This document shows positions 1 to 64,000 of a stretch of DNA of 64,000 nucleotides, piece after piece. The stretch lies in assembly GCA_963700145.1 (NCBI GenBank), contig OY969474.1, positions 1,024,001 through 1,088,000 of the forward strand. The letters run 5' to 3'. Every line of letters begins with the position of its first letter. Position 1 is the first letter of the stretch. The notes below the pieces were generated by a model. It made no database searches and had not been told where the DNA came from. It worked only from the letters and a program-made list of their open reading frames with translations. The stretch comes from an uncultured Acidobacteriota bacterium (GTDB lineage Bacteria; Acidobacteriota; Thermoanaerobaculia; Multivoradales; UBA5704). The translations under genes were made by a program, and so were the position numbers.

Positions 1-1
1 C

Positions 2-1105
2 TTCCTCGCCCTGGTCAGCGGCACCGGGGCGGTCTCGAAGCTCTCGCCGCCATCGGGCCTCGAGATCGCCACCGCGAGCCTCGGTCGCCGCCCGCACGCC
101 GTCGCCCTGCGCGTGCCGGCCGGGCTGCCGCTCCTGCCGCTGCCGGCGCACCGGCCCCTGAGCGTGGAGGCGATCACGCTCGGCCGCAAGCTCTTCTTCG
201 ATCGGCGCCTTTCCGGCGACGGCACGGTCGCCTGCGCGAGCTGCCACCGGCCGGAGGCCGCCTTCGCCGACGGCCGCCGGGTGGCCCGGGGGATCGCCGG
301 CCGCGAGGGCCACCGCAACACGCCGTCGCTCCTCAACAGCGCTTACCGCCCGTGGCTGTTCTGGGAAGGGCGGACGGCGACGCTCGAGGAGCAGGTCGCG
401 CACGCGCTCCAGGGGTGGGCGGAGATGAACGGCCGGCCCGAGGCGGCGCTCGCCGTCGTCAGCGCCGACCCCGAGTACCGCCGGCTCTTCCGGCGTGCGA
501 CCGGCCGTGCCGAGATCGTCTTCGACGACCTGGCGGCGGCGCTCGCGGCGTACGAGCGGACGCTCCTCTCGGGCGACTCGCCCTTCGACCGCTGGTACTA
601 CGGCGGCGACGCGACGGCGATCTCCGAGCGCGCCAAGCGCGGCTTCAAGGTCTTCGCCGGCGCCGCGCGCTGCGGCTCCTGCCACACGCTCGGCGAGCGC
701 TCGGCGCTGTTCTCCGACCACCGGTTCCACAACACCGGGGTCGGCTACCACGTGCGCTTCGAGTACCTGGGCTACGGCGGCGACGGCCTGCCCGGCAACC
801 TGGCGCGCGACAACCGCTTCCGCGGCGAGTACCTGACGCCGTCGCTGCGCGGCGTCGCGCAGACCGCGCCCTACATGCACGACGGCAGCCTGGCGACGCT
901 GGCCGACGTCGTCGAGTTCTACGTCCGCGGCGGCGTGGCCAACCCGGATCTCGATCCGGCGATCCGGCCGATCGCGGGGCTCGGCGAGCGCGACAAGGCC
1001 GACCTCGTCGAGTTTCTCCATACGCTCAGCGGCGAGCCGCCGCCGGGCGAGCAGGAGCGCGTGCGGGCGCTGCGGCGCGCGGCGCTCCAGGGAGGCGGAC
1101 GATGA
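2..1105 (+). CDS. Di-heme cytochrome c peroxidase/MauG-MbnH family protein, 5'-truncated by the window edge
   Basis: Two CxxCH motifs (CASCH, CGSCH), LGRKLFFDRRLS, RNTPSL and TPSLRGVAQTAPYMHDGS. The frame is open back to base 2. Confidence 0.85.
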   Translation, partial: FLALVSGTGAVSKLSPPSGLEIATASLGRRPHAVALRVPAGLPLLPLPAHRPLSVEAITLGRKLFFDRRLSGDGTVACASCHRPEAAFADGRRVARGIAGREGHRNTPSLLNSAYRPWLFWEGRTATLEEQVAHALQGWAEMNGRPEAALAVVSADPEYRRLFRRATGRAEIVFDDLAAALAAYERTLLSGDSPFDRWYYGGDATAISERAKRGFKVFAGAARCGSCHTLGERSALFSDHRFHNTGVGYHVRFEYLGYGGDGLPGNLARDNRFRGEYLTPSLRGVAQTAPYMHDGSLATLADVVEFYVRGGVANPDLDPAIRPIAGLGERDKADLVEFLHTLSGEPPPGEQERVRALRRAALQGGGR

Positions 1106-2190
1106 CTCTCGATCCGGCACCGGCGCGCCTCGCGGGCGGCCTGCTCCTCCTCAGTCTCCTCCTGGCAGCGCCGCTGGCGGCGCAGGAGCACCGGCATGAG
1201 GTCGCGCCGGCCGACGACGAGGCGCCCGGCCTCAGGGTGCGGCGCGTGCTGACGCCGCCGCCGGGGTTCAAGGGCACGGTGACCTACGACGCCGACTCCG
1301 GGCGGCTCTTCCTGGTCTCCCACGGCCCGCCGGCCAACACGCGCGGCCGCAGCAGGCTCTACGAGCTCGAGCCGGCGGGAGGGAAGGTCCTGCGGCAGGC
1401 GATCCTGCCGTTCGTGGGCGAGCTCCCGTCGCCGGTGCTGGTGGACGGCGTCCTGTACCAGGCGGTCCATCACGAGTCGAAGCTGTTCCGGATCGACGTC
1501 CGCCCGGGGCCGGACTTCGGGAAGGTGCTGGGCGAGCTCGCGCTGCCGACGCTCGTCGACCTCGACGTCTCCTCGCGGGACGACGTCTACCGCTTCCCCT
1601 TCGTGTCGTTCCGCGGCGTCAGCCGCACGCCCGAGGGGGAGCTGCTGCTGCACGCCCAGGAGCTGGGGGATCTCGTCACCGTCGACCGGACGACCGGCCG
1701 CTTCACCCGCCGCGTTCCGACGCTCAAGGGGCTGGCCGGCATCGCGGCGGTCCCCGGGCCGCGCGGCGAGCCCCTGGTCCTCGCCAACAGCGACCCCGCG
1801 CAGGCGGAGTTCGAGAGCGAGGTGCGGCGCTTCATGTTCCGCGCCGCGCACGACGGGCCGCCGGCGCCGCGCTACGGCGCCCGCGACGTGCTCTGGGTCC
1901 TCCTCGACGGCGGCAGCGGCGAGGTCCTCGCCTCGGCCGAGAGCCGCGACTCGCGCGCCGAAGCCGGCGCCATCGCGCTGCTGCGGCGCGAGGACGTGGC
2001 GGGGACGCCCTACGGCCGGTACGTCTTCCTCACCACCGGCCCCGAAGGGCTCCTCGAGATGGAGTGGACACCTGGCGGCGACGCCGACGTCGCCGCCATC
2101 AGGAGCTGGGCCGCTCCCCGGCGGCCGTCACCAGAAGCTCGAAAAACCTGGGTCTATGGGGACCCGAACAAAGGAGCGGAACCACGATGA
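1102..2190 (+). CDS. Secreted hypothetical protein, probable beta-propeller
   Basis: ATG overlaps the upstream stop (ATGA) and follows a GGAGG RBS; signal peptide LLLLSLLLAAPLAAQ. Confidence 0.6.
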   Translation: MTLDPAPARLAGGLLLLSLLLAAPLAAQEHRHEVAPADDEAPGLRVRRVLTPPPGFKGTVTYDADSGRLFLVSHGPPANTRGRSRLYELEPAGGKVLRQAILPFVGELPSPVLVDGVLYQAVHHESKLFRIDVRPGPDFGKVLGELALPTLVDLDVSSRDDVYRFPFVSFRGVSRTPEGELLLHAQELGDLVTVDRTTGRFTRRVPTLKGLAGIAAVPGPRGEPLVLANSDPAQAEFESEVRRFMFRAAHDGPPAPRYGARDVLWVLLDGGSGEVLASAESRDSRAEAGAIALLRREDVAGTPYGRYVFLTTGPEGLLEMEWTPGGDADVAAIRSWAAPRRPSPEARKTWVYGDPNKGAEPR

Positions 2191-3383
2191 GAAACCCAGT
2201 CGGAATCGCCACCAATGAGGTAGCCGTCCAGGAGTTCGCGACGGGGCACCGTTACGGCGACCCCACCACGCGTTTCAGCGAAGCCATCCAGCACGCGGCG
2301 CTGAGCTTGGAGGGGCGCACCGACGACGAGCTCAAGGCCGACGGGCTCAACCTCCCCGACCCAGTGCTGCGCGAGTACGCCCTCTACCAGCTCCTGGCGC
2401 GGCGCCGCGAGGCCGCGCTGCCGGTGATCGAGCAGGCGCTGCTCAACGACAGCGACACCGACCTGCGCGTCAACCTGCTGTGGGCGCTCGAGTGGCTGCA
2501 CAGCCCGCAGTGCCGCGAGATCGGCCTGGCGCTGATCAACGATCCCGACCACCGCGTCCAGGAGTGGGCGCGCGTGTTCGCCTGGGAGATGGGCTGGACC
2601 GACAAGGACTTCCGCCGCGCCCGCGAGTTCGCCTACTACCAGGGGAGGACCTTCGACCAGACGATCTTCCTCCACATCACCTGCAACCTCTACATCCGCC
2701 TCGGCCAGGGGACGGACATGTGGGGCCACGTGCTGCTCAGCCCGCAGATGCTGGCCCGCATCTACGGCCAGGCCAAGGCCTGCCCGATCGTCGAGACCCG
2801 CGACCGCGAGATCGTCATCTCGAAGACCCTCCAGGGCCTGCACGAGGACGGCAGCGAGCACTACGAGGCCTTCCTCTTCCGCGGCTTCACCGAGCAGTCG
2901 ACGTCGACGCAGGGCAACTTCTACTTCGAGACCCAGAGCGAGCGGCCGTTCTTCCTCTCCGGCAAGGCCAACGACGCATCCGAGGGCGTCGTCGAGCGGG
3001 TCACCGTCCCGTTCGCCCGCGAGGGGCAGTGGTTCCTCAACGAGAACATCGAGATCAAGGGCAAGAAGGCGATCGAGTACGTGCGCGGTCTGTTCCAGGG
3101 CTGGGCGTTCGTCAACCTCGAGCGGATCGAGCGCAACGGCGGCCAGTTCCTGTTCCCCGGCAACTCGGTGCTCTCGACGCTGCACCACCCGGTCGTCGGC
3201 GAGAAGACCAACACCTTCCTGAACGGCCGCTTCAAGGGCAAGGTCGTGGACTGGAACGGCGACGGTATCATCGACCTCAACTACCTGCCGGGCAACGCCA
3301 CGGCCAAGGGCGAGGTCGACTCCAACAACGACGGCATCCCCGACGTGCCGGGCATGACCGTCTCCTGGCAGCCGGCGGCCTGA
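2187..3383 (+). CDS. HEAT-repeat protein with uncharacterised C-terminal domain
   Basis: AAGGAG RBS and ATGA overlap; HEAT-like repeats (DPVLREYALYQL, DTDLRVNLLWALE, DPDHRVQEWA); C-terminal DWNGDG and DSNNDG motifs. Confidence 0.7.
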   Translation: MRNPVGIATNEVAVQEFATGHRYGDPTTRFSEAIQHAALSLEGRTDDELKADGLNLPDPVLREYALYQLLARRREAALPVIEQALLNDSDTDLRVNLLWALEWLHSPQCREIGLALINDPDHRVQEWARVFAWEMGWTDKDFRRAREFAYYQGRTFDQTIFLHITCNLYIRLGQGTDMWGHVLLSPQMLARIYGQAKACPIVETRDREIVISKTLQGLHEDGSEHYEAFLFRGFTEQSTSTQGNFYFETQSERPFFLSGKANDASEGVVERVTVPFAREGQWFLNENIEIKGKKAIEYVRGLFQGWAFVNLERIERNGGQFLFPGNSVLSTLHHPVVGEKTNTFLNGRFKGKVVDWNGDGIIDLNYLPGNATAKGEVDSNNDGIPDVPGMTVSWQPAA

Positions 3384-3453
3384 GACGAGCCGGCCCGCAG
3401 GGTTTGCGCGGCGGGGTCGCGGGCCGTCCCGGCCCCGCCGGCGAGGAGCTGGC

Positions 3454-4206
3454 ATGTACGACGTGTTCCGGCAGCGCCAGGTGCCGGTGCCCCGCGAGGA
3501 GGTGTGGCGCGCCATCACCGATCCGGCGCGCCTCGGCCAGTGGTTCGCGGACGTCGATCGCCCCTTGGTGCCCGGCGAGAGCTTCCGTTTCAGCTTCGGC
3601 GACGGCGACTTCTTCGCCGGCACCCTGATCGATGCCGCCGTGCCCCGGCTCCTGCACCTGAACTGGAAGTTCATGGACCTCGGCCTCCTCTTCGAGGTGC
3701 GCTACATCCTGACTCCGCTCGACGGCGACTCAACCGAGGTGACGGTGCACGATCAGGGCTCGCTGTCGGTCGAGGAGGTGATGAGCCTGCGCCAGGGATG
3801 GGACGACTTCCTGATGCGCCTGGACCAGTACCTCCGCACCGGCAAGAACGTCCGCTACACCTGGAGCGAGTCGATCGGCATCGGCGCGCTGCTGCGCCAC
3901 ACCGGCGGCGCCCTGCCGGCCGAGCTCGACGACCCACAGTGGTGGCGCCGGCACTTCCCGAGCGCCCAGGTCAAGGTTGAGCGCCCGGCCGAGCGCCAGC
4001 TCCACCTCCAGTTCACCGAAGGCGACTGGGAGGGCGGCGGCACCGAGGCGCTGGTCGAGACCGCCTGCGTCGGCGGCGGCACTTACCTCGGGCTCACCCA
4101 TCGCGGCTGGCCCAACCTGCCGGCGCTGCGCCAGATCGTCGAGCGCCGGCGCTACGCCGGCCTCTGGCGCGGGGCGCTCAAGGCGCTCGAAGAGCGGTAT
4201 CACTGA
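3454..4206 (+). CDS. SRPBCC/AHSA1-family protein (two domains)
   Basis: VPREEVWRAITDPARLGQWF and GWDDFLMRL motifs; GAGGAG RBS. Confidence 0.75.
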   Translation: MYDVFRQRQVPVPREEVWRAITDPARLGQWFADVDRPLVPGESFRFSFGDGDFFAGTLIDAAVPRLLHLNWKFMDLGLLFEVRYILTPLDGDSTEVTVHDQGSLSVEEVMSLRQGWDDFLMRLDQYLRTGKNVRYTWSESIGIGALLRHTGGALPAELDDPQWWRRHFPSAQVKVERPAERQLHLQFTEGDWEGGGTEALVETACVGGGTYLGLTHRGWPNLPALRQIVERRRYAGLWRGALKALEERYH

Positions 4207-4223
4207 GCGCGGGGGCGGCCGGC

Positions 4224-5423
4224 GTGCGCGAACTCCTCGCCAATCGCGCGTTCAGGCGCCTCTGGGCGGCGGGCCTGCTGTCGGCGCTCGGCACGCAGGT
4301 CAGCCGCATCGGGCTCATCCTCTTCCTCTTCGAGCGTACCGACTCGGTGCCGGGGCTGGCGCTGCTCGTGGTGCTCGAGACGCTGCCGGGGGTGCTCGCC
4401 GCGCCCGCCGCCGGCGCCGTCATCGACCGCCTCGACCGGCGCGCGCTGATGATCGGCGCCGACCTCCTGCGCGCGCTCTTCCTACTCGCCGTCCTCGCGC
4501 ACCCGGCCGTCGAGACGATCTATCTGATGGCGGCGCTGGGCTCGGTCGCCACGGCGTTCTTCCAGCCGTCCGAGCGCGCGCTGCTGCCCGCCGTCGTCCC
4601 CGCGGCCGACCTGCCGCGCGCCAACGGCCTCGCCGAGAGCACGAGCAACCTGGTGCTGATCCTCGGCCCGCTCGCCGGCGCCGAGCTCTTCTTCAGCGTC
4701 GGCTTGGCGCCCACGCTGCTGCTCGACGCGGCCTCGTTCGTGCTGAGCGCGGTCTTGATCCTGGGCGTCGGCGCGGGCGCCGCGGCGCGGCCGGACGGGC
4801 GCGCGGAGCGGGCGTCGCCGCTCGCCGACCTGCGCGACGGCTGGCGCTACGTGCTGCACCACCGCCTGGTCCTGCACCTGGCGCTCCTTTTCTTCGTCAG
4901 CCTCCTCTGCGTCGGCCTCTGGCTGCCGCTCGCGCCGTTCTTCATCCGCGAGTTCCTGGGCGCCGGCGAGCGCCTGCTGGGAGTCCAGATCGCCGCCTTC
5001 GGCCTGGGTGGCGTGCTCGGCGGCCTCGCGGCGCCGCGGCTCGTCGCCCACCTCGGCCAGGGCGCGGCGCTCTCCCTCGGGTTCCTCGCCGAGGGGACCG
5101 TGATGACGCTCTACGCGCTGGTGCCGGACGCGCGCGCCTCGGTCGGCATCATCTTCGTCTGGGGCGTCGTGGTGTCGATCGTCGTCGTGCCCTTCTACTC
5201 GCTCCTCCAGAGCGTGGTCGACGAGGGCTTCCGCGGCCGCGTCTTCTCCTTCCTCAAGCAGAGCGAGAGCCTGGCCCTCCTCGGCGCGATGGGGCTCGCC
5301 GTCGCCCTCCAGCGGGTGCTCCCGAGCCACTGGATCTTCTGCGCCGCCGGCCTCGCCTACTGCGGCGTCGCCGCGCTCGCCGCGACCACCGCCGGCGGGC
5401 GCGTGCTGCGGGCCACGCGATGA
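4224..5423 (+). CDS. MFS transporter (macrolide-efflux/DHA3-like)
   Basis: About 12 hydrophobic segments; motif A (GAVIDRLDRR); NRAFRRLW start. Confidence 0.85.
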   Translation: MRELLANRAFRRLWAAGLLSALGTQVSRIGLILFLFERTDSVPGLALLVVLETLPGVLAAPAAGAVIDRLDRRALMIGADLLRALFLLAVLAHPAVETIYLMAALGSVATAFFQPSERALLPAVVPAADLPRANGLAESTSNLVLILGPLAGAELFFSVGLAPTLLLDAASFVLSAVLILGVGAGAAARPDGRAERASPLADLRDGWRYVLHHRLVLHLALLFFVSLLCVGLWLPLAPFFIREFLGAGERLLGVQIAAFGLGGVLGGLAAPRLVAHLGQGAALSLGFLAEGTVMTLYALVPDARASVGIIFVWGVVVSIVVVPFYSLLQSVVDEGFRGRVFSFLKQSESLALLGAMGLAVALQRVLPSHWIFCAAGLAYCGVAALAATTAGGRVLRATR

Positions 5424-7288
5424 GACGCCGCGCCCTGGCGCTCCTCCTCGGACTCTGGGTCGTCGCCGTCGTCGCCGCCGGTTGCGCCGGCCGCGAGCCG
5501 GTCTACGCGCTCCGCCGGCTGGCGGCCGATCCCGCCGGCGGCGGCGACGCTTCGATCTCTCCCGACGGGCGGCGATTCGTCGTCAGCTCGCGACGTGCCG
5601 GCAACTGGGACCTCTGGCTCTACGACATCGCGGCCGGGCGCTGGACGCAGCTCACTCGTCACCCCGCCGACGACTTCGAGGGCAAGTGGTCGCCCGACGG
5701 CCGGCGCCTCGCCTTTACCTCGACCCGCGGCGGCGGCAAGGACGTCTGGGTGATGTCGCTCGCCGGCGGCGCGCCGCGGCAGCTCACTTCCTCGCCGGCG
5801 GAAGAGGAGTACCCGGCCTGGTCGCCGGACGGGCGGCGGGTCGTCTACTCGGGCGGCCCGTGGGGCGAGCGCGATTTCTGGACCGTCCCCGCCGCCGGCG
5901 GCGCGCCGCGCAAGCTGACGCGGCGCCCCGGCTGGGCCGGCGCCTGCACCTTCGGCGCGCGCAGCGACTCGCTCGTCTGCCATCGCTACGACCAGGGGTC
6001 GGGCGACGTCGAGCGCCTCTGGCTCGACGACGGCGAGTCGACGCCGCTCACAGCCGGCGCCGACTGGGACTACAAGCCGGCCGAGTCGCCGGACGGGCGC
6101 TGGATCGCCTTCTCGCGCAGCCGCGAGGGGCCGTCGGGGATCTGGCTCATGCCGGCGGCCGGGGGGCGGGCGCGGCCGCTCACCGCCTCGCTCGCCGAGG
6201 ATCGCTGGCCGACCTGGAGCGCGGCGGGGGACCGCCTCTTCTTCCACCGGCTGGTGGAGACCGGCACCGCAGTCAAGCTCCTCGACCGCGCGAGCGGACG
6301 CGTGAGGACGCTCGTCGACGCCGGGGAGCGGCCGCTCCAGGCGGCGCTCGACCCGGCCGGCCGGCGGCTCGTCTACTGCGCCGAGCGCGGCGGCCGGCGC
6401 GTGCTGCGGCTGAAGGACCTCGGAAGCGGCGCCGTGCGCACGCTCCCGACCGGCGCCGCCGCGGCTTGCTTTCCGCGCTTCTCGCCCGACGGCGCGGCGA
6501 TCGCCTTCGCCGCCCGCGGCCCGGTGCGGTGGGAGATCGCCGTCATGCGCTCCGGCGGCGGCGGCCTGCGGGCGCTCACCGCCGGCCACGCCGGTCTGCG
6601 CGGCCTCGACGGCCCGCTCGACTGGTCGCCCGACGGCGCCCGGCTTCTCTTCCACTCCGACACGCGCGCCTTCGAGGCCAGCCTCTACACCGTCGAGGTG
6701 GCGACGCGGCGCCTGGCGCGGCTGACCTCCGACGCCTGGTTCGACGAGGCGCCGTCGTGGACGCCGGACGGGCGCGGCGTCCTCTTCATGTCGACGCGCG
6801 GCGGCGACTGGACGTGGGGCCTGTTCCGGTTGGCGGTCGATCGCGACGAGCAACGAGACGAGCCGGGTGGAGTGCTGGATGGGAAGGACGCGGCGATCCA
6901 GGTCTTCGCGGGTCCCGACTACGAGGAGAAGAACTACCCGCGGGCGGCGGCCGACGGCGCGATCCTCTGGAGCGCGGTGGACGGCGCGGGGGTCGAGCGG
7001 ATCGTCGAGCGGGCGGCCGGCGGCGAGGCGCGTGTGTGGCCGGGGACGGAGGGCGGGCGGTGGCCCTCGCTCTCGGCCGACGGGCGGCAGGTGGTGTTCA
7101 CGACGATCGCCAAGCGGGTCGAGTACTGGCTGGCGGAGAACCCGACCGGCAAGGGCTCGCCGCTCGCGGCGCCGCCGCGGCCTGCCCGCGGCCGGCGTGG
7201 AGCTCAGGTGGCGGCGATGACGCATCGCCCGGAGGTGGAGATCCGCACGGGCGCCCGCCGCAGCCCCGTCGATCTCCACCACCGCTGA
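5420..7288 (+). CDS. TolB-like PD40 beta-propeller lipoprotein
   Basis: ATGA overlap, lipobox AAGC, many WSPDG repeats. Confidence 0.85.
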   Translation: MRRRALALLLGLWVVAVVAAGCAGREPVYALRRLAADPAGGGDASISPDGRRFVVSSRRAGNWDLWLYDIAAGRWTQLTRHPADDFEGKWSPDGRRLAFTSTRGGGKDVWVMSLAGGAPRQLTSSPAEEEYPAWSPDGRRVVYSGGPWGERDFWTVPAAGGAPRKLTRRPGWAGACTFGARSDSLVCHRYDQGSGDVERLWLDDGESTPLTAGADWDYKPAESPDGRWIAFSRSREGPSGIWLMPAAGGRARPLTASLAEDRWPTWSAAGDRLFFHRLVETGTAVKLLDRASGRVRTLVDAGERPLQAALDPAGRRLVYCAERGGRRVLRLKDLGSGAVRTLPTGAAAACFPRFSPDGAAIAFAARGPVRWEIAVMRSGGGGLRALTAGHAGLRGLDGPLDWSPDGARLLFHSDTRAFEASLYTVEVATRRLARLTSDAWFDEAPSWTPDGRGVLFMSTRGGDWTWGLFRLAVDRDEQRDEPGGVLDGKDAAIQVFAGPDYEEKNYPRAAADGAILWSAVDGAGVERIVERAAGGEARVWPGTEGGRWPSLSADGRQVVFTTIAKRVEYWLAENPTGKGSPLAAPPRPARGRRGAQVAAMTHRPEVEIRTGARRSPVDLHHR

Positions 7289-7350
7289 CTGCTCTAGCCG
7301 CCCTCCGGTCGGAGGGTTGAGCCGGGTCGGAGGAGCCGAGGAGCCAAGCA

Positions 7351-8220
7351 ATGAGCCGGACGACGAAGCTCGCAGCAGCGGCCGTGGCGATCCTCCTCCT
7401 GGCCGCCGCCGGTGCCCTGTGGGCGAGCCTCGCCGGCCAGGGCTGGCGCGCCGAGACCCGCATCGTCCCGACGTCGCTCAAGAACCTCTCGGCCGTGACC
7501 TGGGACGGCGAGGCGCTGTGGGTCACCGTCGACACCGCGGGGCGCGCCTACCACCTCGATCCCGCGACCGGCGCCGTCGACCGCACGCTCGCGCTGCCGG
7601 CCAAGGACACCGGGGGCAGCGCCTGGGACGGCCGCACGCTCTGGCAGCTCGCCTATCGCGAGCGGAAAATCTACCGCCTCGACCCCGTGTCCGGCGCGGT
7701 CCTGGCCACGATCCCCTCGCCGGGCCGCGGCATGTGCAGCGGCATGACGTGGGACGGCCGCCACCTCTGGCTCGCCAACTGGGAGGACGAGCGCATCTAC
7801 CAGATCGATCAGGAGCGCGGCGGGCGGGTGCTGCGCTCGATCCCGGGCGAGCTCGAGTTCACCGGTCTCGCCTGGGACGGCCGCTATCTCTGGACCGGCG
7901 TGCTGGTGGGGACCGAGTCGCACGACGAGGCGCCGCCCTTCACCGGCTTCGTGCAGCAGCTCGACGTCGACACCCGCCGCGCGCTGCGCGCCTTCCCGGT
8001 CAACGGCGTCACCCCGGGCGGCTGCGACTGGGTCCCGGGGCGGCGCCTGGCGCGGCGCTTCTGGTGGTACGACCACTATCACGCGCGCTTGGTCGAGATG
8101 CGCCTCCGCCACGAGCACGAGAGCGCCGGGCGGGCGGCGGCGGGGATGTTGCTTCTCTTCGGTTGCGCGAGCGGCGGGTGGGCGCTGCGGGGGTGGCGGA
8201 GGGAGCGTCAGGGCACCTAG
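7351..8220 (+). CDS. Beta-propeller membrane protein (glutaminyl cyclase-like WDG repeats)
   Basis: Four (T/A)WDGxxLW repeats, an N-terminal signal/TM segment and a C-terminal TM segment. Confidence 0.65.
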   Translation: MSRTTKLAAAAVAILLLAAAGALWASLAGQGWRAETRIVPTSLKNLSAVTWDGEALWVTVDTAGRAYHLDPATGAVDRTLALPAKDTGGSAWDGRTLWQLAYRERKIYRLDPVSGAVLATIPSPGRGMCSGMTWDGRHLWLANWEDERIYQIDQERGGRVLRSIPGELEFTGLAWDGRYLWTGVLVGTESHDEAPPFTGFVQQLDVDTRRALRAFPVNGVTPGGCDWVPGRRLARRFWWYDHYHARLVEMRLRHEHESAGRAAAGMLLLFGCASGGWALRGWRRERQGT

Positions 8221-8277
8221 CTCGCCGAGCCCCGGACGCGGAGGCCGGGCTGCAGACCGTCCAAAAGGAGAGCCGTC

Positions 8278-8712
8278 ATGTCGAGCTATCAGACGGGCAT
8301 CACCATCGCCGCGCCGCCCGAGCGGGTGTTCAAGCTGCTGACCGAGCCGGAGCAGATCAAGCGCTGGGCCGACGGAGTGGAGTCGATCGAGTACACCGAA
8401 GGCAGCCCGCGCCAGGCCGGCGCCCGCTTCAAGCAGCGGATCAAGGAGGGGAGCAAGATCGTCGAGTACGACGGCGAGGTCGTCGCCTACGAGCCGCCAC
8501 GCCGCCACACGACGCGGCTGGCGAACCCGCAGTTCACGATGGTCATCGACCACCACTTGAGCGCCGAGGGCGGCGGCACGCGCGTCGAGCAGCAAGTCGA
8601 CATGACGGCGCACAGCGCCCTCGGGCGGCTCCTCGGATTTGTCTTCTGCTGGTTCACCAAGGGCATCTCGCGCAAGCAGCTCGCGAAGGTCAAGGAGCTC
8701 GCCGAGAGCTAG
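8278..8712 (+). CDS. SRPBCC/polyketide cyclase-family protein
   Basis: ITIAAPPERVFKLLTEPEQIKRW; AAGGAG RBS. Confidence 0.8.
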   Translation: MSSYQTGITIAAPPERVFKLLTEPEQIKRWADGVESIEYTEGSPRQAGARFKQRIKEGSKIVEYDGEVVAYEPPRRHTTRLANPQFTMVIDHHLSAEGGGTRVEQQVDMTAHSALGRLLGFVFCWFTKGISRKQLAKVKELAES

Positions 8713-8733
8713 GGGACTACAATCGTCTCCGCA

Positions 8734-9498
8734 ATGAGCGGAGTGAGATTGGCTGACCTCGTCGCCTACCTGGACGACCTGCTCGAGGCCCATGAAGGCT
8801 GCGACTTCGGACCGAACGGGCTCCAGGTCGAGGGGCGGGAGGAGGTGCGGCGGGTGGTGACCGGCGTCTCCGCCTGCCGCGAGCTGTTCGAGCGGGCGGC
8901 GGCGGCGGGCGCCGACGCCGTCCTCGTTCACCACGGCCTCTTCTGGGAGGGGATGCCGCGGACGTTGACGGGCTTCCAGTACCGGCGCGTGGCCGAGCTG
9001 CTCCGCGCCGGGATGAGCCTCGTCGCCTACCACCTCCCGCTCGACCGCCACCCCACCTACGGCAACAACGCCCTGGCGGCGCGGGCCTTCGGGCTCGAAG
9101 GGCTGGAGCCCTTCGCGGTCCACGAGGGGCTGCCGATCGGCTTCCGGGGCCGCTTCCCCGAGCCGATCTCGGTCGAGGAGCTGACCCGGCGCTGCGCCGC
9201 GGTCTACGGCCAGGAGCCGCTCGCGCTCCCGGGCGGCCCGGAGCTTGTGAAGACCCTGGGCATCGTCTCCGGCGGCGCCCAGCGCGAGGTCCACGACGCC
9301 ATCGCCGCCGGCCTCGACGCCTACCTGACCGGCGAGGCCAGCGAGTGGGTGATGAACGTGGTCCGCGAAGCCGGCATCCACTACCTCGCCGCCGGCCACT
9401 ACGCCACCGAGCGCCTCGGCGTCCGCGCCCTCGGCGAGCACCTCGCCGACCGCTTCGGGCTGGCGGTCGAGTTCATCGACGTGCCGAACCCGGTCTGA
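8734..9498 (+). CDS. Nif3-like dinuclear metal centre protein (YbgI family)
   Basis: NGLQVEG, VHHGLFW, YHLPLD, AGHYATE and C-terminal IDVPNPV. Confidence 0.92.
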   Translation: MSGVRLADLVAYLDDLLEAHEGCDFGPNGLQVEGREEVRRVVTGVSACRELFERAAAAGADAVLVHHGLFWEGMPRTLTGFQYRRVAELLRAGMSLVAYHLPLDRHPTYGNNALAARAFGLEGLEPFAVHEGLPIGFRGRFPEPISVEELTRRCAAVYGQEPLALPGGPELVKTLGIVSGGAQREVHDAIAAGLDAYLTGEASEWVMNVVREAGIHYLAAGHYATERLGVRALGEHLADRFGLAVEFIDVPNPV

Positions 9499-9511
9499 GG
9501 CGCGTCCCGCC

Positions 9512-9820
9512 CTACGCCCGAAGCAACTGGACGTCGTACGCGGCGAGCTGGCGGTCGGCGGTGAGGAGCGGCAGGTTTTCCAGCTGCGCCTGCGCGACGA
9601 GGAGACGGTCGAAGGGGTCGCGATGGTGCGGCGGGAGGTTGGCCGTCCAGAGGACGTGCGCGTGGTGGATCGGCAGCGCCGTCGTGCCGCTCGCCCGCAT
9701 GCGGCTCGGCACGTAGTCGGAGGGCGGCTCCGGCAACGGCAGCTTGCGCGTCTCTGCCGAGAGCCGTCGCGGGGCCATCTGCATCCAGAGCCAGACCTGC
9801 GTGTCGAGGAGGACCCTCAC
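9512..9820 (-). CDS. VapC/PIN toxin with apparent internal in-frame deletion
   Basis: LLDTQVWLW and HHRDPFDRLLVAQA; only 102 aa. Confidence 0.75.
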   Translation of the reverse strand: MRVLLDTQVWLWMQMAPRRLSAETRKLPLPEPPSDYVPSRMRASGTTALPIHHAHVLWTANLPPHHRDPFDRLLVAQAQLENLPLLTADRQLAAYDVQLLRA

Positions 9821-10047
9821 GAAAGGAAGTCGGCGAGGACCTCGTCGGGCAGCGGCGCGTCGAAGTCGTCCGGCACCTCGAAGACACCCTCGTCGATCCC
9901 GAGCCGGCGGCCGGCCGGCGCCTGGACCGGCACCAGCTTCGCCACGGGCTTCCCGGCGCGGGCGATCACGACTTCCTCGCCGTGCTCCACCTCGGCCAGC
10001 AGCCGGGAGAGGTGGGTCTTCGCCTCGTGGACGTTCACTTCGCGCAC
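9817..10047 (-). CDS. Phd/YefM-family antitoxin
   Basis: VNVHEAKTHLSRLL...VVIARAGKPVAKL...DDFDAPLP. Confidence 0.9.
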   Translation of the reverse strand: MREVNVHEAKTHLSRLLAEVEHGEEVVIARAGKPVAKLVPVQAPAGRRLGIDEGVFEVPDDFDAPLPDEVLADFLS

Positions 10048-10133
10048 GTCGGCAGGTTAGCTAAATTGCCGGACTAGGGCAACTCCACAGCGGGGTGGGC
10101 AGGAAACGAGGCGCCTGACGGCCCGAAAACTTG

Positions 10134-10360
10134 GTATCAGAGCCTGATACCCCCGTCGCAAGGCCTGATACTCCCGTATGGAGCCCCGATACTCTCGTAT
10201 CAGCCGTTGATACTGTCGTATCGGGCGTTGATACGTCCGTATCAGGCGCCGATACCCTCGTAGCACGGGCCGATACCTCCGTAGCAGGCACCGATACGTC
10301 CGTATCACCTGCCGATACGCTCGTATCGAGCGCTGATACGCCCGTATCAGCACCTGATAC
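10134..10360. repeat. About 11 tandem 21-bp palindromic units (GTATC-N7-GATAC-N4)
   Basis: Periodic GTATC...GATAC visible every 21 bp. Confidence 0.85.
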
Positions 10361-10424
10361 GTCTTCCTCAGGCGTCGCTACTGGATTGTTCGCGGGGATG
10401 GTCTACGCGCGTAGGATCGGGGTG

Positions 10425-11543
10425 ATGCGCTGTCGCCCGCGTCTCCCCTCTCCCACCGTCGCCGCCCTCGCGGCGGTCCTTCTTCTCACCGCCTGCTTCG
10501 ATCCGCCCGTCCGCGAGACCGTCGAGCTGCGCTTCCTGCCGCACGGCGAGTACGTCGTCACCAGCCGGGTCGAGATCACCGAGCCCGAGAAGACCGGCAA
10601 CCGGGCGCTGGAGCGGCGGCTGGCGGAGGTGCGGCGGGCGCTGGCGCAGGAGGACGACGACTGGTCGCGGCGCTTCGCCGCCCTCGCGCCGGCGGCGGAG
10701 CGCTTCGCCTGGGAGAAGCACCTCGGCGCCCTGCACCGGGTGGAGCGCTCGGCGGTGCTCGACGAGCCGGCCCAGCTCGCCGCCTTCTTCGCCGACACCC
10801 CGCTCGCCGTGAGCTACGAGGTGCGCGACGGCCTGGGCGAGCTGGCGGTCGTCCCCGGGCCGGCCGGCCGCGCCACCCGCCGCCAGCGGCGTGAGATGGA
10901 CGAAGCGCTCGCCCAGTGGAGCGCCAGCGTCGCCGCCTACCTCGCCGCCGCCGAGGACCTCTACGCCTACCTCGACCGCCGTCCCGAGCGCGCCCGCGCC
11001 GCCCTCGGCGGCCTCCTCTCCGATCTCCTCTCCGACACCGAGCGCGCCGCCCTCGGCACGCTCGACGAGGCCGAGCAGGCCCTCGTCGAGCCCCTCGAGA
11101 AGGCCATGGAAGAGGTGGTCGGCGTGCTGCTCGTCGCGCCCGGCGAGGAGCTCTCGCTCGACGAGCTGTCGCACCTGGTCTACGACCCCTTCCCGGCGGC
11201 CCTGCGGGTGCGGCTGCCGGTGACGCCGCAGGAGGTCGAGGGGTTCGCGCGCGGCGGCGAGGGCGAGCTGGTGGTGCCCGGGCTCGGCCTCTGGCCGGCG
11301 CTGCGCGCCCTCGAGGGGCGGTGGCTCTCGCCCGACCCGGCGCTCCTCTACGTCGAGCTGCGCGGCCGGCGCGCCGAATCGCCGCTCGACCTGGCCGAGC
11401 TCATCACCCGCGAGCGCCGCGCGGCGGAGGCGCCGACCGCCGCCGAGGTCCGCCTGGCCATCGAGGAGCGTCTCGAGCCCGCTTCGCTCTACCGCGCCGC
11501 CTGGCCGGTCACCCCGGGCGAGAGCGACCTCACCGGCTTCTAG
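10425..11543 (+). CDS. Hypothetical lipoprotein
   Basis: Lipobox LLLTAC; GC3-rich codon usage. Confidence 0.6.
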   Translation: MRCRPRLPSPTVAALAAVLLLTACFDPPVRETVELRFLPHGEYVVTSRVEITEPEKTGNRALERRLAEVRRALAQEDDDWSRRFAALAPAAERFAWEKHLGALHRVERSAVLDEPAQLAAFFADTPLAVSYEVRDGLGELAVVPGPAGRATRRQRREMDEALAQWSASVAAYLAAAEDLYAYLDRRPERARAALGGLLSDLLSDTERAALGTLDEAEQALVEPLEKAMEEVVGVLLVAPGEELSLDELSHLVYDPFPAALRVRLPVTPQEVEGFARGGEGELVVPGLGLWPALRALEGRWLSPDPALLYVELRGRRAESPLDLAELITRERRAAEAPTAAEVRLAIEERLEPASLYRAAWPVTPGESDLTGF

Positions 11544-12852
11544 CCAGGATCTCCTCCGCCGCCGTCTTGCCGCTGCGCATCGAGTGGTCCATGTTGAAGT
11601 ACTGCCACTCGCCGAAGCGGCCGACCGGCCAGATGCCGTGCTCCTTGAGCCAGGCGCGGATCACGCCGACGTTCTTGGCGTGGTCGAGGTCGTAGATCAC
11701 GTAGGCCGGCAGGATCTCCTCGGTGTGGACGAGCTCGATGCGGTCGTCGGGGGAGAGGATCTCGGCCGTCTGGAGGGCGGCGATCGTCCGCTCCACCGCC
11801 TGGTCGCGGTCGAGCGGCCGCTCGCGCGAGAAGGCCACCTCGGTCGAGATCGAGCTCTTCCCCGGCGGCACGGTGCCGGGGCTGAAGTTGGCCGGGAAGG
11901 AGAGCCGGTGGAAGGGGAACGGCTCCTCGTAGAAGTAGACCCAGTGCTTGTCCGAGATCCGCTCGCGGTCGATGCCCAGGTTGACGCAGTAGATCCCCTG
12001 GTAGCGGAGGCCGGCGCAGGCCCGCTCGACCTCCGGCGGCAGCGCGTCGCAGAGCGCGGGCAGGAGGGCCAGCGGCAGGGAGTAGACCAGCTTCGAGAAC
12101 GGCACGACCTCGCCGTCGGCGAAGACCAGGCGCTGGCCGGCGACCTCCAGTCGCTCCACCCGGCGGTTGAGATGGACGTTGCGCAGGCGCGCGCCGAGCG
12201 CCCGCGGCAGCGGCTCGATGCCGCCGACCTTCGGGTACCAGAAGGCCGCGGTGGCCCCCACCTGCGGCACCTCGTCCGACAGCGCGCCGGCGATGATCCG
12301 CTCGTAGTCCGGGGTCGGCACGCGGCGACCGATCCAGCTGAAGTCCATGGTCGCGGGCTCGACCGTCCAGATCTTCCGCGCGTAGGGGATCATCAGGTGC
12401 TCGGCGATGCCGTCGCCGAAGAAGCCGCGCATCCACTCCTCGTAGTTGGCGGGCTGGAAGGCGCCGCGCGCCTGCCGCTCGACCGCCCGCACCAGCCCCA
12501 CCAGGCAGTCGCGCACCACCTCGACCGGCAGGCCGTGGAGGTGGGCCTGGAAGGGGAAGCGGGTGTAGAGGCGGCTGGCGTGGTGGTAGATGTAGGCCTC
12601 GCGCTCCTGGGCGTGGAAGTTGTCCCCCAGGAGCTCGCGGATCAGCGCCTCCATCTCGGCGTCGATGGTGAAGAGGATGTGGGGGCCGAAGTCGAAGAGG
12701 TAGCCGCCGGCGGCGATCGAGCGCGCCAGCCCACCCAGCCGCTCCTCCTTCTCGTAGAGCTGCCAGTGGTCCTCTCCCGCCTGCTGGAAGGTGTAGGCGG
12801 CGGTCATGCCGGCGAGACCGCCGCCCAGGATCACGTCCTGTCGCTCCGCCAT
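11530..12852 (-). CDS. FAD-dependent oxidoreductase (HemY/UDP-galactopyranose mutase-like)
   Basis: GGGLAG dinucleotide motif, GGLARS, FDFGPH, GRFGEWQYFNMDH. Confidence 0.8.
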   Translation of the reverse strand: MAERQDVILGGGLAGMTAAYTFQQAGEDHWQLYEKEERLGGLARSIAAGGYLFDFGPHILFTIDAEMEALIRELLGDNFHAQEREAYIYHHASRLYTRFPFQAHLHGLPVEVVRDCLVGLVRAVERQARGAFQPANYEEWMRGFFGDGIAEHLMIPYARKIWTVEPATMDFSWIGRRVPTPDYERIIAGALSDEVPQVGATAAFWYPKVGGIEPLPRALGARLRNVHLNRRVERLEVAGQRLVFADGEVVPFSKLVYSLPLALLPALCDALPPEVERACAGLRYQGIYCVNLGIDRERISDKHWVYFYEEPFPFHRLSFPANFSPGTVPPGKSSISTEVAFSRERPLDRDQAVERTIAALQTAEILSPDDRIELVHTEEILPAYVIYDLDHAKNVGVIRAWLKEHGIWPVGRFGEWQYFNMDHSMRSGKTAAEEILARSR

Positions 12853-12939
12853 GGCGCGCGGGGTCAGAGGGCAGGGGTCGCGATCATGGCGGGCGACTCT
12901 ACCAGCGTCGATCGGGGCGCGGCGCCGGACCCGCGCCGC

Positions 12940-14577
12940 TCACGCCATCATCCGGTGGTACTCGCGCGTCGTCTCCGGCAGCGGCTCGACGCCCAGCTCC
13001 TCGGAGAGCAGCGTCGTCAGCCGGTCGTACTGGCGGCGCACCAGGTCGCGCCGCCCTTCGCGCGAGTAGAGGCGCATGACGGCGAGGTGGACCCGCTCCT
13101 GCAGCGGGTCCTCGACCAGCAGCGCGCGGTAGGCGTCCATCGCCTCGGGGTGACGCTCGAGGCGGACGCAGAGGTCGCCGAGGTCGCGCAGCATGTCGAG
13201 GTACTGCCGCTGCGCCGCCTCCCGCCGCGCCACCACCCAGCTCTCGTAGTGCCCCTGCAGGAACGGCCCGCGGTAGAGCGACCAGCCGGCGCGCCAGGCC
13301 TCGACCGCCTCCTCCCCCTCCTCGCGCGCCGCCCGCTCGCGCCCGCGCTCGAGGAGCTGCCCGAACTCGACGAGGTCGATCTCCCAGGTGATCTCCGGGT
13401 TGAGCCGGTAGATGTCGCCGCGCAGCAGCAGCGGCGGCGGCAGCTGGCGGCGGCGCTCCCCTTCCAGCGTGCGCCGGAGGTGCGAGAGCGTGGGGTGGAA
13501 GTTGTTCTGGATCTTCTCCTCGCCTTCGGTCGGCCAGACCGCCTCGATCAGCTCCTCGCGGCCGGCCTGGAGCGCCGGGCAGGAGGCGAGGTAGGCCAGC
13601 ACCTTGAAGGAGCGGCGGAGGCGCCAGGCGAGCGGCCGCTCGCTGCGGTCGGGGAGCTTCTCGCGCACCTCCGGGTCGCCCAGCAGGGCGACGGCGTAGG
13701 CGGCGGCGCCGCCGACCGGCTGCGGCGCGGCGCGTGTGAAGACCGTCGGCGCCGGCGCCGCGCTCACCGCCACCGAGCGGCTGCGCTCGCGCTCGAGGTA
13801 GGCGGCGAGGAGGCGCGGGAAGCGGCGCTGCCCCCCCTCCTCGATCCACAGGCCGTGCTCCTCGATGGCGCGCTGCAGGTGGGCGCGCTGGTGGTCCGGC
13901 TCGCGGCGGGCGATCTCGGGGCCGAGCAAGAGAGGCGCCGACTGCAGCAGCTCGCGCTCCTCGGCGCCCAGGCTCCCCAGGGCCTCGTGCTGGACGAAGG
14001 AGCGGATCGACTCGAGCTCCAGCAGCTCGGCGGCGCCGCCGCTCCCCACCGCCCGGTCCGCCTCGGCCACCAGGCGCAGCGGGCGGTACCAGCCGTCGGT
14101 GGCGTCGACCAGGGTGCGGGCTTCGCGGTCGGGCAGGTCGCGGCCGGCGGCCAGCCGCCAGAGGGCGGCGGTCTCGCTGCGGCCGAGCAGCAGCTCCTGC
14201 GGCGCCACGACGGTGCACGGCAGGTCGCCGAAGGCGAGGCGGCGGCGGGTGCCGAAGACCAGGCGCTGCCCGGGCCGCAGCCAGCGCACCGCGTCGGCCA
14301 GCCGCTCGGGCGGGCAGCTCGTCGCCACCAGCCAGCGGGCGCCTCCCTGGTCGGCGTACTCCAGCGCCTCGCGCAGCGCCTGCTCGTCGGAGACCTCGGC
14401 GAGCGCCAGCGCCGTGGCGCGCTCCCCCTCGGCCTCCAGCAGCGCTTCGAGCAGCGCCGAGCGGCCGCTCCCCGGCCAGCCCCAGACCTGCACCAGCGGC
14501 GTCTCGGCGGTGCGCACGCGCCGCAGCAATCGCTCGACGTGCGGCAGCCGTGGCCTGGGGGGAACGGGGGCTCTCAA
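12940..14577 (-). CDS. SARP/BTAD-domain transcriptional regulator
   Basis: C-terminal LYRGPFL, DPLQERVHLAVMRLY, LSEELGVEPLPET; degenerate P-loop at the N-terminus. Confidence 0.8.
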   Translation of the reverse strand: MRAPVPPRPRLPHVERLLRRVRTAETPLVQVWGWPGSGRSALLEALLEAEGERATALALAEVSDEQALREALEYADQGGARWLVATSCPPERLADAVRWLRPGQRLVFGTRRRLAFGDLPCTVVAPQELLLGRSETAALWRLAAGRDLPDREARTLVDATDGWYRPLRLVAEADRAVGSGGAAELLELESIRSFVQHEALGSLGAEERELLQSAPLLLGPEIARREPDHQRAHLQRAIEEHGLWIEEGGQRRFPRLLAAYLERERSRSVAVSAAPAPTVFTRAAPQPVGGAAAYAVALLGDPEVREKLPDRSERPLAWRLRRSFKVLAYLASCPALQAGREELIEAVWPTEGEEKIQNNFHPTLSHLRRTLEGERRRQLPPPLLLRGDIYRLNPEITWEIDLVEFGQLLERGRERAAREEGEEAVEAWRAGWSLYRGPFLQGHYESWVVARREAAQRQYLDMLRDLGDLCVRLERHPEAMDAYRALLVEDPLQERVHLAVMRLYSREGRRDLVRRQYDRLTTLLSEELGVEPLPETTREYHRMMA

Positions 14578-14610
14578 GACAGAAGGTGCTCCGCGGGTCG
14601 CGGCAGCTTA

Positions 14611-15372
14611 TCAGCCGGCCCGCAGACGATCGCGGACCTGCTGCATGTCCTCCCAGGTGGGACGCTTGAGCGCCGGGTTGCGCAGCAGCGCCGCCGGGTG
14701 GTAGGTGACCATCGTCGGCACGTCCAGCACCCGGAACCACTGCCCGCGCATGCGCCCGATCGGCGTGTCGTTGCCGAGCAGCACCTGCGCCGCGATCCGT
14801 CCCAGCGCCACCAGCACCCGCGGGCGCACCAGCGCGATCTGCTGCTCCAGGTACGGCAGGCAGGAGGCGGCCTCGTCGGGGAGCGGGTCGCGGTTGCCCG
14901 GCGGGCGGCACTTGAGGATGTTGGCGATGTAGACGTCCTCGCGCCGCAGATCGATCGCCTGGATGATGCGGTTGAGCAGCTCGCCGGCGCGGCCGACGAA
15001 GGGCAGCCCCTGGCGGTCCTCCTCGGCCCCCGGCGCCTCGCCCACGAACATCAGGTCGGCGTCCGGGTTGCCGGCGCCGAAGACCACCGTCTGCCGCCCG
15101 CCGGCCAGCCGGCAGCGGGTGCAGGTCGAGGCCACGACGGCGAGGGCGGCGAGCGCGGCGGCGCGGGCGCCGGCCTCCGCCGGCACCTCGATGGGCGGCG
15201 GATCGAAGAGCGAGCCCGGCCGCGCGGCGGCGGGCAGCTCCTCGTCGCGCGGCGGCGGCGCGGCGGCCGCGACCGCCGCCTCGCCGGACGCCGCCCGCAG
15301 GTAGACCTCGCCGTAGCCGATGTCGGCCAGGTAGGCGAGGAGGTCAGCGAGCGCCGGGGAGGGAGCGCTCAC
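14611..15372 (-). CDS. Uracil-DNA glycosylase family 4
   Basis: [35 protein letters not shown]. Confidence 0.92.
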
Positions 15373-16597
15373 GGGGGGCGAGGGCGGGGGTGAAGAGGTC
15401 GAGCAGGTCGCCGGCGAGGCGGGTCTTCGGACGGCGGGAGAGGAAGACGGGCTCGCCGTCCCGCCGGAAGACGGTCACCTCGTTGGCCTCCTGGCCGAAG
15501 GCGATGTCGGCGCGGGAAACGTCGTTGGCGACCAGGAAGTCGCACCCCTTGCGCGCCAGCTTGGCGCGTGCCGCCGCCTCGAGGTCGCCGGTCTCGGCGG
15601 CGAAGCCGACGGTGACCGCGCCCGGGGCCCAGCGCGGCAGCTCGGCGAGGATGTCCGGGGTCGCCGCGAGCTCCAGCCGCGGCACCCCCTGCTCCTTCTT
15701 GAGCTTGGCGGCGGCGGGACGGACCGGCGCGTAGTCGGCCACCGCCGCGGCCATGACCACCAGGTCCGCCGCCGGCGCCAGCTCGCGCACCGCGGCGGCC
15801 ATCTCGGCGGCGGTCTCGACGTCCGTCCGCTCGACCCCCGCCGGCGTCGGCAGGGCCACCGGCCCCGCCACCAAGAACACGCGGGCGCCGCGGCGGGCGG
15901 CCTCGTCCGCCAGCGCGAACCCCATCTTGCCGCTCGAGCGGTTGCCCAGGAAGCGGACCGGGTCGATGGGCTCGTGGGTGGGGCCGGCGGTCACCAGGAC
16001 GGTGCGGCCGGCGAGCGGCGCGGCGGCCGCCGCCGCGGCGCGGCCGTGCGCCGCCGCCCAGGCCTCCTCCACCGCGGCGGCGATCGCCTCCGGCTCGGCC
16101 ATCCGCCCCATCCCGCTCTCCCCCGAGGCGAGCGGCCCTTCGACCGGCCCGACGAGACGGGCGCCGCGGCGGCGCAGGGCGTCGAGGTGGTCCTGGAGCG
16201 GCGCCTTCTCCCACATCCAGGGGTGCATCGCGGGGGCCAGCACCAGCGGCCCGGGGAAGGCGAGGGCGGTGGTGGTCAGGAAGTCGTCGGCGAGGCCGAG
16301 GGCGAGGCGGCCGAGCAGGTGGGCGGTGGCCGGGGCCACGCACAGCACCTCGGCCCACCGCGCGGCGGCGATGTGCCCCTCCTCGCCGCTGCCGCTCGCG
16401 GTGAGGTACTCCTCCTGCCAGACGGGATAGCCGGTGAGAACTTCGAGGGTCAGCGGCGTGATGAAGGAGGCGGCGCCGCGCGTCGCCGCGCAGCGCACCT
16501 CGTGGCCGCGCTCGCGCAGCCGGCGGACCAGCTCGGCCGCTTTGTAGGCGGCGATGCCGCCGCTGACTCCCAGCAGGACGCGGATCGGCCGCTCCCG
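15344..16597 (-). CDS. coaBC: Bifunctional phosphopantothenoylcysteine decarboxylase/ligase (start codon unclear)
   Basis: [52 protein letters not shown]. Confidence 0.92.
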
Positions 16598-16843
16598 CTA
16601 GTGAACCTCGGCCGCCGCCGCTTCCTCGCTGGCCGCCTCGGCCGGCGGCTCGGGCTGCGGCGCCGGGCCGTAGTCCCACTCCACCATGTCGCCGTGGATC
16701 TCCTCCATGGCGAGGAGGGTGGGCTTCTTCTTCTCGGCGTCGCGCTTGGGGCGCGCGCCGCGCATGAGCTGCTCGGCGCGCTTGGCGGCGAGCAGCACGA
16801 GTCGGAACTTGCTGTCGATCTCTGGCGGCATATTCGGTTCCAT
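16598..16843 (-). CDS. rpoZ: RNA polymerase omega subunit
   Basis: IDSKFRLVLLAAKRAEQL; gmk-rpoZ-coaBC synteny. Confidence 0.92.
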   Translation of the reverse strand: MEPNMPPEIDSKFRLVLLAAKRAEQLMRGARPKRDAEKKKPTLLAMEEIHGDMVEWDYGPAPQPEPPAEAASEEAAAAEVH

Positions 16844-16893
16844 GCGTCCTCATCGGACCGGCGGCGAGGGGCCGCCGGTGCTGCTTGGTGGGC

Positions 16894-17523
16894 TCAGACC
16901 CGTTCCTGGAAGCTGGCCAGGACCTCCTGGATGCGCTCCCGCATCCGCTCCTGGCCGTGGCGCTTTTCGAGGATGATCGCCGCCAGGACTTCCCCGGCCC
17001 GGCGGACATCGTCGTTGATTATAACGTATCGGTAGCGGTCGTAACGGCTGATCTCCCAAATGGATACGTGCAGGCGGCGGCGGATGGCCTCGGGGTCGTC
17101 CAGGCCGCGCCCGGCGAGACGCGCCTCCAGGGCCTCGTAGGAGGGGGGCAGGACGAAGACGCTCTGCGCCTCGGGGTGGCGGGCCAGCACCTGCTCGGCC
17201 CCCTGGACGTCGATGTCCAGCACCACGTCGGTCCCCTGATCGAGGCGCGGAAAGACCTCCCGCTTGGCGGTCCCGTAGCGGTTGCCGTGGACGACCGCCC
17301 ACTCCAGGAACTCGCCGGCCTCGACCATGCGCTCGAACTCCGCGGCGGAGACGAAGTGGTAGTCGCGGCCGTCCACCTCGCCGTCGCGCGGCCGGCGGGT
17401 GGTGTGGGAGACCGAGAAGGCGATGTCGCCGGTGGCGCCGAGGCGGCCGTCGAAGAGGCTGCGGATGAGGGTCGTCTTGCCGGCGCCGGACGGCGCGGAG
17501 ACGATGAACAGCTCGCCCGGCAT
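16894..17523 (-). CDS. gmk: Guanylate kinase
   Basis: SAPSGAGKTT, SVSHTTRRPR, DYHFVS, GNRYGT, LDIDVQGA. Confidence 0.95.
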   Translation of the reverse strand: MPGELFIVSAPSGAGKTTLIRSLFDGRLGATGDIAFSVSHTTRRPRDGEVDGRDYHFVSAAEFERMVEAGEFLEWAVVHGNRYGTAKREVFPRLDQGTDVVLDIDVQGAEQVLARHPEAQSVFVLPPSYEALEARLAGRGLDDPEAIRRRLHVSIWEISRYDRYRYVIINDDVRRAGEVLAAIILEKRHGQERMRERIQEVLASFQERV

Positions 17524-17546
17524 GGGGGCGGGATCGTAACAGACGG

Positions 17547-18425
17547 TCACTCCACGTTCTGCACCTGCTCCCGCAGCTGCTCGCAGAGCACCTTGCCGTC
17601 GAGGACGGCGCGGACCATCTCGGTGTGGCGACCCTTGGCGCCCAGGGTGTTGAGCTCGCGGAAGACCTCCTGGGTCAGGAAGTCGAGGCGCTTGCCGGCC
17701 GGCTCGCGGGCGCCCATCACCTCGCGGAAGTGCTGCAGGTGGGAGGACAGCCGGTCCAGCTCCTCGCGCACGTCGCTGCGGTCGACGAGGAGCGCCACCT
17801 CCTGCACCAGCCGCGGCTCCTCCACCGCCTGCCCGCGCAGCAGCTCGGCGAGCCGCCGCGACAGCCCGGCGGCCAGCTCCTCGCGCACCGGCCCCTGCAG
17901 CGCCTCGAGGCGCTCGACGACCTCGGCGAGCCCCTCCAGCCGGCGCTCCAGCGCCGCCGCCAGGTGCCGCCCTTCGAGGTCGCGCCCGGCGTCGAGCTGG
18001 TCGAGGGCCTCCTCGGCCACCCGCAGCAGCAGCGCCTCGTCCTCGCCGCTCCACTCGTCCGGCTCGAGCTCGACGCGGAAGGCCTCCGGCAGGCGGAGGA
18101 GGTCGCCGGCGGTGAGCTCGCCGGCGATCAGGCCCTGCGACACCAGGTCGTGCGTGGCCGCGTGGGCGGCGCGGACGACGCCCATGTGCAGCTCGACCCG
18201 CGCCTGCCGCTCGCCCAAGGCCCGCGCCTCGACGCGCACCTCCACCCGCCCCCGCGCGACGTGCGCGGCGATGCGCTCGCGCAGCGCGGCCTCGCTGCCG
18301 CGCGCCGCCTCGTCGAGCCGCGCCTGCACGTCGAGGAAGCGGTGGTTGACGGCGCGCAGGGCCACCGTTACCGCGTGCCGGCGGTTCTCGCCCGAGGCCT
18401 GCCCGAAACCGGTCATGCTGCGCAT
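17547..18425 (-). CDS. yicC: YicC/YloC family endoribonuclease
   Basis: MRSMTGFG, VNHRFLD, GKRLDFLTQE, REQVQNVE. Confidence 0.93.
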   Translation of the reverse strand: MRSMTGFGQASGENRRHAVTVALRAVNHRFLDVQARLDEAARGSEAALRERIAAHVARGRVEVRVEARALGERQARVELHMGVVRAAHAATHDLVSQGLIAGELTAGDLLRLPEAFRVELEPDEWSGEDEALLLRVAEEALDQLDAGRDLEGRHLAAALERRLEGLAEVVERLEALQGPVREELAAGLSRRLAELLRGQAVEEPRLVQEVALLVDRSDVREELDRLSSHLQHFREVMGAREPAGKRLDFLTQEVFRELNTLGAKGRHTEMVRAVLDGKVLCEQLREQVQNVE

Positions 18426-18438
18426 GGATCGTCCTCCG

Positions 18439-19068
18439 TCATTGCTGGGCCAGCTCTTCCGCCCGCGCCTCGGCGGCGTGCAGCCGCCGCCCCAGCTCCT
18501 CGGCGTAGGCGGGGACTTCGGCGTCGCGCGGCACCGCCAGCGGCTCGCCGCAGACGAAGTGGACGGTGGCGAGCGGCAGCGGCACGACGAAGCGGTCCCA
18601 GCTCTTGAGCCGCCGGCGGCGCGTCGCGGCGTAGGCCACCGGCTGGATCGGGAAGCCGGTCGCCGCCGCCGCCAGGATCACCCCCGGCTGCACCACCCCG
18701 GCCGGACCGCGCGGGCCGTCGGGGGTGAAGGCGAGGTCGTAGCCGGCCTTCGCCTTGCGCAGCAGCTCGCGCAGCCCCACCGCGCCGCCGCGGCTGGTCG
18801 AGCCGCGCGAGGAGTCGATGCCGAGGCGCCCCACGGTGCGCGCGATCAGCTCGCCGTCCCGGCTCGCCGAGACCAGCACCGAGATCCGCCGCCCGCGGTA
18901 GACGTACGGCATGAGCAGCAGGTGGCGGTGCCAGAAGGTGAGGATGAAGCGCTCGTCGTTCGTCTCCCACCGCCGCTGCGCCGCGTCGCCGTGCCGGCGC
19001 ACCCGCACCGTAGCGCGCAGCCCGCGGATGACGGCGGCGGCCAGGAAGGAGACGAGCGCGGTCCCCAG
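18439..19068 (-). CDS. DUF374 / lysophospholipid acyltransferase-family protein (probable CTG start)
   Basis: FWH, VSASRDGE, RGSTSRGG, TPDGPRGP, SWDRFVVPLP. Confidence 0.8.
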   Translation of the reverse strand: MGTALVSFLAAAVIRGLRATVRVRRHGDAAQRRWETNDERFILTFWHRHLLLMPYVYRGRRISVLVSASRDGELIARTVGRLGIDSSRGSTSRGGAVGLRELLRKAKAGYDLAFTPDGPRGPAGVVQPGVILAAAATGFPIQPVAYAATRRRRLKSWDRFVVPLPLATVHFVCGEPLAVPRDAEVPAYAEELGRRLHAAEARAEELAQQ

Positions 19069-19077
19069 GCGCGCTCC

Positions 19078-20994
19078 TCACACCCTGAACTGCAGGTCGT
19101 ACAGCCGCTTGTACCGCCCGCCGAGGGCCAGCAGCTCGTCGTGCGAGCCCTCCTCGACGATCCGCCCGCCGTCCATCACCACGATGCGGTCGGCCCGCAT
19201 CACCGTCGACAGGCGGTGGGCGATGACCAGCGTCGTCCGCCCCTGCATCAGGTTGTAGAGCGCCTTCTGCACCAGCGCCTCGGACTGGCTGTCGAGCTGC
19301 GAGGTGGCCTCGTCGAGGATCAGGATCGGCGCGTTCTTGAGCAGCGCGCGGGCGATCGCCAGGCGCTGCCGCTGGCCGCCCGAGAGGCGCAAACCGCCCT
19401 CGCCGATCACCGTGTCGTAGCCCTGCTCCATCTCCATGATGAACTCGTCGGCGTAGGCGGCGGCCGCCGCCTCGCGCACGCGCTCCAACGGCAGGTCGGA
19501 GCGGCCGTAGGCAATGTTGTTGCGCACGGTGTCGTTGAACAGCACCGTCTCCTGCGTCACCAGGCCGATCAGCGAGCGCAGGCTGCGGAGCTTGAGGTCG
19601 CGGATGTCGATGCCGTCGATCGTCACCCGGCCTTCGTCGGGATCGAAGAAGCGCGGCAGGAGGTTGACGAGGGTCGACTTCCCCGCCCCCGAATGGCCGA
19701 CCAAGGCCACGATCTCGCCGGCGCGGATCGGCAGCTCGACGTCTTGCAGCACCGGCGTCCGCTCGTAACCGAAGGAGACCCCTTCGTAATGCACCCCGTC
19801 GCGCACCGTGTCGAGGGTGCGGGCGCCGGGGCGCTCGGCGACCTCGTTGGGGATCGCCAGCAGGCGCGAGACGCGCTCGCCGGCGGCGGTCGCCTCCTGG
19901 AGGATCAGGTTCACCTTGTTCAGCTTGCGGATCGGGTCGTACATCATCAGCATGGTGGTCAGGAACTTGATCAGCTCGGGGGCGGTGAGGCTGCCGGCGC
20001 GGATGCTCTGCCCCGCCCAGATCAGCAGCGCCGCCGCCCCCAGGACCGCCAGCGACTCCACCACCGGCCCCGAGGCGTGCGACAGCATCTGCGCCCAGAG
20101 GTTGGCGCGCAGGTGGCGGCGGGTGGCGTGGCCGAAGCGCACCGCCTCGAACTCCTCCATGCCGAAGGCCTTGACCACGCGGTGGCCGCGCACCCCTTCG
20201 GTGAGCAGGCTCGCCAGGTCGGCCATCCGCTCCTGGCTGCGGTGGGTGGTGCGGCGCAGGCCGCGGCCGAAGCGCACGATCGGCACCAGCAGCACCGGCG
20301 CCGCCACCAAGGCGAAGAGGGCGAGCCGGAAGTGCGTCGAGAGCAAGAGGCCGAGCAGGAAGACCAGGGTGATCGACTGCTGGAAGAGGTCGAGCAGGCG
20401 GTTGGAGACCGCGTTCTGCATGATCGCCACGTCGTTGATCACCCGCGCCACCAGCTCGCCGGAGGGGTGCGCGGCGTGGAAGCGGCTCGACTGGTCGAGG
20501 ATGCGGCGGTAGAGGTCGTTGCGGATGTCGGTGGTGATCCCCAGGCCGATGTGCTGGAAGGCGTAGCCGGAGAGGAAGTCGGCGAGGCTGCGCAGCAGGA
20601 AGATGGCGACCAGCAGCAGCGGCACGAACCAGACCACGTCGTCGCCCTCGATCCCCAGCCGCCGCTTGAGCGAGGCGTAGGTGTCGTCGATCTGGTCGGC
20701 GAAGTCGAAGCGCTTGCGCAGGTCGGCCAGCAGGTCGGCCTCCGGCGCCGCGGCCGGTGTCGCGGATGGCGGCGCGGCGCCCGGTGCGGCGCCCGCCGAC
20801 GGCTCGGGCTGCGCGCCGCCGCCGAGGAGTGACGGCGCCTGATCGCCGGCGAGCAGCACCTCGCCGAAGACCGGCTCGATCAGCGCCACGAGACCCGCGG
20901 TGGCGACCGCGAAGACGAGGATCGAGACCGCGGCGAGGAGCGCCCAGCCGGTGTAGCGGCGGAGGTAGCGGAGGAAGAAGGAGGTGACCGTCAT
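19078..20994 (-). CDS. msbA: MsbA-like lipid A ABC exporter
   Basis: TM domain plus GHSGAGKST, LSGGQRQR, ILDEATS; adjacent to lpxB. Confidence 0.85.
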   Translation of the reverse strand: MTVTSFFLRYLRRYTGWALLAAVSILVFAVATAGLVALIEPVFGEVLLAGDQAPSLLGGGAQPEPSAGAAPGAAPPSATPAAAPEADLLADLRKRFDFADQIDDTYASLKRRLGIEGDDVVWFVPLLLVAIFLLRSLADFLSGYAFQHIGLGITTDIRNDLYRRILDQSSRFHAAHPSGELVARVINDVAIMQNAVSNRLLDLFQQSITLVFLLGLLLSTHFRLALFALVAAPVLLVPIVRFGRGLRRTTHRSQERMADLASLLTEGVRGHRVVKAFGMEEFEAVRFGHATRRHLRANLWAQMLSHASGPVVESLAVLGAAALLIWAGQSIRAGSLTAPELIKFLTTMLMMYDPIRKLNKVNLILQEATAAGERVSRLLAIPNEVAERPGARTLDTVRDGVHYEGVSFGYERTPVLQDVELPIRAGEIVALVGHSGAGKSTLVNLLPRFFDPDEGRVTIDGIDIRDLKLRSLRSLIGLVTQETVLFNDTVRNNIAYGRSDLPLERVREAAAAAYADEFIMEMEQGYDTVIGEGGLRLSGGQRQRLAIARALLKNAPILILDEATSQLDSQSEALVQKALYNLMQGRTTLVIAHRLSTVMRADRIVVMDGGRIVEEGSHDELLALGGRYKRLYDLQFRV

Positions 20995-22196
20995 GAGGCC
21001 ACCTCCGGCGCCGCCGCCTCCTGCGGCCAGGTCACCGTGCCCGGCGGCGTGGGCAGGAGGCCGGTGCGCACCAGCGCCGCCACCACCTCCTCCGCCGCCC
21101 GCTCGGTCGCGCCCCCTTCGCCCAGGCACCCGCGCAGCTCGGCGAGCCCCTGCCGCATCGCCGCCACCGCCGCCGGGTCGCGGAGCAGCCGCGCCGCCTC
21201 GCGCGCCACCCGCGCCGGCGCGGTCTGGCGCTGGATCAGCTCCGGCACCACCTTCCGCCCGAGCACCAGGTTGACCAGGCTCACCCAGGGCAGGCGCACC
21301 AGGAGCCGGCCGAGCAGGTAGGAGGCGAGCTGGAGGTGGTAGAGGACGACGAGCGGCGTGCCCAGGAGCCCCACCTCGAGCGTCGCGGTGCCGGAGGCGC
21401 AGAGCGCCAGGTGAGAGCCGGCGACCGCGGCGAAGCGGTCCTCGGCGACGATCCGCACCGGCAGCCCGGAGAGGGCGATCTCCTCTTCCAAGAGCTCGCG
21501 CGGGATGGTCGGGGCCTGGATCAGCCGCGCCTCGACGGGCAGCTCGCGCGCCAGCAGGCGCACCGCCTCGAGCATCCGCGGCAGCAGCGGCTCCACCTCG
21601 CTCGGGCGCGAGCCGGGCAGCAGCGCGATGCGGTACGGCGCCCCCGCCGGCGGCGGCCCCTCGTCCCAGGCCTGCGGTAGCCGCGGCACCTCGTCCACCA
21701 GCGGGTGGCCGACGTGCCGGACCGTCACCCCGGCGCCGCGGTAGAACTCCGCCTCGAAGGGGAAGAGCACCAGCATCTCGTCGACCCGCTCGGCGATCGT
21801 CTCCACCCGCCGCCGCCGCCAGGCCCAGACCTGCGGGCTGACGTAGTAGACGACGTGCACGCCGCGCCGCTTGAGCTCGCGCGCCAGGCGCAGGTTGAAC
21901 TCGGGGAAGTCGATCAGCACCGCCGCCCGCGCCCGCCGCCGCTCCACCTCGGCGAGCAGCGCGGCGAAGACCTGCCGCGCCCGCGGCAGCACCTTGAGCA
22001 CCTCGGCGATCCCCACCACCGCCACCTCGCGGCTGTGCGCCACGGCCGCCAGGCCCGCGGCGCGCATCTCGTCGCCGCCCAGGCCGAACGGGCGCAGCCC
22101 CGGCACCAGCCGGCGCAGCGCGGCGAGGAGCCGCCCGCCGTGCAGGTCGCCGGAGGCCTCGCCGGCGACCAGCAGCAAGTCGACGCCGCGGTCCAC
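20991..22196 (-). CDS. lpxB: Lipid-A-disaccharide synthase
   Basis: AGEASGDLHG, IDFPEFN, YVSPQVWAWR, LLPGSR, SGTATLE. Confidence 0.95.
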   Translation of the reverse strand: MDRGVDLLLVAGEASGDLHGGRLLAALRRLVPGLRPFGLGGDEMRAAGLAAVAHSREVAVVGIAEVLKVLPRARQVFAALLAEVERRRARAAVLIDFPEFNLRLARELKRRGVHVVYYVSPQVWAWRRRRVETIAERVDEMLVLFPFEAEFYRGAGVTVRHVGHPLVDEVPRLPQAWDEGPPPAGAPYRIALLPGSRPSEVEPLLPRMLEAVRLLARELPVEARLIQAPTIPRELLEEEIALSGLPVRIVAEDRFAAVAGSHLALCASGTATLEVGLLGTPLVVLYHLQLASYLLGRLLVRLPWVSLVNLVLGRKVVPELIQRQTAPARVAREAARLLRDPAAVAAMRQGLAELRGCLGEGGATERAAEEVVAALVRTGLLPTPPGTVTWPQEAAAPEVAS

Positions 22197-22204
22197 CGCG
22201 GGGC

Positions 22205-22399
22205 TCAGGGGATCGGGGCGGGCGGCCCCGGCGGGAAGGGGTACATCAGCCAGGCCAGGGCCAGCCCGCCCCCCACCATGCCGATGAACATCTGGAGGAA
22301 GAGCTTGATCCGCTCGCCGCGCTCGCGCCGCCAGAGCAGGGCGAAGAAGAGACTGACGATCAGGGCGTAGGCGACCATCAGGGCGAAGTGGCTGAGCAT
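22205..22399 (-). CDS. Small two-TM hypothetical protein
   Basis: Two hydrophobic helices; in-operon position. Confidence 0.6.
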   Translation of the reverse strand: MLSHFALMVAYALIVSLFFALLWRRERGERIKLFLQMFIGMVGGGLALAWLMYPFPPGPPAPIP

Positions 22400-22411
22400 T
22401 ACGGTGGGCCC

Positions 22412-22831
22412 TCAGTCCTTCTTGCCCAGGGCGATGTCCCAGGCGTCGAGCACCAGCAGGAGGTTCATCAGGCCGGCGGTCAGGATGAAGGCGGTGCCGT
22501 ACTCGTAGCCGGGGGCGATCACCTCGCCGGTGTAGCCCGCGAGATACCGGAGCAGGAAGTAGGGCAGCCCCATGCCCATGGAGCCCAGCGTCGCCAGGTA
22601 GGAAAGCGGCTGGCCGGGTAGCGGCCGGTAGAGGTTGCCGTGGAGCGCCACGCCGAGGGCCAGCGAGGCCGCCACCAGGCCGAGGAAGGCGAGCGCCCGT
22701 CCCCGCCGTCCCAGGTACCAGTGCCCGGCCCCGGGCACCAGCCAGGCGACGACCGCCGCCACCCAGGGGTTGCCCACCGGCGCCGCCTGCTCCTCGGGAG
22801 CGGCCTGCGCCTCACGCGTCGGTTCGGCCAC
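22412..22831 (-). CDS. Membrane protein (DUF6677-like)
   Basis: AWLVPGAGHWY and EYGTAFILTAGLMNLLLVLDA. Confidence 0.7.
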   Translation of the reverse strand: MAEPTREAQAAPEEQAAPVGNPWVAAVVAWLVPGAGHWYLGRRGRALAFLGLVAASLALGVALHGNLYRPLPGQPLSYLATLGSMGMGLPYFLLRYLAGYTGEVIAPGYEYGTAFILTAGLMNLLLVLDAWDIALGKKD

Positions 22832-23324
22832 GCGCCTCCTCCCGCAAGAACAGCTCCCGCAGCCGCGCCCGCGCCGCGCCCAGGTCCTCGGGCACCACGC
22901 GCACGCCGGCCACGACGCTCATGAAGTTGGTGTCTCCGGCCCAGCGCGGGACGACGTGGACGTGGAAGTGCCCAGGCACCCCGGCGCCGGCCGGCTCGCC
23001 CAGGTTCATCCCCAGGTTGAAGCCGTCGGGCGAGTAGGCGGCCGCGAGCGTCCTGTGCGCCGCCAGCACCACCGGCCAGAGCTCGGCCCGCGCCGCGGCG
23101 TCGCTCTCCTGCGGCGAGGCGACGTGGGCGAGCGGCGCCACCATCAGATGCCCGCTGGCGTAGGGGTGGCGGTTCAGCATGACCAGGTGGTGGCCGGCGG
23201 TCCAGACGACCAGCGACTCGGGGTCGTCCGGGCGGCGCGCCGCGGCGCAGAAGAAGCACTCCGCGGCGGCCTCCTTGGACTGCGTGATGTAGCTGTGCCT
23301 CCAGGGCGCGAAGAGCGTCTGCAT
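22812..23324 (-). CDS. HIT-family hydrolase (Ap4A phosphorylase-like)
   Basis: LFAPWR, CFFC, GFNLGMNLG, HFHVHVVPRW. Confidence 0.9.
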   Translation of the reverse strand: MQTLFAPWRHSYITQSKEAAAECFFCAAARRPDDPESLVVWTAGHHLVMLNRHPYASGHLMVAPLAHVASPQESDAAARAELWPVVLAAHRTLAAAYSPDGFNLGMNLGEPAGAGVPGHFHVHVVPRWAGDTNFMSVVAGVRVVPEDLGAARARLRELFLREEARGRTDA

Positions 23325-23343
23325 CGGGGGCGGCGGGACCGCC

Positions 23344-23658
23344 TCAGCACTCGTCGTTGAGCAGCTCCCGCAGCTCCTTGCCGGGCTTGAAGTAGGGGAT
23401 CCGCTTGGGCGGCACCTTGACCTTGTCGCCGGTCTTGGGGTTGCGCCCGGTGCGCGCGCCGCGGTGGCGGATGCGGAAGCTGCCGAAGCCGCGCAGCTCG
23501 ATCTTCTCCCCGGCCTTGAGCGACTTCACGATGCTGTCGAAGACCTCGTTGACGATGATCTCCGCGTGCTTCTTGGTGAGCTGGGTGGTGCGGGCGACTT
23601 CCTCGACCAGCTCGGCCTTCGTCATGCCGTCTTTGATCGCCGTCATCGTCTCCCCCAT
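23344..23658 (-). CDS. ihfB: Integration host factor beta / HU family
   Basis: MTKAEL, IELRGFGSF, GRNPKTG, PYFKPGKELR; downstream of rpsA. Confidence 0.85.
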   Translation of the reverse strand: MGETMTAIKDGMTKAELVEEVARTTQLTKKHAEIIVNEVFDSIVKSLKAGEKIELRGFGSFRIRHRGARTGRNPKTGDKVKVPPKRIPYFKPGKELRELLNDEC

Positions 23659-23668
23659 TCGCGCAAGA

Positions 23669-25498
<1,830 letters not shown>

Positions 25499-25603
25499 AA
25501 AACGGAAATCCTCCTGGCGTTTGGATTCAGGCCCACGGCCTGTGCTCCCGCGGTCGCGGGAGGGACGAGTTCTGGCTAACTCCTTGAGAACTCGGAAATT
25601 CGG

Positions 25604-25632
25604 AGTATAGGGAGGGGCCGCTGGCGAGTCAA
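25604..25632 (-). promoter_or_regulatory. Sigma70-type promoter for rpsA
   Basis: Minus strand TTGACT-N17-TATACT, about 105 bp upstream of the ATG. Confidence 0.75.
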
Positions 25633-25636
25633 CCCG

Positions 25637-26701
25637 CTAGCGATCAGCACCGGCTCCGCAGCGCTCCAGCGCCCAGGCGGCGTGGGAGCGGACGACGGGG
25701 TCGTCGTCGCCGAGCGCCTCCGTCAGGGCCGGGGCGTAGCGCGCGTCGCCGCGGTTGCCCATGGCGACGGCGGCGTTGCGGCGCAGGCCCTCGTACTTCG
25801 CGCGCTTCATCGGGCTGCCGCGGAAGCGCGTCACGTACTCCTCCCGCGAGAGGCGCAGGAGGCCGGCGAGGTCCAGCTCCGCGCGCTCCGGCGGCAGCCG
25901 CAGCTCGGGGTGGTCGGCGCCGGCCGGGGCGGCGTTCCAGGGGCAGGCCTCTTGGCAGAGGTCGCAGCCGAAGACCCACTCCCCCACCAGCACGCGCGCC
26001 GCCTCCGGCAGCGGCCCGCGGTGCTCGATCGTCCAGTAGCTGATGCAGCGGTCGCTCACCAGGCGGTAGGGCTCGGGCAGAGCGCCGGTCGGGCAGGCCT
26101 CCAGGCAGCGGGTGCAGCTGCCGCAGAGGTCGGCGAGCGGCGCGTCGGGAGCGAGGTCGAGAGTGGTGAACAGCTCCCCGAGCAGGAACCAGGAGCCCGC
26201 CTCCGGGTGCAGCAGGTTCGTGTGCTTGCCGACGGCGCCCAGCCCGGCGCGGCCGGCCAGCTCGCGCTCCAGGACCGGGCCGGTGTCGACGTACGGGCGG
26301 GTGGCGCTGCCGGGGAACGCGTCGGCGACGCGCGCCGCGAGCCGGCGGAGGCCCGCGGTCATCAGGTCGTGGTAATCGACGCCGCGGGCGTAGCGGGCGA
26401 CCCACGGCCAGAGGTCCGAGCGCTCGGGGCCGGGCGGGTCGTCCTCCCCGACAAGCGGGTGGTACTGGAGCGCTACGCAGAGGACGCTCCGCGCCCCCGG
26501 CAGGACCGTCGCCGGATCGAGCCGCGCCTCCACCCGCCGCTCCAGGTACCCCATCCCCGCCTGGTCGCCCCGCGCCAACCAGCGCAGGAACGCCTCCCCA
26601 TGCTCCGGCGCCTCCAGCGCCGCCACCCCGACCCGGTCGAAACCCTCCTCCAGGGCCCACGACTTCAGCAGCTCGGCCCGCGATCCCGAGTCCTCTTCCA
26701 C
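25637..26701 (-). CDS. queG: Epoxyqueuosine reductase
   Basis: ARYARGVDYH, VDTGPVLER, CGSCTRCLEACPT, CISYWTIE, GCDLCQEACPWN. Confidence 0.95.
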   Translation of the reverse strand: MEEDSGSRAELLKSWALEEGFDRVGVAALEAPEHGEAFLRWLARGDQAGMGYLERRVEARLDPATVLPGARSVLCVALQYHPLVGEDDPPGPERSDLWPWVARYARGVDYHDLMTAGLRRLAARVADAFPGSATRPYVDTGPVLERELAGRAGLGAVGKHTNLLHPEAGSWFLLGELFTTLDLAPDAPLADLCGSCTRCLEACPTGALPEPYRLVSDRCISYWTIEHRGPLPEAARVLVGEWVFGCDLCQEACPWNAAPAGADHPELRLPPERAELDLAGLLRLSREEYVTRFRGSPMKRAKYEGLRRNAAVAMGNRGDARYAPALTEALGDDDPVVRSHAAWALERCGAGADR

Positions 26702-26728
26702 GAAGTTAGCTTACCGGGTACCACGGTA

Positions 26729-26892
26729 GCCCTCCGGCGTGCGCTCCCCGGAGGCATGTCTGAGCGAGCGCCTGGCAAGCCCTTCGGCAGGCCTCAAGCG
26801 CGCTGGCGCGACGCGAAGCCAAGGCGCGCGACTCAGATCAGGAGTCCTCCCACTCGCGCGCCGGTGCCTCCGGGGAGCGCACGCCGGAGGGC
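26729..26892. repeat. 164-bp palindromic element (MITE-like or structured RNA), copy A
   Basis: Perfect 28-bp inverted repeats at 26729-26756 and 26865-26892; interior homologous to the 30777-30938 element. Confidence 0.75.
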
Positions 26893-26905
26893 GGTGCATC
26901 ACGCA

Positions 26906-28120
26906 TCACCCTCCACTCTCTTCCGGCGGCTTGAGCCCCCGGAACGACCGATACAGGAGCAGGTCGTAGACGATCTTGATCCCGGCGCCGGCCAGGAGCG
27001 GTGCCGCGAGCCCCAGGCCCTGCATCGCCCACCCCCCTAAGCTCGGCCCGAGCGCCCACATCGCCAGGCGCACCAGGTTCGTCACCCCCGAGGCGGTCGT
27101 CCGCTCCTCCGGCCGTACCATCGCCATGACGTACGACTGCCGGGTCGGCACGTCCATCTCGACCAGCGCCTCGCGCAGCAGGAAGAGTGCCGCCGCCAGC
27201 GGGAAGGTCGGTACGAAAGCGACCGCCACCAGCAGCAGGCTCGCCGGGATGTGGGTGAAGACCATCGTGTTGACCAGGCCGACACGGCGCGCCAGCCAGG
27301 CGGCGCCGAAGTTGGAGAGGAGGTTGGCGACGCGGGCGGCGAAGAAGAGCCCCGAGAGCGCCGCCACGCCGACGCCGAAGCGCTCGAAGAAGAAGTAGGA
27401 GAGGAGGGTCGTCAAGAGCAGGCCGCCGCCGAGGCCGTCGAGCGCGAAGAGCAGGCTGATGCGGGTCAGGATGCGCCGGCTCTCCGGCGTGAGCCGAGCG
27501 GGCTGCGGCGGCGCGGCCTCCGCGGCCCGAGCCGCCCGCGCCGGCAGCCCGAGGTAGCAGAGCCCCGAGAGCAGCAGCAGGAGCGCGTAGAGCCCAAAGC
27601 AGAGCCGCAGGCTCGCCGTCATCGACAGCGCCGTCGCCGCGACCAGCAGCGCCGGCAGCCCCGCCGCCAGGCTCCCCAGCGAGTGCCCGCAGTCCTGAAG
27701 CGCGGTGTACCAGGCGAAGGCGGCGGTCCGCCGCGCCGGCGTCGTGGTGGCCGGCAGGAGCGCCTGCTCGAGGATCGCCGAGGGCCCGCGGTCCCGCCCC
27801 ATGCCGTTGACCATGCCGAGGAAGGCGACCGCGGCGAGCGCCAGCGGCTGCTCGACCAGCGCCAGGAGCGCGCCGCCCGCGGCGGCGAGGAAGGCGAGGG
27901 CGAGGAGCGCGCCGCGCCCCGCCATCCGCGCGCCGCGCAGCGTGACGACCAGCGCCCCGGCCGCGGCCCCGGCCAGCCCCGCGCCGGCCACCGCCCCCAC
28001 CTGCCCCGGAGAGAGCCCGCGGTCGGCGAGGTAGATGCCGAGCAGCACCCCGGCCATGCCGGTGGCGAGGGCGCGCAGGAACGCGGCGCCGAGGAGGAGC
28101 TTTCGCGCCACGCCGCCCAT
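26906..28120 (-). CDS. MFS transporter
   Basis: Multiple TMs; GLVNTMVFTHIP and EMDVPTRQSYVMA. Confidence 0.85.
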   Translation of the reverse strand: MGGVARKLLLGAAFLRALATGMAGVLLGIYLADRGLSPGQVGAVAGAGLAGAAAGALVVTLRGARMAGRGALLALAFLAAAGGALLALVEQPLALAAVAFLGMVNGMGRDRGPSAILEQALLPATTTPARRTAAFAWYTALQDCGHSLGSLAAGLPALLVAATALSMTASLRLCFGLYALLLLLSGLCYLGLPARAARAAEAAPPQPARLTPESRRILTRISLLFALDGLGGGLLLTTLLSYFFFERFGVGVAALSGLFFAARVANLLSNFGAAWLARRVGLVNTMVFTHIPASLLLVAVAFVPTFPLAAALFLLREALVEMDVPTRQSYVMAMVRPEERTTASGVTNLVRLAMWALGPSLGGWAMQGLGLAAPLLAGAGIKIVYDLLLYRSFRGLKPPEESGG

Positions 28121-28172
28121 CGCCGGCGGACCCTAGCGCAGTCCAATAGACTCTTCGGACGGAGGTGAGGCG

Positions 28173-28643
28173 ATGAGCGACTGGGTCGAGGAAGGCGAGA
28201 CGGCGCCGGACTTCACGCTGCGTGCCGACGACGGCGGCGAGGTGACGCTCTCGGCGCTGCGCGGCAAGCCGGTGGTCCTCTACTTCTACCCCAAGGACGA
28301 CACCTCCGGCTGCACCAAGGAGGCCTGCGCCTTCCGCGACCGGCGCCCCGAGCTCGCGGCGGCCGGCGCCGCCCTCCTCGGCGTCTCGCCGGACGACGTG
28401 GCAAGCCACGTCCGCTTCCGCGACAAGTACAGCCTCAACTTCCCGCTCTTGGCCGACCCCGACCACCGGGTCGCCGAGCGCTACGGCGCCTGGCGCGAGA
28501 AGCACCTCTACGGCAAGACGTCGATGGGCATCCAGCGCTCCACCTTCCTGATCGACCGCGAGGGCAAGGTGCGGAAGGCCTGGAAGCGGGTGAACGTGGA
28601 CGGGCACGACGAGGAGGTGCTCGCGGCCCTCGCCGCGCTTTGA
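28173..28643 (+). CDS. bcp: Thioredoxin-dependent peroxiredoxin Bcp
   Basis: LYFYPKDDTSGCTKEAC, RSTFLID. Confidence 0.93.
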   Translation: MSDWVEEGETAPDFTLRADDGGEVTLSALRGKPVVLYFYPKDDTSGCTKEACAFRDRRPELAAAGAALLGVSPDDVASHVRFRDKYSLNFPLLADPDHRVAERYGAWREKHLYGKTSMGIQRSTFLIDREGKVRKAWKRVNVDGHDEEVLAALAAL

Positions 28644-29482
28644 GCGAGCGCCTCCGCGCCCGCTTGGTATTGCTCGGGTCCACGGCCGTCTGGGGCGCTT
28701 CGTTCGTCCTGGTGCAGCGCGGCATCGAGCGGCTCGAGCCCTTCCACTTCATCGCGCTGCGCTTCACGCTCGCCGCGCTCCTCCTCCTCCCCCTCCTCCG
28801 CCGCGGCTGGAGCCGCGAGCTGGGGCGCGACGGCGTCGTGATCGGCACCGTCCTCTTCGCCGGCTTCGTCCTGCAGACCTACGGCCTGCTCTGGACGACG
28901 CCGTCGCGCTCGGCCTTCCTCACCGGCCTCTCGGTCATCTTCGTCCCGGTCGTGGGCCTCGCCGCCGGCGCCTACCGGCCGCGCTTCGGGCCGATCGCCG
29001 GCACCCTCTGCGCCGCCGCCGGGCTCTGGGTGCTCTACCGGCCGGAGGCGGGGGGCGGGCCCTTCAACCGCGGCGACGCGCTGACGATCGGCTGCGCCGC
29101 CGTCTTCGCGGGGTACGTCGTGCTGGTCGGGCGGGCGGTGCGCCGCCACCCGGCGGCGCCGCTCATCGTCGTCGCGCTCATCGTCGCGGCCGTCCTCTCC
29201 GCACCGTCTCTCGTTCTCGACCCGCCGGCCCGCGCGGACTTCGGCGGCTTCGCCATCCCCGCCGTCCTCATCACCGGCGTCTTCTGCACCGCCCTCGCCT
29301 TCCTCGGCCAGTTCTACGCCCAGCGCCACCTCGACGCCATCGAGACCGGCGTCATCCTCACTCTCGAGCCGGTCTTCGCCGCCGTCACCTCGATCGCCCT
29401 CGGCGCCGAGCGCTGGAGCGCGGCGCTGCTCATCGGCGGCGCCCTGGTCGTCGCCGCCATGCTGCTGACCGAGCTAAAGTAA
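28640..29482 (+). CDS. DMT/EamA family transporter
   Basis: WGASF, LRF, LEPVFA; about 10 TMs. Confidence 0.88.
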   Translation: MSERLRARLVLLGSTAVWGASFVLVQRGIERLEPFHFIALRFTLAALLLLPLLRRGWSRELGRDGVVIGTVLFAGFVLQTYGLLWTTPSRSAFLTGLSVIFVPVVGLAAGAYRPRFGPIAGTLCAAAGLWVLYRPEAGGGPFNRGDALTIGCAAVFAGYVVLVGRAVRRHPAAPLIVVALIVAAVLSAPSLVLDPPARADFGGFAIPAVLITGVFCTALAFLGQFYAQRHLDAIETGVILTLEPVFAAVTSIALGAERWSAALLIGGALVVAAMLLTELK

Positions 29483-29518
29483 AACGGCACGATCCACCGC
29501 GCCGCGAGAGGGGGCCGC

Positions 29519-30619
29519 ATGGAGCTCTTCCGACAACTGGCCGACATGGGGCACGAGCGGGTGCTCTTCTGCTCCAACCCCGACGTCGGCCTGCAGGCGA
29601 TCATCGCGGTGCACTCGACGGTGCTGGGGCCGGGGCTCGGCGGAGTGCGGATGTGGCCCTATGCCTCCTGGGACGAGGCGCTGATCGACGTCCTGCGCCT
29701 GTCGCGCGGCATGACCTACAAGGCGGCCGCCGCCGGCATCAACCTGGGGGGCGGCAAGGCGGTGATCCTCGCCGACCCGAAGCACGACAAGTCGGAGGCC
29801 CTCTTCCGCTCGTTCGGCCAGTACGTGGACTCGCTGGGCGGCCTCTACATCACCGCCGAGGACGTCGGCACCGACACCGAGGACATGGAGCTGATCCTTT
29901 CGGAGACGAGCTGGGTCACCGGCGTTTCGCCGGCCCACGGCGGCGGCGGCGACCCCTCGCCGGTCACCACCTACGGCGTCCTCCAGGGGATGAAGGCGGC
30001 GGCGCAGCGGCGGTGGGGCGAGGCTTCGCTCGCCGGGCGCACGGTGGCGGTGCAGGGGCTGGGGAACGTCGGCTCGCACCTCGCTTCGTACCTGCGGAAG
30101 GAGGGGGCGAAGGTCTTCGGCTCGGACATCGACCCGGAGCGGGTGGCGCGGGCGCGCGACGAGCACGCGGTGGAGCCGGTCGGGGCGGACGAGGTGCTGG
30201 AGGTTGAGTGCGACGTGCTGGCGCCCTGCGCGCTGGGGGCGGTGCTCAACGAGGAGACGATCCCGAAGCTGCGCTGCGCGGTGGTGGCGGGGGGGGCCAA
30301 CAATCAACTGGCGGACGAGGCGCGCGACGGGCGGGCGCTGCACGAGCGGGGGGTTCTCTACGCGCCGGATTTCGTGATCAACGCCGGCGGGCTGATGAAC
30401 GTTTACAACGAGCTGACGGGGTACAACCGCGAGCGGGCGATGCGGATGACGCGGGGCATTTATCTGAATCTGATGCGGGTGTTCGAGATCGCGGGGGCTG
30501 ACGGGATTCCTACGCATGAGGCGGCGGAGAGGGTGGCGGAGGAGCGGATCGCCAAGATCAAGGCGCTGCGGCCGCAGCACTGGGCGCGGACGATGCGCGA
30601 GCGGCGGGCTCGGAGCTAG
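29519..30619 (+). CDS. Glu/Leu/Phe/Val dehydrogenase (leucine dehydrogenase-like)
   Basis: LSRGMTYK, GGGKAV, ITAEDVG, VQGLGNVG, GGANNQL, PDFVINAGG. Confidence 0.92.
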   Translation: MELFRQLADMGHERVLFCSNPDVGLQAIIAVHSTVLGPGLGGVRMWPYASWDEALIDVLRLSRGMTYKAAAAGINLGGGKAVILADPKHDKSEALFRSFGQYVDSLGGLYITAEDVGTDTEDMELILSETSWVTGVSPAHGGGGDPSPVTTYGVLQGMKAAAQRRWGEASLAGRTVAVQGLGNVGSHLASYLRKEGAKVFGSDIDPERVARARDEHAVEPVGADEVLEVECDVLAPCALGAVLNEETIPKLRCAVVAGGANNQLADEARDGRALHERGVLYAPDFVINAGGLMNVYNELTGYNRERAMRMTRGIYLNLMRVFEIAGADGIPTHEAAERVAEERIAKIKALRPQHWARTMRERRARS

Positions 30620-30670
30620 CGACTCCCTCCTGCATGTCGGCCCCCCTATGCATGTCGTCCCCCCATGCAT

Positions 30671-30697
30671 GTCATCCCGAGCGAGAGCGAGGGATCT
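30671..30697. repeat. REP/RPE-like short palindrome
   Basis: GTCATCCCGAGCGAGAGCGAGGGATCT resembles the widespread GTCATCCCGAGCGxAGCGAGGGATCT repeat type. Confidence 0.45.
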
Positions 30698-30776
30698 GGG
30701 CGGGGGGCGGTGCGATGACAGCTCATTCGCGGCACGGACCTTTGCAGAGGCACTGCGGCCAGATTCTGACCCCCCC

Positions 30777-30938
30777 GGAGCGTCGGGGGGCTTCCGGCGG
30801 GAACCGGCGCGCGCTTTGTTCGCCTGCACGATCTGAGGCGCGCGCCTGCGCTTCGCTGCGCGCATCGGCGGTCGCGGCCTGCGATGGGGCTTGCCGGCGC
30901 TGGCTCAGAGCTTCCCGCCGGAAGCCCCCCGACGCTCC
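30777..30938. repeat. 162-bp palindromic element, copy B (opposite orientation to copy A)
   Basis: Perfect 27-bp inverted repeats at 30777-30803 and 30912-30938. Confidence 0.75.
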
Positions 30939-30950
30939 CTCCCCCGCCCT

Positions 30951-31802
30951 ATGACTCGGTCTGTGGTTGTCCCCTGCCTGGATTCTCCCTACGTGAAACG
31001 GACGTTGGACGGTCTCAGCGCCCACGGGGAGATCGAGGTGGTTGTCGTGGGGCGCGATTCGCATGGGTTGGTGCCTCGGGATGGGAGTGTGCACTTCGTA
31101 GAGACGGAGGCGCGGCTCAATCCGGCGGCGGCTCGGAACTTGGGGGTGAGTGAGGCGCGGGGGGAGCGGATCTTTTTTACGGACGCGGATTGTCTGCCGC
31201 TTCCGGGGTGGCTCGCGGGGCTCGATGCGGGGTTGGAGCGGGCGGCTGTGGCTGGGGGGGCGGTGGTGTTTGCGCGGGGCGGGGGGCGGTGGGCGCTGGC
31301 GGACAACATTGCTTCGTTCCATGAGCTTCTGCCCGATCGGCCGGCGGAGGGGGATACGCGGCGGCCGTTGGGGAGTCTGAACCTGGCTTGCACGCGGGCG
31401 GCTTGGGAGGTTGTGGGGGGGTTCGACGAGTCGCTGACGACTAGCGAGGACCACGACTGGGTGTTGCGGGCGCGGCAGGCCGGGTTGGCTACTGCGTTCG
31501 TGCCGGAGGCGGTGGTGGAGCATGCGGCGGTGCGGGGGAGTCTCGCGGAAGTGGAGGCGCACGCTGCCTGGTACGGGGCGCACTTCCATCGCTTTCGCGC
31601 GCGCCATCCGGAGGCGTTCGGGACCGGGCCGACTTGGGCGAGCCGGGAGCGGTTGGCGCGGGCGGTGCCGGTGAAGGCGGTGGCTTCGGCGCTCGGGATC
31701 TTCCTGCGCCATCCTCGCTTGCTGACCTCGCTCCACGCCCTGCCGGGCGTCGTCGCCTTCAAGCGGGCCTGGTACCGGGCGGTGCTGGAGTCTTGGCCGT
31801 GA
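30951..31802 (+). CDS. Glycosyltransferase family 2
   Basis: SVVVPC, AAARNLG, FTDADC, GGFDE, EDHDW. Confidence 0.88.
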   Translation: MTRSVVVPCLDSPYVKRTLDGLSAHGEIEVVVVGRDSHGLVPRDGSVHFVETEARLNPAAARNLGVSEARGERIFFTDADCLPLPGWLAGLDAGLERAAVAGGAVVFARGGGRWALADNIASFHELLPDRPAEGDTRRPLGSLNLACTRAAWEVVGGFDESLTTSEDHDWVLRARQAGLATAFVPEAVVEHAAVRGSLAEVEAHAAWYGAHFHRFRARHPEAFGTGPTWASRERLARAVPVKAVASALGIFLRHPRLLTSLHALPGVVAFKRAWYRAVLESWP

Positions 31803-33250
31803 GGGGGCCGGAGGCGGCGGGTGGCGCGAGCACGGAGAAGCGGGTCGTCGCCTCGACGCTGGCCGCGTACGGCAGTCAGCTCGGGCGGGTGGCGATCCGG
31901 GCGGTCGCCGACTTGGCGCTGGCGCGGCTCATCCTGCCGGACGGGCACGGGCTCTTCGATCTGGCGCTCGGGGTCGTCGTCGTCGCGGGGATCTTCCGCG
32001 ATCTCGGGCTCCCCTACCAGCTGGTGCGCGACGAGCGGCAGTCGTACGGCGCCGCGTTCGTCTGGATCGCGAGCTCGTCGGTGCTCATCACCGCCGCCCT
32101 GGCGCTCGGCGCCGGGCTCTTCGCGCCGCTCGATCCCGGGCTGCCGGCGGTGCTGCGGCTCTACGCGCTCTTCGTGCTGCTCGACGGGCTCGCCGTCGTG
32201 CCCAAGGTGTTCTTCGAGCGGCGGCTCGAGGTGGGGCGGCTGGTGGGGCCGGAGATCCTGCGCGGCCTCGCCTTCGCCGTGGTGGGGATCACGCTCGCGG
32301 CGCAGGGCTGGGGGGTGTGGGCGCTGGTCTGGGGGCAGCTCGTGAGCGGCGCGCTTTTCGCCGCGCTGCTCTGGCGGCGCGCCTGGGGAAGGATCCCGCT
32401 GCACCGCGAGTCGGGCCGCGCGCTCGAGCTGGTGCGCAAGAGCCTCCTCCTCTTCGCTATCGCCCTCCTCGCCCTGCCGATGCCGTACGTCGCCCGCTTC
32501 GTCCTCGGCGCCTTTGGCGGCGGCGCCTACGTGGTCGGGCAGTTCGGCAAGGCGCGCGACTGGGGGTTCCGCCTCCAGGAGCTGGTGCTGCCGGCGATCG
32601 CCCGCGTCCTCTACCCGGCGCTCGTCGAGTACCGCGGCGACCGCACGCGCTACCTCGGCGCCTACCGCTACGGCACGGTCTCGATCCTGGCGCTCGAGAC
32701 CCTCGCCGCCTACTTCCTCTTCTTCAACGCCGAGGTGGTGCTGCTGAAGGTCCTGATCGGCGAGAACTGGCGCCCGGCGGTACCGCTGCTGCAGATCCTC
32801 TGCTTCGTGCCGCTCACCGACCCCTACTCGCGCCTCGGCGGCGAGCTACTCAAGGTCGAAGGCCAGGACCGCGCCTGGCTGGCGGTCGTCGGGTTGAACC
32901 TCCTCTCCCTCGTCGGCTTCGGCGCGCTCCTGACGCGCGCGATGGGCGCGCCCGGGATGGCGTGGGCCAACTACCTCCTCCTCGGCAACCTGCTGATGGC
33001 CTGGCGGGTGGCGCGCGTCTGCGGCCCGCTCTTCTGGCGCCTCACCGGCGACCTGCTGCTCGTCTACCTCCTGCCGCTGCCGCTCTTCCTCGGCGCGGCC
33101 TGGCTCTTCCCCGACGGCTCCTGGGCGCGGCTCGCGGCGTCCGTCGCGGCGGCGGCGGTGGCCGGCCTCCTTCTCCTCGCCCGCTTCGCCGGGCCGCTGC
33201 GCCGGCTCTTCGCCGCGCCGGCGGCGGCCGCGGCGGCGGAGAGCGCGTGA
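31799..33250 (+). CDS. Oligosaccharide flippase (Wzx-like)
   Basis: LARLILPDGHGLF, about 12 TMs, GTGA overlap. Confidence 0.8.
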   Translation: MRGPEAAGGASTEKRVVASTLAAYGSQLGRVAIRAVADLALARLILPDGHGLFDLALGVVVVAGIFRDLGLPYQLVRDERQSYGAAFVWIASSSVLITAALALGAGLFAPLDPGLPAVLRLYALFVLLDGLAVVPKVFFERRLEVGRLVGPEILRGLAFAVVGITLAAQGWGVWALVWGQLVSGALFAALLWRRAWGRIPLHRESGRALELVRKSLLLFAIALLALPMPYVARFVLGAFGGGAYVVGQFGKARDWGFRLQELVLPAIARVLYPALVEYRGDRTRYLGAYRYGTVSILALETLAAYFLFFNAEVVLLKVLIGENWRPAVPLLQILCFVPLTDPYSRLGGELLKVEGQDRAWLAVVGLNLLSLVGFGALLTRAMGAPGMAWANYLLLGNLLMAWRVARVCGPLFWRLTGDLLLVYLLPLPLFLGAAWLFPDGSWARLAASVAAAAVAGLLLLARFAGPLRRLFAAPAAAAAAESA

Positions 33251-34356
33251 AGGTCGCCTTCGTGATGCCGGGGGTCGGCGTCGTCGAGCGCGGGGCGGAG
33301 GCGTTCGTCGTCGAGCTGGCGACGGCGCTCGCCGAGCGGCACGGCGTCCAGCCGGTGCTCTTCTCGCGCGGCCCGGCGCCGCTGCCGCACGCCCCGCTGC
33401 GGTCACTGCCGCGCGACAACCGGTTCGTCAACGCCGTCTACAACAAGACGCGGCTGGGCAGGAAAGCGCTCGACACCCTGTTCCTCGATCCGCTCAACCT
33501 CGAGTGGAGCACCGCGGCGCTCTCCTCGTTGCCCGGCCTCTTCCGCGGCGGCTTCGACGTCGTCGTGATGGAAGGCGGCCTCGCCGGCGCCTGGGCGGCG
33601 CGCCTCCTGCGGCAGCTCCGCGGCGTCCCGTTCGTGGACATCGCCCACGGCGTGGACCCCAAGTGGGAGGGCGCCTTCGCGCGCCAGAAGCCGAACCGCG
33701 TGGTGACCTTCACCGAGGCCGCGGCGCGCATGATCCGCGCGCGGGCGCCGCGGGCGCGGGTCGCCGTCATCCCGCACGGCATCGACCTGGAGCGCTTCCG
33801 CCCGGGCCTGCCGCCGGCCGCGGCGGCGAGCGCGCTCCCTCGCCCGCTCGTCCTCGCCGCCGGCGCCCTCGACGCGCACAAGCGCTTCGAGCTGACCGTC
33901 GAGGCGGTGGCGCGCATGGGAGAGGGAAGTCTCATGCTGCTCGGCGACGGCCCGGCGGCGCCGGCCCTCGACGCCCTCGCCGCCCGCCGGCTCGGCCCCG
34001 GGCGCTACCTGCGCGCCGGCGTGCCGCGCGCCGAGATACCCGCCTGGTACGCCGCCGCCGATTGCTTTACGATGCCGTCGCTCACGGAGTCCTTCGGCCT
34101 GACATACCTCGAAGCGATGGCCTGCGGTCTCCCCTGCGTGGCGCCCGACGACGCGGTGCGGCGGGAAGTGATCGGCGAGGCGGGGACGTTCTGCGCCGTC
34201 GCCGACCCCGACGCCTACGCCGGCGCGCTGGCCGAGACGCTCCAGCGCTCCTGGGGGGACCTCCCCCGCCGGCGCGCCGAGCGTTTCCCCTTCGCGGCCA
34301 CCGCTCGTGCTTATGCCGAGCTGTTCGCCCAGGTGACCGCCGAGGCGGCGCGATGA
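33247..34356 (+). CDS. Glycosyltransferase family 4
   Basis: IPHGIDLERF and ESFGLTYLEAMACG. Confidence 0.9.
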   Translation: MKVAFVMPGVGVVERGAEAFVVELATALAERHGVQPVLFSRGPAPLPHAPLRSLPRDNRFVNAVYNKTRLGRKALDTLFLDPLNLEWSTAALSSLPGLFRGGFDVVVMEGGLAGAWAARLLRQLRGVPFVDIAHGVDPKWEGAFARQKPNRVVTFTEAAARMIRARAPRARVAVIPHGIDLERFRPGLPPAAAASALPRPLVLAAGALDAHKRFELTVEAVARMGEGSLMLLGDGPAAPALDALAARRLGPGRYLRAGVPRAEIPAWYAAADCFTMPSLTESFGLTYLEAMACGLPCVAPDDAVRREVIGEAGTFCAVADPDAYAGALAETLQRSWGDLPRRRAERFPFAATARAYAELFAQVTAEAAR

Positions 34357-35129
34357 TCCCGATCCTGATGCTCCACCACGTGGCCGACGGCCCCCTCGAG
34401 CCGCCGCCGCTCCACCCCGACAGCTACCTGCCGCGCGCCGAGCTGGCGCGGCACCTCGACGCGCTGGCCGCGGCCGGCTACCGCACGCTGACCCTGGCCG
34501 AGGCGGCGCGCGCGGGCGGCGAGCCGGCGGGCCGGAGCGTCGTCTTGACCTTCGACGACGGCTGCCGCTGCTTCGCCGAGCATGCCCTGCCGGAGCTTCT
34601 GGCGCGCGGCATGACGGCGACGGTCTTCGCGGTGAGCGAAGAGCTGGGTGGGGAGAACAGTTGGGACCGTGGCGCCGGTGAGCGACGCGAGCGGCTGATG
34701 TCCGCGGACGAGCTGCGGCAGATCGCGGGGCAAGGGATCGAGGTCGGGTCGCACGGGCGCTTGCACCGCGACCTCACCGCCTGCTCATCCGAGGAGCTGG
34801 AGGACGAGGCCGCCGGCTCCCGCCGCGACCTCGAAGCGGCCCTCGGCGCACCCGTCCTCACCTTCTGCTATCCCTACGGCCGCTGGAACGAGCGCGCCCG
34901 CGTGGCCGTCCGCACCGCCGGCTACGAGGCCGCGGTCGCGATCGAAGGCCACGGCCCGACCGGCGTCCGCGAGGACCTGCTCTCCCTACCCAGAAGCTTC
35001 CTGACCCCCGGCGAGAGCCGCTTCGAGCTGCTGCTCAAGGCCAGCGGCCGCTACCGCTTCTGGAAGCGCCTGCCGCGGCTCGGCGTCCTCGCCGCCCTCC
35101 GCCGCCCCGCCTCCGGAGGCGCAGGTTGA
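34353..35129 (+). CDS. Polysaccharide deacetylase (NodB domain)
   Basis: IPILMLHHV, LTFDDG, EVGSHG, FCYPYG. Confidence 0.9.
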   Translation: MIPILMLHHVADGPLEPPPLHPDSYLPRAELARHLDALAAAGYRTLTLAEAARAGGEPAGRSVVLTFDDGCRCFAEHALPELLARGMTATVFAVSEELGGENSWDRGAGERRERLMSADELRQIAGQGIEVGSHGRLHRDLTACSSEELEDEAAGSRRDLEAALGAPVLTFCYPYGRWNERARVAVRTAGYEAAVAIEGHGPTGVREDLLSLPRSFLTPGESRFELLLKASGRYRFWKRLPRLGVLAALRRPASGGAG

Positions 35130-36778
35130 GCCTCTGGCCGCGGCTCGGCCGCGACTTCGCGCGCCTGCGCGCCGTCAAGGCGCGCGGCTTCTGGCTCGCC
35201 CTCTTCGACGCCCTCCTCTTCGACTCCGGCTTCCAGGCCCTCCTCGCCTACCGCATGGGGCACACCCTGCTGCGCTGGCGGGTGCCGGTCCTGCCCGCCG
35301 TCTGCCGCCGCTGGGCGGTCGGCGCCTGCGCGGTGGACATCCTGCCGCGCGCCGAGATCGGCGGCGGCTGCATCGTGGCGCACGGCGTGGGGCTGGTCGT
35401 CGGCGGTCGGACGGTGATCGGCGAGGACTGCACGCTCCTCCACGGCGTCACCCTGGGCGAGGCGCGCTTCGTCGAGCTGGACTGCCCGCGCGTCGGCAAC
35501 CGGGTGACGATCGGCGCCGGCGCCAAGGTGCTCGGCGGCATCGCCGTCGGCGACGACGCCGCGATCGGCGCCAACGCCGTGGTGCTGCACGACGTCCCAG
35601 CCGGCGCCGTCGTCGCCGGCATCCCGGCGCGCGAGGTCGGCGCCCGCCGCAGCGCCGTCGCCCTCGCGCTCCTGCTCCTCGCCGCGACCTTGGCCTCGGC
35701 GCCGCTCGCCGCCGCGCCGCTCAAGCTGTGCGACGACGCCACTTCGATCACGCCGATCGGCGTCGACACCAAGTCCGGCCTCACGCTCCTCGCCCTGCCG
35801 GGGCGCGACGGTGGGCGCGGCTGGATCGTCGAGCTGCCCGCCGGCGGCGGCGCCGCGCGGCTCCACGAAGACCGAACGCAGGGGCGCTCCGGCGGGTCGG
35901 TCGGGCCGGGCCCGATCCTTTCGGTCCTGCCGTGCGGCCCGACCTGCATCCAGCCGGTGCGGTGGGAGGGCGGCGCCTGGAAGCCGCTCGGCGAGTCGTT
36001 CGCGGCGCCGTCGGTGAGCACCGCCGCCTCGACCTGGGACGACACCGGTCACCCCTGGATCGTGCTCCACGGCCAGCGGCAGGAGGGCGGCCGGATGACG
36101 GCCTGGGCCTTCCGCCTGGAGACCGGGGCGCGCGAGTGGAAGTCGAAGGGGAGCCTGCTGATCGCCGCCGCCGGCCCGCCGGAGGCGATCCCGGCGCCGC
36201 AGCGGAAGGACGGCGTCCTCTCGGGGAGCGGCCTCTTCGCCGCTTCGGGGCGCCCGGCGCACTGGGTGAGCGGTCTCCCGGTGCTGCCCGCCAACCGGCG
36301 CGGGCAGGTCGTGCCGCTCGCCGGCAGCGCCGCCGCCTACCTCTCGGCCGACGGCGCCGTCTACGTCTCGCGCGACGGCGGCAAGAAGTGGACGCGCTCG
36401 CTGTGGGCCCCGTGGGGGACCGCGGGGGTGACCGACAGCTGGCGCCAGGGGAGCGACTTCTGGGTGGACCTGCCGGTCGGGGTGCAGCGCGGGCCGCTCC
36501 AGCTCGCCTGGTTCGACCGCCGCGTGCCGAGCGACGAGCGGCTCTATCTCACGGAGCTGGACGCCACGACCGACTGGCGCGTCGTCGCCCAGGCGCCCTC
36601 GACCGTGCGCACCAAGGGAGAAGCCCGGCTCGCCGTCTCCCACCTTCTCGCGCCGCGCGAACGCGAGTGGCTCGTCCTCCACGGCTGCGTGGCGACCGCC
36701 GAAGGCTCCGGCCTCGTCGTCCGCACCGTCGGCCCGGCGGGGCTCTCCGCGCCGAAGCTGCTGCCGCTCACGAAGTAA
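35126..36778 (+). CDS. Serine-acetyltransferase-like LbH domain fused to a putative exported domain
   Basis: Hexapeptide repeats ending VVAGIPAR, then a hydrophobic stretch and about 350 further aa. Confidence 0.7.
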   Translation: MSLWPRLGRDFARLRAVKARGFWLALFDALLFDSGFQALLAYRMGHTLLRWRVPVLPAVCRRWAVGACAVDILPRAEIGGGCIVAHGVGLVVGGRTVIGEDCTLLHGVTLGEARFVELDCPRVGNRVTIGAGAKVLGGIAVGDDAAIGANAVVLHDVPAGAVVAGIPAREVGARRSAVALALLLLAATLASAPLAAAPLKLCDDATSITPIGVDTKSGLTLLALPGRDGGRGWIVELPAGGGAARLHEDRTQGRSGGSVGPGPILSVLPCGPTCIQPVRWEGGAWKPLGESFAAPSVSTAASTWDDTGHPWIVLHGQRQEGGRMTAWAFRLETGAREWKSKGSLLIAAAGPPEAIPAPQRKDGVLSGSGLFAASGRPAHWVSGLPVLPANRRGQVVPLAGSAAAYLSADGAVYVSRDGGKKWTRSLWAPWGTAGVTDSWRQGSDFWVDLPVGVQRGPLQLAWFDRRVPSDERLYLTELDATTDWRVVAQAPSTVRTKGEARLAVSHLLAPREREWLVLHGCVATAEGSGLVVRTVGPAGLSAPKLLPLTK

Positions 36779-36783
36779 ACGAC

Positions 36784-37050
36784 GAACCCAGTGGTTCGGC
36801 GGCCGAACCTACTGGATCAGCGGCCGAACCCAATGGTTCAGCGGCGAAACCCACTGGATCAGTGGCTGAACCCAGTGGATCACCGGCTGAACCCAGTGGA
36901 TCACCGGCCGAACCCAGTGGGTCAGCGGCTGAACCCAGTGGATCAGCCACTGAACCGAGTGGATCTACGGCGGAACCCAGTGGATCTGCGCCGGAACCCA
37001 GTGGGTCGGCCGGCGAACCCGCTGGGTCCGTCGGCGAACCGGCTGGGTTT
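36784..37050. repeat. About 13 tandem 21-bp units (consensus ~GAACCCAGTGGATCAGCGGCC)
   Basis: Clear 21-bp periodicity between convergent genes. Confidence 0.85.
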
Positions 37051-37592
37051 TACGCCCGCGCCGGCGCCCCGGTCTGCGCCGGGATGCGCAGCACCTGGCC
37101 TGGGTAGATCTCGTCCGGATCCTTGAGCAGCGGCCGGTTGGCCTCGAAGATCCGGTTGTAGGCGTTGGCGTCGCCGTAGTGCTGCTTGGCAATCTTCGAC
37201 AGGGTGTCGCCCTTGACGACCGTGTAGAACTGGCCCTGCCCGTAAGACGCCGCCGCCACCCCTGCGCCGCCGACGGTCATCTGGTCGTCGACCTCGCCGA
37301 TCCCCTCGTGGTTGCCAACCAGGAGCGCCACCTTCTCGCGCTCCTCCTGGCTGGCGGCCTTCCCCTTGACGACCGCCTTGTCCCCGTCCACGCGGACGCT
37401 GAACTCTTCGACCTTGAAGCCCATCTGCTCGACCACCTTGACCAGCGCGGCGGCGCGCCGGCGGTCGTGTAGATCCTTCACCTGCTGGGCCGAAGGCGCC
37501 TGCCCGGCGCCCCCCGCCGGCTGCTTCGGCTCGTCGTCGTCCCCCAGCCGCAGCTTGCGGCCCACGTCCTTGGCGAACTGGATCAGACCCAT
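37050..37592 (-). CDS. lysM: BON-LysM protein (YgaU/Kbp family)
   Basis: MGLIQFAKDVG, YTVVKGDTLSKIAK, IYPGQVLRIP. Confidence 0.9.
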   Translation of the reverse strand: MGLIQFAKDVGRKLRLGDDDEPKQPAGGAGQAPSAQQVKDLHDRRRAAALVKVVEQMGFKVEEFSVRVDGDKAVVKGKAASQEEREKVALLVGNHEGIGEVDDQMTVGGAGVAAASYGQGQFYTVVKGDTLSKIAKQHYGDANAYNRIFEANRPLLKDPDEIYPGQVLRIPAQTGAPARA

Positions 37593-37674
37593 GACTGTCC
37601 TCCTTGGCAGAATTGACTCGGATGCGGGCGCACGGCGCGCCCCGGCAACCCAGCGTTTGCAAGGAGGCTGCCGC

Positions 37675-37962
37675 CTAGGCAGCCGAAAGGCGGGTCACAC
37701 GCAGCCTGGCGCGTTTCTTCTCAGCCTGCCAGAGGTCATATTGGACCTGTTGGCCAAGCCAGCTCTCCGCCGTCGTATCGAAAGCCAGCGAGAGGCGCAC
37801 GGCCATCTCGGGGCTGATGCCGACGCGTCCGTTGACGATCCCGGAGAGGGTCTTGCGGCTGACGCCCAGGGCCCTGGCCGCATCGGTGACCGTCAAGCCG
37901 AGCGGCTCCAAGCAGAGCGATCTCAGGACCTCTCCCGGATGTGGCGGATTGTGCATCCTCAT
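37675..37962 (-). CDS. higA: HigA antitoxin
   Basis: [30 protein letters not shown]. Confidence 0.92.
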
Positions 37963-37972
37963 GGTTCCAGCC

Positions 37973-38254
37973 TCAGTGATAGTCCTCGTAGTCGACCTGA
38001 TCCACGTCCTTCTCCACGAAAGCGAACGTCACTCTCCAGTTGCCGCTCACGCTGACCGCCCAAGTTCCCTGACGGTCACCCTTGAGGGGGTGCAGGCGGA
38101 GCCCCGGGAGGTTCATGTCCCGCGGTTCAGTGGCGACGTTCAAGCGGCCCAAGATGAGGCGAAGCCGCGCCGCGTGCTGCGCCTGGACCTTGGATGTCTT
38201 CCCTTCGGTGAAGAACAGCTCCAGCCCTTTGTGCCGGAAGCTGCGGATCGCCAC
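37973..38254 (-). CDS. higB: HigB (RelE-family) toxin
   Basis: [30 protein letters not shown]. Confidence 0.92.
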
Positions 38255-38305
38255 GGCCCGAGTGTAACCCCTGGCTTCACAGGCCGCAAGGCAGGGCTCG
38301 TCCGC

Positions 38306-39337
38306 CTAAGGCTCTTCCGCCGCCTCGTAGAGAGCCTGGACCCACTTCGTGTCTTTTCTCTGCCTGAGCCACTTCCGCTCGAGCTTCTTGATGAGCGCGT
38401 TTGCGGCGAGGCGACGTTCCTCGCCGCTCAGCTCTCCAAGCAACTGGAGCACCGTGGCTTCGCCCGCGTTCGCTCGGTCGATCGCCTTGACCCGCAGCTC
38501 CCATGAGACGGTGATCGGCTCCTTCTTGGGCGGCGGCGGCGCCGGTACGACGAAGAACCCGTAGCTCGCCGAAGTCTTGCCGCCGATCCCGAGCCAATCG
38601 AGGGCGGCGCGCAGCAGGGCCTCGAGCTGCTGCCAGTCTTCGTCCGAAGCGCCGGCGGCCAGTCGGAGGGGGAAGGCGAACCGCGTTCCCGGTGCGACCG
38701 TGAGGAACGGCACGGGCGTGGGGTCGTTCCAGTCGGCCGGGAAATGCCCGCCTTCTTGGGTGTAGTACGCGCTCTGATGGGGTGTCAGGACGTCGACGTC
38801 GAGGCTCGGCCAGCGGACCGGAAAAGCGTCGAAGCAAGTGAGCTGTCCTCGCGCTGGCGTCACATGGGCCTGGATCGCCGGGCCGAAGAGCCGCTGCAGG
38901 TTGTCGCGCCAATAGTCGGCTGCGGCCGGTTGACCGTCGACGGGCAGGTCGCCGGCGGCCGCCTCCCGGGCGGCGTGCCGCAACACTCCCTTGACGCTGG
39001 AGCCGGGCAGATACGGGCAACCTGTCAGCCGGTCGAGCAAGAAGCCAGTCTCCACCGGCTGCGGCAGTCCCAAGCCGACGACGAGGCGGCTCTGCGTGAC
39101 CAGCTCGAAACGCTTGGCCCCGACCGCCTCCAACGCCTTGGCCCGGCGGTCCCAAAGTTTGCTGAGGTCGCCTTCGAAGCGCGCCGCGAATCCCAGGAGG
39201 AACTGCCCCTTCTGCTCCGCCCCAAGCGCCCAGTCTCCGTTGTACGTCCCGACGCCCTGATCGAAGACGAGCGAGCGGTTCGTCGCCGGATGCTCCAGCA
39301 AGGCTTTCCTGCCTGGCGGCAGGGGGTAACCGTTCAC
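38306..39337 (-). CDS. cmr6: Type III-B RAMP Cmr6
   Basis: RLVVGLG, ETGFLLD, PYLPGSSVKG, DVLTPH, PTPVPFL, GIGGKTSASYG. Confidence 0.92.
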   Translation of the reverse strand: MNGYPLPPGRKALLEHPATNRSLVFDQGVGTYNGDWALGAEQKGQFLLGFAARFEGDLSKLWDRRAKALEAVGAKRFELVTQSRLVVGLGLPQPVETGFLLDRLTGCPYLPGSSVKGVLRHAAREAAAGDLPVDGQPAAADYWRDNLQRLFGPAIQAHVTPARGQLTCFDAFPVRWPSLDVDVLTPHQSAYYTQEGGHFPADWNDPTPVPFLTVAPGTRFAFPLRLAAGASDEDWQQLEALLRAALDWLGIGGKTSASYGFFVVPAPPPPKKEPITVSWELRVKAIDRANAGEATVLQLLGELSGEERRLAANALIKKLERKWLRQRKDTKWVQALYEAAEEP

Positions 39338-39732
39338 TCTGCCTCGCCCTGAATGAAGGCCTCGGCAAAGCGCTTGAGCCAGTTGGCGAGCGCCCGCGCC
39401 TCGGCCGAGGCCCGCCGGTACTTGGGCTCGATCTCCGTCTCGCCGAGGTCGGAAGCCTTAGCTCCGGTCAGGCACTCGATCAACGTCCCCCGCGCGTAGA
39501 CGCCGGCATGGCCTTGCTTGAGCCACTTCTCCAGCCAGGTGTAGACCTCCCGCTCCGGCGAGTCGGACTTCTGCGCCAGGAGATAGCCCACGGTCTGGCC
39601 GAGGCCGTTGTTGTGGAGCCGTGCCGGCAGCTTGAGGAGCTGTGTCTTGAACTTCGCCGCCTTCGGGCTCTGCTTCACTCTCTCGACCTGCTCGAGCGCA
39701 AACTTGGCGCGCTGCTGTTCGAGCTTCAGCAT
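39334..39732 (-). CDS. cmr5: Type III-B small subunit Cmr5
   Basis: LEQQRAKFA, LPARLHNNGLGQT, WLKRFAEA. Confidence 0.9.
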   Translation of the reverse strand: MLKLEQQRAKFALEQVERVKQSPKAAKFKTQLLKLPARLHNNGLGQTVGYLLAQKSDSPEREVYTWLEKWLKQGHAGVYARGTLIECLTGAKASDLGETEIEPKYRRASAEARALANWLKRFAEAFIQGEAE

Positions 39733-39734
39733 GG

Positions 39735-40613
39735 TCAGCTCCTCGCCGCCAGGTACTTCACGTGGGTCACGCCACGCCCGATGCTCTCGTCGCCGCCGAT
39801 GCGCACGACGGCCGGCAGCGTCGTCAAGAGGTCCTTGGGCTCCTCCAATGCCCGCAACGGGCAGAGGAAGAGCGTCTCGGGCGGCACCACTTCCTCGACG
39901 AACATGTTGCCCTGCAACTCCTCCGAGCTCTTGCCGGGATGGTCCTTGGCCTCGAGGGTCACCGTCGTCCCGAGATAGTTGAGCTTGATCCGGGTGACGA
40001 CCTCGGTACCCACTTGGATCAGCTCTTTGAAGTCCTCGTCCGCGGTGACCACGAGATGATCCGGGAAGAGCTTCCGGGTGTAAGCGAAGCCCTTCGAATC
40101 GTCCGGCAAGAGGTCGAGCAGGGCCGCGGACCACTGCGTCAGCTCGGCCTGCGGGCGCTTCGCGAGCCGCACTTCGTCCAGGAGCACATCTCCATTCCCG
40201 TTCGCCCAACCGGAGCCGGCGGGCGGCGCCTCCACCTTCCGCGGCCTCCCCAGCGCACGGAACGCCCGTTCCAGGACGAATGGACAAGTCACCCAGTGGA
40301 ACGGCGCGCCCGAGGAGCGCACGGGAAAGGCGATCAGAATGCCGTCGCCGAAGGAGACGCTTCCCGGCCGGCCGGGCTTGTCGGGCGCCACCTCCGCCGC
40401 GCCGAAGACTTCATCGAGGCTCGGGAGCTTCCCCCGCAGCTCGTCACGGAGCACCCCCTTGAGCGTCGAACCCGGAATCACCGGGTAATCGGTGTGCCGC
40501 TCGCGCTGGACCGGCAGATCGACGTACCCAGCGCCGCTTTCGGCCCCGCAGTGCAAGGGCGTCTCCGTGTATAGCCCGAGCACCCCGATCTCGGAAAAGC
40601 TCTTTCTACCCAT
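39735..40613 (-). CDS. cmr4: Type III-B RAMP Cmr4 (target RNase)
   Basis: TPLHCG, VDLPVQRE (catalytic Asp present), IPGSTLKG, IGGDESIGRG. Confidence 0.95.
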   Translation of the reverse strand: MGRKSFSEIGVLGLYTETPLHCGAESGAGYVDLPVQRERHTDYPVIPGSTLKGVLRDELRGKLPSLDEVFGAAEVAPDKPGRPGSVSFGDGILIAFPVRSSGAPFHWVTCPFVLERAFRALGRPRKVEAPPAGSGWANGNGDVLLDEVRLAKRPQAELTQWSAALLDLLPDDSKGFAYTRKLFPDHLVVTADEDFKELIQVGTEVVTRIKLNYLGTTVTLEAKDHPGKSSEELQGNMFVEEVVPPETLFLCPLRALEEPKDLLTTLPAVVRIGGDESIGRGVTHVKYLAARS

Positions 40614-40629
40614 CCTCGATATCTCCTCT

Positions 40630-41835
40630 TCAAGCCTCCGCGCCGACCAGCGCGAGACCAAAACCCTGACGCCCGAGCTCCTCGCCAGGAAAATCCGCAA
40701 CAGCTTCGCCGTGAAGAAGCGCGGCCGCACCGGCGGCGCCACCGGCTTCCTTGCTCTCGAACAGAAAGACGGAGCCTGCAGGGAGCACCCGCCGGAGCGG
40801 CTTGGACCGTCTCCGAGCGACATCCCACCCGCCCGCGAGAGCGAAGCCGGGCAATGCCGCCGCGACGAGACGACACGGCAGCTCCCGAGCGCCGGAGAGA
40901 TTGTCCGCCGCGAAACCGGGCGGGTAGCCGCCGGCCGCCGAGAACGTCGGCGTCGCGACGTACAACCGGAAGCGCTCCGATCCTCCGAGCAGCGGCGGCT
41001 GAGTGAACGGCAGTTGCGGCCCCGCGGCGAGCCGCGCGGTACGGCCGTCCCCGCCGAGCCGGACCTGACCCTCGGGGGCGAGCGCCGTCCCGGCGACCTC
41101 GAAGCCGATCGTCACCCCTCGGCGCAGGCGCACGTAGCCGAAGGTGTAGAGCATGTGCTCCTTGGCCATGCGGTCGCGATCATCGATGCCGAGCCCCACT
41201 CGCACCTCGTCCATCCACAGCTCCTCGGCGGAAACGAAATCCTGCGGCTCGGGCACCTGGCCAGCAGACCAGCGCTCGAAGCCGCTCGCGGTCAAGAACC
41301 ATCCAGCCGCTGACTCGGGCTCCCGCTCGGGCGGCGCCGGCCAGCGACGCCACGCGGTGCCGGTCCACTCGTGGGGCTCCAAAAGAGCGAGGGGATGAGA
41401 CCAACTGGCGCCCCCTGCCTCGACAGGTCGGAGGCGGAACACGTGGGTAACAGAAGGCGGTTCCGGTTCCTCGAAGTGTTTTTTCGCCTTCGGTGTCCGA
41501 TGGACCAGGACCTCGAGATCGGCGGGAGCCGCGAGCAGCACCTCGCCGTGCCGCACCAGCCACGGCCCGCGGAGGGCAAGGGAGCCGAAGCCGCCCCACG
41601 GCCCCAGCTCATCCACGAGCTGCCCGAGGAGACTCGACCACGTCGCGCCGTCGAGGTGGTCGAGCGGCAGTCGCGCGTCCAGCAGCCGCCGCGTGCGGAG
41701 GGCGCCGTAAAGTGTCGAGGGGTACGGCGGAAAGAGGGACCGCAGGTAGTGGTCCGCGCCCAGGCTGCTCGGCTTGCCATCGCGGAAGAACAGGATGTCG
41801 TCCGGTACCGCCTGCAGCGCTTTCCAGCTCATCAC
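40630..41835 (-). CDS. cmr3: Type III-B Cmr3 (Cas5 family)
   Basis: DILFFRDGKP, PPYPSTLYGALR, LGGDGR, GGWD, PAGSVF, GFG. Confidence 0.93.
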   Translation of the reverse strand: MMSWKALQAVPDDILFFRDGKPSSLGADHYLRSLFPPYPSTLYGALRTRRLLDARLPLDHLDGATWSSLLGQLVDELGPWGGFGSLALRGPWLVRHGEVLLAAPADLEVLVHRTPKAKKHFEEPEPPSVTHVFRLRPVEAGGASWSHPLALLEPHEWTGTAWRRWPAPPEREPESAAGWFLTASGFERWSAGQVPEPQDFVSAEELWMDEVRVGLGIDDRDRMAKEHMLYTFGYVRLRRGVTIGFEVAGTALAPEGQVRLGGDGRTARLAAGPQLPFTQPPLLGGSERFRLYVATPTFSAAGGYPPGFAADNLSGARELPCRLVAAALPGFALAGGWDVARRRSKPLRRVLPAGSVFLFESKEAGGAAGAAALLHGEAVADFPGEELGRQGFGLALVGAEA

Positions 41836-43499
41836 GCCGCCCCCGCGCCCGCCAGCAGCGCTGCGTCCGCTTCTTCCTCACGCCAGTCCCGCACCTCGGT
41901 CGCGAGGAAACGTACGATGCGCAGCGCCTGCGAGCGCCCGGAATTGAAGAACGGCACCATGAGCCGCGCGATCTCGCGCGCTGCCGCATCTCCCATTCCG
42001 CCGCGGCCGATGCGGTCCGCCAGCCAATCCTTCCACTGCTCGGGCGTGGTGAAGACGGAGGCGACGACGTCCTCGTCCTCACGCAGGTGGTAGGTGAGCT
42101 TCGAGGACAGCTCTCCATCGCTCAGCAGCGTCACCAGCTTGGCGAAATCGCCGAGGTCGTCCCACTTGATAGCCACCTCGACCGGTACCCCGCCACGCTT
42201 GTCGAGCCGCAGGGCCAGCGCATCTCTCCCGGCCTCCTGCTTCGCCTTGCGCTTGAGCAGCTTCTCGAGGTCACCGAAAAGGAGTCCCGCCGGGTGCTTC
42301 GTATGGGCGAATAGCACGGCGCCCGAGACGGTGAAGGCTTCCTCGATTCCTCCGCCCGCCAGACGGTCGCGGAGCGGCAGGAGCTCCTTCTCGTAGCGGG
42401 CGCGCAGCCGCAGGGCCAGGGGCAGCGCGTCGCGTGGGTCGCAGACGACGAGGACGTCGTCGCCGCCGGCGTAGATGAGCTGCGGCCGCTTCCCCGCTGG
42501 CACATAGCTGCCAAGTGCTTCGAGGTTGAGGTTAGGCGACTCCTGCGAGCGCAGCGAGTCGGCGAAGCCTGCTAGGGCCGAGGAGACTTCTCGGTGGAGC
42601 TCTTCGACACGCCCGTCGCGCACCAGCGCAGGTCCGCGAGAGAGGATCTCCCCCATCCGATCGCCGTCCACCTTGAGCAGGGCAAAGTAATGGAAGCCCT
42701 CGCCCCGCTCGTCCTCCCGCGGCTCGAAGTAGCGGAAGTCGGAGAACCAGGCATCCGGACAGTCGGCGACCTTCGGATAGAGACGCTTGGTGGAGCAGAC
42801 CAGGCAGAGCCGGGTCTGGTCGAGCCGGAAGAAGGCGTGGTCGCCGGAGCGGCTCTTCCTGCTCAGCGCTTCGGCCCGCACCCAGGCATCGCGCACGGTT
42901 TGCCGGATACCGTTCGGCAGCGCCGTCCGTTCTCCGCAGACTGCGCATTTCTCGCCCGTCTCCTCGATCTGTGGGAAAGGACGGAAGCGGCGCGCGGCCG
43001 TGAAGATCCGGGCCCCCTCGAGACTCGCCGCCGCGTAGTCGCCGGGCTCCTCAACCAGGCTCCACGCGATCTCGAGGACGTGGTCCGTCTGGCGTGGCCG
43101 TCCCACCTGTGGGGGATCGCTCCAGATGTCCGCGTCGATGACGAAGTCGTATCTTTCGAGCACCTTGGCGGCCGCCCCCACCAGCGCGTTCCATCGCTCC
43201 TCGACGGCCGCCCGCATCCGGGCAGCGATCTCCGCGCCTTGGCCTGCCGGGACGCGGGCGACGAAGCGGTTCGGAAGACCGGCGGGAAGCCTCGGCTCCT
43301 CCCCGGCGGCGGGCACCGGAACGAAGGGAAAGACCATGGCGCAGCCGGGCTGCGCCAGCACCACCCGGATCGCTTCCTCGATCAGACGCGACAGCACCGC
43401 ACTGCCGGTCCACAGGTCCGCCACCCGCCGCGCCTGTGCGATGAAGGTGTGGACCGGCCCGATGCGGAAGGTAAGGAGCGCGGTAGCGGGCCTTCTCAC
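41832..43499 (-). CDS. cas10: Cas10/Cmr2, HD-less, intact palm (555 aa)
   Basis: GTGA overlap with cmr1; IGPVHTFIAQARRVADLWTGS, LPNRF, CAVCG/CLVC, DGDRMG, IYAGGDD. Confidence 0.93.
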   Translation of the reverse strand: MRRPATALLTFRIGPVHTFIAQARRVADLWTGSAVLSRLIEEAIRVVLAQPGCAMVFPFVPVPAAGEEPRLPAGLPNRFVARVPAGQGAEIAARMRAAVEERWNALVGAAAKVLERYDFVIDADIWSDPPQVGRPRQTDHVLEIAWSLVEEPGDYAAASLEGARIFTAARRFRPFPQIEETGEKCAVCGERTALPNGIRQTVRDAWVRAEALSRKSRSGDHAFFRLDQTRLCLVCSTKRLYPKVADCPDAWFSDFRYFEPREDERGEGFHYFALLKVDGDRMGEILSRGPALVRDGRVEELHREVSSALAGFADSLRSQESPNLNLEALGSYVPAGKRPQLIYAGGDDVLVVCDPRDALPLALRLRARYEKELLPLRDRLAGGGIEEAFTVSGAVLFAHTKHPAGLLFGDLEKLLKRKAKQEAGRDALALRLDKRGGVPVEVAIKWDDLGDFAKLVTLLSDGELSSKLTYHLREDEDVVASVFTTPEQWKDWLADRIGRGGMGDAAAREIARLMVPFFNSGRSQALRIVRFLATEVRDWREEEADAALLAGAGAA

Positions 43500-44704
43500 A
43501 GCACCTTCTCCACGAGCTTCTTGCGGGCGAGGTCGCCAAGAAAATGGGCGACGATCGACCCCTGCTCCGGTGACGGCGGCGCCGCGGGCCTCGGGAGGCC
43601 CTTGAAGCGGATGACCTGACCGTTCGGCACCAGGGGCGCCGGTAGGTAGGTGAAAACGGCGAAGAAGCCCTCCTTGAGGTGGGCGATATGGAGCAGCAGC
43701 GGCGAGGCGCGCCGCCGCTCCTTGCCGTTTTCCTCCCAAGCGACGATCTGGTCCCCGAAGGGCAGCGGCAGACCGAAGCCCGCTCGATCCGGGACGCCCC
43801 CGGATGGCTGCCGGCGAGGTCCCGCCCAAACGTAATCCCGGTTCGCGAGAGGGGTTGTTCCCAGGGTCCTTCCGTCCTCTGGGTAGCCATAGCGCCGACG
43901 GAAAGCCATCAGCCAGGCGCCGGCTCGTACCATCGCCTCGTCCCAGCTCGTCGAGTGGACGCTCGCGACGAACACGCGGCTGTCGCGGGTGAAATAGGTC
44001 CAGTGCGCGAGGGCTCCGGAAGCGCTCTCCTGCGCCAGCAGTGACAGCCGCTTCTTCGTCTCACCGACGAACGCCTCGCGGCCGGGTAGCGCGCCGCCGA
44101 CTTCACGCAGCGAGCCGAACCCACGTCGGCTGCGCGTGCCGAGCCCACCGAGGTTGAGCCAGCACCAGAAAGCCGCGTCCCAGAGCTCGGAGCCCGCGCC
44201 GCCGCCGCGAGGCCGCCGCCAGGTGAGCCGAAGTGATGCCTTCTGGGCCGGGAGAAAGCAGGACCGCGAGAGGCGCGCCTGCCCTCCGCCTGCCGGCGCA
44301 AGGCAGCCGTAGCCCAGATAGAGCAGTGGGTTGACCGGCCACTGCATGCGCAGCCGGCTCGTGGCTTCACGCCATTCCGGAGTGCCTCGCCGAACACCCC
44401 ACTCGTCCGCCAGCGCTTCGTCGCCGAGCGGTCTTCCCCACGTGTGCAGCGACTCGGCTGCCACAGAAGCCGGCATCCCGAGCGCCCGCACTTGCAGCGG
44501 CGAGCGTGCCTCGGTCGAGCCGAAGATCTCCGCTTCCAGCCGTTTGACCTCGCCCAGGTCGCCCGCCGTCGCCCCGCCCGCGACTGCCCGGAACCACCAG
44601 CGGAGCTGCCCGCGAACCGAGGCCGCCCGCCACTCGGCCTGCTGGCGCACGCCGCCCAGAAAACAGGGCGTCACGAACTCGATCTCGAGCTGAAGCCGCT
44701 CCAT
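43496..44704 (-). CDS. cmr1: Type III-B RAMP Cmr1
   Basis: VTPCFLGG, SVRGQLRWWFRA, GGLGTRSRRGFG, FGLPL, RRASPL. Confidence 0.93.
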   Translation of the reverse strand: MERLQLEIEFVTPCFLGGVRQQAEWRAASVRGQLRWWFRAVAGGATAGDLGEVKRLEAEIFGSTEARSPLQVRALGMPASVAAESLHTWGRPLGDEALADEWGVRRGTPEWREATSRLRMQWPVNPLLYLGYGCLAPAGGGQARLSRSCFLPAQKASLRLTWRRPRGGGAGSELWDAAFWCWLNLGGLGTRSRRGFGSLREVGGALPGREAFVGETKKRLSLLAQESASGALAHWTYFTRDSRVFVASVHSTSWDEAMVRAGAWLMAFRRRYGYPEDGRTLGTTPLANRDYVWAGPRRQPSGGVPDRAGFGLPLPFGDQIVAWEENGKERRRASPLLLHIAHLKEGFFAVFTYLPAPLVPNGQVIRFKGLPRPAAPPSPEQGSIVAHFLGDLARKKLVEKVL

Positions 44705-44711
44705 CTGCCGA

Positions 44712-46697
44712 CTAAGACACGGCGCCGGCCGCTGAGGGGGAGTCGACCGGAGCGCGACGCTTCTCCCGCACCAGGAACCCGACCGTGGCAACAGTCCACC
44801 GCTCCTCCTCCTGGACCGCGAGCGGTGCGTCGCCCCGGAGCGGCCCGCCACACGCCGCCTGCCAGAGGAGGCGAGGGAGCCCTCCCTGCGGCTTCACATC
44901 GCTGCGCGCGCCAGACGCCGGCTGTTCCAACCAGGAGAGGTCCGCCTCGTGGGTCGTGGCGAAGACCTTCAGGTGCTCCACATCCGCTCGGCCGGTGAAG
45001 CCCTTGGGGAGCTGCAGCTCGATCTCGTCCCCGGCTCGCACGCCGACCAGGAGCTCGCGTTCCGGATCGAGGCCCTCGTTTGCACCCCCCACGGGGTAAA
45101 GCAGGCTGACGGCGCCGGTGAGGCCGAGGTCCAACACGTGAATGAAGAGGGGACTCGTATGACGATGGAAAATGCGAAAGCCCAGGCGCTCGCCTTCGTG
45201 GTAGACGACCCGACCGGAGCGGCTGTCGGGGCGCGCCGGGCTCGCCGCGCCGTCCGCGGCGATCCGCAGGAGCTGCACCTCGACGCAACCCCGAAGCGGG
45301 TTTCTAGGATCTTCGTCCTCGACCCGCAAGAGGTTGCGGTAGCGGGCGAGCCGCTCGAGATCGGCGACGAGCGACCCTACGGCGCCGGAGCCTGCCGCTA
45401 TCGGGAAGAAGACAGCTACCCCCTCGTCATCGACCGCCGCCCACGTGGCTGCTCCTTCGCCCAACTCGACCCGCACGTCGGCACCTTCGCCGTCGGCTAC
45501 CAGCAAGAGGAGCGGGGAGTCGCCGACTCGTCGCGCCAGACTCTTGCCTCCCTTCGCACGAAGGGCGGCCGCCGAGACGGCCACAGGCATCCGCATCCAA
45601 CCCGGGCCCTTCGCTCGCTCGACAGCCCGCGCGCCGGCGCCGATCGGGCTCGTCTCCTCGACGATCTCCGCCTCACTCGAGACCGCGTGGACACGCTCCA
45701 CGCGCGCGAGCCCCAGCGGCTGTGCGGCGCGATCGATCTCGCGCGCGCCTGACGGGTAGATGGCCCAGAGCGAGCCGGGAGTGACGCCGTGGACGGCGCC
45801 ACCCCCCAACCGCACGCGCTCAGCGGCGCGCTCGTGGACCGGCAGATACGGCGTGGGCGCGGCTGTCGCCATGCCGAAGAGCAGGCGGTCGCGCGCTCCT
45901 TCGAGCTGCGGTGTTTGACCCAAAGCGCTGGCTGCGACCGCAGCGCGCACCGGTTCGAGGAGGTCGCGATAAGTAGCGCGGGCCGGGGCCTGTTGCAACG
46001 CCTGGCAGAGGTGGTAGGTGAAAACGCTGTGCGACGGCGCCCCTGGCTTGAAGGGGAGCTCCTTCGCACGCTCCTCTTCCCGGCACGCGGCGAAGAGCAC
46101 ATAGCGATCCGCTACCCCTAGAAGACCACTAAGACCAGCGTCGCGTGCTCGCCGGGCGAAGAGCTCGGCAGGAACCGGCGACGGTGGGAGCTTCGTGATC
46201 GGCCGGGTCTCAACCGGGAGCCACTTCTCGCGTCCCTCGCGCGCGAGCGTCCCCGAGTAGCAGGTATCGACGATGATCGCGACGTTGGGCGTCACCTCGC
46301 TCATCTCCAACACCCAGGCGTAGATCTCGTCGTCGGTGATGTCCCGGAACGGGTGGGGATCCCGGCCGCCGTCGTGCGGGACGATCGACTCGTCCAAGCC
46401 GTTCGGCTCGTCGCCTTCGCGATCAGGCACTTGCGAGCCGTGGCCGCTGTAGAAGAAGACGACTGCGTCGCCGGATCGTGCGCGCATCCGCAGCGCGGTG
46501 AGCCCGTCGAGGATGGCCTTGCGGGTCGCGGCCTCGTCGAGGAGCAGCGTGACTCCGTCCTCCGGGAAGCCGTATCGCCCGCGGAGGACTTCCTCCATTA
46601 GCCGCGCGTCGTTGGCGCAGCTCCGGAGCTGGTTCTTGAAGTTCGGGTACCGGTCGATACCGACCAGTAGGGCGAACTTGCCACGCCGGCTGGACAC
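44712..46697 (-). CDS. Caspase-family (peptidase C14, metacaspase-like) protease with C-terminal DUF4384-like domain
   Basis: ALLVGIDRY, YSGHGS (His), IVDTCYSG (Cys), LFAAC, FTYHL, QTPQLEG; GTG start inferred. Confidence 0.9.
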   Translation of the reverse strand: MSSRRGKFALLVGIDRYPNFKNQLRSCANDARLMEEVLRGRYGFPEDGVTLLLDEAATRKAILDGLTALRMRARSGDAVVFFYSGHGSQVPDREGDEPNGLDESIVPHDGGRDPHPFRDITDDEIYAWVLEMSEVTPNVAIIVDTCYSGTLAREGREKWLPVETRPITKLPPSPVPAELFARRARDAGLSGLLGVADRYVLFAACREEERAKELPFKPGAPSHSVFTYHLCQALQQAPARATYRDLLEPVRAAVAASALGQTPQLEGARDRLLFGMATAAPTPYLPVHERAAERVRLGGGAVHGVTPGSLWAIYPSGAREIDRAAQPLGLARVERVHAVSSEAEIVEETSPIGAGARAVERAKGPGWMRMPVAVSAAALRAKGGKSLARRVGDSPLLLLVADGEGADVRVELGEGAATWAAVDDEGVAVFFPIAAGSGAVGSLVADLERLARYRNLLRVEDEDPRNPLRGCVEVQLLRIAADGAASPARPDSRSGRVVYHEGERLGFRIFHRHTSPLFIHVLDLGLTGAVSLLYPVGGANEGLDPERELLVGVRAGDEIELQLPKGFTGRADVEHLKVFATTHEADLSWLEQPASGARSDVKPQGGLPRLLWQAACGGPLRGDAPLAVQEEERWTVATVGFLVREKRRAPVDSPSAAGAVS

Positions 46698-46731
46698 GGG
46701 ATGTCTCGCGACACCGTTGGGTGAACCGGCC

Positions 46732-46896
46732 TCAGACCCCCTTGTCGGTGGGCTTCGGATCGTTCTGCTGGTCCGGTTCGCTGCCCTCCTGCGTGCGGGC
46801 GACCTTGTCGCCCTCCGGCTCCGCGCTCTTGTCGCCCTTGACGATGTTGTCCTCTCCCGGGGTGCTGCCTTCTTGCGTCTTGCTGGTGCGGTCCAT
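46732..46896 (-). CDS. Putative 54-aa repetitive peptide, in frame with the CHAT protein C-terminus
   Basis: GGGAGGAG RBS just upstream of the ATG at 46896; MDRTSKTQEGSTPGEDNIVKGDKSAEPEGDKVARTQEGSEPDQQNDPKPTDKGV. Confidence 0.55.
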   Translation of the reverse strand: MDRTSKTQEGSTPGEDNIVKGDKSAEPEGDKVARTQEGSEPDQQNDPKPTDKGV

Positions 46897-49800
46897 CGTG
46901 ATCTCCTCCCTGAGATCTCCCGGCGCCAGGCGCGGGAGGGTTCTAGGGTGAGAGACACGGTCGCCGAGCATCCGGGGGGGCTGGCGCCACTCGCCGGCGA
47001 GGACGAAGCCCGCCCAGTAATAGGGCGCCGCCCAGCGCGGGTCGGCGCGCAGCGAGCGCTGCGCCGACCGCAGAGCGGCGGCCGGCGAGCGGCCGCCGGC
47101 GAGCAGCTCGCGGTAGAACCGCTCCATCAAGCGTGCCGTCGCCTCGTCGTCGACGTCCCAGAGGCTCGCGAGGACGGCCGCGGCGCCCGCCTCGAGGAAG
47201 CTCTGCGTCAGCCCGACCATCCCCTCGCCCCGGACCTCCTTACCACCGCCGGTGCGACAGGCGCTCAGGACCACGAGGTCGACGGGCAGAGAGAGGTCCG
47301 CGATCTCATAGGAACGGAGGAAGCCGTCCTGTGGGCGGCCGTCGCGATCGTAGAGGGAGAGGACGAGGCCCGAGAGCTCCGGGTGCTGCGGGTGCAAGAG
47401 AGCGTGTGTGGCGAAGTGGACGATGCGGTAGCGACGCAAGCGTCCATCGATGACGAGGCTTCGGTTGGCTGCGGCGCCGGTCACTTGCAGCGTCTGCCCG
47501 GACGGCGCGAGCGCCACGATGGCCGCCGCCTCTTGGCGAGTGAACGGGACACGGGCGAAACCCCGCAGACCGAGGTCGCGCGCAGCGCGGGTCACCGCTG
47601 CCGTGCTCGCGGCGAGGCCCGCGACCACCGGGGCCGTGTTGCCGGTCGTGCGTCCGGTTCGGCCGAAGCGCTCGTCATCGCGGCTGAAGACGGGATCGGC
47701 GACGACGGCGACCAGTCCGCTTAGGGGCCGAGGCGATGCAGTCCGGCGGCGCACGGCCTCGAGTGCCGAGGCCGACGGGAGGACTACGATCTCGTGGCGC
47801 TCGACGAGCGGCCTGCCGGAGCCGCGGGGGTCCGGCAAGGCGGAGAACGGCACGCGGGCGAGAACGCCGTCGGCGACGATGGCGAGCCGATGGTCGCCCA
47901 ACCGATGCGCGATCCCGCCGAGGAGGAGCTTCGCGACCTCGGCTCCCACCAGGGGTGCCTGGGTTGCCATTCCCCGTCCAGGAGCCTTCGCCGACAGCCG
48001 AAGGAGCCGCCCGACCGCTGCTTCGACCTCGGCACGCGGCGGCAGGACGGCGCTCGCGATCTGCTCCCGCGTCACGGCCCACACGAAGCTCCGGTCCTCG
48101 CCCAGGGCGTAAACCAGAAGCAGCGTGTCGCGATCGAGGACGCGCCGCTGGATCGCCAGGCTGTCGATGACCGGCGCGACGTCACGTTCGCCGACTGCGA
48201 CTGCGCGAAGCTCGACCAACAGCTTCTCGCGCTCGAAGAGCAGCCGCCGGAGACGCGCGCCGTCGGCGCCATCGCTACGCTCTCCGAAGGCGCGGATCGA
48301 CCGCTCGACGCGCCGCAGATCGCCATCCTGGGCGAGAGCTGTGGCCACAACGCCGCTCGACCGCGCTTGAGTGAGGAGGTCCAGCAGCGTGCGGGCCCGC
48401 GCGCGCTCCGCCAGATCGAGCGCCGCGCGATCGTGGCCGACGGCCGGCTCTCGGCCGTGCAGGTCCATCGCGAGGTCGATTGCGAGCTCGTACTGCTCGT
48501 GGACGGAGGCGAGGTAGCTGGTCCGCAAGGCGCCGCTTTCGGCCCCCGCACGGACGGATTCGAGGCGAGTGAGCGCCTCCCTCAGGTCAGCGCTGGCGCC
48601 ATGGGGATCGCCGAGCGCGCGCCGCGCCTTCGCACGCCGAAAGTAAGCATAGGAAATAGCCGACGGGTCACCGAGTGGCAGGAGAAGAGGGAGCGCGGAC
48701 TCCAGCCGGCCCAGGCCCGCAGCCGGCTTTCCAGCACGAACCAGCGCATCGCCGAAGTTGCTGAGCGTGTTGGCCTCGCTCCGGCGGTCGTCCCCCTCGC
48801 GGAAGATGGCCCATGCCGCTTCGTACTCCCGCACCGCCCGGGCCGGCCGCCCCGCTTCGCGCGAGGCACTGCCCAACCGGTCGAGGGTGACGGCCTCGCC
48901 CCGCCGGTCACCCACCTCCCGGCGCAGCGCGAGAGACCAAAGGAGATCTCGCCGGCCGCGCACGAAGTCCCCTTCGAGACACCGCACCCAACCGAGTGCC
49001 ATCGCGGTGGTCGCCTCCTGGCGGCGATTGCCGCTGACGCGGTGGAGGCGGAGGGCCTGCTCCAGCGCGTCGCGCGCTTCGGGGAGTCGACCGAGGGCCG
49101 TGAAGAGACTTCCCATGTTGTGGAGCGTCGTCGCCTCGCCCGTCGCCTCGCGCAGCGTCCGCCAGTTCGTAAGCGCCTCGTCGAAGAGGAGAAGCGCGCG
49201 CCAAGGCTCGCCGGCCCTTTCCTCGAGCAGGGCGAGGTTGTTGAGCGAGACCGTCTCTTCGCGGAGATCGCCTGCCGTGCGAGCGCTCGCAAAAGCGGCT
49301 TCGTAGGAGGTCCGGGCGCGATCGGCTTCACCGAGGCGCTGGTAGGCAAATCCGAGATCGTTGTGCAGGCTCGAGACCTGCGCATCGAGGCCAAGCGCGC
49401 GAGCGCTGCGAAACGCCGCCTCCCAATGCTCCACCGCCCGTTGCATGTTCCCTTCGCGCGACCAGGCGCGACCGAGCTTCATGTGCGCCACCATGGCCGG
49501 GTAGCGTTCGCCCACGCGGTTAAAAAGCTTGAGCGCGTGCTCGTAGCGCTCGACGGCCTGCTGGCGGGCGTCCGGCTGATCGCGCGCCAGCGCCGCGTCG
49601 CCCTCGCTCACCACGCGGCAGGCGTCGGCGCGCCGCCGGTCGTCCGCAGTCGCTGGGCGCCGAGCGAGAGTGGCGGAGAACCGGCCGGCGGCGGCTTCGT
49701 TGAAGGGCCGGATCTCGAGGCGGTACTCGCCGTCCTCGTCCGCGACCAGGAAGAGGTGCTCTGGTCCGTGAGCGCCGTTCGGGCTGTCGACCGTGAGGAG

Positions 49801-50778
49801 CGGGCGGCCGCCGGGACGGAGGAGCACCGCAACGACGTCGATCCCCTGCTGATTTACGACGACATGGGCGAAGTCGTCGCTATGCAGGGCGATACGCAAC
49901 GTCGCGGCGCGGCTGCCGGCGAGGGCTGCGGCGCGCGGCTCGCCCGGGCTGAGGAGGAGGTCCGGCGCGGCCGCAGCGCCGCGCGGCCCACGAGGCTCCT
50001 CGCGGACGAGCTCGAAGGAGTACACGGCGAGGAGCTGCGCCCCGGCGTCCGCCACCCCGAACACCCGAACCTCGTAGCTCCCGGCGGTCAGGCTCTCGAC
50101 TGGCAGGATGAGTGAGAAATTACCGAGATCGCTGCGCTGGACATCGTCGTCCGCCCAGATCTTCTCGCCGTGCGCGCCGGCGAGCTCCATCCGATAGCGC
50201 GGGAAGGTGCGCAAGTCCCCCAAGTTGAGTAGCAGCACGAGTCGTGCGCCGCCGGGCGGCGCCGTGACCCGCACCGGCCCCTCCCGCGTGCGCTCGGCGC
50301 CGCTCCCCTGCGGCACCAAGTCCGCTACCACCACATCACCGCTCGGCCCGGCCGTCCGCGAGACCTCGCCGCGGAGGCGAAGCCCCCAGGCGAGGAGGCC
50401 GAGGCAGACCACGAGCGACGCTGCGAGACCCCACACCGCCGCGGCCGCCCAAGCCGAAGTGCGGACCGGCAGTTGCGCTGAACCGTTCAGGCGCTCGACC
50501 AGCCGCTCCCACTCGCGCTCGGTCTCTGGATCCAGGGCATCGGCCTCGGCCGGCGCTGCACCGAACACCATCAGGTCGAGCACCGCCTGCGCGCACTCGG
50601 GACAGAGCGCCAGATGCTCCTGGATCAGCTCCTCCTCTTCGCGCGCGTGGAGGCCCAGCGAGTAGTCGGCGAGCTGAACGGCCGACGGGTGATCCGCGAG
50701 CTCCCGGCTCCGTGCCCGGGCGATCGCCCGGATTGCCGCGTCGAGCCGCGTGTCGTCGAGTTCGTGCGGAGGCGCCAT
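46732..50778 (-). CDS. Zinc-finger anti-sigma / TM / PPC-like / TPR / CHAT protease fusion (1348 aa)
   Basis: TGATG overlap with the sigma gene; EHLALCPEC, a TM helix, TPR repeats (TLHNMG, SLNNLA), HFATHA, VLSACRTG, SLWDVDD, PYYWAGF. Confidence 0.85.
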   Translation of the reverse strand: MAPPHELDDTRLDAAIRAIARARSRELADHPSAVQLADYSLGLHAREEEELIQEHLALCPECAQAVLDLMVFGAAPAEADALDPETEREWERLVERLNGSAQLPVRTSAWAAAAVWGLAASLVVCLGLLAWGLRLRGEVSRTAGPSGDVVVADLVPQGSGAERTREGPVRVTAPPGGARLVLLLNLGDLRTFPRYRMELAGAHGEKIWADDDVQRSDLGNFSLILPVESLTAGSYEVRVFGVADAGAQLLAVYSFELVREEPRGPRGAAAAPDLLLSPGEPRAAALAGSRAATLRIALHSDDFAHVVVNQQGIDVVAVLLRPGGRPLLTVDSPNGAHGPEHLFLVADEDGEYRLEIRPFNEAAAGRFSATLARRPATADDRRRADACRVVSEGDAALARDQPDARQQAVERYEHALKLFNRVGERYPAMVAHMKLGRAWSREGNMQRAVEHWEAAFRSARALGLDAQVSSLHNDLGFAYQRLGEADRARTSYEAAFASARTAGDLREETVSLNNLALLEERAGEPWRALLLFDEALTNWRTLREATGEATTLHNMGSLFTALGRLPEARDALEQALRLHRVSGNRRQEATTAMALGWVRCLEGDFVRGRRDLLWSLALRREVGDRRGEAVTLDRLGSASREAGRPARAVREYEAAWAIFREGDDRRSEANTLSNFGDALVRAGKPAAGLGRLESALPLLLPLGDPSAISYAYFRRAKARRALGDPHGASADLREALTRLESVRAGAESGALRTSYLASVHEQYELAIDLAMDLHGREPAVGHDRAALDLAERARARTLLDLLTQARSSGVVATALAQDGDLRRVERSIRAFGERSDGADGARLRRLLFEREKLLVELRAVAVGERDVAPVIDSLAIQRRVLDRDTLLLVYALGEDRSFVWAVTREQIASAVLPPRAEVEAAVGRLLRLSAKAPGRGMATQAPLVGAEVAKLLLGGIAHRLGDHRLAIVADGVLARVPFSALPDPRGSGRPLVERHEIVVLPSASALEAVRRRTASPRPLSGLVAVVADPVFSRDDERFGRTGRTTGNTAPVVAGLAASTAAVTRAARDLGLRGFARVPFTRQEAAAIVALAPSGQTLQVTGAAANRSLVIDGRLRRYRIVHFATHALLHPQHPELSGLVLSLYDRDGRPQDGFLRSYEIADLSLPVDLVVLSACRTGGGKEVRGEGMVGLTQSFLEAGAAAVLASLWDVDDEATARLMERFYRELLAGGRSPAAALRSAQRSLRADPRWAAPYYWAGFVLAGEWRQPPRMLGDRVSHPRTLPRLAPGDLREEITMDRTSKTQEGSTPGEDNIVKGDKSAEPEGDKVARTQEGSEPDQQNDPKPTDKGV

Positions 50779-51350
50779 CACCGCTCTCCCGCGGCGACCC
50801 GGCGAGCCATGCACCGCTTCACCTGCTGCCGCGCCTCGTGTACGTGAGACTTGACGGTCTCGATCGAAACGTGGAGGAGGTCGGCAATCTCACGATAGTG
50901 GCGGTCCTGGAAGACGTAGAGCCAGAGGCATTGCCGCATCTTGGGCGCAAGCTCGTCGAGGCAGGCCCGCGCCGCCGCCAACTCCTCGGAGACCAGCGCT
51001 TGCTCGAGCGGGTTCGGCGCCGGGGCGGCGCCGACCGGCAGTGCGTGGTCGGCGGCCTCGTTCCCAGGCTCTCCTTCGGCTCCCAACGAGACCTCCTTGA
51101 CGTCTCTCTTGATTGCCCCTCGCCGCCGCAGCTCGTTCTTCCAGACATTCGCGGTGATCCTACGCACCCATGCGTCAGCGGCGGCTTCCGAACGCAAGTT
51201 GCCTATGTTCTGAGAGACACGAACGAAGACGTCCTGGGCGAGCGCGCGGGCCTCGTCGCTCGAGAAGCCTTGGTGGGTGAAGAAGCGATGGACACCTGGG
51301 CGATAGCGCACGAAGAGCTTGTGGACGAGCTCGCGCTGATCGTCGTTCAT
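50778..51350 (-). CDS. ECF-type RNA polymerase sigma factor
   Basis: Region 2 (LAQDVFVRV, AWVRRITAN) and region 4 (YREIADLLHVSIETVKSHVHEAR). Confidence 0.92.
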   Translation of the reverse strand: MNDDQRELVHKLFVRYRPGVHRFFTHQGFSSDEARALAQDVFVRVSQNIGNLRSEAAADAWVRRITANVWKNELRRRGAIKRDVKEVSLGAEGEPGNEAADHALPVGAAPAPNPLEQALVSEELAAARACLDELAPKMRQCLWLYVFQDRHYREIADLLHVSIETVKSHVHEARQQVKRCMARRVAAGER

Positions 51351-51436
51351 GGGGCCTTCCAGCGCTCGATGATAGCGCCGGCGGAAGGCCCGACCGATGT
51401 CCGCGAGAAGCCCCGCCCGTGCGGCGGCGGTCGCTA

Positions 51437-53434
51437 CTACGAGCCCGACTGGGAAGGATCTTGCGGCAACGGGAGCTGCAGCGACGGGAGGTAGGCACCC
51501 TGCTCCTTCGCACCGAAGAGGTGCTCGTAGAGCTGGATGCTGCCGAATGCCCTGCCGAGCTGGCCGAGGAAAAAGAGCAAGACATTGGGCGCGGAAGCGA
51601 AGAGGTGGAGCGTCGCCGAGCGCTCCTCGGGCATCCGCTGGCGGATGCGATAGCTGATGTCATGCGCGAGCTGCAAGGCGTGGAGGCCGTCGGTAACGCC
51701 GGTCGGATTCGGCTTCGGGTAAAGGGACCTTGGAATGACACGGCCCACCGCGGCCCCGGAGTCTCGGAGGTAGTGCGTGACGTCGTCGATTACGGGCCAG
51801 GTCACTCCGACCGCCATCGCGACGTCGAGCTCCGCACCGAGCCAAATGTCCTCCTCCTCGTTCCAGAGCGGCCCTTGGCGCGCCGGCCCAGCCTCGGCTC
51901 GCCAGAGCTGTGGTTTGCCGACCTGACCCTTTTGGTAGAGCGCGATGTCCAGGCCCGATTTCGCCTCCAGGCAGTACCCGGCAGCGAAGGCGAGTGTGGA
52001 ATGGGCCGCGAAGTCGAGGACGATGGGGCGGCCTGGACGTTTGTGGCGGAGTAGAAACTCCCGGAGCTGCGGGAAAACCTCCTCTTGCCAAAGCCGGTGC
52101 TCGCGGATCTTGCGGCCATCGAAGTAGGGCCGGAGATCCAACAGGTCGTCGGGCTTTTCGATAGAGATGAAGGGATCAGGGAAGCTCCAGATGGAGAGCT
52201 GGAGCGGCGGCTCCTCGCGCGGTGTGCGCTTGCTGCGGGTTGTCTCGCCGGCGCCTTCGCTCCGCGCGCCCCGGCTCTTGCTGAAGTCGAAGAGTTGACC
52301 GTCTCCCGGCAGGAAGAGGACCGGCGTGGTCCACTCCAGGGAGTCCCTGTGGTCAGCCAGGATGGCGAGTCGGCCCTCGGTCACGGCCTCCTCCACCGGC
52401 TCACCGGCGGCGAGGCTCTCGTAGAACGCGGCGCTGAACTCGATGGCCGCCCGATCGGAGATCGGGAACTGCATGGCGACCGTGGCCGGGATGTCACGCA
52501 GCATCAGCGAGACCGCCACGCCGGTAAATGGGTCCTTCGATGGCTGCGGCGGGACGGCGCCGCTCCAGCACGAGTTGAGCACGACCAGCCGCAGGTCCCG
52601 CACGTCCTTGAGGAACTCGGCGAAGAACTCACCCGGGACGGCCTCGGCTTCGTGCTGCGCGCCTTCGAAGTACAAACCGAACCGTTCGCGGCCGTTCTCG
52701 AGACGCCCGCCATGACCCATGAAATGAACGATCTGGTAGGGGTGCTTCTTCACCATGCGGCGAAGTTTCCGCACGTCAGGGTGGGTGAAAACGTCCACCG
52801 CGATGTCGGTGCGCCCCCGCAGTGCCTTCTTGATCCGCATCCGTTCCTTGCGCGTGTCGAGCGTATCGAGGCCCTTGGGGGCTGAGTCGATGAGAAGCAC
52901 CCGCAGAGGAGGACGCGCCGGCGCGGGGTCGGGCGCGTGGCGCACGGTGAGCGAGCGCACCACGGGAACGCGGGTGTCCCGGGCAAGGAAAACACCGTCG
53001 TCGAGCAACAACTCCCAGGGCAACGTCGCGATGGGCGCGAAGTCCTCACCCGGGTCGAAGCTCAGGCGGAGCCTGAGCCCGTGCCGCGACCGCGCGCGGC
53101 GGTCCTGCACCGGCGCCATGCTCTGCCTGTAGCGGTCCCGCACCTGACCCGCGAACAGGGCCGCGAAGAGCTTGCCGCCGATGTCGTGCTCAGTCCGCGG
53201 GGAAAGTTTCGGCGCGGATTTCCGCACGCGCATCGCGTCCCGCCAGGCAGGCGAGCTGCGGAGGACGCGCCGCTCGAGCGTCGAGAGCAGCTCGGATCTC
53301 TCGGCCTCGTCGAACGGTGGGTGAAACGGCGAATCCGCCGGCCCGAAGGGCGACCTGACCACGCGAGCCTCGTAGCCGCCTCCTTGGACCGACCGCACCT
53401 CGATCTCGAACTCGTCGTAGGACCTCTTGCTCAT
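51437..53434 (-). CDS. CHAT protease - SAVED cyclic-oligonucleotide sensor fusion (665 aa)
   Basis: LPWELL, HFMGHG, VLNSCWSG, VAMQFPISD; C-terminal SAVED-like segments AAHSTLAFAAGY, VAMAVGVT, LHLFASAPNVLLFFLGQ, IQLYE, YLPS. Confidence 0.85.
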   Translation of the reverse strand: MSKRSYDEFEIEVRSVQGGGYEARVVRSPFGPADSPFHPPFDEAERSELLSTLERRVLRSSPAWRDAMRVRKSAPKLSPRTEHDIGGKLFAALFAGQVRDRYRQSMAPVQDRRARSRHGLRLRLSFDPGEDFAPIATLPWELLLDDGVFLARDTRVPVVRSLTVRHAPDPAPARPPLRVLLIDSAPKGLDTLDTRKERMRIKKALRGRTDIAVDVFTHPDVRKLRRMVKKHPYQIVHFMGHGGRLENGRERFGLYFEGAQHEAEAVPGEFFAEFLKDVRDLRLVVLNSCWSGAVPPQPSKDPFTGVAVSLMLRDIPATVAMQFPISDRAAIEFSAAFYESLAAGEPVEEAVTEGRLAILADHRDSLEWTTPVLFLPGDGQLFDFSKSRGARSEGAGETTRSKRTPREEPPLQLSIWSFPDPFISIEKPDDLLDLRPYFDGRKIREHRLWQEEVFPQLREFLLRHKRPGRPIVLDFAAHSTLAFAAGYCLEAKSGLDIALYQKGQVGKPQLWRAEAGPARQGPLWNEEEDIWLGAELDVAMAVGVTWPVIDDVTHYLRDSGAAVGRVIPRSLYPKPNPTGVTDGLHALQLAHDISYRIRQRMPEERSATLHLFASAPNVLLFFLGQLGRAFGSIQLYEHLFGAKEQGAYLPSLQLPLPQDPSQSGS

Positions 53435-53436
53435 CG

Positions 53437-54441
53437 TCAGGCCTCCAGCACCATCTTCCCGAGCCCGAACGTCGTCCCCTTCCCCACGTGCAGCACCTCG
53501 GCCGTCCGGAGCAGTGGCGCGAACGGCGCGAGGTCCCCTTCGAGGGTGAGCGTTCCCAGGAACCCACCGAGCGCGATCTTCGTTCCCTGCCGCTGGCTGA
53601 AGCGCTCCCAGTCGTGCCAATGAAGGTCCGCAGCGGCGATCTCGACGTTCGAGGAGCGGGCGAGCAGTGGCGCGAAGGCCCAATCGAGGTCGGCCCCCGG
53701 GACGTAGAAGTGAGCCAGCTCGAGAAGGCGCCGCAGCATCGAGAAGGCGAGGGCGCGGAAGCCCGGGGCCTGGGCCAACTGCCCCCGCACCTTCAGGCGC
53801 GTCGGCGTGGCGAACCGCAGCGTGGCCCGCCCATTCGCGGCACCGCCGCTCCCCTCTCCCGCCACCTGCAGCGCCGGCATCGACCCGGCGACGAAGGACC
53901 CTCCGGAGAAGAGCGGCTGCCAGCCGCTGCCTTCCGCGGCCGGTACGGCGGCCTCCTCCAAGACGAAGCGCGCCCGGCGCCACCCGAGCCCCGTCGTCGC
54001 CATCCGCTCCACCGCCAGCAGCACGTAGGCGGCGAGGTCCGCAGCGCAACCGAAGAGCAGAAGGTCGAGCTCGAGCGGGTCACCCGGGGCGAAGTCGGTG
54101 CGGCCGCTCCGGGGCTCGATGACATAGGGCCGCGGCGGCGTCGGCAGGCCGCGGAGGAACGGCGGCGGCTCCTCCTCGATGAAGGTCTCGAACAGCCGCG
54201 TATAGACGCAGGCGCGGCGAAGCGGGCAAGTGACGCAGGGCTGAGCCGGCCCCATCGCGCAAACGGAGCGACGGAGGGCGTTGCCGAAGGCGCCGCGCAG
54301 GAGCGAGCCGTGGTAGGGCGGCAGATGCGCGGGCTCCAGCGCGCGCAGGGTGCAGCGGAGCCGCAGGTACGGAATGCGCGGCAGCAGGTACGGCGCGACC
54401 TCGGGAACAGACCGCTCGCCGCCGAGCGCGAGTGCTTCCAT
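53437..54441 (-). CDS. cas6: CRISPR endoribonuclease Cas6
   Basis: GSLLRGAFG, CxxC..C, PRPYV, FATPTRL, C-terminal G-loop HVGKGTTFGLG. Confidence 0.92.
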   Translation of the reverse strand: MEALALGGERSVPEVAPYLLPRIPYLRLRCTLRALEPAHLPPYHGSLLRGAFGNALRRSVCAMGPAQPCVTCPLRRACVYTRLFETFIEEEPPPFLRGLPTPPRPYVIEPRSGRTDFAPGDPLELDLLLFGCAADLAAYVLLAVERMATTGLGWRRARFVLEEAAVPAAEGSGWQPLFSGGSFVAGSMPALQVAGEGSGGAANGRATLRFATPTRLKVRGQLAQAPGFRALAFSMLRRLLELAHFYVPGADLDWAFAPLLARSSNVEIAAADLHWHDWERFSQRQGTKIALGGFLGTLTLEGDLAPFAPLLRTAEVLHVGKGTTFGLGKMVLEA

Positions 54442-54902
54442 GCCAGAGAAGACACCACCCCGCGACGTTTAGGGGAGAACCACCAGCGGCCGCGCAACCC
54501 CTCCGTGCTGATCAGGTCGTTTCCTCCCGACGAAGCGAACGTCCCTTTGAGCGCAGCCGCCGCAGTCGCAATCCCGCCGTGCTGATCAGGTCGCTTCCTT
54601 CTGGGAGCTTGTCATTCCAAGTGGCCAGGCTCCAACCTTCATCGCGTCGCAATCCCTCCGTGCTGATCAGGTCGTTTCCTCCCAGGATCTTCCAGACATT
54701 CCGTCGCAGGCTTTCCTCCACCTCCTCGAGGTCGCAATCCCTCCGTGCTGATCAGGTCGTTTCCTCCACGAGTGGTGGCCGATCGGCTGGCCGATCCGCA
54801 ACCGCGTGTCGCAATCCCTCCGTGCTGATCAGGTCGTTTCCTCCACGAGTGGTGGCCGATCGGCTGGCCGATCCGCAACCGCGTGTCGCAATCCCTCCGT
54901 GC

Positions 54903-56361
54903 GGGGATGCCCCGTTCCCTGTTGAAAGCCGAAAGAGGGAAAGCGGCTCGGTTGATCATGCCACGGCCTTGGTGTTCGTCGGTTCCTCGATCGCCGCGAG
55001 CGCGAGCTCGAGAGCCCCGAGGTGCCGATGTCCCTTGACACGCCGGAAGCCAGCCTCCGCGTCACACAGCGCCAGGGCGACCCAGCGCAGCACCATGTCG
55101 CCGCCGCGCCAGCGCTTGACGTTGCGCGTCGTCGTACGGATCGAGCCGATCGTGTTCTCGATCGCGTTGGTCGAGGCGAGCAACCGGCGCAGAGCGTCGG
55201 GCAGCTTCAGCCGCAAGGCGGTGAGGGTCTCGTCGAGGCCCTCGCGCAGGCTGCCCGCGGCGCCCGCGTGGCCTGCGTGCTCGAGCCAGCGGGCAAGCTG
55301 CTCGAGGCGACGCTTGGCGAGGTCGAAGCGAGCGCTCTGGTAGGCCTCGACCATCAGGCGGTCGACCCGGGCTTGGAGCTGCTTGGGCAGGTGGTCGCGG
55401 ACGTTGCGGCGCTTGTGGAGCTGGCAGCGCTGGACGTGGGTTGCGTCCCCGAAGACGGCGCGCACGGCCTTGCGCAGCCCCTTGCCGCCGTCGAGCACCG
55501 CCAAGAAGCGCGGCGGCATCGCGAGGCCTCGCTCCAACAGCTCCTGGAGCAGGCCGGTACAGAGCGCCGCGTTCTCCGTCGCGCCTTCACGCAGGCCGAG
55601 CACCCGCTTGGTCCCGTCGCGCGCGATGCCGAGTGCCACCACCAGGGTGTGGCCGGCCACCTCCAGCCCGTCGATCATCAGGATCAGGGGCTGGAAGTCC
55701 GACAGGTCTCGGCGCAGCCACGCGCCCAGCAGACGACGCGTCCCCGCCACCAGCCGGCGCTGGACCGCACTCTTGCTCGTCGCGCGCTCCGGCACCGACT
55801 CTGCGAGCGGCTCCAAGCTCCGACCGTAGCGGCGCTGCGAGACGCCGACCAGCGCCTGCTCGATCACCCGCTCCGTGAAGGGATCTTCGTCCTGAAAGGC
55901 GCGCACCGAAGGCAAGCTCATCTCGCCACCGTCGCGTCGCCGGACGCGCGGTCGCGGCAGCGCCACCTGGCGGCCACCCAGCACGAACTCGCTCGCCGTC
56001 GAGCCCCAGCGGTACGCCTCGCGGGTCGGATTGCGCCGACGCTTCGGACCGACGACGGCCTCGACCTCGTCCGCGAGCTGCCGCCCCAGGGCCTCGACGC
56101 CCGCGGCGTGAAACAGCTCCAGCAGCCCCTGGCGGCTGGCCTCGATGCCCTCGACCATCGGCCGCAGCAGCGCTTGTAGCCCGTGGCTGATGCGCGCCGC
56201 ACGGCCCCCTTGCCACACCACCCGCCTTTCTGCTCTCGTCTTCATCACGGCTCCTTGGCCCCCTGGCGGGGCCGGTTATTCGACCAACCCGATTCTCGAT
56301 CAGGTGGGCCGAGGAGCCGCCTTCACCTCATTGCTCTTTCAACAGCGGGAGGGACAACCCC
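54903..56361 (-). mobile_element. IS256-family element, copy 1 (1459 bp)
   Basis: Imperfect IRs GGGGATGCCCCGTTCCCTGTTGAAAG / GGGGTTGTCCCTCCCGCTGTTGAAAG; 9-bp TSD CCTCCGTGC at 54894-54902 and 56362-56370. Confidence 0.93.
54956..56248 (-). CDS. IS256-family DDE transposase
   Basis: LMIDG, VLDGGKGL, QRCQLHKRRN, STNAIE. Confidence 0.93.
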   Translation of the reverse strand: MMKTRAERRVVWQGGRAARISHGLQALLRPMVEGIEASRQGLLELFHAAGVEALGRQLADEVEAVVGPKRRRNPTREAYRWGSTASEFVLGGRQVALPRPRVRRRDGGEMSLPSVRAFQDEDPFTERVIEQALVGVSQRRYGRSLEPLAESVPERATSKSAVQRRLVAGTRRLLGAWLRRDLSDFQPLILMIDGLEVAGHTLVVALGIARDGTKRVLGLREGATENAALCTGLLQELLERGLAMPPRFLAVLDGGKGLRKAVRAVFGDATHVQRCQLHKRRNVRDHLPKQLQARVDRLMVEAYQSARFDLAKRRLEQLARWLEHAGHAGAAGSLREGLDETLTALRLKLPDALRRLLASTNAIENTIGSIRTTTRNVKRWRGGDMVLRWVALALCDAEAGFRRVKGHRHLGALELALAAIEEPTNTKAVA

Positions 56362-59300
56362 CCTCCGTGCTGATCAGGTCGTTTCCTCCGTAGTCCACGG
56401 GATTCGCGGTACAGATGGCAGCCTGAAAGGTCGCAATCCCTCCGTGCTGATCAGGTCGTTTCCGCCGCCGCCGGCTCCGGCAAGCGGCTCGTGTCCCAGG
56501 CCACCGAGTCGCAATCCCTCCGTGCTGATCAGGTCGTTTCCGCCTTCTCCTCGCTCTGCTTCGTAGAGGCCGCTGACATCGTCGCAATCCCTCCGTGCTG
56601 ATCAGGTCGTTTCCGCCTGGGATGCTGTGGATCGCGCTTCTCCAGATCCCACTGAACCTGTCGCAATCCCTCCGTGCTGATCAGGTCGTTTCCGCCCGTT
56701 CTACATGATCGGTTTCCTGATGGCCATGTCGTTCGTAGTCGCAATCCCTCCGTGCTGATCAGGTCGTTTCCGCCGGACAGTGCAGAGCCTGTTCTACCTT
56801 CTGCCAGAAGAGAGTCGCAATCCCTCCGTGCTGATCAGGTCGTTTCCGCCCACCCCGCACCGCATCATCCGCCCCCTCTCCGAGCTGCCGACGTCGCAAT
56901 CCCTCCGTGCTGATCAGGTCGTTTCCGCCTGCGACGGGAAGTGGGAGTGGTTCTGGACTCCTCAAAGAAAGTCGCAATCCCTCCGTGCTGATCAGGTCGT
57001 TTCCGCCGAAAGACATGACGGTGCTATTTCCCACCGATCTGATGAAGAAGTCGCAATCCCTCCGTGCTGATCAGGTCGTTTCCGCCCGACAGTCGCTGGA
57101 ACTCATTCGAAAGCTGGTCTTAAGGTCGCAATCCCTCCGTGCTGATCAGGTCGTTTCCGCCGCCCTCACGGCCCGCGAGTTGGCGGTCCAGCTCAAGAGT
57201 CGCAATCCCTCCGTGCTGATCAGGTCGTTTCCGCCGGTTCCTCTACAGGACCTACGTGATCAACACCATCAAGAGTCGCAATCCCTCCGTGCTGATCAGG
57301 TCGTTTCCGCCCAAGCCGAGAGGCGGCCGCACCACATCGGCGCATCCGAGATCGTCGCAATCCCTCCGTGCTGATCAGGTCGTTTCCGCCGTCGTCACAG
57401 CCGGACCTGACCTTCGAAGTCCTGCGCGGTGTCGCAATCCCTCCGTGCTGATCAGGTCGTTTCCGCCGCTCCGGGGGCGCCCCCACCTCCACCAACACGG
57501 CGTACGTCAAGAAAGTCGCAATCCCTCCGTGCTGATCAGGTCGTTTCCGCCCAACTTGGACGACGACGCTGGGCGCTGCCCGCCGGCTGGCGTCGCAATC
57601 CCTCCGTGCTGATCAGGTCGTTTCCGCCGGTAAGGTTCCAGGTGATTCATTTGCCCGTGACCGCCCACGAGGTCGCAATCCCTCCGTGCTGATCAGGTCG
57701 TTTCCGCCCACAAGGTCGAGCAGTCCGGCGAGTCGATGGGGGGCGACATCCTCGTCGCAATCCCTCCGTGCTGATCAGGTCGTTTCCGCCGGACTGGTCG
57801 CGTGGCGGCGACGCCATCGTCGTCCTCCGCGTCGCAATCCCTCCGTGCTGATCAGGTCGTTTCCGCCAGCGCTGCAGGCGTACGAGGAAGACTATCGCAG
57901 AGCCATGGGTCGCAATCCCTCCGTGCTGATCAGGTCGTTTCCGCCAAATCACACTGATGTCTCAGCAATTCCCCCGTGCTGATCGGGTCGTTTCCGCCGG
58001 TCTACTGCGACGATCAGTACACCTACGCTTACGACGAGTCGCAATCCCTCCGTGCTGATCAGGTCGTTTCCGCCTATCTCAACCGATCTCCGGCTACCTC
58101 CAAAGTTCTCTTCGTCGCAATCCCTCCGTGCTGATCAGGTCGTTTCCGCCACCAACTACAACTCGAGCGGCGTCCGCGCCGCGCCGATCAAGAGTCGCAA
58201 TCCCTCCGTGCTGATCAGGTCGTTTCCGCCGATTCCCGCGACCACCCAAGCCGAGGGGCCCAAGCAGAGTCGCAATCCCTCCGTGCTGATCAGGTCGTTT
58301 CCGCCCCGCTGCCGGAACCATTGTGGTGGACGCATCGCTCAGGTACCACAAGTCGCAATCCCTCCGTGCTGATCAGGTCGTTTCCGCCGGCGGTGGCGAG
58401 GGATCGCCAGCGCACCATCGAGCGGCAGAAGTCGCAATCCCTCCGTGCTGATCAGGTCGCTTCCGCCGTCCTCCTGCTCGCCGGGTGCGCGACGGGAGCG
58501 CCGGCGTCGCAATCCCTCCGTGCTGATCAGGTCGTTTCCGCCGGTGCCGGGCGGACCGAGGATGCCGCCGCAGGCTACGTCGCAATCCCTCCGTGCTAAT
58601 CAGGTCGTTTCCTCCGGGCGCACCAGCATGCGTTGAGCGAGGAGTTTGCGGCGTCGCAATCCCTCCGTGCTGATCAGGTCGTTTCCTCCTTCGTGAACGC
58701 CCTAAACACGGCGTTCGCGAACAGCAGGATAAGGTCGCAATCCCTCCGTGCTGATCAGGTCGTTTCCGCTGACAAGTCGTTTGCAGTGCAGTTCCTGTCG
58801 CCATCAGCTCAAGCGCTCGTCGCAATCCCTCCGTGCTGATCAGGTCGTTTCCGCCCAGGGAGTCCCTGGCGGCGGCAGTCCCAAAGGGCCCGCTGGCCCT
58901 CGTCGCAATCCCTCCGTCCTGATCAGGTCGTTTCCGCCGGCCGCAAGTGGCTCAACGACGTCGTCACCTCCAACTCGTCGCAATCCTCCGTGCTGATCAG
59001 GTCGTTTCCGCCCACGTTGGATTACGGCCGCTACAGCGGTACAAGGACAGAAGTCGCAATCCCTCCGTGCTGATCAGGTCGTTTCCGCCCGAGAGCAGTT
59101 TCTCGCCGCTCGCCCTGGGCAGGGCATCCTGGGTCGCAATCCCTCCGTGCTGATCAGGTCGTTTCCGCCCGCCACAAGGGAAGAGGTGCTCCTGCGGTTC
59201 GCCCATGAAGAAGTCGCAATCCCCCCGTGCTGATCAGGTCGTTTCCGCCGATACCCCCCTCGGGCAGCGGCAAGGTCGCGTTCCGCAGAAGTCGCAATCC

Positions 59301-59720
59301 CTCCGTGCTGATCAGGTCGTTTCCGCCCCAGTCTTTGAAGAAATGCAATCAACTGGCATGCCGGCAGTCGCAATCCCTCCGTGCTGATCAGGTCGTTTCC
59401 GCCAGATGAGGCCCTAGCGGCCTTAACCCGGGAAGCCAAGCGTCGCAGTCGCAATCCCTCCGTGCTGATCAGGTCGTTTCCGCCGCTCGAGTGGGGCACC
59501 ACCGATATCCGGGTCAAGAAGTCGCAATCCCTCCGTGCTGATCAGGTCGTTTGCGCGGGTGATAGCCGTGCACGAACCGATGGGACTCAGCAACGGCCAA
59601 GAGCCGCAATCCCTCCGTGCTGATCAGGTCGTTTCCTCCGAGGTCTTCGCCATGAGCGAGGGCTGCAAGATGCTGGCCGAGTCGCAATCCCTCCGTGCTG
59701 ATCAGGTCGTTTCCTCCGGG

Positions 59721-61179
59721 GGGGTTGTCCCTCCCGCTGTTGAAAGAGCAATGAGGTGAAGGCGGCTCCTCGGCCCACCTGATCGAGAATCGGGTTGGTC
59801 GAATAACCGGCCCCGCCAGGGGGCCAAGGAGCCGTGATGAAGACGAGAGCAGAAAGGCGGGTGGTGTGGCAAGGGGGCCGTGCGGCGCGCATCAGCCACG
59901 GGCTACAAGCGCTGCTGCGGCCGATGGTCGAGGGCATCGAGGCCAGCCGCCAGGGGCTGCTGGAGCTGTTTCACGCCGCGGGCGTCGAGGCCCTGGGGCG
60001 GCAGCTCGCGGACGAGGTCGAGGCCGTCGTCGGTCCGAAGCGTCGGCGCAATCCGACCCGCGAGGCGTACCGCTGGGGCTCGACGGCGAGCGAGTTCGTG
60101 CTGGGTGGCCGCCAGGTGGCGCTGCCGCGACCGCGCGTCCGGCGACGCGACGGTGGCGAGATGAGCTTGCCTTCGGTGCGCGCCTTTCAGGACGAAGATC
60201 CCTTCACGGAGCGGGTGATCGAGCAGGCGCTGGTCGGCGTCTCGCAGCGCCGCTACGGTCGGAGCTTGGAGCCGCTCGCAGAGTCGGTGCCGGAGCGCGC
60301 GACGAGCAAGAGTGCGGTCCAGCGCCGGCTGGTGGCGGGGACGCGTCGTCTGCTGGGCGCGTGGCTGCGCCGAGACCTGTCGGACTTCCAGCCCCTGATC
60401 CTGATGATCGACGGGCTGGAGGTGGCCGGCCACACCCTGGTGGTGGCACTCGGCATCGCGCGCGACGGGACCAAGCGGGTGCTCGGCCTGCGTGAAGGCG
60501 CGACGGAGAACGCGGCGCTCTGTACCGGCCTGCTCCAGGAGCTGTTGGAGCGAGGCCTCGCGATGCCGCCGCGCTTCTTGGCGGTGCTCGACGGCGGCAA
60601 GGGGCTGCGCAAGGCCGTGCGCGCCGTCTTCGGGGACGCAACCCACGTCCAGCGCTGCCAGCTCCACAAGCGCCGCAACGTCCGCGACCACCTGCCCAAG
60701 CAGCTCCAAGCCCGGGTCGACCGCCTGATGGTCGAGGCCTACCAGAGCGCTCGCTTCGACCTCGCCAAGCGTCGCCTCGAGCAGCTTGCCCGCTGGCTCG
60801 AGCACGCAGGCCACGCGGGCGCCGCGGGCAGCCTGCGCGAGGGCCTCGACGAGACCCTCACCGCCTTGCGGCTGAAGCTGCCCGACGCTCTGCGCCGGTT
60901 GCTCGCCTCGACCAACGCGATCGAGAACACGATCGGCTCGATCCGTACGACGACGCGCAACGTCAAGCGCTGGCGCGGCGGCGACATGGTGCTGCGCTGG
61001 GTCGCCCTGGCGCTGTGTGACGCGGAGGCTGGCTTCCGGCGTGTCAAGGGACATCGGCACCTCGGGGCTCTCGAGCTCGCGCTCGCGGCGATCGAGGAAC
61101 CGACGAACACCAAGGCCGTGGCATGATCAACCGAGCCGCTTTCCCTCTTTCGGCTTTCAACAGGGAACGGGGCATCCCC
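59721..61179 (+). mobile_element. IS256-family element, copy 2 (1459 bp, inverted relative to copy 1)
   Basis: Same IRs; 9-bp TSD TCCTCCGGG at 59712-59720 and 61180-61188. Confidence 0.93.
59834..61126 (+). CDS. IS256-family DDE transposase (same protein as copy 1)
   Basis: Identical 430-aa translation. Confidence 0.93.
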   Translation: MMKTRAERRVVWQGGRAARISHGLQALLRPMVEGIEASRQGLLELFHAAGVEALGRQLADEVEAVVGPKRRRNPTREAYRWGSTASEFVLGGRQVALPRPRVRRRDGGEMSLPSVRAFQDEDPFTERVIEQALVGVSQRRYGRSLEPLAESVPERATSKSAVQRRLVAGTRRLLGAWLRRDLSDFQPLILMIDGLEVAGHTLVVALGIARDGTKRVLGLREGATENAALCTGLLQELLERGLAMPPRFLAVLDGGKGLRKAVRAVFGDATHVQRCQLHKRRNVRDHLPKQLQARVDRLMVEAYQSARFDLAKRRLEQLARWLEHAGHAGAAGSLREGLDETLTALRLKLPDALRRLLASTNAIENTIGSIRTTTRNVKRWRGGDMVLRWVALALCDAEAGFRRVKGHRHLGALELALAAIEEPTNTKAVA

Positions 61180-61537
61180 TCCTCCGGGGCCGCACGCGCG
61201 GAGCGACCGCGCCAACTCCTGGCAGTAGTCGCAATCCCTCCGTGCGGATCAGGTCGTTTCCGCCGGTTAGCAGTATGTACCGTATCCTTCGGTCGACAAA
61301 CTCTTCGTCGCAATCCCTCCGTGCTGATCAGGTCGTTTCCGCCGCAGTTGGTATTGCCTTAGCCAACATGAAAGGAGTAGATGCCGAGGTCGCAATCCCT
61401 CCGTGCTGATCAGGTCGTTTCCGCCTGCAGATCAACCCGAACGACCTGGCCAGCCTGAAGTGGGATTGGTTGCAATCCCTCCGTGCGGATCAGGTCGTTT
61501 CCGCCGTCAACGCCGCCGGCCCCAACACGCCGGGCTA

Positions 61538-62501
61538 CTACAGAAGTCGCAATCTCTCCGTGCTGATCAGGTCGTTTTCGCCGATTACACGAGACCTGGC
61601 CGGGCCGGCCAGCTCCACTTTCCCTAGCCCGAACGTGGCGCCCTTGCCGACGTGGACCACCTCGGCCGCCCGCAGGAGCGGCGCGAAGGGCGCGAGGTCG
61701 CCTTCGAGGACGAGGGTGCCCGTCACGCCGCCGAGCTTCATCCGGCTCCGTTGGCGGTGGCTGTAGCGCTCCCAGTCGAGCCAACGGAGGTCGGCGCGGG
61801 CCACGCGGACGGCCTCGGCCCGCTCGAGCCACGGGCGCAGCGCCCACTCGACCCGCGCGCCGGGGACGTGGAGCTGCGCCAGCTCGAGCGTGCGCCGCAG
61901 CATCGCGAAGACGAGGTCGCGGAACCCCGGCTGCGCCACGAGGCGGTCGCGCACCTTGAGGCGGAGGGGAGTGACGAAGCGCAGGGCCAGCGGCCCGGGC
62001 GGCAGCCCGTCGAGCGGAGGCAGAGAGGGGCCGGTCGTCTCCACGCGCTCCAGCCGAAAGCGCCCCCGGCCCGCTCCCAGCCCGCCGCGCGCCATCCGTT
62101 CGAGCGCGAGCGCGGCGTAGCCTTGCAGGTCCACCGCCTGCCGATGAGGAGCCAGGTCGAACGCGAGGGGGTCGCCGGGAGCGAGCGTCCCCGCCGTGCC
62201 GCGCGGCTCGAAGACGTACGGGCACGGGCCGCGGGTGAGGCCGCGCAGGAAGGGAGGGGGCGTGCCGCCGAGGAAGGTCTCGAAGAGCCCGCGGATGGAC
62301 GCAGGCCGGCCACAGGCTGCAGGTGGCGCAGGGCTGCGCCGGCCCCATGACGCAGACGGTGCGGCGCAGCGCGTGGCCGAAGGCGCTGCGGAGCATCGAG
62401 CCGTGGTAGGCGGGGAGCGAGGCCGGCTCCTCCGCACGCAAGGTGGCGCGCAGGCGCACGTACGGCAGGCGCGGCAGCTCGGGGAGCGGGCGCTCCGTCA
62501 C
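61538..62501 (-). pseudogene. cas6: Second cas6 paralogue, frameshifted
   Basis: The N-terminus (PYVRLRATL...GSMLRSAFG) and C-terminus (LFETF...HVGKGATFGLG) lie in different frames, with the shift near 62289; the C-terminus reads into the first repeat. Confidence 0.8.
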
Positions 62502-62609
62502 GACTGAGGACCTCCCGGCAGAATCGCTCGAAGATTCTCAGAGATTGTACTGGAGGTCGCCGGCGGTCCCCCTCGTGGTATGATTTTTTCCTACCGAAGG
62601 AGTGCGGTC

Positions 62610-62846
62610 ATGAGCGCCGCGGTCAAGAAGACCATCTCTCTCCCTGCGGAGCTCGCCCGGGAGGCGGAGGAGACCGCACAGGCTGAGGGGAAAACGCTCA
62701 GCGCCGTCGTCCAGGATGCCCTGCGCCTGGCTCGCAGGACGCGCCTCGAGCGGGAGCTGAAGGAGCTCCAGGGTTACTGGAGCCGTCGGGCGCGGGAGCG
62801 GGGGATTCTCACGGAAGACGACCTGGCTCCCTACCTCGGCGATTGA
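62610..62846 (+). CDS. Ribbon-helix-helix (CopG-like) antitoxin
   Basis: KKTISLPAEL, TLSAVVQDAL, GILTEDD; AAGGAG RBS; TGGTATGAT extended -10-like site at 62576. Confidence 0.8.
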   Translation: MSAAVKKTISLPAELAREAEETAQAEGKTLSAVVQDALRLARRTRLERELKELQGYWSRRARERGILTEDDLAPYLGD

Positions 62847-63238
62847 AGGTCGTCTTCGACACCAACATCTTCGTCTCCGCCCTGATGATTCCCGGCGGCC
62901 AAGCGGAGCGCGCGTTGCGCCGCGTCGTCGAGGGGCGGGACGAGCTCCTCGTCTCCAGGGCGATCATCTCGGAGCTCGTCGACGTGCTGGGGCGGAAGTT
63001 CGCACGCGACGCGGAGGAGCTTTCGCGCGTCGCTCTCTTCGTCGCCGATCTCGGCACGCTGATCGAACCTTCCAAGCAGGTCTCGGTGCTGGCGGACGAG
63101 CGCGACAACAACGTGCTGGCGTGCGCCCTCGCGGGCAAGGCCGACCTCGTCGTGACCGGTGACCACGCGATGCTCCGCCTGGGTGAGCACGAGGGGACGC
63201 GAATCGTCACTCCGAGGGACTACCTCGCGGAAGGCTAG
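62843..63238 (+). CDS. PIN-family putative toxin
   Basis: VVFDTNIFVSA, DERDNNVLACA, VTGD, IVTP. Confidence 0.88.
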   Translation: MKVVFDTNIFVSALMIPGGQAERALRRVVEGRDELLVSRAIISELVDVLGRKFARDAEELSRVALFVADLGTLIEPSKQVSVLADERDNNVLACALAGKADLVVTGDHAMLRLGEHEGTRIVTPRDYLAEG

Positions 63239-63350
63239 AGCCACAGGCAGACAAGCGGCCGGCGGCAACCGCGCCGCCTCGCCACATTTCAGCTCATTTC
63301 CCCTTCGCGCTAGCGAAGTCGTTTGCGCCGTCCTCACGGGCGCCGCCCTC

Positions 63351-64000
63351 GTTGCAATCCCTTCCTGCTGATCAGGTCGTTTCCGCCCTTCACGGACGTG
63401 GTCTTCGTCCTGCGGTTCCCCAGCATCAAGAGAGTCGCAATCCCTCGTTGCTGATCAGGTCGTTTCCGCCGCACCTGCTGGCGTCGCTCTCCGACCGGGA
63501 CATCGACCGCTACCGTCGCAATCCCTCGTTGCTGATCAGGTCGTTTCCGCCGCAGACGAGGAGTGCTTGACCTACGAGACCGCCACGGGTGAGTCGCAAT
63601 CCCTCGTTGCTGATCAGGTCGTTTCCGCCCACGGAGGTGGGCAAGGGTCGCTGCCAGGTGTCACACACGGCGTCGCAATCCCTCGTTGCTGATCAGGCCG
63701 TTTCCGCCCTGCAGAGCTGGTGGCAGCAATGGCCAGACGCAAACATTGGTTGTCGCAATCCCTCGTTGCTGATCAGGTCGTTTCCGCCAACGTCCAGACC
63801 GCCCGCTTCATCACTCCCTCCTACTGTCGCAATCCCTCGTTGCTGATCAGGTCGTTTCCGCCGGAGACGCGCTGTTTCCCCAGGAACCCGGAGCACAGGA
63901 GAAGTCGCAATCCCTCGTTGCTGATCAGGTCGTTTCCGCCGGCTCGGGCAACAGCAGCCATGCCCAGTTCTCCGTGGAGAAGTCGCAATCCCTCGTTGCT
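63351..64000 (-). CRISPR. CRISPR array 2 (variant repeat GTCGCAATCCCTCGTTGCTGATCAGGTCGTTTCCGCC), at least 9 repeats, truncated by the window
   Basis: Repeats at 63351 (degenerate), 63434, 63515, 63593, 63672, 63752, 63826, 63904 and 63982. Confidence 0.96.

Follow-up and report, generated by a model that had tools for sequence, protein, structure and literature searches.

The only fusion of a SAVED sensor with a CHAT protease that has been studied so far is SAVED-CHAT of Haliangium ochraceum (Hoch_1319, PDB 8TL0), for which Steens et al. (10.1101/2023.06.23.546230) describe activation by filament formation, cleavage of PCaspase, a linker at residues 297-304 and a dyad of H375 and C422. The screen in that report, as it is described there, took no account of domain order, so that CHAT-first clusters may already be in it. 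A survey of type III systems from 2024 presents the SAVED/CHAT fusion as rare, with three loci. Bernal-Bernal et al. (2024, PMC11506125), in their account of the Myxococcus xanthus DdvS/DdvA island, list a protein with the opposite arrangement, 'N-terminal CHAT, C-terminal SAVED', as a predicted effector of CBASS, and have DdvS/DdvA controlling this CBASS/Cmr island. Two further systems are relevant. Cap4 of E. cloacae (PDB 7YIA/7YIB) is a CBASS nuclease-SAVED protein that is reported to be activated by cAAG, which its CD-NTase makes (PMC8096243). In CalpL/CalpT/CalpS, as described, a SAVED protease gated by cyclic oligoadenylate (cOA) stands beside an ECF sigma factor and an anti-sigma factor in a type III-B locus, and the SAVED domain of CalpL doubles as a ring nuclease.

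Here we analyze a gene for a CHAT-then-SAVED protein, which we call CHAT-SAVED, in the window, that is, the whole 64,000-nt stretch of DNA under study. Like the Haliangium protein, it joins a SAVED sensor to a CHAT protease that has a His/Cys dyad, and like the Haliangium gene it is associated with a type III-B Cmr operon and clustered with a gene for a C14 caspase. However, the domain order is reversed, SAVED being N-terminal in Haliangium, and the lengths differ (496 aa in Haliangium, 665 aa in the window). The sequence profile detects no relationship between the two SAVED domains, which resemble each other in fold only (8tl0_K, E = 8.1e-08), and the two CHAT domains share about 22% identity. 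The window also has no PCi or PCk genes; its sigma factor gene is paired instead with a membrane anti-sigma-TPR-CHAT gene. An ECF sigma factor, a transmembrane anti-sigma factor with TPR-CHAT, a peptidase gene, type III-B Cmr genes and a CHAT-then-SAVED effector are all common to the window and the Myxococcus island as described, and the single-pass anti-sigma factor in the window has a DdvA-like architecture: its zinc-motif domain is cytoplasmic, its TPR-CHAT part extracytoplasmic, and the two are fused as in Myxococcus. In the published description of that island, however, the effector is preceded by a CD-NTase and accompanied by a second CBASS, whereas the effector in the window follows cas6 in an island without a CD-NTase. 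We liken the two effectors by their architecture as described and not by sequence, and the Myxococcus protein is likewise uncharacterised. Cap4 is the nearest solved SAVED relative, and its SAVED domain is also C-terminal, but an N-terminal endonuclease takes the place of the accessory region and CHAT domain found here. CalpL differs in having a Lon protease, cA4 as its ligand and a soluble anti-sigma factor, CalpT, where the window has a CHAT protease and a membrane ZAS-type anti-sigma factor with TPR-CHAT.

The CHAT-SAVED protein and the island that encodes it

The positions of the gene, its domains and its neighbours are given in Table 1. At the ATG at 53434, GC3 climbs to 0.87 from a level near 0.5, which supports both the reality of the open reading frame and its start. 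The first-pass annotation had described an N-terminal CHAT domain, a basic linker and a C-terminal SAVED-like domain of about 270 aa, and this description held well. Pfam matched CHAT (PF12770) at E = 2.4e-28 (99.8 bits against a cut-off of 24) and SAVED (PF18145) to residues 456-653 at E = 5.3e-23 (82.2 bits against a cut-off of 26.2), while the NCBIfam SAVED model NF033611 matched residues 426-655 with 119.7 bits against a cut-off of 33; the region that aligns with Cap4, residues 413-653, agrees roughly with the size first estimated. In an alignment of 56 homologues of 33-85% identity, His241, Cys289 and 27 further columns were invariant, and the CHAT part aligns with the stretch of 8tl0 in which H375 and C422 lie. 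The AlphaFold2 model of the protein had a mean pLDDT of 88.4 and a pTM of 0.86, with pLDDT above 90 across most of residues 411-654 in the SAVED part, and its only internal stretch with pLDDT below 50, residues 391-403, overlaps the linker. A Foldseek search with this model returned E. cloacae Cap4 (7yib) first, at 4.4e-20, then 8tl0 at 5.6e-11, and thereafter Csx29 and separase; Cap5, TIR-SAVED, CalpL and one viral SAVED protein were also among the matches, so that the C-terminal domain is SAVED by both the Pfam model and its fold, which consists of two fused CARF-like halves. In the wider family, conservation extends over the accessory region as well as the CHAT core, and the tblastn matches of relatives begin at residues 1-6. 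None of 23 CHAT-SAVED open reading frames contained a strongly hydrophobic segment, which suggests that the protein is cytoplasmic.

Table 1. Positions of the CHAT-SAVED gene, its domains and the neighbouring genes in the window
Feature	Position	Strand	Basis or remark
cmr6	38306-39337	-	Pfam, NCBIfam
cmr5	39334-39762	-	Pfam, NCBIfam
cmr4	39735-40823 (ORF)	-	Pfam, NCBIfam
cmr3	40630-41835	-	Pfam, NCBIfam
cas10/cmr2	41832..43499	-	Cmr2_N, Cas10 palm2, TIGR02577
cmr1	43496..44851 (ORF limits; start uncertain)	-	TIGR01894, RAMPs
C14 caspase-like protease	44712..46697	-	Peptidase_C14 2.3e-27 (Pfam), PADLOC caspase; start uncertain, GTG candidate at 46697
Anti-sigma factor fused to TPR-CHAT, DdvA-like architecture, 1348 aa	46732..50778	-	Pfam TPR and CHAT
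ECF sigma factor, DdvS-like by position	50778..51350	-	Sigma70_r2/r4, TIGR02937
CHAT-SAVED gene (P0002), 665 aa	51437..53434	-	ORF and translation, GC3 profile, Pfam CHAT and SAVED
C-terminal SAVED sensor domain, E. cloacae Cap4 type, residues 413-653	51476..52198	-	Pfam, NCBIfam, Cap4 alignment
Basic disordered linker, residues 385-406	52217..52282	-	Coordinates; overlaps low-pLDDT stretch
CHAT caspase-like protease domain, residues 102-365	52340..53131	-	PF12770; aligns with CHAT of 8tl0
Catalytic Cys289	52568-52570	-	Motif coordinates, alignment of 56 sequences
Catalytic His241	52712-52714	-	Motif coordinates, alignment of 56 sequences
N-terminal accessory region, residues 1-101	53132..53434	-	AlphaFold2 secondary structure: three strands, then helices
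cas6	53437..54441	-	Pfam CRISPR_Cas6 4.2e-19; stop 2 nt before the CHAT-SAVED ATG
CRISPR arrays, 37-nt repeat	~54491-54921, 56353-59717, 61228-61425, 63434 to beyond window	- (probable)	Repeat families, genome-wide repeat positions
Two identical IS256-family transposase genes interrupting the arrays	54956-56248, 59834-61126	-, +	Transposase_mut
Second cas6, also interrupting the arrays	61538-62437	-	Cas6 match

In the Cas10 protein, the GGDD cyclase motif is kept (42456-42467), and no HD domain was found; the first 250 residues of the open reading frame lack an HD dipeptide. The C14 caspase-like protease has its His motif at 46434-46451 and its Cys motif at 46251-46271, and its C-terminal half, of about 400 aa, has no domain assignment. 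The end of the repeat suggests that the arrays are transcribed from the minus strand. The CRISPR locus looks rearranged: it contains two IS copies, its cas6 is duplicated, and a remnant of cas1 lies beyond the window.

Origin of the fusion and its family

The first-pass annotation had read the domain order as the reverse of that of the characterised protein and had proposed an independent fusion. The first point agrees with the structure, in which CHAT occupies chain residues 278-450 of 496, and the second was borne out by the affinities of the two domains. The SAVED domain matched Cap4 (7yia) at 9.9e-25, a profile built from the 56 homologues matched Cap4 at 1.6e-55, and the Cap4-type effector models of PADLOC matched the protein at 2.4e-60. 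The same profile matched 8tl0 in the CHAT part only, in one stretch (profile positions 173-353). When the SAVED domain alone was searched against 1.84 billion representatives, 937 matches were obtained, headed by CHAT-SAVED proteins of about 650 aa and followed by proteins of about 510 aa. The latter are full-length homologues of EcCap4 (profile against 7yib, 3e-141), and Pfam named their N-terminal domain in none of 26 cases. The CHAT part was only 21-23% identical to the chains of 8tl0 (17% for chain C) in the Foldseek alignments, and its nearest relatives, with 35-40% identity over residues 1-385, bear other C-terminal domains. As judged by sequence similarity, then, the CHAT module derives from a family of CHAT-first proteases that are otherwise transmembrane receptors, and the protein is a receptor-protease module of this kind joined to a SAVED domain of the Cap4 clade, separately from Haliangium SAVED-CHAT.

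This architecture is not new, since it is already in print and is common in databases; no member has yet been characterised, and we found no literature under the term 'CHAT-SAVED'. More than 100 full-length homologues were found, and among the matches listed 115 of 120 homologues had both domains. The relatives that we collected included at least 194 CHAT-then-SAVED proteins, and SAVED preceded CHAT in none of the 256. CHAT-SAVED thus forms a second family beside the single fusion studied so far, built independently of it and much commoner. In islands of both type III-B and CBASS it accompanies DdvS/DdvA-like sigma, anti-sigma and TPR-CHAT genes, and it bears on the targets of bacterial caspase-like effectors, on the ligand of a Cap4-type SAVED domain near Cas10, and on feedback from effector proteolysis to a sigma switch.

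Source of the signal and proposed function

We propose, with a probability of roughly 0.6, that CHAT-SAVED is a cytoplasmic signal-gated protease of the caspase family that serves this type III-B (Cmr) CRISPR system as its second-messenger effector; most likely, Cas10 drives it and a cyclic trinucleotide activates it. We infer the wiring to Cas10 from gene order alone. Upon target-RNA binding, Cas10 would make cyclic oligoadenylate. The signal species is likely cA3, because a cyclic trinucleotide is what the nearest characterised SAVED domain, that of E. cloacae Cap4, responds to, although EcCap4 itself takes cAAG and the sequence does not reveal the choice of ligand. The ligand would glue SAVED domains together head-to-tail, as in Cap4, TIR-SAVED, CalpL and SAVED-CHAT, and this oligomerisation would turn the CHAT protease on. 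The active protease would then cleave cellular proteins and bring about a growth stop (abortive infection). As in the Haliangium cascade, the co-operonic C14 caspase would be the most likely dedicated substrate in this genome, while the ECF sigma factor and the anti-sigma-TPR-CHAT protein would form a DdvS/DdvA-type switch for expression of the island, apart from the effector. It had been suggested that the fusion converges on the same cascade as in Haliangium. This stands only in part: a C14 caspase does lie in the operon, but among 22 related loci collected by an alignment-based scan a caspase homologue was near CHAT-SAVED in only two, so that the family needs no caspase substrate, and the conserved neighbours are instead the ECF sigma, anti-sigma and TPR-CHAT genes, which adjoin CHAT-SAVED in 18.

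Profile searches recognised CHAT-SAVED as the only cyclic-nucleotide sensor in the window and the CRISPR locus, in agreement with the earlier view that it is the sole visible second-messenger receptor. Csx1_HEPN, Cas_APE2256, Card1, Csm6_HEPN and Csx3 had no match in the genome, a result that carries little weight for those families whose search control matched nowhere. The protein may also degrade its signal, by analogy with other SAVED proteins.

The effector might alternatively belong to CBASS rather than to Cas10 signalling, either as an orphan that stayed in the CRISPR island after the loss of its CD-NTase or in the service of a distant CD-NTase. The published Myxococcus island, in which a CD-NTase and a CHAT-SAVED protein are coupled as a predicted type I CBASS (PMC11506125), points this way, as does the fact that CBASS Cap4 nucleases have SAVED domains of the same clade. 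Moreover, a SMODS gene lies inside the fetched locus in four of 21 relatives, adjoining the CHAT-SAVED gene with a strong match in L011, L013 and L019 and a weak one in L004 (a further match, L087, in the genome of L014 but off that locus, was left out of the adjacent count). Taken with the Myxococcus pairing, these cases suggest that a CD-NTase was probably the ancestral source of the signal. The source genome (5.46 Mb) itself contains two SAVED genes and one SMODS CD-NTase. However, this only SMODS match (4491583-4492065) is 3.4 Mb away from CHAT-SAVED and has the other SAVED gene about 1.3 kb off as its own effector, whereas CHAT-SAVED starts 2 nt past cas6 in the cmr operon. SMODS had no match anywhere in the genomes of 13 of 20 relatives, although these, as MAGs, may be incomplete. 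In addition, the conserved catalytic dyad and SAVED residues argue against a decaying relic. We therefore regard service to CBASS as unlikely here. The association with CRISPR genes also recurs: cas6 is directly upstream of the homologue in four more loci (L008, L015, L016 and L018), cas6 or cmr genes occur within 10 kb in 11 of the 22, and Cas10 is present in L004, L009 and L016. If gene order is a guide to the wiring, CHAT-SAVED would be a CBASS effector that has been rewired in nature to a CRISPR cyclase.

The adjoining sigma and anti-sigma genes

The ATG of the anti-sigma-TPR-CHAT gene overlaps the stop codon of the sigma gene by 1 nt. The encoded protein has an HxxxCxxC motif (50593-50616), a transmembrane segment at residues 119-148 (50371-50460), and the His and Cys motifs of its CHAT domain at 47401-47418 and 47248-47268, respectively. 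Its first 258 aa align with anti-sigma factors that are encoded by genes of their own in the relatives. The best Foldseek match of the TPR-CHAT part was DdvA (8rw5, 6.2e-16). By phmmer, DdvA (8rot/8rw5) was not among the PDB matches of the anti-sigma protein or of its CHAT part (E up to 1), and a PDB search with the sigma factor, with E limited to 0.001, yielded none of the chains of 8rot/8rw5. In other words, the pair resembles DdvA/DdvS in architecture and fold only. The spacer on the 5' side of the sigma gene is 86 nt long.

These neighbours raise the question of whether the active CHAT domain acts on them in the manner of CalpL, cutting the cytoplasmic part of the anti-sigma factor and freeing the ECF sigma factor, so that the main output would be transcription, with positive feedback on the island, and not cell death. 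The adjacency of the sigma and TPR-CHAT genes in 18 of the 22 loci is in keeping with this, and in 17 of 18 loci inspected, which include one CHAT-only locus, a separate anti-sigma open reading frame of about 270 aa lies between the two, usually with all of these genes and CHAT-SAVED on one strand. The anti-sigma N-terminus is cytoplasmic, the TPR-CHAT part being exported or past the membrane segment, and precedents are described in CalpL/T/S and in Csx29/Csx30/CASP-sigma. Against it, the Myxococcus sigma/anti-sigma pair is reported to regulate its island (PMC11506125), which by itself would explain the co-occurrence, and we consider an effector with transcription as its main output distinctly improbable. 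In view of the DdvS/DdvA paper, the idea that the sigma, anti-sigma and TPR-CHAT genes encode dedicated substrates likewise ranks below their reading as regulators.

A further reading may also be entertained, as a speculative proposal with little likelihood of being right, in which CHAT-SAVED would be a cytoplasmic second input to the DdvA-type switch. Cyclic oligoadenylate from Cmr/Cas10 would cause its CHAT domain to cut the cytoplasmic anti-sigma domain, so that the ECF sigma factor would be freed and the CRISPR island more strongly expressed; events at the envelope would meanwhile be sensed by the exported TPR-CHAT half. If this is true, then one anti-sigma factor merges signals from outside and from inside, the latter RNA-guided by CRISPR, via two caspase-family proteases. 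Finally, the interrupted arrays, the duplicated cas6 and the survival of cas1 only as a fragment outside the window might suggest that CHAT-SAVED is an inactive remnant of a rearranged locus, or that its C-terminal domain is past nucleotide sensing, but the intact frame with its coding GC3 signature, the confident AlphaFold2 model, the invariant residues and the strong SAVED matches by Pfam, NCBIfam and profile make this very improbable. With no CD-NTase, a fused anti-sigma-TPR-CHAT gene and the caspase in the operon, the version in the window is compact and therefore convenient to reconstitute.

Gene limits, domains and operon context

The G+C content of the window is about 70% and long spurious ORFs are common in it; the reading frame of the CHAT-SAVED gene is open over 870 codons. 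Within this frame, third-position G+C (GC3) is about 0.5-0.6 before the ATG at 53434 and 0.87 from that codon onwards. Based on this jump and on the 2-nt spacing between the ATG and the cas6 stop, we obtained a gene of 665 aa, with the same limits as the first-pass annotation.

Pfam placed a CHAT domain at residues 102-365 (2.4e-28) and a SAVED domain at residues 456-653 (5.3e-23), both far over the cut-off, and the NCBIfam SAVED model spans residues 426-655. An AlphaFold2 model based on an alignment of 56 homologues was confident (mean pLDDT 88.4, pTM 0.86). Its sole internal disordered stretch, residues 391-403, lies within the basic linker that had been noted previously, which corresponds to residues 385-406. 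Foldseek ranked Enterobacter cloacae Cap4 (EcCap4, 7yib; 4.4e-20) first and the filament of Haliangium SAVED-CHAT (8tl0; 5.6e-11) second, followed by Csx29 and separase. Pfam and Foldseek are the two checks named by the first-pass annotation for its C-terminal SAVED domain. His241 and Cys289 are invariant across the 56-sequence alignment and fall within the part aligned to the CHAT domain of 8tl0.

The genes from cas6 through the HigB/HTH pair form a tight single string on the minus strand, and no HD domain was found in cas10/cmr2. CRISPR arrays with a 37-nt repeat sit upstream of cas6; they are broken by a second cas6 and by a pair of identical, oppositely oriented IS256-family transposase genes. 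The arrays continue to about 6.3 kb past the window, where an IS3 element, a fragment of Cas1 and a small HEPN protein were all that we found. Together, these features suggest a rearranged locus without an intact adaptation module.

Features of the CRISPR island (window positions)
Feature	Position	Strand	Remark
HigB/HTH pair	37675-38305	-	HigB-like toxin and HTH partner, directly past cmr6
cmr3, cmr4, cmr5, cmr6	38306-41835	-	
cas10/cmr2	41832-43499	-	GGDD at 42456-42467
cmr1	43496-44851	-	start uncertain
C14 caspase	44712 to about 46697	-	His and Cys motifs there
anti-sigma-TPR-CHAT	46732-50778	-	1348 aa, one ORF
ECF sigma	50778-51350	-	
CHAT-SAVED	51437-53434	-	
cas6	53437-54441	-	stop 2 nt ahead of CHAT-SAVED
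Repeat-plus-spacer units	54731-54884		two in succession, 100% identical: duplicated spacer in short array beside cas6
IS256-family (Transposase_mut)	54956-56248	-	430 aa; one side of largest array
IS256-family (Transposase_mut)	59834-61126	+	430 aa; other side of largest array
Second cas6	61538-62437		in arrays
PIN-domain protein	62687-63238	+	between arrays

The HigB-like/HTH, PIN-domain and HEPN genes (the last encoding 131 aa, between arrays past the window; L083 1773-2168, minus strand) are small toxin-antitoxin-like genes within the CRISPR locus. GC3 is 0.77-0.89 for the island genes (37600-64000) and 0.87-0.97 for the flanking housekeeping genes (1-37000), and the lower values of the island are consistent with horizontal acquisition.

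Between 37.6 and 64 kb, every sizeable ORF that bore a coding signature could be assigned, and the 20 of 23 such ORFs scanned between 1 and 37 kb were housekeeping genes or had no assignment. No CARF, NucC-like or ring-nuclease family was found among these ORFs. The earlier view of CHAT-SAVED as the only visible second-messenger receptor is valid for the window and the locus. Genome-wide, the Pfam models Csx1_HEPN, Cas_APE2256, Card1, Csm6_HEPN and Csx3 had no match, a weak negative for the three that were also matchless in control genomes. The 5.46-Mb genome contains one further SAVED gene, of 536 aa, and a single SMODS CD-NTase, about 1.3 kb away from that gene and 3.4 Mb from the window; this pair is a separate CBASS. 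At this CBASS-like pair (G000:C1:4489721-4492065; also L003, L084 and L085), the SMODS ORF encodes about 409-448 aa, and the 536-aa protein has a C-terminal SAVED domain behind 340 N-terminal residues without a named domain.

Domain order and origin of the fusion

In Haliangium SAVED-CHAT (496 aa), the alignment with CHAT-SAVED places the CHAT domain at about residues 278-450, and a hinge at 297-304 and an H375/C422 dyad have been described (Steens et al. preprint 10.1101/2023.06.23.546230). The order is therefore reversed in our protein, as had been claimed, and SAVED preceded CHAT in none of 256 collected proteins.

Three results agree in arguing that this fusion is independent of the Haliangium one, in line with the first-pass annotation. 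First, the SAVED domain is by sequence of the Cap4 type. CHAT-SAVED alone matched EcCap4 at 9.9e-25 and its family profile did so at 1.6e-55, whereas the profile matched 8tl0 in a single stretch, in the CHAT part only. The best PADLOC models for the C-terminal part were Cap4-type endonuclease effectors (2.4e-60). We also used just the SAVED region as a query against 1.84 billion cluster representatives (E up to 0.001), which gave 937 matches; the best were proteins of about 650 aa with a C-terminal SAVED domain, followed by proteins of about 510 aa. A profile built from 26 of these shorter proteins matched Cap4 7yib over its full length (3e-141), and Pfam named no domain in them besides SAVED. 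Second, in the separate SAVED phylogeny that the first-pass annotation had proposed, a FastTree of 244 regions (194 CHAT-SAVED, 32 Cap4-like and 18 other) needs only two changes of the CHAT-versus-Cap4 label; all its rows were picked by likeness to the window protein, and it is silent on more distant SAVED clades. Third, relatives of the CHAT half exist that are closer than the Haliangium CHAT.

These came from a scan that used the alignment as query and covered one genome per species; it yielded 560 relatives, the best 80 of which represent 79 distinct loci. Of the ORFs at these loci, 56 align with residues 1 to about 385 only (33-41% identity) and have a different C-terminal part, which in 10 sampled cases contained CBM9, PD40, FGE-sulfatase, TPR or no named domain. 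A strongly hydrophobic 19-mer occurs in 39 of the 56, past residue 340 in 36, and in none of the 23 CHAT-SAVED ORFs; some of the ORFs end at contig edges. Given these CHAT-first relatives and the Cap4-type SAVED, CHAT owes its N-terminal place to a family of receptor proteases in which CHAT comes first and the sensor last, and SAVED owes its C-terminal place to Cap4-like effectors.

In the 56 CHAT-only ORFs (L026-L082), which come from many phyla, the N-terminal region and CHAT of the window protein recur as the cytoplasmic part at the head of what are probably transmembrane receptor proteases; a strong membrane segment and CBM9, PD40, FGE-sulfatase or TPR domains come after it. Some adjoin TPR-CHAT genes (L044, L049) or caspase genes (L062, L072, L079, L082).

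Neighbouring genes and the Myxococcus island

The match extended into the SAVED part in 22 loci from the best 80 relatives, which their record titles name as Acidobacteriota, Thermoanaerobaculia or Holophagales MAGs. Sigma and TPR-CHAT genes lie beside CHAT-SAVED in 18 of them, and in a nineteenth TPR-CHAT lies at the edge of a contig. Of the remaining three, two stop within 0.5 kb of the CHAT-SAVED gene; the third (L004), whose flanks are complete and include cmr genes, has neither sigma nor TPR-CHAT. Genes for cas6 or cmr occur within 10 kb in 11 of the 22 loci, and cas6 is directly upstream in four. A SMODS CD-NTase was present within the fetched locus in four of 21 relatives (three strong matches, one weak), and the genomes (MAGs) of 13 of 20 relatives gave no SMODS match. 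Homologues of the window caspase were found in two of the 22 loci and beside four CHAT-only relatives.

[quoted passage not shown] 2024, PMC11506125). This island contains a CHAT-then-SAVED effector, DdvS, DdvA, an unknown protein, a peptidase of the C25 type, a type II CBASS, and an array with type III-B Cmr genes. As the island is described there, the window has the same gene set and order, but both CD-NTase systems are missing. The 1348-aa protein of the window has an HxxxCxxC motif, a single hydrophobic segment, TPRs and a CHAT domain with His and Cys. Sequence searches gave no link to DdvA; when residues 271-1360 were modelled with AlphaFold2 (pLDDT 80), the best Foldseek match of the model was DdvA (8rw5, 6.2e-16), above separase and Csx29. 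The two proteins are thus alike in architecture and fold without a sequence match.

Acidobacteriota relatives (L006, L009, L012-L017, L019, L020, L023 and others) have two genes instead of this DdvA form, for a membrane anti-sigma factor of about 270 aa and a TPR-CHAT protein of about 1020-1200 aa. In 17 of 18 loci examined, sigma and TPR-CHAT are set apart by the separate anti-sigma ORF, which has a hydrophobic segment. Since 15 of 18 N-termini of the TPR-CHAT proteins carry a lipoprotein-like signal (a hydrophobic run up to a Cys) when judged by eye, we take these proteins to be exported. In the 1348-aa protein, residues 1-258 align end to end with the separate anti-sigma factors; the two genes have fused in the window lineage. 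The HxxxCxxC zinc motif is kept in only six of the 18 separate anti-sigma factors.

The CHAT-then-SAVED order has been noted before: the 2024 Myxococcus paper (PMC11506125) states it, 115 of the 120 homologues listed have both domains, and some public records are named "SAVED domain-containing" or "CHAT domain/SMODS-associated...". Our CHAT domain is matched by positions 102-265 of the 498 in the PADLOC model SAVED_CHAT, from which we infer that this model is itself CHAT-first. The screen of Steens et al. for SAVED/CHAT fusions near a caspase took no account of domain order, and therefore its figure may include CHAT-first clusters. In the literature searched, outside which many subscription papers lie, we found no biochemical work on any CHAT-then-SAVED protein, no Cap4-type SAVED or receptor-protease descent of CHAT-SAVED, and no steady sigma/anti-sigma/TPR-CHAT linkage in type III-B loci without a CD-NTase.

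Proposed signalling and substrates

The protein anatomy, the operon position, the apparently competent Cas10 cyclase and the lack of another sensor or local CD-NTase are the established part of the mechanism. By analogy with characterised relatives, Cas10 would make a cyclic oligoadenylate once its target is bound. The ligand of CHAT-SAVED is probably a cyclic trinucleotide, because EcCap4, the nearest characterised SAVED protein, responds to cAAG (PMC8096243) and Haliangium SAVED-CHAT to cA3 (10.1101/2023.06.23.546230). It would bridge SAVED domains head to tail, and the resulting oligomers would switch on the CHAT protease.

Since Haliangium SAVED-CHAT cleaves PCaspase (10.1101/2023.06.23.546230), the co-operonic C14 caspase stands out in the window as a candidate dedicated target. 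Most members of the family have no caspase nearby, and the Myxococcus effector is half of a two-gene CBASS (PMC11506125); by this comparison, host proteins must presumably be possible targets of the protease as well. We read the sigma and anti-sigma-TPR-CHAT genes as an expression switch of the island, as with DdvS/DdvA. A bolder and, in our estimation, improbable reading is that the activated protease would also cut the cytoplasmic anti-sigma domain and thereby feed back on this switch, for which the action of CalpL on CalpT is a precedent. Self-limitation of CHAT-SAVED by ring-nuclease activity would likewise have precedents, in the SAVED domain of CalpL, which has this activity, and in a viral SAVED protein (PDB 9r8s) among the Foldseek matches.
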